NCBI GenBank assembly: GCA_000934665.2
Contig: KZ538331.1
Location: 1-64,000, forward strand
Source of the DNA: Catajapyx aquilonaris
Lineage: Eukaryota
Direction of reading: 5' to 3'
Length of the DNA stretch: 64,000 nucleotides
Position numbers and translations under genes: made by a program. Shown one piece after another: positions 1-64,000 of the stretch. Under the pieces are notes generated by a model, which made no database searches, was not told the DNA's origin, and worked only from the letters and a program-made list of their open reading frames with translations. Position 1 is the stretch's first letter, and every line of letters starts with the position of its first letter.

Positions 1-493
1 GGGGGGGTCATAGGGGGTGGGGTCCTTTTCTGCGGCGTTTGCTGCACCTCTGAAATCCACTTTGTCCGCCACTGGTCCCATAAATAAACAAGTACCCTCT
101 ATTCATCTCCCTCGTATACCATTGACAAATCAGTGCATTTTGCATGAAAAATACTGTACGTTACTCCAACAAACTACACACTGCACCAGAACCACACATT
201 GCTTTCTGCGTAGAAGCGCAGACACGCAGTAACCCCGTCACCCCCTGATAATGGGCTCGCTGCAATACAATTGAAGCGCTTTGGATGTCTATGTGCAAGG
301 ATGATGGGAGGAGAGTCCAACTGCTGGGGGGCAGGCAACGACAATATTATTACAACAGTGTCTCTTGTGGCAGGGATAAGAAAGTGATATCCCAGCAAAG
401 GCATCGAGGCCAGGTATAGCCTGCGCCCTCGACCATCGTGAGGCCAATAATCATGCAAAATGAATCGGTCAATTCCGTGCAGGTGGTTCCTAC

Positions 494-872
494 CAGTTGA
501 TCCCTGATTTCGTGCCTCCGCCTGGTGGTGGCCAGGTTGTGTTGGGCCTCCCTCTGCAGCCTTCCAGAAGGGGACGGGGATCGAACAGGGACCGGGATGG
601 AGACCACCACTGGCGCCGGGCTGAGAGGCGCCGCCGCTGCTGGAGAGAGTTGCTGTTGGTGCTGATGCAGGGTGGCCCTGGCCCCCACTAGTAGGTCTGC
701 TGGCCCGGTGCAGCTGGTGCTGCTGCAGCAGCTGCCTGTGGTGGTGGTGTTGTGGGCTGCGGCGGCGGCGCGCTCCAGCGCTTCCAGGCGGCGGCGCAGA
801 CGGACGTTGCTCTCCTCCAGAGCGGTACACCGGGTGTGCTGCTCGCCCACCTGATGCCGCCTCTCCAGTGCC
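494..872 (-). CDS. Internal coding exon of an unidentified coiled-coil protein; the gene runs off the left edge
   Basis: GC-rich open frame ALERRHQVGEQHTRCTALEESNVRLRRRLEALER...RLQREAQHNLATTRRRHEIRDQL between AG (aatag|) and GT (CTG|gtagg). A probable first exon ends at ~1997 (GAG|gtgagg) in a CpG-rich region. Confidence 0.5.
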
Positions 873-1989
873 TATTATACGAGCACCCACGATGTGTACA
901 CATACAGCCCACCCTCCACCAATTAGTACCACACACTCTAACACCCAGCAGCTAGGAACTACCGGATCCACACTGGTCCTGTCTCCTGATGGACTGATGC
1001 AAACAAAGGATCGGGCCCGTCCTTTGTCTGCATCAGTGCAGCAGACCAGGGTGATACCTGCGCTGGCATCACATTTCTAGTCATTCACGCTGGGGCCAGC
1101 GAGTGCATGCAATGCCACTGTGCAGCTAATTGCAATGAAACTAAACTCCAGAAGTCATGGACCGTGAAACGATATCGTCCCACTACTGGCGGGGTTATTT
1201 ATGCAGACGCGAAGTGATCAGAGATAAGGTGCAAATTGTTTCGGGGTTCTATAGTGTGCCATCGATCTGCAGACTGTAACAACACGTACCTACAGGTTTC
1301 CTATCAGTGCAATCAACAGGTTCACAGATAGTCTACGTATATAGGAGGAGGAGACCTACGGGTGCTGCATGCCAGAGTCAAAAATGGTGTACAGGTTGCT
1401 CGCACACCTGGACTTTGTGTAGATGGAGCCCTAATGGGACACTTGCACTGTGTAGCAACAGTTGCGGACAAAACGAGCCAGGGCACCACTTCTGGACGTC
1501 TCTGATGTACAATCACTTTACCGTCACGTAACTACTGAATTAAACGTAATCTGGGGTGCATTCGCGAGGTGTGCTAAATAAATTGTGTTTAGGCATCACA
1601 CACGTGTGTCGGTGTTTTTGTGTAGACACTAACACATTTCTACACTACTGAATCTGAGAGTCCATGCAGTATGAAAAATGTATAGGATGACTGACCCGAG
1701 GTAGACTGGTCTTCATAGTGCAGTAGTAAACGAACAGAGACTGACGGTGCAGGTATAGCCTATAAGAGTTTACATGATGTAATACCGTACGAGTATAGAA
1801 GTGGGGCAGTGACTAGTGACCTATAGGCTGCGGGAAGAGGTCAAGGGCCCGGATGCTGAGGAGTATGCAGCACTGCCCGCCTGCCTGCCTCACTGACTCA
1901 CTGACCCAACTGCCCGCTTCCCTCCCTGCCCTCGAAACAAGGGCACCCGATTGGACCCCAGGGTCCCCCGGGGGCGGCCTCGGGGCCAC

Positions 1990-2400
1990 GGCCTCACCTC
2001 CCCCCTGAGAGGCGGGCTCCTCCGAGCGCCTCCCTCCGTCTCTGGGAGTCGCCGCCGCCGCCGCAGCCTCCCGCACCGCCAAGATGGCGATGCCGACCGC
2101 CCCTTTACACACACCACCCATGCGCCTGCGATTCCGCGCTTCCCGGCGGTGGCAGCTCGCGTCCCAAGCCCGCCATCTTGGATCCTCCGCGATCCCCCCT
2201 AGTCAAATGACAACGCTCCACTTGCGGACCGCACCTTGGATCCAACATGCCAGCAGCCACCACCGCCCTCCAGTACGCAAACCCGTCCGATTTAGCTGTA
2301 TGTGCCGTCCCCATTGATTGAAGGGGAGGGTCTGCCCTGGTGAGAAATCGATAGAGGCGCCGCAAGTCACGTGACGACGGTAGAGCCTCTGCCTATATAN
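1990..2400 (-). promoter_or_regulatory. CpG-rich promoter and first-exon region
   Basis: CpG-rich, with YY1-like AAGATGGCG (~2081) and CGCCATCTT (~2171), palindromic E-box GTCACGTGAC (~2366) and a splice donor near 1996. An assembly gap (N run) lies at 2400-2413. Confidence 0.45.
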
Positions 2401-3704
2401 NNNNNNNNNNNNNATGACCTGCATCCACACCTTCAACCCCCCACCCCCCACCCTATGTACTCTGATGGGGCTATACTTGACACCACCACATCTCAATGTC
2501 CACCTTGAACCTCATTACCTCCGTAGCGATTTGTAAATGGCGCTCCAGCACCAGCCGCTCTTTGTTGGCCAATCGCAGGAGCCGCAAGGCCTCTGACTCC
2601 TTGCTCTCGCGCTCACGGCTCTTCAGGATGCGACTCTTCGTGACGATCTTTGCACCCGCTTCCTTTGACCGCATCACCTGTATAGGATCGTGTTAATTGA
2701 CATGTCCCATCTCCCAAGCCGGAACATGCATGATACAATCTGCCAATCAGATTGCTGTACTGACCTGCCCTTGGACTTTGACCCTAGTCCTGGTGACAGT
2801 CATTTCGGCCTTGATTGGTGCAGGTCGTTGCCTTTGGCGTTGTGTCGGAGGTCGTTCAATTTCGAGCTCCATCCTCATCGTGTCTCGTCTGCTAACCGGC
2901 TGAGGACTTGTGCCTAACCATATTACTGCGATTTGGATGAGGCTTGGGCGCCGGAAGACCCCCGAAGCGCTTGGCCAACCATCTAGAAATTATGTCACGG
3001 GCTATTCGCTACCGCTACATCTCTTGCGAGAAATTTTATGGGCCCGTCTGAATAGCATAACCATAGAGGCACGATGTGGAAATTATTAAAAAATGTTGAG
3101 GTTGCAGCATGGAAATTGCCGGGAGCATGTTATGGTGGGTTGACACCACATATATGCGAGATATGCTATACGCGCTATAATTTTTCGCAGCTTGCTGATT
3201 TGTTGCAATTTAGACTTCCTTTCACCTGATGCCTGGAAGGAAATGACACAGCGTTTCCCACCTGATGTAATTAGCACGGAAACATTAACGTAATTGCACT
3301 TCCCTTTTGATCGCGTCATACTGAGGGCCAAGCACAGTGTGTCAGTAGACTGCAAGAAAGAGGCGCCATTACGGCGCATGGTAATGTGGCTCGGCACCAT
3401 CCATATCTCCCAAGCATTCTTTTTATACTGCGCCATCCCCTCCTTGGAATAGAATTGTGGCTACTTTAAGACCCGCCCGCACTATTATTGTCGTCGCGGA
3501 GAGGTTCTTGTCCCTAACCCAGTGACCTATTTATTGGCGGTTTGTCCCCCTTGCACTGGAGGGCGACACTGCTTCGATCGTGGTCACTCCCTCTCTTATC
3601 GCGATCCCTCTTCAGCTCCCACCCGTCCAGTGGGGTTGCCGATTAGGCGCTGGTGTAGCTCCCAAACCGCCAATTCAAATCTAGTCTAGTCTCCATAAGA
3701 CCAT

Positions 3705-3766
3705 GAGACTTCAAACCTCGCTTCAAACCATCAATCATACTACACAATGCAAACCACTCGGCCACT
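3705..3766 (-). mobile_element. Possible tRNA-derived SINE head (degenerate)
   Basis: Minus strand has an A-box-like GTGGCCGAGTGG followed ~45 nt later by a B-box-like GGTTTGAAGTC. No cloverleaf. Confidence 0.3.
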
Positions 3767-3869
3767 CCAACTTGTAATACTTACTGGCAACGCTTACTTC
3801 CCCGAACATAGTAATGGCCAGATGTATTGATGGGGTCTGCCTTACGTGGAGGAGGATATTCATAGCCAC

Positions 3870-5214
3870 GACAATTTTACTTTCCTTCCTTTTTGGGCAG
3901 CAAAATCACTAATCACACTCTCATTAATCAATTTGATTAGTCAATTCTAGCTCATTTGACAATGTAGGCAAATTACCCAACCTCCAAGTGCTCATAGTGG
4001 AACGTAGATAATTTTTAATTAATTTTAGCTTCAAACAGCTCCTCATACAGCTGGAAACACTAATATTCCGACTTTTAGACAAATCCGCAACAATATGACA
4101 ATATTATTTGGCACTGATATATCTAGACCAGGTCTAGACTAAGCTGTTGAATGAAGTTCAGGAGTTCAAGTGGATTTTCATTCCTTAAATTAAACTTATT
4201 CCAGCTTGTTCCTTTGAAACCGCAATGAAACTATGAAGTCTTTTCCTTTCAATTTCGAACTCTTCCTGGTCAATGTCATCAGGGAGCATATTCTAAATCA
4301 CAATCATATCCGGCATGCAAAAGTCGTGATGGAGTAAGGAAGCCAAATCTTTCAGCCAGTTCAGGAAGCTGGAGAAATCTCACGGTAATCTCTTGAATTA
4401 CCGTAAGTTATTTGAAGGCCTATAAGACGCACCCCCATTTCAGAAGATCATATTCAGGAAAAAATGGTTCGTATTGTATTTTCACATAATTATGAGATGC
4501 AGGGTGATTTTTTGAGCTATTTTTGGGGGAAAGTGCACTTTATACATATGCCGTCAAATACAGTACTCTGGTCAGTGAAAAAAATATTTCCCTCCTGAAT
4601 TCGTCGTCATAGGGTAAGTTGTTCCCAGCGTGGTTCCATAAGGCATAACGATACATAGTTCTTCACACAGTCCTTTAGCATACCTTTAATAGCTCCACCA
4701 TTCAGTAAACAATGAGCACTCATCTTCTGAGCCCATTGTTGTACTGTACTATCAGTTCACCAAGAATTGCCATAGCGGCAGCTCACCAACTACAGTCTAT
4801 GAGCACTTCTCCATTGACTTCTCCCCCCGGAAGTGCTCGTAACTGTAGTTCGTGTGCTGCCGCTGCGACAATTCTTGGTGGACTGATAGTACATGCAATC
4901 CTTTACTTTGTACATAAGTCTGGGCATCATTAATTTCCGCAAGAACAGAATCCTACAAACCCAAAAAGCACAGAAACGAAAACGATTGCAACGCACTGAG
5001 CATTTCTGACCACTTTGTAGCATTTTCATCTGAACTTGTCATCATTCTAATGCATAATCCTTGGGTGTTTATAAATGAAGTAATTGGAAAACATCTTAAT
5101 ATTTGTAGAATCACTAAAATAATCGAGTTCGCTGTAGCTGCAGTATGACAAAAACTGCCGCCCCCTTCAACTTGCCGCCTGAGGCGGCCCACCCCCCGCC
5201 TCGCTACGCCACTG
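3870..5214 (-). mobile_element. Decayed hAT DNA transposon
   Basis: Minus strand ~4065-3873 translates to SVSSCMRSCLKLKLIKNYLRSTMSTWRLGNLPTLSNELELTNQID*..ESVISDFAAQKGRKVKL, matching the hAT C-terminal dimerisation motif (S.ERSFS.LKLIK.YLRSTM...RL), with a stop and frameshift. hAT-like terminus CAGTGGCGTAGC at 5214-5203. Confidence 0.7.
4400..4564. mobile_element. Tc1/mariner-pogo-type MITE nested in the hAT remnant
   Basis: Degenerate termini TACCGTA..TATAAGACGCAC ... GTGCACTTTATA..AAATACAGTA with TA flanks. Confidence 0.5.
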
Positions 5215-5947
5215 GATACTGACCCTTAATATTTGTCTTGTGGACAGTCCAATTTATCTTCAACAGATGATCAAGTCAGTATTAACATATTTTGCAATAA
5301 AATATGCTCAAAATAAACACAAGTGTATAAAACAAAAATAACGATCTGCCAAAAAAAAAAAAAAACACCAACTGTACAGAAAAAAACTATTCTTCATAGA
5401 AATAAAAAATGTATGTATCTAGGAAAATTTTCCCGTAGCAATTTATATACAGTCAACATCTTAGTCAACATATTATACAAGTTTACAAAGCCCATTCAAT
5501 AGCTTGTAGAATAGTAAACTTGCCTAACTTACCCTAACCTTTCCATTAGAACAATTGAAGGGTTTGACTATGAAACATGTCCACCCGTTTTTGTTAAATT
5601 CACTTTTTACCATCAGATGACGGATCATAATATGAACTGTTAAGCCAACATACTGTATGGCAGTAATGCAAAGAAATCTTTCTGTTAAGCAGCGGCATCA
5701 GCAGTTTCAGGTCAAAAATGCCAACCTACAAAATCGTGGCCAACCGTGCTCTAAAAGAATTGAGACTGTTTTCTTCAGATAATATGCATTTTTCAGAAGA
5801 TGTTGATGCTGTGGAAACTCCAAGTGAGTCAAGTGCCACTTTGCACTTCCCTTCGCATCTATCCCTTGGCTTCATTCATTATATACCTAAGTGGTGCAAA
5901 ATTAAACTAATTTTGCCTTTGCCTGACTGTCTTTCTTGGCCTCTAGT

Positions 5948-8900
5948 CTATGTGGTCCACTGGCGTATCCTCATGTTTAAATAGTACTTAACAGCTAAAG
6001 TCATAGTGTCCATTTTATGAATATCACATGAAAAGCTGAGGTCACATGTATCCAGAACCTCTTCTACGGTCCTTTCATATGCATCTGGCTGACTGCAGTA
6101 CTTGGCAAAGCATGTCTCTACTGACCTGATGAAATTAAACAACTGAATATGAGGATGAATCAACTTTCCATGGCTCTTGAGGTTGAAAAGCTGTGCAGCA
6201 ATCTGCTGGGAACATGTCAAGGTTGATATGAAAGCAGATCTACACCTGTCACATTTTGAGTACTTGGAGATCTGCTTTGCCAAATATCCCGTAATGTAAA
6301 ATATTGCACATTCCACAACAGGAGCACAGGTGTAATCATGTTCCACTATGTCAGAGAACTCACACTCCTTTGTGTCGACAATGAATGTTAATTTTTCCTT
6401 CAAGGCTTCAACAGCTGATGGTTTAGGAGTGCCCTGGGAGAAGATTTCCAGTATGAGACTTCTTTTCAAAGGTGGCTCTGTTGGTGTGTCGTCATTTGTG
6501 GTGCAGTTTCCACACTTTGGTGGTTTAAGCAAACTGTGAACGGACAGAAGCTTATAGAGCTGCAGAAATGTTGGCGTAGCTGGATGATCATTTGAGCCCT
6601 CTGCCAGCCTCACTGTTCCAAAGCATCTCTGTAACAGACACGATTTATGCTCAAGACTAAGGATGGCACTAAATTGCTTGTCTTACCTCGAGAGCATCCT
6701 GATTAATCCTGCCACTTGGAAGATGATTAAACCCAAACTTGTGTTTCAGGTACCAGCATATTCCAATGGTCGATTGCAAAGTTACTCGCAGACCTTCTGC
6801 AGTACTCGAAGACAAGAATTGGCCTGGAAGTATCTGGCCTTCCTGCAGTCCCTTCTCCCAGTCATTGAGCCACTGCAGAGTACTTTTCAATACCTGCGGT
6901 TATGAGAGATCGTCAAACATGCACGTACTACATGTCATGAAGTGCAGCAATGATTATGTTGCATTAGGGTGAAAAATTAAAATCACAAACCTTGTAATCT
7001 GTGCTGCCTGGCGTAACTCCTTCACGTAGTACTTTCCGGTTTAGTGAATCAAAAGCAAAATTCATTACCCGGCAAAGGTTAACTGTCCCTAGACAGTCAT
7101 CCAGACTCCTCACTCCTTGGGCTGCATAAAATTCGAGTCCTTCAGCAACAGATTTGCTGAATATCTGTAGTACAGGGAAGTAAATGTAGATTACATATGT
7201 ATATGAGGGGCATTCATGAAGTTCATATCTTTGGGTTGTAACAAAAGAGAGATACGGTTCAAATTGCACATATGCATTAGTACTTCTCTCTATAGTCTAT
7301 AACCTGCAAGGCCACACATTTTTCCCTGCAATGCACGATGATGCACAACCTGTTGGACCCTGTCATTGTAGAAGTTGACACTTCATGCTTGAAAAAAGTT
7401 TTCAACCCGTTTCCCATGGTGGGGGGTACTTGTGTTTCTCCCATGACTCCAAAAGCTTGAGATAGCATTCCAATAAACGAAGCTACCACCAGCATAGCTC
7501 TTCAGGGTCACAGGAGAAACACAAGCCCCACCACCATCAGATATCGAAAACTTTTTTCAAGCATAAGTGTTGACTTCTACAATGACGGTCTTGTGCATCG
7601 TCATGCATTGCAGGGAAAAATGTGCGGCTTTGCAGGGTTCATATAGAGAGAAGGACTAATACATGTGAGCAATTTGAACAGTTTTTCTCTCTTCCTTCAA
7701 CCCAAAAGTACAAACTTTATGAATGCCCCTCGTATAGGCTACAGTATGTCTTATACACTGCAAAACGTGCGTAATAAATGCACTTTTTGGCAAGTTCAGG
7801 AATTGTTCTCTGGGAGGGCTACATGGCCACCACATGACTTACACAATACTGTTCACTTACCTGTGTGGCAAGATGAATTCTCATTTTTGTACTGCTGCTG
7901 CTAAGGACCACGTGATTCAAGGTTATTCTGGGACACACTTGCATGTCAGCAGGAAGCAATCGGTCCTGTTCATGTAATGTGACTAAGTGCTGCCATTTTG
8001 CAGGAGTTGAGTTGGGGTGAACCTATATTTCAATTATGACTTGTGAGACACCATGGTACAGGATGTTGCATTCAGAAATAACTTACGACAAGTTCTTGTT
8101 CCTGATAGAGGCGGTCTCTCACACTCTTCACCAGGGATGGAGTGTCAAAAAATACGAAAATGCACCTCTTTGGATCCATGGGATGCTCAAATGAGTTGTT
8201 CAATTCATCAGACCCAGGGTGTTGCAGCTTACCACTGATTCCAAGCAAAGACCACACCTCGTGGTCTGTTTGGGCTCCACCCGATACAAGTCCATGAATC
8301 TTTGCACCACTTTTTTCCAGGAAAGTTATGGCCTTTATGATGATTTGGGCCAAGGCAGTCCCTTTCACTGGTCCTTTGGAGGCGAACATGCCTATAGCCT
8401 GTGTGTATTGCGCTGCAAGCGGCTGAAACATGAACACAAGGGCATGTGTGGCCCTTTCCGCCATGTCTGTTCCCTGAACATCCCCCTCACCAAAATCTAG
8501 GAGCCCCTTGTACGTTAATGTGCGGGAACACACAGACGGACTTTCACGAACAGACACCTCATCAAAAAGAATAACTCCATGTCTCTGCATGTCTGGTTTT
8601 TGGTCCAGGTATTTCTTGAACATATCAAAAAAATTAGGGTCAAAACCACAAGGAGTTTTGATCATGGCTAAATATCTGTGAATGGTTCTCAGGCAAGGCA
8701 AAGGCAGGCTTTGATTATCTCGTAGGGAGTTGTATGAGGAGGGAGATCTGATATGCAGCAGAAGGCAGAGTAGAATCCAGTCTTCTGTGTACTGCCTTCC
8801 ATTAGCATCTTGGACCTTTGAAGCTGCTACAATTTCTGCTACTGTGGTTCGTTCATGGGATGCCAACTGGGCAAGCATATCGTCTACAGACTTGTCATTC

Positions 8901-11900
8901 ATAGCAGCCATCTCCAGTTGTGTTTTGCAAACTTCTTCCTGCAGCCATGTCACTTTCATTTGTACTCGTAGCTTGCCTGCCTGATATATGAGCATGTGTG
9001 TCCTAAGTGACCGCAACTCTGTTTTCCTTCTTGGTGTGAGAGCGGAACGTTTTTGTTGAGGACCTGACACAGTTCTTTCCACCTGCAGAATATTTGCAAG
9101 TTCAGTCTTCCTTATGCTTTTGCAGCTGACACACATTCTGTCATGATCTACAACCAGGTTGCAGTCCTTGTGCCGTATATACCCAAGGCAGTCTTTGAAT
9201 GCTGATTCAGTACATCCTGTGTCGGCAAGATCTGCACGCAACATAGTACTTTCACAAACTTTGGCTCTGTCGAATTCAAATATTAAGTCTTCCAAGTGCT
9301 GCAAGGATTGAAGCCTGTCATGGGGTATGCGTAACTTTTCTATGTCTAGTGGAATACCCACAACACTACATTTTATTATTCCATTTTCATCAACAGATAT
9401 GCTCTTATGGAAAGCAGGTGCAATATGATGATTCCCATCTCTTTCACTGACCAACTGAGAATAGCACACCATTAGAGGACCTGCCGCTGGGACCACGCGG
9501 TTCCAGTAGGGAGGAAGTGTAACAGTTTCAGAGTTTTTGTAGAGGTTCATTAATGTCTTGAAGTCTTTCACTGCACATTTTGAATTCTCTTCTGCCACTG
9601 CCTCTTGTCCCACACTGGGAGAATCTTGAGAAGGGGACGCAAGGGTGGAAAACACAATATCTTGGCCCGAGTTGTCAGCACATGTTTGTTCTTCACTGTC
9701 TGATGTGTGATGTGGCACTGACAATGCTGCAGTATTACTTGGAGGATGGTCAGACTGAATTGATGGCTGGGTAATCCTGCCATTACCAGATGTTTCATGG
9801 CATGGCAATGCTGTAGGATCATTTGGGGGATGGGTAGGTTGGATTGATGGTTTGATATACCCCTTGCGGCCTGGCAATTTGTCATGATAAATAATGACAC
9901 CACTATGTGCTGGTCCATTCACATACGCGTGATCAAGTAAGTGTGGTGTCATTACTTGGCTGCTGTCTGGTTGCGTATCAAGGGGGTAACCACTTCGTGG
10001 AACTGGTGTACAGGGTTCCTGTGGAACCAGGCCGGAACCAGCTTGAAACTGGACTGCCCACCTGGTTCCAGGAACAGGTGTACACTCTTTTGGGGAGTTG
10101 TAACCCCCTTGTCGCTTATTGTTCTTGCCAGATGATACCGTGGTATTACAACGCTCAAGCTGTAGATGGGGCACAGCACCACGTTTCAGTCGAGGACGGA
10201 GGAGAGTAATCTGGTGGGAAAAATTATAACCATATTAAAATGAGTGTACTGTAAACATGCAGGGACATCCTTACCAATGAAATTACCAATAATTTACTTC
10301 CAAATAAAAAAGCTCACTTTTCCATTTCCTGACACCCATTATGAATTTTTTCTGGAAAAGACAAAGAGTTCTGCTATAATACTGTATACACTGTATACTG
10401 TATAATAATATCTAGAGAAACGACTGCCTATCCTTTCCCCGGCTGAGGCAGACTTGGGTCAAGATCAATTGTTGACACTATATACTTCTAGCATCTCCAT
10501 AGAAATGTGAAAGGTGAGATCAAAGAAATGACATTTATGACCTGTGAAAAGACACTGATGTGCCCTTTTCCACCCTGGACTTGCACTTGAAGGTGCAATA
10601 GTGGTTTGGAATGGTCGTAACAATTTTCTTGAGTGCTGATCTGGAACCAAACTACTGGTTTTGGCTAGATAGCCTCTCTAGTTTGGGCGGTAAGGATGCA
10701 GTTTAGTGTTGAGCCCCGCAAAACTCTTGCAGATTTCTATATATTTTCTGAATCTACTCGATGAGCTGAGTCAAATGACATTATTCCGAGTGTGCGGAAA
10801 TGTTTGGTTCAAGAGTAATTTAATTTTGAAATTGCAAGTAATAACAATGAATAAATGAAAATGAACAAGTGTTCCTTTGTTGGAACAGTCTACTCCCATT
10901 GTTGAGTGAAGGCATATCCATGGTAATTTTAAATGAAATTTGGGGGTTGTGTGTTCGCAGTGTTCGCAGCATTACTGCCCGCCTTGTGGCAGTGTAGATG
11001 GGGGTGTTGCGTGATGAGGCTGTGGCAAAGCCACAATAACGTCGTTGGCCTGCGGTGGTAAATGTTGCGGATTCAAAACTCACAATAAGCACCCAGCTCC
11101 GCTTCGCTCCGCATTAACCAAAATTTTCATGCATGGGCGACGTACCGTGCCTGGCAGGGCCACAAGATGGACAGTACTGGTGCGATCACTCCAACGCCTC
11201 ACAGATAACACCAACACAATCAGTGTGGGGCATTCATTGAGTAATAAAAAAGGCTTAGGATGCATTTTACTGCACACTTGTTGGCGGGCAAGATGGGAGC
11301 AGTGGCCCACTAGACACCATCCTCCCTCCTTACTTCTAGGAAGGCTGGCCCCAAGGCTTACCCAATTCCAGATATGCACTGATATGCCTCGGCCATGAAT
11401 GCTCCTGAATGATGTTAAATTAAACTCATGCACTCTCGTTCTATATCCACCGAACCAAGAACAACCGCGTTTATTTACATCATTCAGCATCCCTCACAGC
11501 ACATTGCCATGGTAACTATGACGTTTCCACAGAGAATCACCTCACGCAGCAATGGGAGTGAACAGTTTCAACAAAGGAATACTTGTTTACTTTCATTTAA
11601 TTCATTGTTATTACTTGCGATTTCAAAATTCAATTACTCTTGAACCAAACATTTCCGCACACTAGGAATAGTGTCATTCGACTCAGCTCATCCAGTTTAT
11701 TCAAGAAATACACAGAAACCTGCAAGATTTTTGCAGGGCTAAACTGCACTGAAGCCGTTTTAGCTCCGTACTTCTGAGTCTAAACATTATGACAGTTGTC
11801 CAGCAACTGGGACAACAATTCAGACTAACACTACCCAAGTATAGACTCTTACTTCGACCCAATTAGTCCAATAATGTCAAGCGTCCGCCATCTTTACTAG

Positions 11901-11950
11901 TGTAATATTGTTTGCCTGCCAGAGTTTTCACCTCGAGTGCTCTCTCTAGG

Positions 11951-11982
<32 letters not shown>

Positions 11983-13375
11983 CAGAACTCTTTGCTTCGA
12001 CCTTACGTCATCGTTTCTTACATAGTTCTTTTTTATTGACACTGTTTACTCATATTGTTGTGTGAGGGCATTTCCATGGAAAGCTTCAAAACAAAACGAT
12101 GACGTAAGGTCGAAGTAAGGGCGGGCCACCTCTAAAGATGGTGGCCTGCCTCACACATCACCCCTAGTTATTTCTCTGGGTTCGGGAGAAGAAGGTGATA
12201 ACCCTCAAATGGGTCGTAATTGAGTTATCACCTTCTTCTCCTGAACCCTATTGTAATCTTGTTATAGCAGAACTCTTTGGGAATAGACCTCCCTTCTGTC
12301 ATCCCATGGCAGATGGCATCACACAGAAACACACATCTGATAATGCACTTAGCTAGAATTATTCTATACTATTGACACTGCTCTGCTGTCAGATGTAAGA
12401 AGACTGTAACTCAAACACTAGTATGTGTGAAAGTCGCATCCATGCCCTGCACTGACTCAGAGGGGATTAGTGCAGGGCATGCATGCGACTTTCACCCTTA
12501 CTAGTTTTTGAGATACGGTACGATATTCTTACATCTGACGGTAGTGCTTACTCCTTTTGCTGCATGATGGAAATTTATAAAGTGACAGGTTCCCTATAAA
12601 GCCCGCTCCACACTGGCGGAGTTTCTCCGATGGGGATTTTTCCGTATGAGAAACTCAGCCAGTGTGGAGCGCGTCTCCGATCCAGTTTGTGACGTCACCA
12701 TGCGGATTTGAAATTTCAGCCGATTTTCTATTTTCTCCAATGGAGTCGGGCTGGATTTTTTTGTACGAGAAACTCAGCCAGTGTGGAGCGGGCTTAACAG
12801 AAGGGATGGCTATTATAGAAAAATTCATAGTGGGTATCAAGAAACATAAGAATGGTACCTAAAAAATAATAATAATTAAAAAATTATTGCTTTCTGATGT
12901 CAAACTTTGTGAGCATTTTTTAATGAAGAGATTTTTTAAACTACGTCACATTAATATATTGAAGTGGAATTATTTATTATAGCACATTTGACTGAGGCTT
13001 AAATGGACTATGGCATCACATTTTCATTGATTAACGAGCAGATCACCTGGCTTAGCCCGGGAGTGTATACATCCCAACATTTTGTTAATTACGCCCCACA
13101 ACTCCACTTATTATTTTGGTGTACGGCTTGTACATTTACCAAATGGCCCAAATACTAACCTCGGCCACAACCACCCCTTCATCATTCCGGAAAACGTTTT
13201 TCCTTTGAATGTCCTCCTCCTGAAAGTGTATTTGGCACACACGATGGTTTGCCTTCAACTGTATCCCGGGCGGCATCACATCCTGCCAATGTTGACGTCT
13301 CTCAGGATCGGAAGGCACAAGGAAGCAGGACATGCCAGACTTTTGACACCTGCACACTACACAGTATATCGACAT
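5948..13375 (-). CDS. THAP-domain, P-element transposase-derived protein (THAP9-like), 6 exons, ~1187 aa, probably catalytically inactive
   Basis: Exons 13375-13160, 10210-8087, 8022-7861, 7164-6991, 6893-6687, 6628-5948; all GT-AG, all phase 0, no internal stops. THAP signature CVVCRC..P..W..CQIHF|..RPRLKRGAVP. P-transposase motifs SPSSYNSLR..LPLPCLRTI, LFDEV, HALVFM, KMRIHLATQ, NQDALERCFG..R..GSNDHP. Confidence 0.88.
7202..7734. mobile_element. Tc1/mariner-type foldback MITE in intron 3 of the THAP gene
   Basis: TATGAGGGGCATTCATGAAGTT ... AACTTTATGAATGCCCCTCGTA, ~200-bp imperfect inverted arms, TA flanks. Confidence 0.75.
9979..10111. mobile_element. 133-bp MITE (CAAGGGGG termini, 8-bp TSD) inserted in frame in THAP-gene exon 2
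   Basis: CAAGGGGGTAACCACT ... AGTTGTAACCCCCTTG; flanks TTGCGTAT/TCGCTTAT; sister copy at 16070-16169. Confidence 0.75.
10362..12279. mobile_element. Non-autonomous P/hAT-type element (TIR CAAAGAGTTCTGCTATAA, 8-bp TSD) with nested inserts
   Basis: Perfect 18-bp TIRs at 10362 and 12279; flanks GGAAAAGA/GGAATAGA. Confidence 0.75.
10697..11748. mobile_element. Long-TIR foldback element
   Basis: ~200-bp imperfect inverted repeats (~10700-10910 vs ~11535-11748), including GATGAGCTGAGTC/GACTCAGCTCATC. Confidence 0.7.
12386..12541. mobile_element. Palindromic MITE
   Basis: GTCAGATGTAAGA...GAAAGTCGCATCCATGCCCTGCACT / AGTGCAGGGCATGCATGCGACTTTC...TCTTACATCTGAC. Confidence 0.65.
12600..12794. mobile_element. 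PIF/Harbinger (Tourist-like) MITE
   Basis: TIR AGCCCGCTCCACACTGGC ... GCCAGTGTGGAGCGGGCT with TAA on both flanks. Confidence 0.8.
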
Positions 13376-13794
13376 GATCCTTATTTCAAACGCTGCCGGG
13401 GCCACAGCACGTCGGCATCCGTTCTGGTTCTACGCCAAGTGCTTGTAACGTCTACTAAGGGCAGAATCCAAGGGCAGAACCACCATGGGCAGAATCTCTT
13501 CTGCAGAATCGTGCTCCATCTCGCTTTGTCGCAGTCGTTTGTTTCTCAGAGTATGGCTTGGACGGCGCCATTTTTGATCCGATTATAATCATAAAAATTA
13601 CAAACTTAACACGACTGATGAGCATGTTTTTTGGTACAGTACATATAAACTGAATCATTATAACGATTTATTATACTCTCTTATAGAGCAGTAAGCTGCT
13701 TCATAAATATTCCAGAAGGATATGGGCAGGGTTGAAAATGTCTGCTAGTGTGTCCATACTCCTTAGCACTTATTGAGGAAAAGGAGCAGAAGCT
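13376..13794. promoter_or_regulatory. Bidirectional promoter shared by the THAP gene and ACADS
   Basis: The two ATGs are 420 bp apart, head-to-head; YY1-like GCGCCATTTT at ~13565. Confidence 0.6.
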
Positions 13795-15456
13795 ATGGCC
13801 GCTTTGGGGAGACAAGTGTTTCGTCGGCTGCTCTGCAAAAGTAATTGTAAATAATGGTGAAGATTAGAGGATAATTCGCACGAGACGTGGCTGGTGAAGG
13901 ACAGCCAGAGATACATTAATTCTTCTGTTTACAATGAATGTCCTTATCACAGTTGATCCTGAAATGTTAGCTTTGGACCCAATGAACTTGAGCGGAGTTG
14001 TTCTTATGTTAATTACTTTCAGCACATGTTAGCAGCTCTTGGGCACCAACCATCCAGCGTAAAGCTAGTGTTCTTGCTGCCCTGCCTGAAACGCATGAGC
14101 TCTTGCGCAAGACATGTCGAGACTTTGCAGAGGGAGAGTTGAAGCCCATAGCTGCCCAACTGGACCGGGAGGAAACCTTCCCGTTGGAGCAGGTGCGCAA
14201 GATGGGCCAGCTAGGCCTCATGGCTGTCACACTACCTGAGAAGTATGGTGGAGCTGGATTAGACTATCTTGCCTATGCCATAGTTATGGAGGAGATTTCA
14301 AGAGGATGTGCCTCGACTGGTGTCGTTCTTAGCGTTAATAACTCCCTCTACCTGGGTCCCCTAAAATCATTTGCTAACGAGAAGCAGAAGGAAGAATTTG
14401 TAGTTCCTTATACAAGTGGAGAACGAGTGGGATGTTTTGCTCTTTCTGAACCGGGTAATTAGGCAATGTTGGCGAGACAAGCAACCAGAGTGTAAGAGTC
14501 ATGCGATGCCTTACATTGCAGGAAACGGCAGTGATGCAGGGGCTGCTTTGACAACTGCCAGTGAGGCTGGAGATCATTGGGTTCTCAATGGGACTAAAGC
14601 ATGGATCACCAATGGTTACGAGGCTGAAGCTGCCATTTTGTTTGCCACGACTGATCGTTCCAAAAAGCACAAGGGAATATCTGCTTTCATTATGCCAAAA
14701 CCCACTAAAGGTAACTGTTACCATTCATCATTATTTCTGAGAGCTAATGAGTCCAATTTCAGGTCTCTCACTGGGCAAAAAGGAGGATAAGCTGGGGATT
14801 CGGGCCTCTTCGACATGCAACCTGATAATGGAGGATTGCCAGATCCCAAAGGAGAACCTGTTGGGTCAACCTGGCATGGGATTCAAAATAGCCATGATGA
14901 CCCTAGGTGAGTCCAACCAGTGCTGTAAGCGACACATGCTCTAATGCCCATCCCGTTGGCAGATGAAGGCAGAATTGGAATAGCTGGCCAAGCACTTGGA
15001 ATAGCTCAGGCTGCACTGGATTGTGCCATTGACTACGCGCACAAGCGACAAGCCTTTGGTTCACCGATTCTAAAGATGCAAACCATCCAGTCCAAATTGG
15101 CTGATATGGCCATGAGAATAGAAAGCTCCAGGCTTCTCACATGGAAGGCTGCCTCACTCAAAGATGCTGGGAAACCCTTCTCTAAGGTTAGATTAGTACT
15201 GCAAAGATGAGGAGGACAACCACTACCCAGCTGTTTATTTCAGGAAGCAGCAATGGCGAAGCTCTCTGCATCAGAAACTGCAACATTTGCTGCCCACCAG
15301 GCAATCCAGATACTAGGGGGTATGGGATACGTCAAAGACATGCCTGCCGAGCGTCACTACAGAGATGCCAGAATCACTGAAATATACGAGGGAACCTCTG
15401 AGATACAACGGCTGGTTATTGCGGGACAATTGATCAAAGAATATGGACTAAACTAA
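13795..15456 (+). CDS. ACADS: Short-chain specific acyl-CoA dehydrogenase, mitochondrial
   Basis: Basic presequence [15 protein letters not shown]. Spliced exons give [100 protein letters not shown]. Confidence 0.95.
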
Positions 15457-16069
15457 TCATAACTGTGGAATTATTATGTCATTATACTGTATTATGAGTT
15501 TTCTTCCATGAACTGAAATGTGTATTTTTGATAGATTATTACTCAATAAATGTAAGTTTACCAGTCAATGTGTTCAGTTTTTTTGAGTGTGGGAAAAATC
15601 ATGCCAGATGGTTATGCTTACATGGGAAAGTCTCAGTCCAGCAAGTGTGAAATTTTTATAATCAGCTCAAAGTCTCCACCAGTTTAGCTCACCCAACAGC
15701 TAAACAGACCATTTCTGCCAGGACCCAGGAGTGATAGAAGCGTAACATTGTATGTGTTGCATCTTACCATGAAAAGTCACATCTGCACATTGTGATAAGG
15801 TCATGCTTTCTTTACTCCCTCATCCAAACGTTATTTCGAAATGTGACTTGTTTCAGTAGGCCAGAAGTGTAGCTTTTTTTCTGCCCCCTTGCTCTTGGAA
15901 TGTACTGTACACCAATGCTGTCCTGCAGTGTATCCCAACAGATTGTGTGCATTTCAAGAAAACTTGAGGGGCGCTGTGAGCACCACGAAAAACCCTGTCA
16001 CTGGCAGTTCAGTAGATAATAATCTGCCTTACCCTAGAAGCAGCTGTGATTTGACCTTGCACCAGGGGC

Positions 16070-16169
16070 CAAGGGGGTAACCACTTTGTGGAACCAGCTT
16101 GGAACCTGGTGGAACAGGGGGGTTCCAGGAACTGGTGCACACTTTGTTGGGGGAGTGGTTACCCCCTCG
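16070..16169. mobile_element. 100-bp MITE of the same family as 9979-10111
   Basis: CAAGGGGGTAACCACT ... AGTGGTTACCCCCTCG; 8-bp flanks CCAGGGGC/CCAGGAGC. Confidence 0.75.
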
Positions 16170-17645
16170 CCAGGAGCATGCCACGCCAGGGGGACAATTG
16201 TATTTAAAACTAAAAATAGTCCAGCATAGGTAAGCCTTGAGTATGACATGTTGATCCATATAGAAAATGAGAGCTCCAGTTGTCTCTTCATGGTCTCTTC
16301 TATCCTCCACTCTCAAAGCAGCTGAAAAACCACACACGTAACTCAATCAGCCTCCAAAACATGTCTGCCATTGGGATTCAACTCCCAGTCAATAAATATA
16401 ATGAAAATTGCATCACTTGTAACATGCTTTATTTTGCACAGCAACTTGATTGCATTAATTGACAGTTAATTGCCATACTGACTCTGCAGAGTAGTCCGCC
16501 GGCAACTCTCCCCTGCCTGCCACACAAATAACGTCCTGTGTTTTCTAATTTACTCACTTAATTACATTTTCACAGCTGGAATGGCTAGGATGACTCCCCA
16601 AAGAGATCAGGACAGGAAAAAAACTCAAAGTAAAAAAGGATTTACATAGAGGTGGGAAGGGGAGGGAGAAAAAAAAAGTGTTAATCCCTGACCCCCCCAA
16701 TTGGATTCCCCAAGACACAAGAAAAAATTAACAACAATGATAACCAGGCAAGGATCTCTAACAACAGGACAAACACTCAGATTGAGCCTCATCTCTAACA
16801 ACAATGTGGTGGGGGTTTCAGGCTGTCGGTACGGAAAAAAAGGAAAACATACCTAAATACTACTGTTTTCACTCTGCTACATTTTTTTTCTCACCATTTA
16901 TCAGATTTTAAAGTCTCTGGCTCCCAAAAGTGGAGAGCATATATTTTTTTGGTTCCCTCTCTACACCTCTGACAATTAATTATATGTACTTATTATTATT
17001 ATTATTTGTCAACAACTTTCCCCCCCAAAAACGCATTGCTAATCTCTTCCTAGCCCAAGTCATTTAAATGACCAAACGTGATTCTCGTTTCCACCCCCCG
17101 CCCTAACACATTCACACACTACGCAACTACACATGCTCACATGCACACATCCAGACTCCCGACTCACTATAAAATCATTCAACAAAATGTGGCCACACAA
17201 AATAATAATAATAAGATAATAATAATAATAATAACAACAGTAATCATTGAATTCTTGGTGCAGAGGAATGGTAAACATGATTCTTTACACTGATTCCCAG
17301 CCCACTTGCATCTCAATTTATAAATGTATTGGTATGTTCCCAAGAAAGTGTATAATAAATTAAATCCACCCTCAAAAGAGAATGAGAAGTGACATCTCAC
17401 TCTATCTTTGGCCGCAAAGAAAATCCTTGGCAAATACGGTTAAATAAGTGCAACAGAGAAAATACAGAGAAAAGCGACAAGTTCGACTTTGATGGAGGTA
17501 CAAGGATTGTATATCAGGTTTTAATCCCTGTGTAGGTAAGTAGGTAGGGGGAGCTTGGGAGACTGGCTGTGGGCGAATTAATCTGGCTGGGGTGGTAATT
17601 TTTTTCCCCGAGGTGTTCTTCGTTTTTGAAGGGAGAGAAAAACTC

Positions 17646-20600
17646 TCAATCCTCGGCACGCATGCCACGAACATCGCCTTGGTCTCGTTGCTGAAAAGTA
17701 GATTGCACATAACCATCAAAACCTGCTTCATCTCCCCATACATCAATGATAATGCACTTTTTCAAGAAAATAAAACTAACCCATTCCAACAAACATAGAC
17801 TTCCAAATTCTCTACTGTGAGGACATACTGTACAATCTTCACCCCAAAAGCATGTCTTTTTTTTGGAACAACTCATCAACATTTTATGTCATAGCCTTGA
17901 AACCAACCAAGGTGAATTAGCAATGGAATAGTGACAAGCAGCTCACCTTATCCAGCTCTTCCTTTGTGCGATCTTCCAATTCCCTAATGTCAGCCATGGT
18001 CATCCCAAACCACCTGTCTGTCCAGCTGAATACTTGCCTGCAACCATCAGAAAGTGCATTATTATTTAGTACAAATTATGACAACAAGGCCACATTTGTA
18101 AATTGCTCCCTACATTAGGCATTGTTTATACTTTTCCGCAACTGCTCTTCCAGCTGTTCCCATTAATGACTGATTTCCAACTGCTACCTGAATGATCAAA
18201 TTATTATCCACAATGCATTCCTATTGGCACCACAAAAATATTATTGGGAAACCTATTCAATTGCTAATAATTATTATTTTAAAAACTGCCTACATATGTA
18301 AAAGCTTCGCAGCATTGTAAATCACATGATGAATAGGTTTCAGATGTCAATTCCTGTGCAGGGAGAGTTTCCACCTATCAACCACTCCCATATCAATGGT
18401 TAGCGTAGCATAAATTAACATTTCCAAGTGCTGAGGAAAGCAACTGGAAAGGCAGCAAGGATGCAAGAAGCTTGAGGATGAGGACGAGCAGGGATTAGGA
18501 ACAGGATTGACCTGATCACGTGACCAAATCATCACAGCACACCACTCAAAGGTAAGTTCAAGCCACGCCAAGAGAGTACAGTCTCAACAATTCAGTTGAG
18601 GGTGGCACGTGATCAAGAATCAAGTCTCGCTTGGCACAGGGAAAGGAGAAGGATGAGACACCTGACTCAACATTGTTCTTGTTTTGCTTTTCCAGCACAC
18701 ACCAGAAAAATACTCACCACCTGACCTTAGCTCTAAGTGGTTCACGCACCATTTGAGGCAACATATTTGGTCAACTGATTAGCAGGTAGCGGCACCTGTC
18801 TGAAACTGAACCTCATGCTCATCAGATAACAAAAAGGCTTACCTATGAAAGTTGGTAAAAAGCCTCCGCTCTGACTTTTGAATAAAATTCTCCACCCGTG
18901 TCTGCAAGCCAAACCACTTGAACTCGACTGTGACTAGTTTATAGCAGGTCATGACTGGGTCCACCTGTTAATGATTACAGGTGGAATCGTTAACTCACAC
19001 TTCAGGGTCAATGTGACACAAAAGTAAAGCAGACGTGGCATAACCATTAATGCATACAGACCTGATCTCTCCATTTTCCATTGAGAGGGCCCCTCCCTGT
19101 CTTCTGTGATTTGAACTTGGCGGGATCCTCCGTTGGTTTGTAATCTGCTGGTGCAACTGGGTCATTGGCAATGTCAATGAAGACAACTTCTCTCTGTCGT
19201 AGAGTCTCTGGTGACAACTCATGGACATTTTCTTGGTACCCTCGGTCACCAATGTGCATTGACTCTATTACGATTTTGAAGTTTTCTTTCATGTACCCTG
19301 GATTCTGAAGAAAAGGCACAACATAAGTGTATGCAATTTTAGAAGTTAGGCTGGTTCAAATCATTTCTTATGGATACTTTAAAATGACACAGTTTTCCCC
19401 CTATCTGCCTTTAATGAGTTCTTGAATTTCAGTGACAAAAGGATTAGTGAAAAACTACAGAAAACCATAAACCCCATCATGTGGCACCCCTTGCTCATGG
19501 TCCATAACATTTGTATGACACATTGTAATTAACAGGTTAATTAATAAAACAAGACCATGAAGCCAATGAATTGTCAGTAATTAAAGGTAGTCAACACTCA
19601 ACATGCATACTTTGGTAATTATTTTATAATTCGAGTATCAAAGCCGTACCAAAGCATCTCATTAATTCTAGATGAACAATTATTACACAAACAGGTTTCA
19701 AATGCAAGCAACACTTTCATGTGCTGTGATGCATTTTGTAACTAACCAGAATATAAAATCCTCACCTATAAAGATTAGCATGGACTTTAAAATCCAAATG
19801 AATATTGGAAGAGTATATTTGAAATGACTTTTCTTGAACATTTAAAACTCACTACATAAAATGTGTACAGTTCAGAGATAGCTCACTCACATTCAAAGCT
19901 GCATGAATGGATCAAGTACTAACCAATCAGTTCTAACGTGGCAAAGTTAAACCTCACCCTGCACTGTCACCTTAAAAAGTTACATAACATGCACACCAAC
20001 CAGCTTAAACGAGTAACCTGCCCTGATTATCCTCTTAAGCCACTTTTCTTCCTACAGCATTATCTACTACAAAATCAGACTGGACAAACATGCATGACTC
20101 ACTGTAATCACTGTCCGGCAGTATGGGTAGGCATTCCAGGCCTCCTCATGGATTTCCAGAGCCCCCTTTGGCGCTAACAGGCGTATATATGCAGGGACCT
20201 TACTGAAAAGCATATATAATAAGCAGCACTGATGGTAGAGCCCTGGCAAGGTCAACACCCCACGTCTTTACCTGGCCAAATGGTAAATCTTGTAGGTATA
20301 TTGTCCGCTCGAGAACTTGCCCCCTAAGAGTGGAAAGTCTGTGAATGGCTCATTCTTGAGGACTTCAATACCTTCCCCCCCACCAGTCTCGTTTTTACTG
20401 GCTTCTGCCACAGAGTACAACTGAGCCACCTGGTACTGTGGGGGAAACGAGTGTTGAAGCACGATTCATATTCATGAAGGTTAAAGAATCCTCACATGTG
20501 ACATACCTCCTCCACTGTCATGGGCAGTGTTACACGGCTGCAAAAAAGGAAAACATTGTTTAGCTCACATGCCATCCTGCCCGGCACAAATGGAAAACAA

Positions 20601-21344
20601 CTTCACAACAGGGCTATGTGACCCTGTGCACCAACATTTCAAATCTATGCAGAGGACACATTTACACTAATCAACTGAACGTCTCCCAGGCATCTCCTTG
20701 TGGGCAAGAAAGGTTAACAGCCTACACTAGGAGGAATGCTCCTTGTCTATTGTCACTGATGACACACTACCCCATTGGCCTTGGTGGCAATTAAATTTAC
20801 GTAACTCGAGACACAACCCCCCTCCCCCTGCCCCCCAAATCTGTGCCACGGCTCCAATCACACAAAATCACTCCATAAAGAGGCCGAAATGGCCATGGTT
20901 CAACCCCCCCCCTGCAAGTAACGCAACGTCATCCCAACCCTCGAACGTGTCATTGCAATGCCACCCATCACGCGTGTAAAACGTGTCACTAGCACATGTC
21001 CATTTCTACACCTTGTAGGAGCTCCCCCCCTTCCACCCACTTTTCTGCCGGTAACCCACGAGACGAACGTAACAATGGGCCTTCGACAATGGTGTGACAG
21101 CGAGGGCCTGCCACGCTGCACGAACCCGCTGATAAGATAGGGTCGAGCCGGGGCATCGTATGAATCTGCCGGCATGCCCTAGGGGTGACTCACCACCAAG
21201 CAACAACCCCGTACAGGGCCGTACCCACTAGCCCACAGACCCCGAAACGTGACACCCTCCCCACCCACCCTGAGGCCAACCACCACCACCTTCCCAACAA
21301 AGTGTATGCCGGCGGATCAAAACTCACAACTCCTTGATGATCAT
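17646..21344 (-). CDS. PITPNA/vib: Class I phosphatidylinositol transfer protein (PITP-alpha/beta, vibrator-like), 8 exons
   Basis: [46 protein letters not shown]...[13 protein letters not shown]...[17 protein letters not shown]...[17 protein letters not shown]...|[14 protein letters not shown]. Confidence 0.95.
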
Positions 21345-22325
21345 GGTTCCGCAGGTTTGTCAGCAGGCCAAGCCGCATCCAAGGTTCGGGTGTATTAAAG
21401 GGGGGCGAGGTGGTGTAAATGGGCAGTGGGAGGGAGGCAGGCCCGCCGTGGTAGACCCTCCCGTGCTCTGCGACTGAAGAGCAGCACCTTTCTTCTCCCA
21501 CCGCACAGCCAGCTTCCACCCTCCGCCGCCAGGGGCACAGGGAGATCCCAGCCGCTCCGTGACGTCACTCCAAGGGTAAGGAGGGGTGGAGGCAGGGGAG
21601 GGAGAGAAAACCCCCGGATGTGTCCGCCTCCGCACACAAGGTGGCTGTGACGTCACCGGAACCAAAATGGCGGGCCATTGATTCCCCCCCCCCCCTCCCC
21701 CTCCCTACCCCTCTGGCCCCCCACCCTTATTCTGAAGGACAGGGGTGGGTGGGTTTGCAGACGGGTTGACCCACTTTCTGGACAGAAACAGGGCACCGAA
21801 TCTTCAGGGTTTTTAAAAAAGGGTCTGCCCGGTTTTTTTTTTAAGGGGGGCAGACTAGCATGATTCAGCGCCGGGAAACTTTTCCCGAATTGCCTTGGTA
21901 GCCTTCAGGGTGACAAATGCGTCACCAGAACTTATCAGGAAATATATCGATGCTATGCATGAATGGCATTCCACACCCTGCAGGTGCGGTCATGCAGTCA
22001 CAAAGTGTGGAGAGGGTGGGGGGAAAAAAAATTAAATCAATCCTTTTGTTCTCATGGTTCACTAGTGTCACGCTATCCCCAAATTACCAAATGGGCTAGT
22101 AATTGGATCAATGCCAGGAGAGTACGGTCCACTTCCCCAACCAAATAAAAGCACTCCCCCAAACTTAACCTTGCTATTAGTTTTTTTTATTCGGCAATAC
22201 ATATAGCACTATATAACACATTGATAACGTTCACTGGTTTTTGTTGCAATTATGCTGGTGGAATAAATATCGGAATGGCTCCGAGGCAATATAGACTTTT
22301 GAATAATCTGATTTTGTCGCATTGC

Positions 22326-25300
22326 TTAACCGTGAAGAATGTTGTCGTAGGATTGGTACACGCCAGGAGCAACGTCCATTGCACGTGACTTGAGGGAGAG
22401 CTGAAATTTAAAACATGTTAAATTATGTGTGGTATGCCTTGCCATTCTCATTCAAAAGACCCATGTTGTTGCATATACAAGCACGTGAGCTGTAAATATA
22501 GGGTTCAACAATCCACTCACTTTGGCAAAAGGACATTGGAATCTGGAAATTTTGGTGAAGCTTTGGAATGTATGTTGAACCCAATGCAAAGAGTAGTGTA
22601 AAGGATGCAACAACTATCCATGCAAACCGAGAATGGCAGTGACTTCACAAGTCTTTCGTTAGTTACATTGTTGGCCATTGTGATGTCACTAATATGCTCT
22701 TGTTGAATCAATAATACTTACAGTGAAGTTGGGATTTCCTGGCTGTATCTTGAGTTCTGCCAATACCCAAATTCCATTTGTAAGTTTCAATGATTGGTAC
22801 AGCATGTCCTGTCCTTCCACATTCCTTTTTGCAATTGTGAAGACATTGTTGTTCTGCATGCGGTTGACAACCTCATCTGCAAAACACATTAGTGCTCAAT
22901 AAACCCCCTTTCCATACAATATTACAAGCAAGTAGTACCCAATTGGCTCCATAATGATAAAAAAGGGATGTATAAAGTGTCCCTTACCAGTAAGTGATCC
23001 ACCTGGTGGGACAATCACATTAGCAATGTTATATTGGATCTCGTTCTGTGCTGGAATGTCCTTCCATGTGGCCAAAAATATCCGCTTGTCCATCTGCCCA
23101 TCTTCCACAAAGAAGACGTGCATGGGAACAAGGCAGGCAAAATAGAAGACATCCACATTGTTCTTGATGGCCACCTGAAGGTTGGTCAGTGGCTCCATAC
23201 GCTGGACTGGGCCAGTGGTGGACACCTGCAGAGCTGACTCTGTGTTCTGGTTGGCTGGAAGTGGACTAGGTACTTGCAGGGGTGCAGCAGGGGCCAGTCC
23301 AAAACTGTTCTTGTTCAGCTGGACTGCAAATCCCATCATTGGCTGCATAGCTTTATTGTGGAATGTCATTTCCATTTGGATTTGGCCACCTCTGAAAAAT
23401 CAGAATGAAAGAAACATTAATACTAATAACGGATCAACAATATTAACTAGCAGCAGGTGTGACATACTTTCTTGAGAATGTCCCAGAGATTTCCAGTCCT
23501 TTTCCCTTGGATGCTGGTAGCCATATCTGCTTAGGTGGTGTATATCCCGTAGCACTAGGTGTCAGTCCAAAAATATCGCCTAGTAGTCCTGTGGTTGTAG
23601 AAGATGGTGCAGGTGCAGCTGCAGCACCAGCGTCGCCACTCAGCTGGAAGAATTTTTAAAATTCAGGACTTCACCCACTAAACAAGTCTTACCATGTTTG
23701 TGAAGGAGAAATGTTTCTGACTTCAATATTGTTTCCTTTCATTTGTACATACTGCATGGCCAGGGAGTGTTCGCTCTCCCTCTCTTCCAAAATCCAGGCA
23801 ATTCTATTCTCAATTTTTTGACCAGTATTATTAATGCGTGCATTGGAGCCACCTTATTGCAGATTCTCACCTTGGATAACATTCTCAGTTCCCCCATCTT
23901 TGCCCCTTCAGACAAACACTTACTTTCCCATAATCAAGAATAGCATAGCTCAGAGGAAGGCATGCCAGTACAGCACTCCACTGGCCATGAAGTATTCAAG
24001 CTCAATGTTTTCATGGGATATGTAAGGAAATGCTAGTTTAGCTAAGTAATTACAAGGTTGTCAAGGCCTCCTCCAAGTAGATCCATGGCATTGGTTGAGT
24101 ATGAAGGTGCTGCTGGTTGCGCTGCAGCTGGTGGGTTGAGGTCCATGCTGAGGAGGTCCCCAATAAGGGAATCTTGGGATGGAATAACTGAGGGCTGCTC
24201 TCCACTCCCACCAGCAGCAGCTGCATCCGCCAGCCCCTCTTGAGATCCTGCTCTGGCAGGTAGTGCCTTCCTGAGCCCTCCAGTCCTCCCTTCCACGAAA
24301 GCAGATGGTGGCTTGTGATACACTGAAGCCAGGCTGGCAATGTGGCAGATCAGTTCATCCAAAAGAGTGGGTTCAATGAGGTCAGTCTCCTCTGAAATCA
24401 GAGGCTTCTCTGCCAAGACCACCTCTTTAGCAGCAGCAGGATCTGTTGACAAAAGACGCCAGTAGATGAATCCTCGGTCTCGGAGGTCAGGATTGTCTGA
24501 GTCCTGGGTGGCAAGGCTTAGCACCTGCAAAAAAATGCAAATTAGGGTCACATCCAAACGACATAAATTGCGATTTTTAACATACCTGCTGGACCAATTC
24601 CTGTGTGTTTGATGGACGCTTGAGGAACAGCTTTACGATGGCTGTTAGGAGCTGCAGCTGTACTTGGGTGTTCTCATCATGGAATCCCTCCAGAAATGAC
24701 TCCAACAGCTCATCTGCATTGTCAATTCTTTCTGCATACTCTCCAATGATCCAGATCATGGATGCTCTTGCCTCAGGCTCATCCAATGTGTCCAGATTCT
24801 CACACAGGGTAGATATGATGCTCTCGTATTTGTTGGGGTACTTTCGGAAGATGTCCTTAATTACAACAATGGCTTCCTGGACCACATAGTTCACTTTAGT
24901 CTGGATGAGATCCAGCAATGTAGACACACACCGTTCAGCAGACTGCTCAACTTTTATGGCGCACCTGCCAATAGCACGTACAGCTTTGCGGACAAAGTCA
25001 ACATCAACTTCAGTGGCATACTCCTTGAGCTCTGACAACACTTGTGCAATATTGGCTTGTGATGCCAGACGAATCATGATGTCCAGCTTCTCCAGTTTCA
25101 CATAAATGGGATCATTGTACTTGACAAAAAATACCTTCATCTCTTGCTTGAGGATATCAGGTCGCTTCTGGACTATAAGATTGATGTTGCGTAATGCAAC
25201 GTATTGCACCTCAGGCTCAGATGATAACAATGTGACCAGTGGGGGAGCAAGCTTCTTGGTCAGAGTGGACACAAAGTCTGAATCCGACGGAAGCATCTCC

Positions 25301-26595
25301 ATAAATTTCATCAAAACTTTGACAGCAGAGAGGACAACAGCTGCGTTGGCATGTGCCAGACGTGGTGTAATCCTCTCACAGATGCTTTGTGCCTCACGAT
25401 CATCCTTTGGTGCATAATTAGCTAGTGAATCCAAAATAAACACTTGCCCCCACTCTGTGCACTCATTGAGAGCAGTCAAGAGCTTGTTTATGGTCTGAGC
25501 ATTCATTTCCACCAGGGGCTGGCCACTTGGACTGGCATCATTGATTTCAGAAAGGGCAGCAACAGCATTGGCTACAACCATGGGGTTGGAGTCACTCAGC
25601 AGGTCCTTCAGCTGGTCCAAAAATCCCTGGTCTTCCACAAGCTGGGCATTGATATCATAAAGCTTAGCCACACAAACTGCTGCTGTCTTACGCACATAGG
25701 GGTCCTCATCCTTGAGACACTTGCGAAGGGGCTCGCACAGGTACTCTGTGATTTTGTCAACCCTAATGCATCCCATGGTGCGTACAGCCAAAGCACGGAT
25801 CAATGGATTTGGATCCTCACAGTCCTAAAAAGAAAATTCAAATTCATAAACCATCACAAAGATGTAACACGACATCAATCTGCAGTTTGTTACAAGTAAA
25901 ACTGAGAAATTACTGCTGGTGCTGCTCAAATATCAGTAGAAATGAATGAAAACTTGTGTTTCTCAACCAGGCATACAATCGACAGTAACCTAATGTGTAA
26001 AGGATGTGCACTTCCTGTTAGACTCAAGTTCCTCTCTCCATTCTAGATAAAATTGCTCTAGTTTACTTTGGTAACTTCAGTTCCACTATGGAAGCAATGG
26101 ATTGTTAATTTCTGTAATGCTATGAGACATTATACCACCCGGCATAATTACAAGCATAAATATGGACTGTTTTATGCAACACTGTCAAACACTTCCACAG
26201 GTGGACTTTTAATAAATTAAAAATCTGCTCCATTTGAGCTCCAGTGACCTTGACAAAGGTGTTGACAGCCATGATGGCCATATCCGGCTGACTCTTGGCG
26301 TAGTTCATCAAGTACAGGTAAACCAGCTTCTTGAGCTCCAAGTTGTCTGTCTGCATGCAGTTGACGACATCAGGGAAGAGTGCCGACACATCCTTCCCCA
26401 CAGTCATGGATGCAATCACCTGTTAAAAGCAACGGGCAGTTCAGACGACGCACAGGAAAGAGAGCAAGATCATTGTCGTCGTCCCACCTTCTTGACAGCC
26501 TCCCTCTTCTTCTCCTTCTTGTCACTGTTGAGCTCAGACTTGAGTTCGAATATCTCTCCCTTCTTGGTGGTGGTGAAGTACTTGGAGTCCGTCAT
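22326..26595 (-). CDS. AP1B1/AP2B1 (Bap): AP-1/AP-2 complex beta adaptin
   Basis: [22 protein letters not shown]...; trunk [29 protein letters not shown]; hinge DLLGGGLD; ear domain ending [24 protein letters not shown]. Confidence 0.97.
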
Positions 26596-27055
26596 CTTTC
26601 TTCAAGTTGTGGGGCAGCTCTCCTCTCTGGGTGACAGGAACTAACTGCTGACGAAAAACATCCGGACTCTTATGCCACTTTTACTCGCGGACCAGCCCTG
26701 GCACTACTACTCCTGAGTGCGACCAGTGCCTGGACACCTACCGGTTCAACCCGTGTCGGACGGGGCGGCCCTCGTGCTGTCAGGCGGCGGGGATGGTCGC
26801 GGATTTCGGCCGGGCGAAGAGTTTTCCTCAGAAGACGGCGGACATGAAACGGACTCCGCCCACCGGGTGATTGGCGATTCAGAATGGTGCAGTCGATCCT
26901 ATCGTCTCCTGCCTCCAACGCCATCTGCGCGGGAATCACAAACAAGTCTAATAACTTGTTAATGTTGCAGCACAAACGATCACAAGAAGTAGCCTAAACA
27001 AGTTCTTATTCATTTTATTTTCATGAAAAAAGGTGTTGAATACAAATTGTACATG

Positions 27056-29657
27056 TCATTTGGAATTTGCAGCTGATTTTGAATGAGATGCGGATCGAAA
27101 CTTAATGGCTGTAGGAACTGCAGTGAACAAGAGCGGTTCAGGAGCATCTCTTCTAATGGGCCGGTCATAAACAGTAGAAATGATAACACGATCTGGGTCA
27201 TCATAATCACCGTCGTCTCGTCTTGGTCTGTTCTTGACGTTTCTGTTCAACTTCTCACCATGATATCCAAACCCAGCTTTAATAAGTGGATTCTGTCCAT
27301 CACTGTCATCTAATGCTTCAGGCATACCTTTGCCCTTAGGCCCCAACCCAATGCCCTCTCTCCAACCCTGCTTCTCCATGAGACGCCTTCCAACTCCTCT
27401 CGTATGTCGCTCAAATTGTCCCACTTTTCTTTTTTTCTTTTTTGCAGAAACTTTGTCACTCTTTTTTAGAAATGCACTTTGACTCAAAGTTCCACTCCGG
27501 AGCTGATCCTCCTGCCTCATGAAGAGAGAATCAGCTGCATCCTTGTCCCCTGGGCCGTCCCCAAAGTAGGCCCCGGTGTCGACATCCCAGTCATCTGCTG
27601 TCCGCTCATCAAACCCACCCTTCTCCTGGTCCCAAGTGGCTGCATCGGTGTGAAACACAAGACCAGAGCTACCCTTTTCCCAAACAATCTCCTCTTCCTT
27701 CTCATAGAGACGCTCTCGTCCTCTTCTCTTGTCATAAGCATCACCATGGAGAGCTGTGTGACGATCCCAATCTTCCTCTTCTGATGAGCTCTCAGATTCT
27801 TTTGGTTCCTTATCCTCAGGTTGCTCATGTCTTGGACCTGGTTTCCCTGCCACCTTGAACCGTGGATCAGGCCCGACATTTCCAAGAGTGATTCCTGTCC
27901 CATAATCAAAAGGGACACTACCAAAGGTACGTCTTGTTCTAAAATAAAGAGTCAAAGTTACATTAATTTTCATATTAATATTACAGAATATATTAACTTA
28001 TTGTCGATTGTAGACCAATAGAAAAAAAAAAAACTATACCTTGCTTGTGGAAACTGAAGGCCGAGAGTCTTGATGAGGCGTGGCGGGAGGCGACACTGGC
28101 GAATCATTTCCAAAAAATGACTGGAAGGAGTGCCAACATTTCCATTCACAAGTAGGCTTGGGGGATTCAGTTCAGGAAAGGAGTCCAAAGATGTTGTATT
28201 TTTTAGGTTTGCTTGAAGTACAGTGGGGACATTTTCAGAATCTGAAAAAAAATATTTAAAAATCAGGTAGGCTATTATTATACACTGGAACTATGAATGC
28301 AGATTACTTACTATTTCCATAATCCACCAGAAGTAGAGCACATCGAGTCACTAAATCACTTCCATTCCTGTCTTCCCAGTGCCGATTGTGGTAAAGTTGG
28401 AACAATGTTTTCACTCGACTCCTATGCACTCGAATTGGGCAGCACAACACTTTCTCTTCCTGAAATTAAAAATATGAAATGGTGAATTCTTCATAATTTT
28501 GAGTTGAAAACTATGCTGACACTGAACCATGTTACATTTGAAATAATGATGTATGCCTGTGTCTATGCTAACCTGTTCATAAAGACTGGCATACAGCTGT
28601 ATTGTCAATGCTAAGAGCAAAAGGTATGACGATTTTGGGGGTAATGTGGCTTAGTTCTGGATCTACAATTATGTGGTCATAAATCCTAAATAAATCAACA
28701 ATGCATAAGTGCAGATAAAATATGCCAACTTTCTTTGCAAGATGCGTTAGTATTTCCCTTTAGACACACTTCACCTTCCACATCTCCACATGGCATACCC
28801 CCTATACAATACCTGCAACTGTTCAATCAGCAATGACTGTGGCCGCCTCTTGAAGTGAAAGCATTGAAATCCACCTGTTTCCACAAATTGTGTAAAGAAG
28901 TTCCTGAGATCATCAGCGTGGAAGTTTGATGGCACGTTGGTCACTAACGCAATGTCTGTAGGTTCACAAACTGCTACATCATCATTCCCTGCCATTACAC
29001 CTGTTGAAAAATATATACAAATCAGCAAGATCAATGTAAGCAAAGTGGAGGTTAGGTTAGATTAGTTTAAGTGTCAATCCATGATATCAAGTGACAGAAA
29101 TCAGCATCATATGGGGACTGCACCAGCGCTATTCGGAAATGTCACGACTCAAGGATTTATCTCAGAGCAAAGTTCATTTATACTCCTTTTTATGCCACTT
29201 CTGATTGAAATGATCCTGGTTATTCCTAAAGTGTGTGCCAACTTGTATGGGTTTCTCCCTATAAAACAAACTTTACGTATCCACAGTCGCATTTACATAT
29301 CAGCGACATCAAATAAGCTAAAATGATTATACCAGGATGAAGTGGTGCCTTTCGAAACACCTGCCCTCCTCTAGATAAAAACCTTGTGAATTGATAAGAT
29401 TTATTTTTTTTAATATTTCAATTTTAATCACAAGTCTTGCAGCCAGACTTTGGCTGTCTATCAAAGATTACACTCTCAAGCCCACACCTGCTTATCTACA
29501 TTGCATAACTGCACGTAAGTGTGATACCTTTTTCCTCCTGAGTCTAACCTGCACGGGTATGAACCTTCTATGTTGAAGAAGGGCGTGAAATGTTGCAACA
29601 ATCGACAGACTCACCTTCTGCGTCTCCTTTCTCTTGCAGTTCCATGGGCGCCGCCAT
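27056..29657 (-). CDS. GPATCH3: G-patch domain-containing protein 3
   Basis: VTNVPSNFHADDLRNFFTQFVETGGFQCFHFKRRP, PELNPP..NGNVGTP, EDWDRHTALH, EEIVWEKGSSGLVFHTDA..W..GGFDERTADDWDVD, G-patch FERHTRGVGRRLMEKQGWREGIGLG. Confidence 0.9.
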
Positions 29658-31433
29658 CTTTAAGCAGGGTCGGAAATAAAGATGGATTTAAGTAGGTGGA
29701 TTTGTGTAGGCGGCAATGGGTTGGGTGTTTATCTCATTTCACAACAATTATATCCCTGATAATGGGTGATAATTTACAGGGTCGAATGTAAGTCAAGAAT
29801 TGCACAAGGTCAACTACTGCAATTCAGGCGGGCCGGTTTAAAATGCAAGACCTTTTGTCAACTATCAATGGCATTGCACAAATTTGGTCAAGATTTATTT
29901 GCCTTCACATACACTACTTCTGAATAGTCTTCATCATATGGAATTTTCCTGCGTCATGCTCGTATACGCACACATTATTCAATAACAGTTTAGCTGTACC
30001 GTAATGAATCAAACTTTCTCCTTAGACTATACCTAAGCTCATACATGTTGTTCTCTTCCAACCCACTCATTCAGATAAAAACCTCCTTTTGGACATTAAT
30101 TGGCAGATAAAGCTTGGCACATCTGGCGCCACATATGCCGGAGTGTGTAAGGGGTGCCATCACATCTGACATTCTATATACACAGCTCCGTCAGATCTTT
30201 CTGCGGTTAGTTGCTGAGAGGACATAGTGCGATCAACTATATATTTGCACGTAACAGAGAAACCGATCATTGGCACTCATAAATAATCGTGGAGACTGCT
30301 TCTGGCAGGTATGATAAGACATCGGATCGTATCAGTGCATATGTGGCCACGCAGGAAACTATAGAGTGCACATCGAGTGAGTCGGAATTGACTACGTGTA
30401 TCTTCATATTGGCTTCGGTAAGTCATATTTTATAGTCTTTCCTACATCTAAATTAAAATTGTCGCGCTTTTATGACGATAAAATCACAATGCAGTGATAT
30501 TAAGCATATTGCATCTTAAAAAATATGTTGTGCACTATCCAACTGACTTCATGCAACCCAATTAGCTCATTATGTGTCAGCGCTAATGAAGATTTCAGAT
30601 TGCATAGTTCATCAACATGAAGCGACGCGACGGTGCCAACTTGCTGTTTTGCATATTCCATCCTGTTCATTCATTTTCTTATCCTTGCCCTTGTGAAAAA
30701 CAATACCGCATTCACTCGTGAGTAAACGTGGCCAGTCAGTGACCAGTGACTCATATGCATGTAAAACACAGGAATTTAATGACTTCTCCTTGACAACAAG
30801 CCATGGCGTGCCTCAAGACGGGGTCTGGTGATGTCGCATAACAAGCCAGGATCACATTCGGGTAATATTTTGTAACATTGACTGCGGAAAAAAACCCAAT
30901 CAGAACTGTAATGCCGTAACTCCGTTTTCGCTTTTTTAAAAAAAATGAAAAGTGTAAAGCATTGGCACGAAATCAAAACGGACCATTTTTAACATTTATT
31001 CCATGCACAATTGAACGACCAAGCCATCGAAGCGTATTATCTGTATAAGGATTTTCCACTTTCACTTATCTTCCTAAAAATTCAGTGGTACAGTTTGGAT
31101 GAATCAGAACACACGTCTGTTTATTATTCATCAATATGCAACCAGAACTCGGCTGCAGGTACTCGGCAGCAACATATCACCTGTACAATGAATAGGACAG
31201 ATGTGATATCCACAGCTGCGGAATCTATTGAATGCATATTAGAAAAAGTATGTGTGTGTCGCATATCATGTAAGTAGGAACCGGCATCATCGCAAGGCTT
31301 AAAGAACGAATCAGAGCCCCTTTCATTACACTTCAGAGGTCAAGAAGGTTTATTTCTCTCCCGGCCTCCCCAGTTGATGACCTCAACAGGCTGGGGACTA
31401 ACTAATCAGAATGAATCTTATAGAGCCGCCAAA

Positions 31434-34400
31434 ATGATGGAGAACACACTGCAGGATCGGGACCAGGAAGGAGTTGAGGACTTTGTGTTGCTGGAGGATT
31501 TCCAGAGCGAGGAGGCCTTCCTGGATAACCTGGAGAAGAGGTTCAAGAGGGACAGGATATACGTGAGTGTTGATCATTGGATAAGGTAGGAGTATGAGTA
31601 ATTTGTGATTGTTGGCAGACATACATCGGACCTGTGTTGGTGTCGGTCAATCCGTACAAAACGCTGTCGATCTATGGAGACGCTATGGTGGAAAAGTACA
31701 CGAACATCAACTATTATGAAGCGTCACCTCATTTGTAAGTTAGGTGTCCGAAAAATTCGATGGACATTTCTAAGGATGGTGTACTTATGTTTTTAGATAC
31801 GCCATTGTGGACACAGCGTACAGGGCCATACGTAAGGAAGAAAGGGACCAGTGCATCCTAATTTCGGGTGAGTCTGGTGCTGGTAAAACAGAAGCGTCGA
31901 AGAAGGTCCTGGAGTATGTGGCTGCTGCTGCGAGACATACATCTAAAGTGGATAGGGTCAAAGAACGTCTGCTTAGGTCGAATCCGGTACTTGAAGCCTT
32001 TGGAAATGCACGAACCACCAGAAATGACAATTCCTCCAGGTTCGGAAAATACATGGACATCGAGTTCAACTTTATGGTGAATATCCACATACTGTACAGT
32101 GTACATGGTTGCTGGAGAAAGATTAATTTATTGCAAAATAAGGCAGTGAACATTTTAATTTTCCCTTGTTAATCTTACCCTTCTCCAAAAAAAATAGGGT
32201 GATCCAACTGGAGGACACATCTTGAACTTCCTGCTGGAGAAAGCAAGGGTAGTTCAGCATGCACCAGGAGAGAGGAATTTTCACATATTTTACCAGCTAC
32301 TGGCTGCTGGAGATGATGAATTGTTGGAATCATTGGGTCTTGTCAGAGATCTCTCCAAGTATCGTTACTTGCAGGTATGTCATTTTTTTTTTCCTTAGTT
32401 GATAGCAGAAACAAAAGGAATGGCATGCAATCAAAATTGTTGTTCTGTTGCCAATCCTAAGCGTGCCCATATTTCAATGCCCTCTCATGCATTTTAGCTC
32501 ACACATGCATCACTCACATTCCCAATTATTGTATCAACCTACAAGTTATTATTGAAAGTGAGTTCTCATGATCAAAATATTCCAATACCAGAGTGAAGAG
32601 GCAAAATCCAAAAAAGCAGAATGGTCATCATCCGACTCAACACAGTTTGAATCAGTATGCAATGCTCTGGAAGTCCTGAGCATGGGGGATGATGAGCGAT
32701 CTGCGTTGTTTATTCTGGTGGCTGCAGTCCTTCATCTTGGAAATGCTACATTCAAGCCAATAGATGATGATTCTTGCCAACTGGAGTCCACTGAATCAGT
32801 GTCCCAAGCAGCCACCCTACTGGGCTGTCCTGAAGATCAGCTATCTGAGGCACTGACTCGCCGCACCATAGAAGCCCGGGGAGACTCAGTGACGACACCA
32901 TTAAATGCTGACCAAGCTGCATATGCTAGAGATGCACTGGCAAAGGCTATGTATGAACGCCTCTTCACATGGTTGGTGCGCTGGCTCAACACCTCCCTGC
33001 ATTCGGGTAGCGACCAAGTTGGACGTCGCACACTGCTTGGAATCCTTGACATATATGGTTTTGAGATATTGCACTTGAACAGTTTTGAGCAGTTTTGCAT
33101 CAACTTTTGTAATGAACGCCTCCACCAGCTGTTCGTGGAGCTGACCTTGCGTTCAGAGCAAGAGGAGTACAGGCGTGAGGAGATACAATGGGAAGAGGTG
33201 AAGTTTTTTGATAATCAGATTATATGTGACCTCATCGAAGAGAAACAGAAGGGTATGATCCCACTACTGGATGAAGAGTGTACCCGCCCAGGGGAACCAA
33301 CTGACCTCACTTTCCTGGAGAAGTTGGATCGAGGTGTGGGGTCACATCCGCACTACGACAGTTACGCAAGTGGTGATCGCAAGGCAAGAAAAAGTCTGGG
33401 CAGTAATGAGTTCAGGGTGGTGCATTATGCAGGGGAGGTAACTTACAATGTTGCTGGCTTCCTGGATAAGAACAACGATTTGCTATTCTATGATCTTCGA
33501 AAAGCGATGGTTTGCACAACCAATTTCATCACAAAGGTAAGTTCACATGTGACCTTCGTGCACTACATGACTTTTTACTACTCACTGCTCACTTTTTCAG
33601 GCAATGTTCCCTGCGTGTGACCTAGACAGCAAGCGTCGCCCAGTTACGGTGGCATCCCAATTCCGCCAGAGTGTGTCGCAACTGATGACCACCTTACGGA
33701 GCAAGGAGCCCTCGTACATTCGCTGCATCAAGCCCAATGACCACAAGAGCCCAAACCAGTTCAACATTGACGTCATCCGCCACCAAGTGCGGTATCTTGG
33801 CCTCATGGAAAACCTCCGTGTGAGAAGGGCTGGGTTTGCATATCGGCGACCATATGATACATTCTTGGCACGATATAAGAGCCTATGTCCTTACACATGG
33901 CCAAAATACGAAGGAGAACCACGAGATGGTGTTGACCTTTTAGTGAAGCACATAGGTTATGGCCCGGATGACTACAGAATGGGAAAGACCAAGATTTTCA
34001 TCAGACATGCACGAACCCTGTTCAAAACAGAGGATGCTTTCCAGAAGAGAAAAGAGGAATTGGCTGCCATCATACAGAGCACATGGAAAGGGGTTGTACA
34101 GAGGAGAGCTTACTTGCGAATTAAGGTAGCAGCCTTGTTGGTACAGAAGCTCATTCGGGGCTTCCTGGCCAGGAGGAGGGCAGCCAAGAGGCGTAAGGCA
34201 TTGCAGGTGCTACAAGGATTCATGGCTGGCTATGCAACAAGGAACAATGGATCAGACACTGATGCCAACAAGGTGTTTCTAAATCTGGCACGTTGCTACT
34301 TCCTGGAGAGATTGGCACGGAACATGCCAAGGAATATACTAGACAAGAGCTGGCCACCTGCTCCTGTGCACTCCAAGGAGGTGAGTATCAATAAAATCTG

Positions 34401-35598
34401 TTGCTCACTCAAATACAGTATCCAAGTGATAATAATTATTGTGTAGAAAAGTTAATTCACAGATCATGAATGTAATAAATAAGTGGTTAGTAACATCAAC
34501 CAATTACTTTCCAGGCATCTGAATTGCTGCATAAGATGCACACTAGACTTATGGTGCGCAATTACATGAAGCAACTTTCCCCAGAGAAGAAGGAGCAACT
34601 GGAGTTGAAAGTACTTGCTGAAAGCCTTTTCAAAGGTAATATTTTCACCCACATAAACAACAGAAAGATGGATTCGATTAATTTATCATACCTACTCAAA
34701 ATTCCAGGGAAAAAGCAAAGCTATTCAGCCAGCTTACCCGAACCATTTGCTAGCAATCGCATGACACCTGACCAAATGGGCTATGAGTCTGCGTTGAGTC
34801 CCTCCGAGGTCCTAGTCTATGCATCACCAGTCACCAAATTTGATAGACGAGGATACCGTCCACGAAAACGCCTGCTCTTGGTTTCTAGACAGACTATCCA
34901 CCTCCTAGATGAGCAAGGAACTAAATCTAAGCACAAAATCCCTCTTGGTTCACTTCAAGCTGCAATAGTGTCACCTCTGTCTGATTCTCTGCTAGTGTTG
35001 AGAATCCCACCTGAGATGAAACGTGACAAAGGTGACCTCATCCTGGAGGTACCCAGATTGATAGAAGCCTTGACTCTGATCATCAATATTGCTGGGAACA
35101 GCGACCTATTGAAGATTGAGGCTGCCGAAGAGTAAGATAATAATTAACACTATTTTCTCACATAGAGCTGCATGCCAGAATAAAATGTGGGTGACTAGTA
35201 GGTCGGTCCACACTGAAGTACCCTTGCGGCCGGTAGGGGCCTCTAGGTGGAATTATTTTCCACAACTTCGTTCCTACAGACCTGGCTGTATGACTAGTAA
35301 TTCAGTCACCCCTGATTTTACTGTCGTGATGATGTACATGAAAAAATACTTTGTCACTAATTTGAAATGCATAATGAAATTATCTCATATTTTTATAGGA
35401 TACACCACAATCTGACCAATGGAAAGCAAAGAGTAATTCAGCTCCAAAGAGGTGGTGAAAGTCGAATTGAAAAGTCCAAAGGGAGGCTGACAGTGGTTAG
35501 TGGCACTCAATCCAAAATTTAAAATCCTGCAATTCCAGGGTTCTAAAGTGTATATTTCATTCCAGGTTGGAACTCCTATGGCAGTGACTGCACCATAA
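31434..35598 (+). CDS. MYO1C/Myo61F: Unconventional myosin IC (Myo61F-like)
   Basis: [22 protein letters not shown]-loop [58 protein letters not shown] motifs and a TH1 tail; final exon [10 protein letters not shown]. Confidence 0.95.
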
Positions 35599-35981
35599 CA
35601 AATTATCCAGTATTGACTTGTTTTTGAGTTTGGTTTTTGAATCAATATCTACACAAGCTTGTGGGCTTTGGGGGTATAAAATAAAACATTACTGTAAAAG
35701 ACAAAATGTTGTGGTAATAAATCATACAATATATTTTATATTTGGTGTGATACCATTTTGCACACAAACATAAATCTCTAATCAATCATGAAATCAATTC
35801 ATTAATATTCCACATAATAGAAACATCATGTGCAATATAATGGGTAACATAATTGCTGTTCTGTAATAGCGGAGTGCTGTTGTATACATTCATCATCACT
35901 TCAAACCACTCAAAAATTAACATTATTAATAATTCCGAGTCATATAGTCCTTGGAATGCATCACTTTCAATATCATCTTTT

Positions 35982-37966
35982 TTACGCCTTTTTGTATTCA
36001 ATCCTCTCTACCTTTACATCATCACCTATGAGTTGGTAGACATAGGTGACAACGGTGGCACTTTGTATATCCATCAAGACAAATGACGGGATGACAGTGC
36101 TGCCCAAAATAAAGACAAACAAGTTAGTTCACAATATAGCCAAATTACATGTACCAAAGAAAGTACAAAAGAAATCTTACCTCTCCAGAGGATTGTACGC
36201 CCCTGTTGCTGAACCAGGATTAATGTAAAACTTGTTTTCATGCTCATAAGCCTCAAATTTGTGGGTGTGTCCTGTGATAAGGATGTCTACATCCAGCTGT
36301 CTCTGGATCATTGCCAAGGCTTCAGACTCTCCCCAAGGTACCACTTGATGCCCATGGCAGAGACCAATGCGGAACTGGCCTACTGTCACTACTTTCTGCT
36401 CAGGATATGCCAAGTTCTGCAACAAATACAACACCCCATTAAGAAGTATCCTGAAGCATTGATTTTCAAAACATTGATTGACCTATGCTGTTCAAGCAAC
36501 GGTCTGAGCAAGTGTATTTGGCAGCTCAATGAATCTGTTCGCTTTATGCATCCCAAGACTGCAAATACCTCGCCTGGGTGTAACTTAGCTAATAATGCTT
36601 ACATCAAGGCTTACCGTTTTGCCCTAGAAATCTGACGCTTCATCATTAAAAGCTAAAAATTAATGTTACTTTGCAAGTGAGCGTAGAAGGCAAAAGAGGG
36701 AATACATAATATGTTGCATTGGGCAAGATGGCTGCCAATTCAGGGACACCAACCTCATCAAAATCCCCTCTGACCACATGGACATCGCTGGCAAGTGTCT
36801 TGAGGTAGTCATGTGACTCCTTTGTGCAGAGATTCCCGGTGCAAAGAATATGCTGGATTCTGCCTGGTACAAGGAGCTTCTTGAACTTCGCAGGAAGGCT
36901 GTGGCAGCGATGTGGGATGTGCAGGTCTCCAAGTACCAACACCAACTGCAGCAGTTAGGGGAAAAAAGACACAAGTTGTTAGACATGGGAGTCATCATTT
37001 TATTGCCATCCTCCAGATGGCGAAGGAATATGCCCTTCAGAAATGAAGACGACTTAATTTACTGATGAATTTTGATTGTGGGAGGAAACAGGAAAACCCT
37101 TAGAAAACGACACAAACATTCCACTGGGACAATCCAGTGAATACTATTTTCATGACGATCCTCAGCTAGACCTCGAGATTGAATGGGGGCCTTCAGAGAT
37201 GGTAGTCTCTGGCCCACAAGCCCAATAATATTCACCACGTACGTACAGCAGATATGATTTAAAGTGCAAATGGATGAAATATAATATTTTTGAATGAAAG
37301 AGTAGCTTCCTTCTCTTCAAGTTATAACATGACATGACATCTGATTGACATAGTTTTTTTTTGTTGCACAACCAAAAGTTATCTTACACCTTAAAATTAA
37401 TCCCTTGAAAACCTGCAATGCTTTCTCCTTTCTCAACTGAATTGACTGGGCACCCGCAATATCATAAGAAACAGCAGTGCTACCTTGGTACTGGCATGAA
37501 TCCACATGTATGGCTTGTAGGGGCAGGTGCATGAACGGTAACAAAACTGATTTGGGCAAGTTGCTGACGTACTGCGAGAACAGGTACATGACGTCCCTAG
37601 ATTAAATTTTCTTGGGCTTCTTTTGGTAACAGCATTTACTGGCAAAAGGTATTGCCAGTTCCCTTGTAACTTCCAGAAAATGCACCCACTGTTGCATACC
37701 CGGGTAAACCCATCCAGGGAAGTCACATTCCTGATCACAATAGCAATAATTTGTCGCAGACATGTGGTGCACATCTAATATGCATCTGATGCGAGGTTTA
37801 GTTTTACGACAGCAGCTATTGCTACATGTTCCTTTGTACCTGTCATACCGAGACCAGCCTGCATCAAGATGTACCCTTGCCTGGGAAACGGGGTAACAGT
37901 CATCTACCACCTTCAACGTGTCTCATTCCTCTCCGGGTGACACGATGTATCCGTAGAACTCACCAT
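35982..37966 (-). CDS. VPS29: Retromer subunit VPS29
   Basis: ATG|gtgagt at 37966-37964, then [13 protein letters not shown]...RGDFDE|NLAYPEQ...[10 protein letters not shown]|...PSFVLMDIQ...VERIEYKKA*. Confidence 0.95.
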
Positions 37967-38167
37967 TGTGACTGTCTGGCTGAGAAGCTGGCCGCTAAAT
38001 CAGATGCGAATTGCGGGAGACTGCGGCGGATGTCGTGGTATCTCGATCAGCGGAACACCGTCAGACGGACGACATCTTTCCCAGAGGCCGGTGGGGGGCG
38101 GGAGGGGGGGAATCACGTGATGTGGGAGCGTTCAGATCGGATGCAAGTGACGTACCATTCGCCTTAA

Positions 38168-38888
38168 AGGGCCGTTTACACTAGGAAACTTGTCAAATAA
38201 CTAGTTGTACAACTAGTTGCAATAAAACCCCCCACGTGACCAGCTTCTCGCCCCTCCCACCAACCCAACCTTGAACTTTCAAGATGGATTCCGTCGGATT
38301 CCCTATTCCCCTTCCCAGGTTGAACAACTAGTATGCTCCCTAGAGCTAAACTTTATGGCTCCACCCACAACTTATGGCTCCACCCACAACCAAAAAGTTG
38401 GTTGGATGACAAGTTGGAGCTTTTTCAGGTCAGGGTGCAACTTCCTATCTGTCCCATGTATTTTCAGGTTGGACAAAACTAGTTGCGCAACTAGTTATTT
38501 GACAAGTTTCCTAGTGTAAACGGCCCTTAAAGGGCCGTTTACACTAGGAAACTTGTCAAATAACTTTGCGCAACTAGTTTTCTCCAACCTGAAAATACAT
38601 GGGACAGATAGGAAGTTGCACCCTGAACTGAAAAAGCTCCAACTTGTCATCCAACCAACTTTTTGGTTGTGGGTGGAGCCATAAGTTGTGGGTGGAGCCA
38701 TAAAGTTTAGCTCTAGGGAGCATACTAGTTGTTCAACCTGGGAGGGGGAATAGGGAATCCGACGGAATCCATCTTGAAAGTTCAAGGTTGGGTTGGTGGG
38801 AGGGGCGAGAAGCTGGTCACGTGGGGGGTTTTATTGCAACTAGTTGTACAACTAGTTATTTGACAAGTTTCCTAGTGTAAACGGCCCT
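38168..38888. mobile_element. Two PIF/Harbinger MITE copies in inverted orientation (38168-38527 and 38531-38888)
   Basis: TIR AGGGCCGTTTACACTAGGAAACTTGTCAAATAAC at all four ends; flanks and spacer TAA / TAA / TTA. Confidence 0.9.
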
Positions 38889-39003
38889 TTAGGGAAGCTT
38901 TCTTGTTCTTTGCAAAATTCGAACGCGGCCAAGTTGCAATAATGGCGCCTTCTAATTCCCGCCAGGCTCGAGCTTCTTGACGGCGTGCTGCAAACAGCCG
39001 AGG

Positions 39004-41856
39004 ATGAAGTGCGAAATCGCGGCGGACGGCGTCAAAGGTTGGTACTCTGCTCACGGTGGCACATCAGACAAGAGCTGGAATTAATTTTGCACTTGTTTTC
39101 ATGCCTTGACATTGGCTGATGCAGTGTTTGCCAGGGCCATTCACTGCCTGGCCAAGTTCGGAAATGACCTCTACATTGAACCCCTTCCGGATGCCCTCAG
39201 CATCAGGTCTGTGAACCAGGCCCACTCGGTCTATGGATGTGTGGACTTCTACCCATCCTTCTTCACGTCGTACAGCTGTGCAAGTCAGGCTCAGACTGAC
39301 AGTGAACTGGAGGCTTGCAAGTGCAAGATATCCATGAAGGTATGTAGCATGTGGTGAGAGGTATTATAATATCTGCCAGATGACCTTTCAAATATGATGG
39401 TGCCGTAACTTCTGGAACAAAGAGTTGGGGTTCATGCTGGTCTCGGCCCTTTTTGTCTCTAGATGACATAATGTGGCTGATGAATTGCTGTAACAAGTAA
39501 CATTAATGTGAGATAAGTCTCCTTTTCTACCTCCTAAGAGAATTACATGATTAGGCCCTAGTTCGGGCATTGTCGGTTGCTTACCCATGGGTTATTTTTA
39601 TTCTTCTGCAACCATCGAGATATTTTTTTCTTAGTAGTTAACTCAGGGGTAGTTTATCTGCAATGTCCAAGCTCAGGTCTGTAGAGCTAATTCTTCACTG
39701 CAACGCAGAATGTGACATGGGGAAGTTCGTTAATCCATTTTTTCCCTTCCCAGACAATGTTGAGTGTGTTCAGATCAATTCCTGTATTGGAGAGAAATGT
39801 TCAAAGCTGCTGCTTGGAGCTAGCTGATGATGCAGTCCATTTGATAGTGACAGTCAATTGCAAGTACGGCGTTACAACAAGGCATAAATTGCCTTCTATA
39901 GAATCAGAATCTGTCAAGGTAATCTCTTTGACATATTGTCATTATTTTCAGGTACTGGGCAGTGGTGGGAAACAAAAAAAAATATCATTTTTTTGAAATA
40001 TTTATGCAAGCTCTGGCACACTGCAATATGCACTTACTTTCAATATAACCTTTCAAATTCTGCATCAATTTTCCGCAGGTAGTGTACTCAAAAAATGATT
40101 GCACTGTACGAGTTAAGGCATCAGCTCAGTCTATCAGCCACATCATGAGCAACATCCCCGAGAAGTCGGCTGAAGTCACCTTTGCTGCAACGCCAGACCA
40201 ATTTAGTTTTAGCAACTATGTTGAACATGACCCTGGTAAGTTACTTATACAGTTGAGAATGATGATGTTGCTATCCAAATCTTCCCCAATCAGATCCAGG
40301 AAAAGTAGTGCACTCTGAACTAGCAGTCCAATCGAAAGAGTTTGACGAGTACAAGATCACAAGATCAGCACGTGTAACGTGCTTCCTCAAGGAAATCAAA
40401 GCAATTTTGCACTTCAGTGACTCTGGAAATCTGTCAGTTGGAATATGTTTTGAAAAGGCAGGCCGGTGAGCGAGCAATTTTTGATGCAAAATACATTACA
40501 TTGCCTGCTAAGAAATAATAATGCTCTTTAGGCCACTAATCTTCACCGTGGAATGTCGTCCAGACTTTGAGGCAAATTTTGTGATGGCTACTTTGGCCGG
40601 TAATGAAGACTCTCAGGATGATGCAAGCACCGTAGTGTTAAGTGAGAATCGGCAACTTTCAGGACCTGTGGCATGTGCTACAACTGAAGATGTTCAAGAA
40701 GAGAGAGAGGGTGAGAATAATTATGGCTATTTAAAATTCAGTAGATTTTCATATGATAATATATGCTCCCTGTAACATTTTTAGACAATGCTGCTGCCTT
40801 GACTGAAGCAGAAGACCTTGAAATGCAGGCTGAATGGGATCCAGGTAGGCCAATATATATTTTATGCTTATCTGATCTAGGAAGGGTCTTCTGCAGTTGT
40901 AGTTTATTCCTTGCAGGGGAAACTGATCCTGCCCCTGTGTCAAAAAGACAAAGAACAGGCAATCCAGAAGAGCTTTGTTCCCACGATAACAGACGTAGCA
41001 TGAGTAAGATTTGGTTAGCAAACTACCTTAACTCTTTCGTTGCTGTGGTATGTGTGATTGTAATACCATCTTCTATACAGGTACACAGGAAAGTGGTGAC
41101 CAAGAATTGGTCAATGTCACTGGAGGCGTACCTATTATTATGGAACAAATGCAAATTATTGCTGGTGGGTCATTATCTTCATCTTCAGCAAAGCCATCTG
41201 AAAATGGAGAGGACATGTCTGATGATGATACACAAATCCCACCTCCTGCCATGGAATCAATTGAGAAGAGTGCAGGTATGTGACAACAACCTGTACAATA
41301 ATTGTAGGAAGATGATGGCAATTGCCAGCATTTTCACATCAGATAACATGACTCCATTGGCCAAAGGCTAGGAAAATTTCTGGAGACCAAATTGGTAACC
41401 TAACTTCGACATTAGAGTTTATCCTAGAGAAAGTAATGGTCAAGAATGGGCTGCTGCCTCATGCAGCATATCTGACAGTAGAGCAGATTCAGATTAATGC
41501 AGGTGTGTAACATGCTCATTGTGTATTAATCAATATTTTGTTCAGTGTGTAATTCTTCAGGTACGCAACCTGCTGAAAATGGCGAGCAAGAGTTGCCACA
41601 AGATGAACCTAATGATGATGTCACACCACACGTTATCCAGAGCCAGAGTTCAAGCGTAGGAAATGCAGACTATGAAGATATGAATGGAGATAGGAGCTTT
41701 GAGCATTTTTTCCAGAATATCAGCAAAGAAGAAGAAATTGAACCTCCTGAACCTGGAGCAGTTGTTGAGGATTCATCTCTTGATGGATTTGAGTCCAGTG
41801 AAAATGGCATTGATTTTTCTGAAAGTGAATTGCTTATGAACCACAAAGTGGTATGA
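39004..41856 (+). CDS. RAD9: Cell-cycle checkpoint clamp protein RAD9
   Basis: MKCEIAADGVK|VFARAIHCLAKFGNDLYIEP..LSIRSVNQAHSVYG..F.PSFF, CKISMK, CKYGVTTRHKL, VTCFLKEIKAIL, FEKAGRPLIF, ANFVMATL and an acidic tail. Tail exon structure is less certain. Confidence 0.88.
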
Positions 41857-43201
41857 CCTAATTAGCTGCCCATGTACAAAATAAGTGCTATATTTTTTCA
41901 TATGTATGTACTAGAAATGATCTGTCATTAAAATATTAGTTTAAAAACAGAATTTTTCTCATTCATGGAGTTATGCAGCTAGTAATTTATTTAGTTATAT
42001 AGTAGTCATGGACAGCCTCATTACCTGGGGCAAAACTCGAAACAGTGGGCAAGCTTGATTTCTGTTTATTTTATCTCCCTCATTGTTTTCCTCAGATTTA
42101 ACTACTGTGGCCTGTAATTTAAAACCAGAATTTTTAACCTCATATGTGAATATTGTCCAGAGAGTGTCCGTAATTATCAAGCCAGATGGGAGCAGAACAT
42201 GGAATAAGTTTTGACGAAGTGCCTTGGTGTGGGTTACTGATAGTTGGTAAGAATCCTCTTGAATACCCATTGTTTTCTGTCATTCTCACCAACATCTCCC
42301 AACCCCATAGTCCTTATGGCATCTGGCGGTGGTGACATGTGGGAAAAACTTTCCAGCTCTGAGGTGTTATTCATGGGATACTGATCATACATTCATACTG
42401 TTGCAGTACTTGTTTATATTCATAATGTTGCTTAATTGCTGGGCTGCATCACCCACCACACTGACTCATAAGCACACATGGTGCATTGACGATTTGATTG
42501 GCGATGTCATCCTTATAGTTATTCAAGAGGGTTATAAGTGATTTCGATGAGGAGGGGTAGTTATAACAAGTTAATGTGGTTGTGCAGATTTTTAGGCAGA
42601 TTTTTCATTCAAAAGGGTATTGCAGTGTCCCACGTTCCACGTCAGGAACACCACGATGAATTAAAGGCACCGGACAGCTTTAAGATGTATATATTCTTCA
42701 CACATGAACAGATAAACATCTGATCTCTCGAACAGTCACTCAACGACTCCCCGTTCCAAACAGTCCCACATATCAACACTGCTCCCTTAACAACGGTTTC
42801 CAGAACAATCCTCCTGACAACAATGTTGCCAGGACCCGAACCACTACAGTATAATGACTCCATATTGTACAGTACCTTACCAGCCTCTGGATTTGTGGAC
42901 TTGGGTAGTGCACCACCCTGTATGTACTTCCGGCCAAACATGCACGTTTCTGATAAGCATATGCCCCAAATAATCATCGGGCAGGACCCTTTGTTTCGCG
43001 TGCTTTGTTTGTACCCCGCGCTTTCCCCCCAGCGCAGTGGCGAGATGGCGAAACGAAAATGATGTCGAAACGAGAGTTCGTTTATATTTCGATCGGGTTC
43101 GCGATCAGAGAGCAGCCAGCTGCCAGCCAGCTGGCACTCCCCGAGTTGAAGTTCAGAAGTGGACTCGTGTTGAATGACTCTTCAGTGTTGAGTCTGCGAA
43201 G

Positions 43202-45757
43202 ATGGCGGCCGGTCGGTGTTTGCTGCTGGCGGGAGTCCTGCTCTCGGCCGTGCTTTGGAGCTCGGGGGCGGACGAGGAGATTGCGGACAAGGCCGTAGCT
43301 AAGGCCAGGGTTGAGGTACGTATGTGGTGTCCGCAGCTGACCGGAGAACAATCCCTGCAAGGTGTACCTTCATATTGCCCAGTACTTGTGAATGCAGCCT
43401 TCCATCTCACAGTCAGCAGTCTCACTCCCGTGAATACGTGTCCAATGATGTGTACGAATGGGAATTTGGCTGAATGACAGTTTCATTTGAACTCGAACGA
43501 TACGTTTCCGCTACTGCACATAGGCATTTGGGGGAAACCCAGTTTCCAACAGATCGGTGTAATTCTTATATTTATTACAACAGATTCATGCGCCAATATA
43601 CATTTTAAAACTAAAGCATCCTTGGGCATGTAACAAGGCACCACTAAATTGAGCTGCACTCGTTGCATGCACTAGTCATGCGCAGAGCTCCGTGCATGCC
43701 AGTGTGGCCAATTAGAGGGAGGTGATGCCATGACAGTCGTACATGCGCGGGGACACCTGGTGGCTTTGACTCACTTTTTGTTTTGCTTACCTTAACACTA
43801 GTTTGGTGATATGCCTGAGGAAAAATTTTAAAATTTGTGATATTATTGGAAAACTGTCAACTAACAGAATTAAAAAAAATAAAAATCATGCTTGCAGATG
43901 CAAATGCTGACAAGTATTTGTAGCAAGTCCATTTTTGCACTAATTCTGGCTTATCAAAGTTGTGTCAAATATTGTCAAACTCATGATTGTGTATTTAATT
44001 CTCCGTAACTGTTCAGTGGTGTGCCAAGTAAATTCCACCCATATCAGCTTTAGCAAGTGACCCTTTAGAAATGTGCAAACATTGTTGCAGAATCCACACA
44101 AATTGGATTCCGGCAGCCATATCATCGATTGTCTCCACTCAGGGTAAATTTTACAGGAAAAAAATTCCTCACATGCCATTTTAGAGTTAGAATACGTGGC
44201 ACATGATTTCATGAGCTTCCCCCCCCCCCCNCCACCCCTGGTGGTGGTATATTGCGTGCACATGTGTCCTCTATATGGCATATCACACACTGATAAAAAC
44301 ATGCAAAGGAAATGTGGAGCTTGAATTGTGCGCGCATCAGCCTAAAAGAGGCCAGTGGAGGTTACAAGGTCATGCTTCTGAAGTATTAACCATGATATGT
44401 TTCTGTCCCTCAGCAACATTTTGCCTCCATATCAACAGTGATAACAAACTGCCACATGAGATTCTAAATATTGCACATCCTATTCCTAATCTCTTTCAAA
44501 TGGATCTATACTGCATCAGGATTGAATTTGAATTGTAAGCAGTTTTGGTTCAGACAAGTTGCATGGATAATTATACTGTAGTACTTTTACAGTAGTATGC
44601 AATAAAACTAAGGGATTTGCCTGATTTTTCTCAAGCCCAAAATTTCATGTTTCTCCTGCTCTACCCCCTGCTGCCCTTGGACAATTGTGATAACTGTGCT
44701 GGAGGGTCTTTTCAAGGTCATGTGAGGGTGAAATATGACAATGAAATACCTGTAGCCTTAAATCTAAGCTCCATGAGTTCCTCAAACAATATTAATTTCT
44801 GTCATAACTTGTGCTTGTATGATTTCAAATTGCACCAATATGCAGATTTAAAAATTGAGGCATATCCCAACCGGAGTTCGTTTTGAGAAAAGTGGCTTTT
44901 TGTGTTTTGCTTTACCATGCAGCTGAAGCTACGGACAAATATTACAAGTGGAATATGTGAGCTTTGATGTGTCCCAAATCATTTGGTACATCAGCACATG
45001 AAAGGTAGATGGAAGGAGAGTACTACAACACTTCTAACTCAAAATTTGAGGTTGGTTGGGGTATGTCGTTCTTCCTCTGAGCGCCTAAACGGTTTAAAAT
45101 GCCTGATACCATCTCCAGGGTTAACATTTCACTATCTCTGTAATGATGCTGAAATAACCCAAGTCTACCAGGGTAATTTTGCAAAAGGGCATATTTCCCA
45201 CCACCCTGTAAACAAGTTTAACTCTTTTGATCCAGATGCTCAAGGTTATTTATTAGTTTCTTAAAAAATTTTTCAAATTCAAATAATAACAGTTGCTATT
45301 TTCCATTTTCAGAGTTGTGGAGGATGACGATTGAATAGGCTCCCCGAGGTGAAGCAATTCATCTTCGAGGACATTCCCTTATTGTATCCTTATCATTGCA
45401 TTAGCAATGTCATAATCTGATGCTATCTTATCATGTGTATCAGTCCTTGACCATTTTTACAGCCATAATGTAGTCTTCAAATCAAGTCCAGGAGCTCCTC
45501 CTGAACTAGTCCTGCTCAATGCAGATGATCAGGTAATTCTGAAATCATCAGTGCTATTCCTGGAATTATTATATTTACGAACTAATTTTTTTCCCTTTGT
45601 TCTTTAGGAGCTGGAGCGCCTGGATATCTCTAAATTAAATCGTGAGGAGTGTAACAAGCTTCTCCTCAAAAAGGGATTTTATCGGAAGAAAGAGGAGAAG
45701 GAGGAGGTGCCTGAATCACACAAGGAAGGTCCTTACACAGAGCGTGAAGACCTTTAA
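43202..45757 (+). CDS. SELENOM: Selenoprotein M (Sep15/SelM family), in-frame UGA = Sec
   Basis: Exons 43202-43315, 45313-45383, 45463-45532, 45608-45757: signal peptide MAAGRCLLLAGVLLSAVLWSSG..AKARVE|SCGG(TGA)RLNRLPEVKQFIFEDIPLF|HNVVFKSSPGAPPELVLLNADDQ|ELERLDISKLNREECNKLLLKKGFYRK...TEREDL*. Confidence 0.93.
45384..45462 (+). other. U12-type (minor spliceosome) GT-AG intron
   Basis: 5' splice site GTATCCTT; branch site TCCTTGAC ~10 nt before the AG; splicing restores the SelM frame. Confidence 0.88.
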
Positions 45758-45863
45758 AGATCCAAAGAACTTCCAGTAAAATTGGCTATTCCACAAGGAC
45801 CAACTCAAGCTTGTCTATGCTCCTGAACTTGTTTACCGCCCAAATTGTATTCTTGACCGAAGA

Positions 45864-45936
45864 CTGAACATATATGACGCGGTGCACTCAAATGGTGTAA
45901 TAAACCGAGGTGCTCAGCTGAAGCTTTTTAGTTCAG
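45864..45936 (+). promoter_or_regulatory. SECIS element (type II-like) in the SelM 3' UTR
   Basis: Helix I CTGAAC/GTTCAG; core ATGAC (45874) ... TGAA (45919); helix II GCGGTGCACTC/GAGGTGCTCAGC; unpaired AAA (45890-92); apical mini-stem GGT/ACC. Confidence 0.85.
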
Positions 45937-46611
45937 ACTTTGGGCAAGGTCAGTTTTTTGTGGTTGGAAATAACTAGGAAGCATGGTTAGGCTTGAGAAT
46001 TTTATTTTATTTTTTGAAAGGTTTATGCTTCCTACATTGTACACGTTTTCCAGGGAGTTTCCCTCGTCAATGAGGACATTATTTTTTTATGTGTAATAAA
46101 GGGGTTCAATGATCTAAGTTACATTCATTTTCATATTGGCACGTACAATAAAGTTGGTCAATTACCATTTTTACACCACAACTACATTTTTATTCACCTG
46201 ATTTCTCTCCTGGTGTGTATTAACATGGGAAAAGTCATCCAGAGCTTGATACTGTTGCATAATGCATCAATCATCAAGCAATTGAGTAAATGGATGAAAA
46301 TAAATTGACTTTGCATTTCACCCCATCCTAGTATTTACATCTCACAATGAAGAAAAAATGACACCATTTCTGAATGGAAAAAACCAGCACCTTCCATTGT
46401 ATATTTTCCCACCTCCACATTGGAATGGCGGTTGATCAGTCTGTACGTTTCACAAACACAAGCTGGTTACACCACCGGAAAAAAAAGAGGAACATTTATC
46501 TGCGGTATGAAAACAATGACAGGCTATTGGGATCCCTAGTCGGCTGAGTTGTCACAGACGTGGCACAAGTGTTCCTTTGTGACATTGCTTCATGTTGTCT
46601 TCTTCACAGAA

Positions 46612-47675
46612 TTATGCAATTAACAGCCAAAAGATAAAGAGCAGGGCCACCCAGAGGAACACTTTGGACAAAAACTGTTCTTCTTGGTGGTGGGCTGTTC
46701 CAGGAGGTGCTGAAATGATACAAAACGCAGTTTTTGTGGTCATTGTAAGTCATCCCCTAATTTGAAAACATTAATCGGCTCTGATGAAAGATAGCATCAT
46801 TGAACATGCACCCTTATAATTATCTCTCTACTTTGGTCACCCCAGTGTCTTAGAAGTAGCTTTATGCCACTTATCATCACAACTTGTCTTTGAAGTAAAC
46901 TAGAGGGATATTAATAGCAAAGGTATTTTAGAGTTATGAAGTCATCAAGACCTGAACGATACCATTAAAGTGTTATTTAAGCCATGTTTTTGACTGACCA
47001 AAGAGTGAAGACGTGACATGTGAATGCCCACTACTAAATTTTTACCCCTGCAGGGTAAATTACAGCTGGTAGTTCACAAGATGTTACTTGTGATCATGGA
47101 AAAACCTTAACTATAACATGTTACATCAGATAGGGAAAATTCCCTTCATTACGTACGTAACCAGACCTTGCCTGACAACATTCGATTCTCATGGCCTTGG
47201 CAAAAATACTTTGAACTAGCAATGTTATGGCCATAGCAACACCCATAATTTATATTTCCCGCGTCATTTTTAAAATGCCTCAGTAGCTACCATACTTGAT
47301 CCAAAAGGTATCACACCTTCTGGGGAAATTATTAGCGTGGCACTGAGAACTCCTATGAACATGATCTTATTGAACAAGCAGAAATAATATTGGAGATCCA
47401 GTGCGGCATGGTGGTGAAGTGATTATCTCCACAGCCTTCCACCTCTGAGGTCTAAGTTTTATCTCCAGATTTGACAGAGGTATTTCTCACATGGAAAGAG
47501 TTTCACAATAGGTTCTCTCCACGTTCACAAGATTTTTCTCAGGGTTCTCATATTTCCTCCTGCAGTAAAGTCGTCAGAAGTCCAGCAATTAATAAAAGTG
47601 GGAATTTAAAAGAGGATGTCCTAAGGGGCCACAGGCTTACCAGGGGGTAACAAATTATTGTTATTGTTGTTGTTG

Positions 47676-47728
<53 letters not shown>

Positions 47729-50700
47729 GAGAGAAATCCATCTGTACAACCCAGGAAGAAAATTTGTGACTTCAGGAGTGGAAGATTGTGGAGCTAACCA
47801 TCTTGCTACCTCAAAAACTCACATTTCGCTAGAAGATATTTTCATAAATCACCTCTTGAATTAAATGGCAAAGAATGCCAACTCACCTGCACTGGGCCTT
47901 GCATCTCCAAAATTAAATGTGGAAGTGAAGAACCCAAAGGGAAAGGCACCGATTCCAAATGACATATGAAATCCACCATCAGCAAACCCAAATCCAGGAA
48001 AACCCTGAAAATATTGAGGTTTGTGAGCCATAACAAAAATTTGTGCCATTATTAATTTTATTTTTAAAATACTCACCCCATTATTCTCTGGTTCAGACCT
48101 CTGCCCTGCAGGTCTTGGAGGAATCTTGTTCCTAGGGTCTTCTTGGTCAGTTCGACCTCTCCCGTAAAGTGGAATCACCTTTTCTTTACTTATGGCTGCT
48201 TTACATACTGGACATACTTGTCGGTTTGGCCGTGTCTCCAGCCACTGGTGCAAGCAGGGCCAGCTGCAAATAAGATTTGGCATTTTAAGTGGTTTAAGTA
48301 TCCCATTACTTAAAACTATCTTACACAAGACAATGATTTGCTTCTAATTAACATTGCAGATCTCACTTCTCAGGGTTCTCTACAGTTAAGTTGGCCACAC
48401 TAACTTTATATGCAAGTATCATGTCAATCTCTGCAAACTACACGTTTAAAACTATTAAAACTGTCCATACTTCTCACATCATGTTGGTCTAGTTTTTACA
48501 AATATCTTTCACATCAGTCTGGTAAAATCAATGTAGTGGAGGTGTGGAAATTCCCAAAATAATTATACCTGGCTCAAGCATTTTACAGTGAATTGGTGTA
48601 TGGAAGAGCAGTGAGCAGTCAGTCTCAAAGGTATGCCAGTTGTTCCATGAAGAATGAGAGGGGCCTGACAATTCCCATTGTGAGGACCCTCTCATTGTTT
48701 ATGAGACCTTTATGAATCCCTTCAAACACTATGAATCATCCTCAAGTACAAAAGGCTTTCATGATTTATTTTGGTACCTTAAACATGGATTCACTTGCTG
48801 AGACTCAACAACATATGGCACTGGATGAGCTACAGCTTGCCCCTACAGTTAGAGATCTGGCAAATCATGTGTCATTACTAGCTTTTAGGTGGAATATTGG
48901 AAGCTGAACTATATGCTAGCATGCTCCATGTTATTCAAATTGACTTTCTGGAAACGCCATTTTCCTCTACTTCAACTCACCATAAAGGTCATTTATAGAC
49001 CGAAAATGGGAAGAAGGCGGATAGGTGCCCTGGGCCAGATATCTACTATTTTTCTATACAATTTCTGTCAATTGAGGCATTATCGAGGGCACGCTGCCAC
49101 AGAATAAGTGTCAACATGTCCAATCCTGCTATGCTGCATCCACAATTTTTTTGTGGTCGTAGCCATTGGCTCTGATTGATTGTGAGGCTAAATGAGAGTC
49201 TATCAGGTTCGAACGTAGGGCGGGAAGTGGGGGAAGGCGTCATTGCAATGGGACGGGATTGTTGGAGGGGGCAACAAATGCCTTTTATTGTTGTGCAAAC
49301 AATCGGTAGGCTCAACAGCTAGAGCTGCAGAGCCATCTGCTTGACCGTATTTTTTATACTGCGCCCCCTTAACAATACGGCCTCCACCATCACAGGCCAC
49401 ACGCGTAGAAACAAGCGAGCGGCTTTGTAGGCGCACGAAGCGAGGGTTTTTCTAGTTGTGTATTTAAAATTATGGCACATTATATCAAATGCAGCTGACA
49501 GGGAGTATAATATTCATATGACACCATTAATGCCAAAACACAGTCCTCGGCATTCTGAATCTGTCTTACACTTGCACTGAAACACACGTGCATCATTTGT
49601 CACACATTAATGGCATTTAATGGTCTGGTGTTGACTCTACCTATCACAACAGCCTTTCTGATAGAACAATCCATGCTGATTGGCAAGTTCTATCTGGTTG
49701 CATTTAAAAACAAGCACATGACCCCAATTTATTGTATTTTTCAACAGGAGCATACGTTATTGAATGCAGACTTAAAATGTTTAAGAAACCAAATAAGTTC
49801 ATCCAAAGAAATTAAAACTACAAGAACTGAAATTACAACAACCTGTGAAAAAAAAATTGAAAGCATCATTTAATCAATTGCAACATCATCAAATGTTGAA
49901 AGCAACTGGGCTGCAAAACGTGACACTATCTATGTTGCAACACTATGTGACGCTTTAAAACGCTGTCTCCTAACAACTGAGGGCAAAAGTGCATTACATA
50001 TGTATAGCACAGTAACTTCAATTTACATTGCCCAATGTCAACAGTAGATTTGACAGGAAAATGTGACTCACGTGACCTTCAATGATAGGGTATAAGTTCT
50101 GTAGTTTATTAATAAATAAACTCCACATAAAGGAGGTCATGTGAATGTGCTGCCAAATAATGAAAACCGGAATGCTTTTCTTCTTGATATTTCTTGAATA
50201 TTAGACAACACTACATGGTAAGCTGAGTTGGTATTTGCATATTCACTAGCCCGATACATTGGTGTAGTAACTAACACTTCCTCTGCATAATGTAGAAAAT
50301 GAAGTACTGATTTGCCTTTTGTTAACCCTGCAATAAATGCAATGTAATGCAAAAGATTTACCAATGGTAGCCTGGTTACTCTGAGGGCCTCGCAAGGACG
50401 ACAGGTTTTTGTGGCACAAGGCAGAAGCAAGGCATACTATCATAAGCAAAAAGATGAAGATGGTTGGTTGCGGGTTTCCTTTCTTTTTTTGCAAGTGCGG
50501 AAGCAACTAAAACCTCAAGGTATATTAACTTATTTTCCGGTGTGACTTTGGGTATATGTTGCAGTAGTGTCCTGATACAAACATTCCTTGCATTCCGAGA
50601 ACTTGAGTTCATGCCATGAACAGTAGTTGTCTCCATTTTTTTGTGCCTAAGATGGTACCACCTTCCCTGGCTTCTGTCACTAAACAGTCCTACATGAGTA

Positions 50701-51042
50701 ATTTTAAATGAGGCATCGAGTAAACATAAAATACTAGCTTAGTGTCAAAAACTGCCAACAAAAAAAAAGACCGCTTCAACTGAAATTGAGTGAGGGCATG
50801 CTGTGACGATCCCTGCCTCCACTCCAAACATACCAGAAGAGATGTCCACACATGCTGACAACAGCATCCTTGGCGGTGTCCAAGCATATGTTGCACTCAA
50901 AGGCCGGGTCGTCCTTCTTCTCCTCCCCGTCTTCCCCTCCGTCCTTCCTCTTCCCATCCTGCTGCTCCCCCGCCGGCCCACTGCCAGACGCCCCAGCAAA
51001 CTGCCCTGCCGCACACTCCCCCGCCGCACTGGCCTCTGCCAT
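46612..51042 (-). CDS. RNF185: ER-membrane RING E3 ligase RNF185/RNF5
   Basis: [86 protein letters not shown]-terminal [25 protein letters not shown]. Confidence 0.95.
47655..47728. repeat. (TTG)n(TTA)n microsatellite
   Basis: Visible trinucleotide run in an RNF185 intron. Confidence 0.95.
49330..49456 (+). mobile_element. Possible Helitron-like 3' end
   Basis: GC-rich GCGAGCGGC..GCGCACGAAGCGAGGG followed by TTTTTCTAG|T. Confidence 0.3.
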
Positions 51043-51163
51043 CAAGTCCTCTCAATGTAATTCCCACTCACCGCCACACACTCACCAACTCATTCCCACG
51101 CTGAACGCTGCACTGCCACATAAAAACAAAGCAAAATTGGTAAGTAACACGTCACCTAATGTG

Positions 51164-51194
<31 letters not shown>

Positions 51195-52373
51195 CAACCC
51201 ACGTAATACAGCAACAAGAGTGACGATGCGAGTGCAACAGTGCGACATTGTTACGTCAGATGCAATACAGTATGCCAGCTGGCATGACTCTGCCAAAATT
51301 TGCATTTCACGGGGGTGGTGAGCAACAATGGTCAACTGGTGACCAACTCTCACCGGCAATGGGTCGGACACAGGTTGCTACCACAACAGAGACACGATCC
51401 GACGAGTACTTGTTGTCCACAGGTACGCAGGAAGAAGGGTGATGGGCCTCCATCCATCACCTGACTCTGGGGGTCAACTCAGAGCCTTGCTTTGCGTCAT
51501 ATAGTGGAAGGGCAGGGCGAAGGGTTGGGATCGATGCGGGGTATTTCGAGGGGGTGTATTTGCCAGTGCTCAAGGGGGTCATGAAGGGGGGTCTACAGTG
51601 CTTTTTTCGGGGGTACGAACCAGAATTTGGTTTGCTGATTTGATTTCGAGGTGCGGAAAGTGCTGCCACCTGTTGGAAGTTCATTTGAGGCGGGAGGTTC
51701 AAGGCGAAAGGGACAGAAATAGGAACAAAAAAAAGGCGAATTGCAGCACAGTGCGGTGTTAGTGCAAGAAAATATGTTTCTTACATAAGTTGTTTATGGG
51801 ATGTACATGGTACATCCCGGGTACATCCAAGCAAGAGCTAATACAAGACAAAAAAAGTACATATACACAACCCTGCGTATATTCATGTGCAATAGCAATA
51901 GGGCAATACCACGGTCATATAAGGGCAATACCAAGAGGACATTCACTCATGATAATCAGTACAAAGTGGCTATACACATTTCGTACATTTAATGCGCGTT
52001 TCCGGCAGTACTTGCTGCGCAGGGTAGATGGCGTGCGGTGCCGTTCTGTGGGAGGACGTGGAGGCAGAGCCCGGGAAGGGAGAAAAAATAGCGAGGTCAG
52101 TGCAGCGAATGCAGCGGCAGCAGCAGGTGGTCAACGCGCCACTGCAATTTGCCCTCTCTTGCAAACCCACTGCTGCAAGGGCTCCTAGCAGGACAAGCCC
52201 CCTGCCCATCACCAGCCAAAGACACACACGTTGGGTGACAATGTCGGTGACATCACCGGACAATGCCATTCGATCGGATCGGGTGCCAACAATCGGCGGT
52301 GAAAGTGGATTGACAGGTTTGCCAGCCATCAAGCAGTCTATATACTAGATCTCTCTATTTCGAGCACCGGACA

Positions 52374-55300
52374 ATGTTCTCCCACATATGCAACCCCAAC
52401 GTGTGGCCCATCAGAAGAACCAAGGCAAGAGGTAAGTGCTCATACATAAACAGATGAAATATAACCCGTATGCGAAACAGTGCTCTTGCCTAATGAATAT
52501 CGAGGTGCTTCCGACTGTCGGTCCCGGTCTTCATTGTTTCGGGTGAGAAATTTCAGGAGAAAGTTTCCTTTCGAAAATTTTAGCCATTGTGCAGCACATT
52601 CGTGCATGACAGTCGCTTTATCATGGGTAGAACGGTTACTCCCACACTATGGGATAACCGGACAGTAATTGCACCTACCAGAAACTGTGCTTTATTTGAG
52701 GAAATATTCCAGAAATGTAACAACGCTGAACTAATTGGACTGACGTACTTTGCAGTCGAATATTCGTCCTCACAATTCATGTTCCATACTTCCATTCAAT
52801 CCATATCAATAGGTCCCTGAAAAGTACCAACAGTAGAACACAGAAAATCCATTTCCTTCCGCAGAGTATAGGGAGGGCAAACAACCTATCACATGGCAGG
52901 AGTCTGATCACAAAAAAAGTATAAGGTAAAAAAAAATATGAAGAGATACACGGATGGCAAGCCTGTTTCCGGAGAGGGCAACCAAGCATGACCTCAGGTA
53001 TGGGCTCGTCTCGTGTCCTCGCACATGGCGAGGTCATCAGCGTTATCATCGGTTGAGGATGGGTAGCACACCCGAACAGAGGGCTACCATGCATGAAGAA
53101 TGACACTCGCGTATACAGTGCGCGAAAAAAAAAAAAGGATAGACTACCGATCATTATTACTTACATGTTGCCTCCTGTGGTTGCTAATGATCAATGCGCA
53201 GGTGAACACTGCGTTATCTGGTTATCTATATTGATAAATGTTGTCCTCAGAGTACCGCATCACCTTTTCGATAGCATGTGCATCGACAGTGTCATATTTT
53301 GATAACCTGCAGGCCACAATTTGATGCATAATCAGTTTATTATGTCAAGGATAGCGGCGGCCATCAGCTTGTACCAAGATTCTTTCTTGGTGCGGCTTCT
53401 TGTGGTATTCACCAGTCCAATAACCCCCGGAGGCCATTTGTTGGGTGGCTCATTTTCCAAATGATCGGGGGGAACTCTCCGAACCTACTGCTTGAGGCGG
53501 ACAAACCCTATATTTTTAACCTTCGCTGGGATGAAACATCGGAGTCGAGACGTTATCTTCAGACGAATTTGCATGGCCAAAAGTGGTAGCTTCTAGGAAA
53601 AGAAGAGTCCGTTTTCTGCTTGAGGTCATTAGCGTCTACTCCGCCTACACTTCCCTGTCAACATTCTTTCACTGTTTAGAAGATAGGCGCGATACGTCAC
53701 TGGGAAAAAACACGGTACTGATGCCGCTTTGTTTCCCACCTTACGCAACAGTATATGCAGAAACATTGTTTGATTCCTTTATATATGGCGTGTCTTCAGG
53801 GGATACGAACAGGTATGAAACTTCCTCACGCAATGCATGTCCATCATTTGTTATCCGCGCCCGAAGAGGTATAGTGAGTGGCAGTAGAGGCACAAAAGGA
53901 TGGATGGACATTTTCTGGGAGATGGACTGTTCAAGTCATTGACCCACATCGAACTGAGCGGGGAGGATTGGGCGGTTGACGGACCAATAGGGCTGACGAA
54001 AGAGTGATGTCACGATGTGGAAATGTCAACAGGTAGACCAGTTGGTGGTCGGTTGCCTGCTGAGTGAAGGTCACGGCTCTCAGGGGGTGCCTTCAAGAAG
54101 AGGGTGGGCTGGTTGGTGGGGCAGTGGTTAGTGAGTGTGGAGGCATTACATGAACATACCGAGACGGGGAAAGGTTTCATTCCGATATGAGTGTACCAAA
54201 AGAATTAAAAGCTAATAAAATGAGGGGTGTGGTGGAAAAATGTGATAACCCTCATTTTTACCCTCAACACCTAGCAACGATGTAAAAGACATGACAAACA
54301 GTTTGGTATACTCCAAGCTCACGTATCAGTCACGGGACTGCAACATGGACTAGATCAAAACCCGCATTCCCTATGATTTGTGGACAGTGCGAACTTAAAT
54401 TCGCTCTTCTGAAAAATTACACTTTTGTGGGTTATCACCGTTTTCCACCACACCCCTCAAATTAGTCAAATATGCTGCTGATTCTGCCACTCCCATGCTC
54501 TAGCTCAAACAACACCGATCTTCAATTGCTCAAAATTTAAAAATCACATTGAGTGCTCAGACTTTCATTGGTGAATTCTATCCAGCATATTCACCCTTCC
54601 CAGGTCTATCCAAATCAATTTTTAACCTTTGGAAAGCTCTCCTTGTTAGAGTATGCAGTTGAAAAGAAGGTCTGTTGTGGTCTGTTGTACTCACCTGACT
54701 GGAATTTCCCATGTGTGATGAGGATCAAGGGAGATGCCATGAACCTTCTCATTAGTGTACAAAATAATGAAAATGTTGGCTATTACCATGGTTAAGGCGA
54801 ATGAAAGAATAATAAAATTATTGTCTCTTAAATTAATTACTTTGCCCATTACAGTTTGTCTCCTTTCTCCTTTCTTGCATGACCCAGGAGGAGAACCTGA
54901 CAGTAGGCGGCATTCTTGGGGCAGTGATTTGGACTTCCTCAATGCTCTGTCACTGCAGCCACAACAGCAACCACCAATGCCATCGGGATCAGGTGTAGTC
55001 AATAATGGCAATCAGGTTGAAGCACCAGCACCTCATTCTCCAGCCACTAGTTCATCCGATGAAAGTGACAGTGACCACCCGCAATCAAATAATTCTAAAG
55101 TAAGCCTCCATACAATTACAAAGCACTAAGATGACAGTAACTGCAGTGCTTGTAAACCCCCCAACATCCTCATTCTTTTTGTGAACTAAATACAAAATGC
55201 ATTTCAGAGCTCTTCATTTTCTGGCAGTGGAAGCAGCCTGGAGTCTACTGGCGCATTGCTGAGGGCAACCAATGACTTAGATCTGGTTGGAGCTTGCCGT

Positions 55301-56293
55301 GTTGTTGATCATGAAATGCTCCAGCGAAGAAGGCGTTTGAGAAAAGAGAGACGTACCAGGAGTACACCAAGTTCAAGCCCAGTGCAGGAAGTAAATGATG
55401 CGAGTGATCAGGCTGTAACTAAGTGTGTGGATGAGCCAGTCAAGCCAGAAGCCAATCAGGCAACATCAACCAGATCAAAAGTATCTCTTACATGGGCCCT
55501 TAAAGACAATGTGGCACAAAGTGAGACACCTGATGATGCAAGTGAAAAGACTACTGAACTAGAGTTTGGATACGATATCCACGACATTGATGTCTTTCTT
55601 TCATCTGCCTCCCATTCTAACCCTGCGAACATTCCTATGGTGGTTTCCTATCAGTGTGTGCTTCACAAATCCATTGATACAAAAAGTGATTCCAAATCAG
55701 ATGAAATGCAGCTGCAGTTGGGAATGGTCATTAATGCAGTGTTTAAGACAGGTGAGTGGCTGTACATCCAGACACCACATGAAGAATCAGGGTATGTCAC
55801 CTACAAAGCATGCATGCCCTTGGGAGTGTTGCCAGATGGGAATGTGGCACCTGACTGCCAGCCTTGGGATGTTTTTTCTGAGCCTCTGAGGCGTCCTAAA
55901 CATACTGATGGCCCCTCAAAGAGTGTTGTGATGAACAAGACAGACAGTCAAAAGCTATACGAGAACCTGGGTCCCGTGGGGCATCGTAGTGCACTGTTGC
56001 CAGCATGCCAGAAGTTGCTTCACAGTTTGAATGATGAGAAGAGAGGCAAGACACGTCGGAATACAGCTGCAAAAGTTCCCAGTTCCAGAGAATGCAGACT
56101 GGAAAAAACTCCAGGCCCAGAAGTAATAGTCAGCTCAGATTACAACAGCAAAGGACGAAATGCATTGGCTGTGAAACGGGGAGAAAAGGTTGCGCTGCTG
56201 AACAGCAGTCTCAAAGACTGGTATTGGGTGCGAAACCAAGAGGGAAATGAAGGCTTTATTCCATCTGTGGTTGCAGGGCAAGGGTTGGTCTAA
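52374..56293 (+). CDS. Two-SH3-domain adaptor protein
   Basis: Proposed exons 52374-52431, ~54854-55099 and 55208-56293 splice in frame. SH3-like DEMQLQLGMVINAVFKTGEWLYIQTPHEESGYV and canonical SH3 SDYNSKGRNALAVKRGEKVALLNSSLKDWYWVRNQEGNEGFIP. Exon 1 is less certain. Confidence 0.75.
54222..54458. mobile_element. Sola-like non-autonomous element
   Basis: TIR GAGGGGTGTGGTGGAAAA ... TTTTCCACCACACCCCTC; 4-bp direct flanks AAAT/AAAT. Confidence 0.7.
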
Positions 56294-56301
56294 TAAAAAT
56301 G

Positions 56302-59300
56302 CTATGAGAGACCAAATTGAAATGTCTGCTCACGGTAATTAAAGTTGGTGCAGATGTCCAGCTTCGAACTAGATCCACCAGCACTCAAAACCTGAAATTT
56401 AGAACATTAAAATTAAGGACTGTAAAATAAAAGTAATACACAAACTTACTTTGATTGGCTGTTCCTGGAAAACAACACTATAGATACAAGTCGACGAGGT
56501 TGGTACTTGTGCTGCAACATCGCCATTGTAGTTCAGGTGGTACAAGGAAGGTGAAGCACCGCCTGCAACAATTCTGTCCTCACAAAAGTCAGCCACATGA
56601 ATTCCTGAGTCATCAAGTTGGAATGGGGTAGTGGGACTCAAGGACCTTAGATGCCATAGACAGAGCAATGGACCCCCTCCACAAACCTGCAACAATGACA
56701 TAACTAAGTTACAACTACAGAGCTGTAAATTGAGGCCTCCCTACTTTCACCTCCATTTGCATTTCTTAAAAGGAAATAGTGATTTTAGCTGCATTTCTAC
56801 AAACACCGAGTGCTATGATTCCAATGTCCCAAATGAAATCTCACATCAATATTGGTGGAAATTTCTTGGACACTCACCTCTTTCCTGGTGTGGCAGCCAC
56901 AAACTCGGGATAAAGAGAACCATCCAAGAGATTTCCAAAAATATTGACCTGATCTGACTCTTGAGGCGCATAATGCAAACAATAACTGATTGAGTAGAAT
57001 AACCCAAAGCAATTCAGGCTATTTGATCATATAAGCAATGCTTATAATTTACCATCCAATCTTCATTAATAGCAACTGCACCAATCCATTTTCCAATCTT
57101 GGGTCGAGACAAGTGACTATGAGATGAAGGCACAATGGTGTTCACTACACGAAACTGGCGAGTATCCCACATACGAACGGATCCATCATCACTCGCTGAT
57201 GCACAATTGGTACCTCTGAAATGTGCACAATAATAATTTCAGTTTGACAATAAGTAACATGTAAATAAAACAAATCGCAAGCACTGACTGTAGGTCAACA
57301 CTGTGGATGTAGTCATCATGACCAGACAAGACCCGCAGAAGCTTCCCACATTCCAGATCAAAAATGTGCACATTGTTATCTCCACCACCAACATACAAGT
57401 GGTTGGTATCCTCCTGGACCTTCATAATGTTGGCATCTGGTTTCTCCAACGTATCCCTAAAATGGCAAGAGCAGAATTTTTTTTCAGTACAGTATATCTA
57501 ACTCATCTGTTCTCTTGCAACAATACATGGTTGGGTCAAAAGGACACCTAAAAATACATGATCACAAATTAGTCAACTTTCTATTCTCACACTACATGAG
57601 CACATACTGCAGGTTGACAAAGACCAGGAAGCACTGGAATCCTCCTAATTGCTTTTTACCTTTATTATTCATGGCTTACATGTAGAACTGATGCACATAA
57701 AATTCCCCACACATGGGGTTCATAAATATCAAAATTGGACACAAATTTGATTACATATACTGAAGTTAGAAGGCTCTTGTACTATGGGCGCCAAAAGAAT
57801 TGACCGGTGTTGATGGGTATATAGCGCCATATACCCATCAAATCCGGTCAATTCTTTTGGCGCCCATAGTACAATAGCTATGTGTGTCCCTGCCTCATCA
57901 CCATAAAACTACACCAGCAGCTGCTCTTGCAAATGGCAAAGTACTGAAACGTGATGCACAGGTAAATTGGGCAGCTTATATAGCAGGTTTATTAGCTCAT
58001 GTTTGTACTGGTGGAAAGAAGGCTGAACAAGTAAGACTGAAAATCTGAAGGATACCTATTTAGTTACTGGCACAGAGATTTTTGATTGAAAAGTGTTGAT
58101 GGAAATAATAGCAAAAGTGTGTCAATTAACTGACATGCAGAGGCCAAAATACTGAAAATTTGATAATAGTGAACATTTAAAAAGGCTGCGCAGGATTTTA
58201 ATGTAAATTTCAAAAGCTACAATAGATGAAGCCCAACTTTTCAAGGTGCATTACTTAGTACAGTATTGGTCATATATTGAGGCAACCGCCAGCGACATTT
58301 TCCGAAGCGGCAGAAGAAGGAATCTTGCTCGCCCGGCTTGTACTATGCTTATCTTCGATTCCTTCTTCTGCCGCTTCGGAAAATGTCGCTGGGGGTTGCC
58401 TCGATATATGACCAATACTGTACTGGGTGCAGTGTGGGGCAGAAGCCAACAAAAGGCTTCATATACCATTGCTTGAAAAATTACAATCATTTTTTTTTGC
58501 ACTTCCCAAACTCTTCTTGTAGCTCTTTGCAGGTTAAATTTTTCATTCACAATATTTGAACCCTGTATCTCAGTTGATAGTCATCTTTCAATTCCAGCTT
58601 CCACATTTCCATTAAGGTGTGTTCAAAAGCTAGTGAGAAAGGCCTTCTCACTTTGCAATTTGGCGGTGAGTGATCTCCTATGCCTCACACTACAAGCCAT
58701 AAGCAGCAGTGAGCAAATGGGGTGCAACTCCCTGCCGAAAAGCATGAAAATACATTTTCTGTGAGTTTGTGAACACACCTTTTCTTCCACAAGTCTTTGT
58801 GCTCAGAGCCAAATGGTGGCAAGCCTCTTTGCAACCATTGTTGTCAGACAGGATTTCATGAATACCACCAATTTCAACAATGGTTCCCAGTCACAAATGG
58901 GCTTAGCTCAGGTCACTTCTTGTGGACCATTTGAGAATAAGCCTTACTGGCCACCAACATAACTTTTCCAGTGTGCACTTGATATTGTCCTTTAGTTACA
59001 TCACAATAAATTCAGCAAGGTCACAGCAAATACTGTTACTTACTATTCTTTTATGATGCCCCATCAAACAATTCCCTAATACTAACTTGTTGGTAGGAAG
59101 TTGAATTGTCCAGCTGAGCTTCTGGTTCTTCCCCTGCAAGGCTTTCCAGTCCCATCCATGGATCTCTCCACTACCTCCAGACAGCAAATAAGTACTGGTA
59201 GAGGCCAGGCTGAGAGCAGCACCCTCTTTGTGCAGCTGAAGCACACACAGAGGCCGGTTATGGTTCACCATAACTTCATGCGAATCTCCACTAGCCAAGG

Positions 59301-59563
59301 AGCTCTTCAGGCTGTTGAAAGCAAGAAGGATTTAGTGCTTGTCAATCTCGCACACTTCTTTCATTACAGAGAAACCGCAAGAGACGCTACCCAACGTTCT
59401 TGGCCAAGACCTTGACAAACCAGCACGTTTGAGGTGTGAAAGGCAGGGGTGTAACTCACTTGTAGATGGCCACCTCTCCATAGTTGTTTCCGGCAGCCAG
59501 GAAGTACCCGCAAGGGGAAAAGGACTGGGAAAAAGTTGTGCTGTAGAGATATTTGTCCACCAT
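56302..59563 (-). CDS. THOC6: THO complex subunit 6 (WD40)
   Basis: [108 protein letters not shown]. Confidence 0.93.
57777..57874. repeat. Near-perfect 98-nt hairpin (MITE-like)
   Basis: TTGTACTATGGGCGCCAAAAGAATTGACCGG..TTGATGGGTATAT / ATATACCCATCAA..CCGGTCAATTCTTTTGGCGCCCATAGTACAA. Confidence 0.85.
58261..58420. mobile_element. Tc1/mariner-type MITE
   Basis: TA|CAGTATTGGTCATATA ... TATATGACCAATACTG|TA with ~64-bp arms. Confidence 0.85.
58614..58781. mobile_element. Old Harbinger-like MITE
   Basis: AAGGTGTGTTCA ... TGAACACACCTT. Confidence 0.5.
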
Positions 59564-59847
59564 CTTTGCTTGCCCGCGGACCGGTCAGCAGGGGTGCCAG
59601 ACGAAGAGGAGACTATAGCCCCCACCCCGACCCCCATCACCAGCCCGCCTCCCTCATTGATCTAGGAGGGTGCGACCGAATCACCGTGTCACCCTGGAAT
59701 AAGGTTGCCCTGGAACCACTGGAACACTGGTGCGGACTGGAGGATTGCTGGAGTTTGGACACGAGTCGAGTAGATCCCAATTCACCCCACAATACAAAAC
59801 CTCTTGTTGGTGAATAATTATTATATTGTCTTTCAACTTTCCATGGA

Positions 59848-61879
59848 TTACTCATTTGCAGACCTGGTGCGGAGAATTTCTGCCAGGAAAAAAACTATAC
59901 CAATGGCCAGTCCAAAGCCCCAAAAATAAAAAGGGCCAACTAATTTGGCTATTGACAATGCTTCTGGGTTTTTGTCCTCACATTCTTGGCAGTCTGAGTG
60001 AGTGTGGGCTCCTAGAAGGCTGTGGCGGTAGCTACGAAGGCGTTGGAACTTGATGGGCAGTCCAGCATTGGTAGCTCTGCCCAGGACTCGATTCATGGAC
60101 TCTTTGGCCACCCATCCTTTCTTCACAGCGATGCCTACATAGTGGTATAGGATTTGATCAGATGACACCCACAGGAGGCTGTGACCTTTTTGGTCTACCA
60201 GACGACTCGCTTTGTCTAGCAGTACCTACATTGGAAAGTGGTATTTAGCAGAAACCTCATGTTCAGGATATAATGGGAAGTTTTGGGCACCTGTGGAACT
60301 GTCCAAATGTTTTTTTATTGTTCAGACACACCTTATGTGAATCGATGCATGCAAAAGAAGGAGATGAGAGTGCAGCTTGGACACATGCAGAAGTGGAGTT
60401 TTGGAAGATGCCTCTATCAAGGAAGAGATCATACAGGCTGGTGAAAGATGTCCTGTCGAAGACACTGGCAGCATGGGCTACAATGCGCTCTGATGAACCA
60501 AATGAAAAATTTGACTCATTCAGCTGCGCAAATGTCTTGGGATGCCACTGCCTCACAGGAATGCTTAGTTCTCCAAAGAGACGGCTCTTGTAAGAGGTCA
60601 GAATCACCAGGGCTGCCAACCACCAGGATGCCAAAAAGACACGTGTTGGCCTGTCTGAAGCAGATGTCCATGAGATTCATTGATATATTTTTTTGCAGAT
60701 GTCTACAGTAATATGTACATACCTGTTGGGGTAGGAATTGGCTGTTCCAAGAGAACCCTGATGACATAACGCATGCTCCACTCCCAAACTGAAGCTTGAC
60801 TGTGTCTCTTCCAAGCCCTGGATGCCCCTTTGATAATGCGGCTACTATACATAAGTGCTGAAATAGCTACTACTGACACAATAAGAGCCAGGGAGAACAG
60901 CAGCCAAACCTTCAAGCTGTATGGTGTGCTCATAGACACCCAGTTATGGCTAGTCAAAGGTCTTGCTGTAGCAAAGGTCCCAAAGTCGAAAACAAATGGG
61001 TAGGTGTAATCCATCAGAGCCCACAATTTTGGAGTCATGAATGAATGTAGTATTATATCCACTGTGCCATTCACAAGGTTGTACACAAAACTTCCATTTC
61101 TGACCATGCCTAGTTGAGGCTCCTTTGCCTGAAAAGTGTCCTGGCATTTATTAGGAGGACAAGAGCACAAGAAGACATTTCGTAATATGAATAAACTGAC
61201 CTACCTCAAAATTAAAGTTCAGACTTTGAGCCATGTACAGGTACATCATGTCAGTGCCAAAGATATTTTTCTCACTGGTAGGAAGTCCTTTCTCATGGGC
61301 TGCCAGCTGTTCTCTTCTCACAGAAAAGAAGACACTCAGAGCTTTCAAATTTTTTTGTCGAAGATCACATGTCATGTCCGGAAATAATGCAGGCAAGTTA
61401 ATGTGGTCACCTTCACTGTATGACCCCAGGCTGACCATTTGCATAGGGGAGCAAAATATGCAATATGTGTGCATTTGCAATTTCTCATTGTCATAAACTA
61501 GGGTTAGTTTGAATTTGACTTGATCTAAAAAGATGCCAGACAGGTCATATAAGGGGTCTTCGTCTCTAACCCAAATGACCATCAAATGTTGGGAAGATAT
61601 TCGTTTGGGAACGAGTGACTTCACAAGGGTGCCATTAGCAGAGGTGACTACATGCAATGAGCACAGGTCTTTGGGTGACTCGTATGATTGACCCTTGGCC
61701 ACTTTGATGATTTTTCCCATTAGAATATTGCTCAGGGGTGGTGGTACTGAATCAAAATCATGGGACAGTGAAAGAGTGCAAAAAGGGAGTTGGCTCAGCA
61801 GGTCACCTAGAAATGACGTCACAAGGTACAAGTTAGCTGAATAATTCACAAGAGATAAGAGAAGTGGTAATCCAGCCAT
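59848..61879 (-). CDS. Divergent ionotropic receptor (IR family chemoreceptor), 4 exons
   Basis: LVNGTVDI..DYTYPF, M1 TPYSLKVWLLF, pore RVLLEQP, M3 RVFLASWWLAALVILTSYKSRLFGELSIP, RATNAGL, M4 LSIAKLVGPFYFWGFGLAIGIVFFLAE; exons splice in frame. Confidence 0.85.
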
Positions 61880-62399
61880 TCTGAGCTTATTTCCAAGCTA
61901 CATTCTCACAACTCGGACTTTTATAGCCTGATTACCTGCAAAATTCCGTTTTCTCAGGTGTGATGACAAAGCTGCTCTGATACTAGCTGCCAATACTGAC
62001 CCAAATTTCAAAAATGCGCAACTGTCTTTGCTTTTGTGGGGATTAAATAACACTAGGCGGCTGCTGGTCAATGACAGGCGTCAATTTGATGAGTAATTGA
62101 TTTGGCAAGAGTTAATATTTATTCAGTTGCTGCAGGTGTATTTTTTGATGATGACTACAAGGTTAACTTCAGGACGCGACAGACACGCAGTCACAATGCC
62201 TACTTATTTCTGCTGATTACTCCTTGGCGCACAGACGGGGCAGACTTTTGACATAAAAATATTATGATGACATTGTAGCTCTAATGATGTACTGCTCTTC
62301 TTCTGATTGATCTGTGCTTCCATAAATTCATCATAAATTTTGTGATCTGACGCGTATTAGTTCGTAATGCGTATAAATTGAAAATCCCGCTTTGATGAA

Positions 62400-62680
62400 C
62401 TGCATTCGGATGCGCTCCCACAGTTGCCAGATGCGTGGGAGGGAGGGAGAGGGCGTCGCGGTGGCGAGAAGAGAGCGTGAGTGCTTCCACCTGGTGGCCA
62501 GCTTTGGGTTGCAAAGGCGACCCAACTAATCGGGTCGTGTACAACGTAGGCTGTGGTGTTCTGTGTGCTACGGGAAGGAAGGAACAGGCCCAGGGGCCGA
62601 CCCCGTGGCGGAGACGAAGGAGCGACAACGGTCCGAGGAAGACTCACTCCAACCCGTTTCCAGGCAGCCGCAGGTGAGCA
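62400..62680 (+). promoter_or_regulatory. Probable CpG-rich promoter and non-coding first exon of a gene continuing beyond the window
   Basis: CpG-rich tract ending in a strong donor CAG|GTGAGC at ~62673. Confidence 0.4.
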
Positions 62681-64000
62681 TAAATATGCCAACATGCATG
62701 GGTCTATCGCGAGAGAGAGGGGAGGAGGCGCGGCCGTTGAGGGGCGGCCGGGAAGGAGGGGAGTCCCGGTCGGTCGGCTGGACACTGATCGTTTTGGGGG
62801 CCTACCTTTTGGGTGGAAAATTGTTTATTCACTTGGGACACTTGCGGGGGTGGGGGAGGAGAGGGGGGTTCAAGTTACGTCGTAGAGACGTTTTCGTGCG
62901 TGATTACCAGTCTAGAGAGGACAGCAAACTGCTGCAGTATTTGTGGTATGTGGCATACAATATGGGATGTGTTCGGGGATGAGGGTTGGCATTTGAAATA
63001 TTTGGCCAATCTGGGTCCTTGTCAGGGTGAACCACCATGCATAATACCTCCTCTGGCAGTGTAATGATTTGGAAATTCGGGAGTAGAACTAGTCGTAACT
63101 GTCACTTACAAATTGCATAGGAAACTGCTGGCACTCCAAGTGGTGCTTTAACTATTTTAAATGATGGTTAAAAGCAGTTTTTAGTGGAAAGATTGTACCT
63201 AACCGTCACACTTATGGTATTGCGACTGAAGGTGATTGGTACTAGGACAAGCAGCGGCAGTTAATTTTTCTGGTGCCTTGTCATGACTTGCACAATATAT
63301 TGCTCAAGTTGATAGCATGAGCATGTGGAACTCCACTGCCCAATTTGGTGGTTTGGGTTCACGTGCACATTTTCTGTTCAATTGCATGGTGAAGCCTGTT
63401 TAGAACTAAAAATTCTTAGTGAGCCAGCTAGCCAGAATTTTCTGCCTTCACTAGCATGTAAACAAGTACAAATATTTGCTTTGGATGCTTGGCATATAGG
63501 GTTCTCCTGTACACCCACTATACCTTGCGCTGTACAATGTAGATCACAATCATTATGCATGGGGACTTTCATGCAAATTTTTGCATATGAATGTGAAGTT
63601 ACTTATGCTGACCTTCCATGAAGATCACTACACTAGTTTAGAAGGGAGTTAAAAGCACATTTACATTACTCATCTGAAAGGTATATCAATAGGCACATGC
63701 CACATGGGTGTGTTCAAAGATATGGCTTCTTTCTGGAAACACACTGAAATATTATTTCTGGTGAAGTCACCTTGCCACTTGGCAGAAGATAATAATATTA
63801 GCATTTTTCTGTTATTGGCATGACTAGATTTCTATGGGGAAATTAACGTGATGAGATGGATTTATGTGCTACATGTAAAGAGAGATCCCCTCAAACTGGC
63901 AAGTATGATTCATACACATGAATCAACAAAGCTAAAGTGACAGGAATAATGTTTTTATTTTGGTCAATTTGTTTATGCCCACGTTGCAAAGAACCCAAAG

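Follow-up and report, generated by a model that had tools for sequence, protein, structure and literature searches.

A full-length P-transposase-derived gene with an apparently dismantled active site, head-to-head with ACADS in Catajapyx aquilonaris

Introduction

Hosts have recruited P-element transposases several times, as illustrated by vertebrate THAP9 and by the neogenes of Drosophila. The stretch of Catajapyx aquilonaris DNA analysed here (64 kb in length and referred to below as the window) carries on its minus strand a gene derived from a P transposase. The locus raises the question of whether this gene works for its host or is what remains of a mobile element. An earlier note on the same DNA had favored the first answer, describing a domesticated, catalytically inactive host gene. 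The full-length homology, the lack of transposon ends and the active-site losses in that description were all recovered in the present analysis; the gene is not single copy, and its introns proved to be a family trait.

Results

Structure of the gene and of its product

The gene model, rebuilt from the sequence, comprises six minus-strand exons extending from position 13375 to position 5948 and separated by five introns. All introns are bounded by GT and AG, and since the length of every exon is divisible by 3, all are in phase 0. Splicing would yield a product of 1187 amino acids with no internal stop or frameshift, and the ten splice-site dinucleotides are intact, as had been anticipated. 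Contigs of the small-share sequencing run X5, all of low depth, span none of the introns. Exon 1 (13160..13375; 72 codons) opens with the ATG at 13375-13373 and encodes the N-terminal part of a THAP zinc finger. It is followed by the 2949-nt intron 1 (10211..13159) and by the large exon 2 (8087..10210; 708 codons), which specifies the end of the THAP domain, a Pro/Ser-rich linker, a Cys/His motif, a coiled coil, a weak HTH and the N-terminal half of the RNase H domain. Beyond intron 2 (8023..8086; 64 nt), the GTP-binding insertion domain begins in exon 3 (7861..8022; 54 codons) and continues, after intron 3 (7165..7860; 696 nt), in exon 4 (6991..7164; 58 codons), which includes D873. Intron 4 (6894..6990; 97 nt) precedes exon 5 (6687..6893; 69 codons), whose last codon is that of the catalytic Glu, E961. 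Intron 5 (6629..6686; 58 nt) lies immediately after this codon, and exon 6 (5948..6628; 226 codons plus the TAG at 5950-5948) encodes the C-terminal part of the RNase H domain and a conserved C-terminal domain.

Pfam searches of the exon translations detected THAP, TNP-like RNaseH_N, GBD and RNaseH_C. The THAP C2CH zinc finger was recognized on exon 1 (PF05485, E 3e-7), and C5, C8, C46, H49 and the AVPHL motif, the last encoded by exon 2, are present in the translation. The product has an RNase H-like domain interrupted by the GTP-binding insertion domain (PF21787, 3.5e-27; PF21788, 3.8e-9); PF21789, whose domain lies on a split exon, scored 1.8e-4, under its cut-off. The order of domains is thus THAP, coiled coil, RNase H N-terminal half, GTP-binding insertion, RNase H C-terminal half and C-terminal domain. 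Profile alignment with the Drosophila P transposase (6p5a) gave an E value of 2.7e-46. The zinc finger and the interrupted RNase H-like domain typical of the P superfamily are therefore both present, and the product is a full-length homologue that retains the DNA-binding and coiled-coil parts along with nearly all structural positions, in keeping with the earlier note. From 3536 to 5947, the minus strand contains no canonical AATAAA hexamer; covering that form only, this search is uninformative.

Replacement of active-site residues

Residues were mapped by profile alignment with 6p5a and 71 homologues. The first catalytic Asp (Drosophila D230) and the catalytic Glu (equivalent to Drosophila E531 by the family alignment), previously spotted within LFDEV and NQDALE, are kept as D622 (8561..8563; Asp in 66 of 69 homologues) and E961 (6689-6687). 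So are D873, the equivalent of Drosophila D444, as well as D958 and the residue matching Drosophila D339. In contrast, four positions of the active-site signature differ from the Drosophila enzyme. The second catalytic Asp (D303), found in 6p5a and in 67/71 homologues, is replaced by Gly (G716, codon GGT at 8279..8281), and the D(2)H motif (D339..H342 in Drosophila) reads D761-T-P-S764 (8135..8146), with Ser where 66/71 homologues have His. These two losses had been suspected; mapping confirmed them, and no shift of the alignment restores either the second Asp or the His. Two more signature changes came to light: the Asn corresponding to N308, invariant in the homologues (71/71), is Asp at 721 (8264..8266), and the conserved Asn corresponding to N349 (66/71) is Asp at 771 (8114..8116). 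The motif that follows the second Asp is defined as [C/D](2)H in PMC8230255. In L001, a relative described below, and in the arthropod homologues P0001-P0009, the signature has its canonical form (D..N / D(2)H / N). The window protein has neither the complete DDE triad nor the [C/D](2)H motif.

These replacements stand out against an otherwise conserved background. Thirty columns of the RNase H N-terminal half are conserved at 85% or more among the 71 homologues, and the window protein deviates at exactly four, all of them in the active-site signature; a rough, post hoc estimate puts at 0.018 the chance that four changes out of four would fall within the 12 signature columns of the 30. The C-terminal half keeps 26 of 30 such columns and has conservative changes at the other four (K>R, V>I, F>L, V>L). 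Over both halves, 52 of the 60 columns are unchanged and every non-conservative change is in the signature. On this evidence, the canonical active site appears to be lost, the second metal-binding Asp, the invariant Asn, the D(2)H His and the conserved Asn having all been replaced. Because four signature residues are changed, cutting and joining of DNA by the usual two-metal mechanism is most likely precluded.

One could imagine that the protein nonetheless still works as a transposase or nuclease, its active site being non-canonical, with Asp 721 or another acidic residue taking over metal binding. Of the usual residues, it retains the first Asp, D761, the equivalent of D444 and the Glu. The new Asp is 5 residues away from the position of the lost one and is found in both copies of the gene described below; it thus arose before the loss of Asp 716. 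Moreover, human THAP9 is reported to be active although a Lys superposes on its first catalytic Asp (bioRxiv 10.64898/2026.09.03.748810); hence inactivity calls made from sequence can fail. However, in Drosophila the D303C, D230C and E531Q changes reportedly reduce excision to about 10%, and D339C lowers it too (PMC8230255). Here, a Gly stands for the Asp and three more residues of the signature have changed at the same time; position 721 is not Asp in any of the 71 homologues, and no transposon ends on which such an enzyme could act were found at the locus. We regard this as the least probable of the explanations considered.

Surroundings of the gene

The repeat search of the window revealed no pair of terminal inverted repeats (TIRs) with target-site duplications (TSDs) enclosing the gene. 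A 13-mer scan returned 19 TIR-like pairs, as compared to 11-21 in five shuffles, and none had a TSD matching at 6 or more of 8 positions. The absence of an enclosing pair, already noticed before, thus withstood both searches: the gene has no detectable transposon ends, as expected of an immobile, domesticated gene, and shows neither the TIRs nor the 8-bp TSD of P-superfamily elements. Introns 1 and 3, said to be rich in transposable elements, do hold high-copy repeats, which fill intron 1, the summed contig depth being 800-5600 over intron 1 and 468 over intron 3 as against about 25-30 over unique flanks. Intron 1 contains inverted arms at 10708-10909 and 11542-11744, and intron 3 a 537-nt inverted-repeat element at 7200-7736. 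No further copy of these repeats occurs elsewhere in the window, and inspection by eye of the inverted-repeat flanks as delimited showed no obvious 8-bp duplication. Tandem Repeats Finder detected no tandem repeat between 9300 and 10210.

Inspection of the start codons confirmed the head-to-head arrangement with ACADS. The ATG at 13375 lies 420 bp from that of ACADS, at 13795 on the plus strand. Exon 1 of ACADS spans 13795..13840, with the donor GT at 13841; exon 2 starts from 14023, and the gene encodes the Acyl-CoA_dh_N/M/1 domains. The 419-nt spacer between the divergent start codons (13376..13794) is possibly a promoter shared by the two genes. As P elements are reported to insert preferentially near promoters (PMC7776569), the arrangement is ambiguous as a sign of domestication. 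It would also suit a dead relic, a copy of a low-copy, intron-bearing P-like transposon sitting in the ACADS promoter region, with decayed ends, a frame still open on account of its youth, and no host function. Not easily reconciled with such a relic are the 1187 codons free of stops and frameshifts, the intact splice dinucleotides, the confinement of all non-conservative changes to the active-site signature and the missing TIRs and TSD.

A second copy in the genome

The earlier note had named single-copy status as support for a host gene. No second copy exists within the 64-kb window; however, DNA contigs from the same organism revealed a second full-depth copy elsewhere, in which residue 716 is Asp (GAT) and residue 771 is Asn. 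At least one further copy is thus present at single-locus depth over the core, which a relic reading would accommodate readily. Similarity of 95% or more to the second copy does not extend past the coding region, depth being at baseline in the bins 5800-6066 and 13276-13800; this speaks against a relic. The possibility that the second form is an allele was rejected since each form is as deep as the unique flanks (about 25-30), not half as deep. Furthermore, the flanks show no second form, including in a 4.4-kb contig over the promoter and ACADS, and a synonymous difference of some 16% would be far above allelic levels.

The coexistence of two forms in the reads raised the suspicion that two paralogues were joined into a mosaic when exon 2 of the window was assembled, or that this exon has errors. 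In addition, the window letters at 8087-8120, including the D771 codon, were not found in the contigs of two DNA runs, which show only the Asn form; given that contigs drop variants, the window form of this segment is not thereby shown to be absent. Against an artefact, contigs of both runs carry the window letters at 8234-8339, with the Gly codon, at the depth of a single locus (27.6 and 20.7 once other-depth is subtracted from all-depth), indicating that G716 is not an assembly error, and D721 and S764 have no alternative in any of the contigs compared. A mosaic would only reassign residues between copies, and a copy with Gly at 716 would still exist. We therefore consider an artefact very unlikely.

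Between codons 696 and 780, the two copies differ at 13 sites, nine synonymous and four nonsynonymous. The resulting pS of 0.16 and pN of 0.02 (ratio 0.13; binomial P 4e-4 against 22% expected synonymous) refer to 85 codons and to contig variants possibly drawn from more than one copy. An unselected frame of 3561 nt would be expected to acquire about 12 stops at half that neutral divergence. Coding constraint on the gene is indicated by these figures, and the predominance of synonymous differences weighs against a relic. A variant of the linker seen in the contigs, with an in-frame indel of 51 nt, also favors a gene kept as an open frame. The frame may have been kept by purifying selection, yet such selection is inseparable from selection within a transposon lineage: the synonymous-rich divergence may predate insertion, having accrued while the lineage was active, and is no proof of host-level selection here. 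On the other hand, two of the signature losses are common to both copies, as would be unlikely in an active master lineage, particularly for an Asn that no homologue has changed. With Asp 716 and Asn 771 both still present in the second copy, the family is perhaps not uniformly dead.

Relatives of the window protein

The closest relative is encoded by a metagenome contig (L001, 3160 nt; the sole locus returned with the 9-sequence alignment) and is 52-60% identical to the window protein, of which it is the sister in a 32-sequence FastTree tree. It shares the positions of introns 2 to 5 with the window gene. The introns are therefore better viewed as a trait of the family than as a mark of a host gene. 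In both proteins, moreover, the second Asp position is followed by a GAQT motif. L001 differs in having the canonical catalytic residues and an in-frame stop in the equivalent of exon 6. A sequence with the same introns, canonical residues and one in-frame stop looks like a decaying transposon copy, and this is a further point in favor of a relic, as are scattered signature losses in other homologues, among them P0033, P0031, P0034 and P0132. The branch leading to the window protein is about twice that of its sister (0.42 vs 0.20, support values not considered); this also counts toward the relic reading, although the length fits relaxed constraint as well as changed function. Weighing these observations against the intact frame and the clustering of the losses, we deem a dead relic unlikely, albeit a good deal less so than an artefact.

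A search with residues 430-708 gave 11 matches, none from a vertebrate; those with names that come closest are from an ant and from ticks (41-52% identity). The designation THAP9-like is a fair description of the protein, though its closest named kin are not vertebrate THAP9. The complete architecture of the window protein recurs in the tick proteins P0006-P0008. The order of domains is also that of the Drosophila P transposase (6p5a / 6pe2), namely THAP domain, coiled coil, HTH and an RNase H fold interrupted by the GTP-binding insertion domain, and both genes have introns. The Drosophila enzyme is 751 amino acids long and its gene has three introns; the window protein, at 1187 amino acids, has in addition a linker of about 200 residues and a Cys/His motif after the THAP domain, and its gene has five.

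Vertebrate THAP9 (human THAP9; zebrafish zfTHAP9/Pdre2) is likewise P-derived and without transposon ends in amniotes. THAP9 is described as lying head-to-head with another transcription unit, THAP9-AS1 (PMC9326536), and its second Asp (D374) as replaced in non-mammalian orthologues (PMC10824691); the human and zebrafish proteins are nevertheless reported to excise DNA still (PMC8230255; PMC10983969). The genome of the window differs in containing at least two copies, and the nearest named relatives, from ant and ticks, do not point to orthology with THAP9.

A possible role in DNA binding

Taken together, the results give somewhat better than even chances to an immobilized, catalytically crippled gene of P-superfamily origin that is kept by selection and acts through DNA binding. 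In such a gene, an intact and spliceable frame of 1187 codons would be retained by selection, the THAP zinc finger would provide sequence-specific DNA binding, the coiled coil would mediate self-association, and the body of the transposase would be folded yet inert. The protein might then serve as a DNA-binding regulator, or it might repress either related elements or its own paralogue. It would belong to a small family, with at least two copies in the genome, whose active site decayed stepwise: N721D and H764S would have come first, being common to both copies, and D716G and probably N771D would have followed in the window copy only. The gene is probably one of mobile-element origin that the host has retained, an event of an already known kind. 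The P repressors 66 kDa and KP reportedly keep the THAP DNA-binding part, do not transpose, and act by DNA binding or repression (PMC7776569). The Drosophila P neogenes have likewise kept the THAP part, cannot transpose and would act via DNA binding or repression. Neogenes, 66 kDa and KP all lack the C-terminal third of the transposase, whereas the window protein is complete and its losses are point changes in the active site.

A bolder variant, which we find improbable, holds that the paralogues form a P-derived pair caught in the stepwise loss of the active site, with the full-length dead copy acting on the other as a built-in dominant-negative partner or serving it as a targeting subunit, or else with D721 being a migrated metal ligand that maintains a non-canonical nuclease. 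In the former case, the window protein would parallel the P-element repressors, but at full length. Under the preferred reading of a crippled gene acting through DNA binding, the interest of the locus resides in a full-length, intron-bearing copy of the arthropod type that keeps all structural hallmarks and has lost four active-site signature residues, with a sister copy in the same genome only half-way through the loss. The two copies would form a natural series in which to ask which functions (DNA binding, oligomerization, GTP binding) survive the loss of catalysis. The locus also counsels caution, in that neither introns, nor an adjoining housekeeping promoter, nor a lack of TIRs suffices to demonstrate domestication. 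Codon usage is close to that of neighbouring genes (GC3 0.43 vs 0.46; RSCU r 0.73 vs 0.63 host-to-host), a match that fits an old transposon copy and a host gene alike.

An intact P-type gene without transposon ends

The P-transposase-like gene on the minus strand (13375-5948) is an intact, full-length P-type gene lacking transposon ends. Six exons, all on that strand, are linked by five GT..AG introns; each exon length is divisible by three, and the 1187-residue product contains no internal stop. The start ATG (13375) is the first downstream of an in-frame stop. Pfam matches place a THAP domain in exon 1 (13375-13160), TNP-like RNaseH_N in exon 2 (10210-8087), a GTP-binding insertion domain in exon 4 (7164-6991) and RNaseH_C in exon 6 (6628-5948); exons 3 (8022-7861) and 5 (6893-6687) complete the gene model. 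At relaxed thresholds, an HTH and an 87-kDa C-terminal domain were also matched weakly. Between the THAP domain and the coiled coil, the family consensus shows a Cys/His pattern (C.G ... RH..C.L ... C..C) covered by no Pfam model; its RH..C and C..C are kept in the window protein at about 8900-9070 (aa about 381-436). This pattern may be a second zinc module.

A repeat search of the window revealed no inverted-repeat pair enclosing the gene. When every 13-mer of 3000-5948 was paired with every 13-mer of 13376-13800 (at least 11/13 matching), 19 pairs were obtained, all without a target-site duplication of at least 6/8; five shuffles gave 11-21 pairs. No further copy of the gene was found inside the window. 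Similarity of at least 95% to a second copy elsewhere in the genome (see below) goes no further than the coding region, as judged from contig depth. Introns 1 and 3 contain high-copy repeats that were inserted later. Intron 3 holds a 537-nt element (7200-7736) whose 95-nt inverted arms are 82% complementary, and intron 1 a 1037-nt unit (10708-11744) whose inverted arms of 203 nt are 87% complementary; contig depth marks both as high-copy in the genome, but each occurs only once in the window.

Relatives share the introns

A large library contained 2486 relatives of the protein at E ≤1e-3, the named top matches being from an ant and ticks (41-52% identity). Relatives confirmed protein continuity at four of the five exon junctions, "LATQ|IFSKSVA", "DYK|VLKS" and "QDALE|RCFG" being gap-free in alignments with tick proteins and with L001, a 3160-nt metagenome contig. 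L001 is the closest relative (52-60% identity) and the sister in the tree, where the branch of the window lineage is about twice as long as its own (support values were not inspected). All four introns checkable in L001 (2-5) coincide in position with those of the window gene, and in 43 of 71 homologues the open frame ends within 40 residues past the end of exon 2, consistent with wide occurrence of that intron. Thus the introns are a family trait. L001:1-2175 has the canonical D/N/H/N residues, yet its exon-6 equivalent is interrupted by one in-frame stop (KPP*FGNC).

Loss of active-site residues

The Drosophila P transposase has a D230, D303, E531 triad, with D339 part of the D(2)H motif (PMC8230255, PMC7776569). 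A single-sequence search with the window protein matched its structure 6p5a (E 1.3e-5), whose chain numbering is identical to the published one, aligning FDEV with FDEM (D230) and DTPSLVKSVRD with DTPHLIKLVRN (D339..H342..N349). A 29-sequence profile (E 2.7e-46) equated the family's "VsDGAstN" with "VSDLGTGN" (D303..N308). We then counted residues in the 71 of 160 proteins that span model residues 541-785, partial coverers being excluded. Asp 622 agrees with the homologues (Asp in 66/69), and the Glu of NQDALE lines up with the family's QDxLE. The window protein has Gly at 716 (Asp in 67/71), Asp at 721 (Asn in 71/71), Ser at 764 (His in 66/71) and Asp at 771 (Asn in 66/71). It has therefore lost the equivalents of D303, N308, H342 and N349. 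Both substitutions originally proposed, at the second Asp and at the D(2)H His, are genuine in the homologue and profile alignments, but that list lacked the two further signature changes.

The protein deviates at 4 of 30 columns at least 85% conserved in the N-terminal half of the RNase H domain, each within the active-site signature; the median homologue deviates at 1, and six deviate at more than 4. The probability that four changes placed at random among these 30 columns all land in the 12 signature columns is 0.018, a post hoc and only indicative value. Between residues 776 and 1187, 26 of 30 such columns are unchanged and the four changes are conservative; the equivalents of D444, D958/E961 and F964 are retained. 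The protein has kept its fold-defining positions, while its chemistry appears to have been removed. One homologue of 876 aa (P0033) is altered at 12/30 conserved columns, including the first Asp and the D761 and N771 equivalents, and may represent a separate case of inactivation or domestication.

Because a D303C change leaves about 10% activity in the Drosophila enzyme (PMC8230255), we infer that the window protein would not perform canonical catalysis. A non-canonical enzyme, still bearing the first Asp and the Glu, is an unlikely alternative. The protein probably acts through THAP-mediated DNA binding and oligomerisation.

A probable paralogue in an intermediate state

Public contigs (not reads) from two DNA sequencing runs of the same organism, X1 and X2, were aligned to 5800-13800. 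Unique flanks had a depth of about 25-30 (X1) and 21-26 (X2) and no variants. At 8234-8339, about half of the depth (24.9 of 52.5 in X1; 23.1 of 43.8 in X2) came from another contig, which differed at 8 sites, and at 8087-8120 the sole contig form in both runs departed from the window at 5 sites in 34 nt. Translation of the other form gives Asp 716 and Asn 771, with Asp 721 kept and no difference at Ser 764. Since each form is present at full single-locus depth and the flanks lack a second form, the second form is inferred to be a paralogue and not an allele. At least one paralogue is in an intermediate state.

The divergence is mostly synonymous: codons 696-780 contain 9 synonymous and 4 non-synonymous differences (pS 0.16, pN 0.02, ratio 0.13; P = 4e-4 vs 22% expected), although the variants may stem from more than one copy. 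Two additional non-synonymous differences are confined to X2. At half that neutral distance, an unselected 3561-nt frame would be expected to have gained about 12 new stops. A relic copy without function is a less probable reading of the gene. Immobilisation may have come first, followed by stepwise decay of the active site.

An assembly mosaic is an unlikely alternative explanation of the unusual window sequence. At 8087-8120, neither X1 nor X2 yielded a contig with the letters of the window (D771 among them), but contigs drop variants, so that their absence is not shown; 91-93% of the words sampled from the stretch do occur in these runs. Contig bubble popping, gene conversion between copies and an assembly mosaic are possible causes of the non-window letters. 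In the exon 2 linker (9977-10064), an in-frame 51-nt skip (10012 to 10064) occurs at full depth in the DNA contigs, where a 55-nt go-back is also present. A 36-nt stretch (9981-10016) recurs in other contigs, and bin 9805-10071 has a depth of 233 vs about 30. The 9977-10064 segment appears to be a small repeated piece of variable length within the coding linker.

P transposase domestication is established from vertebrate THAP9 and the Drosophila neogenes; the modest added interest lies in the paralogue pair. A non-exhaustive literature search found no report of an arthropod full-length, catalytically dead P-derived gene. Replacement of the second Asp, as in the window protein, has already been reported in non-mammalian THAP9 orthologues (PMC10824691).

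Genomic neighbourhood

ACADS starts at 13795 on the opposite strand, 420 bp from the gene's ATG (read by eye), with dehydrogenase domains at 14013-15207. Its matches, at 65-75% identity, are mainly arthropod proteins, none of them a close relative; the host appears arthropod-like. ACADS is accompanied in the window by genes for PITP, beta-adaptin, a G-patch protein, myosin I, a metallophosphoesterase, Rad9 and an SH3 protein. The 14013-56290 region is compact and gene-dense, with very large exons, among them one of 415 aa in the adaptin gene (24580-25824) and one of 352 aa in the myosin gene (32562-33617). Positions 1-4000 contain long open frames without Pfam matches (for example 177-1076, minus strand, 300 aa) and are G+C-rich (0.52-0.54 vs about 0.43 elsewhere).
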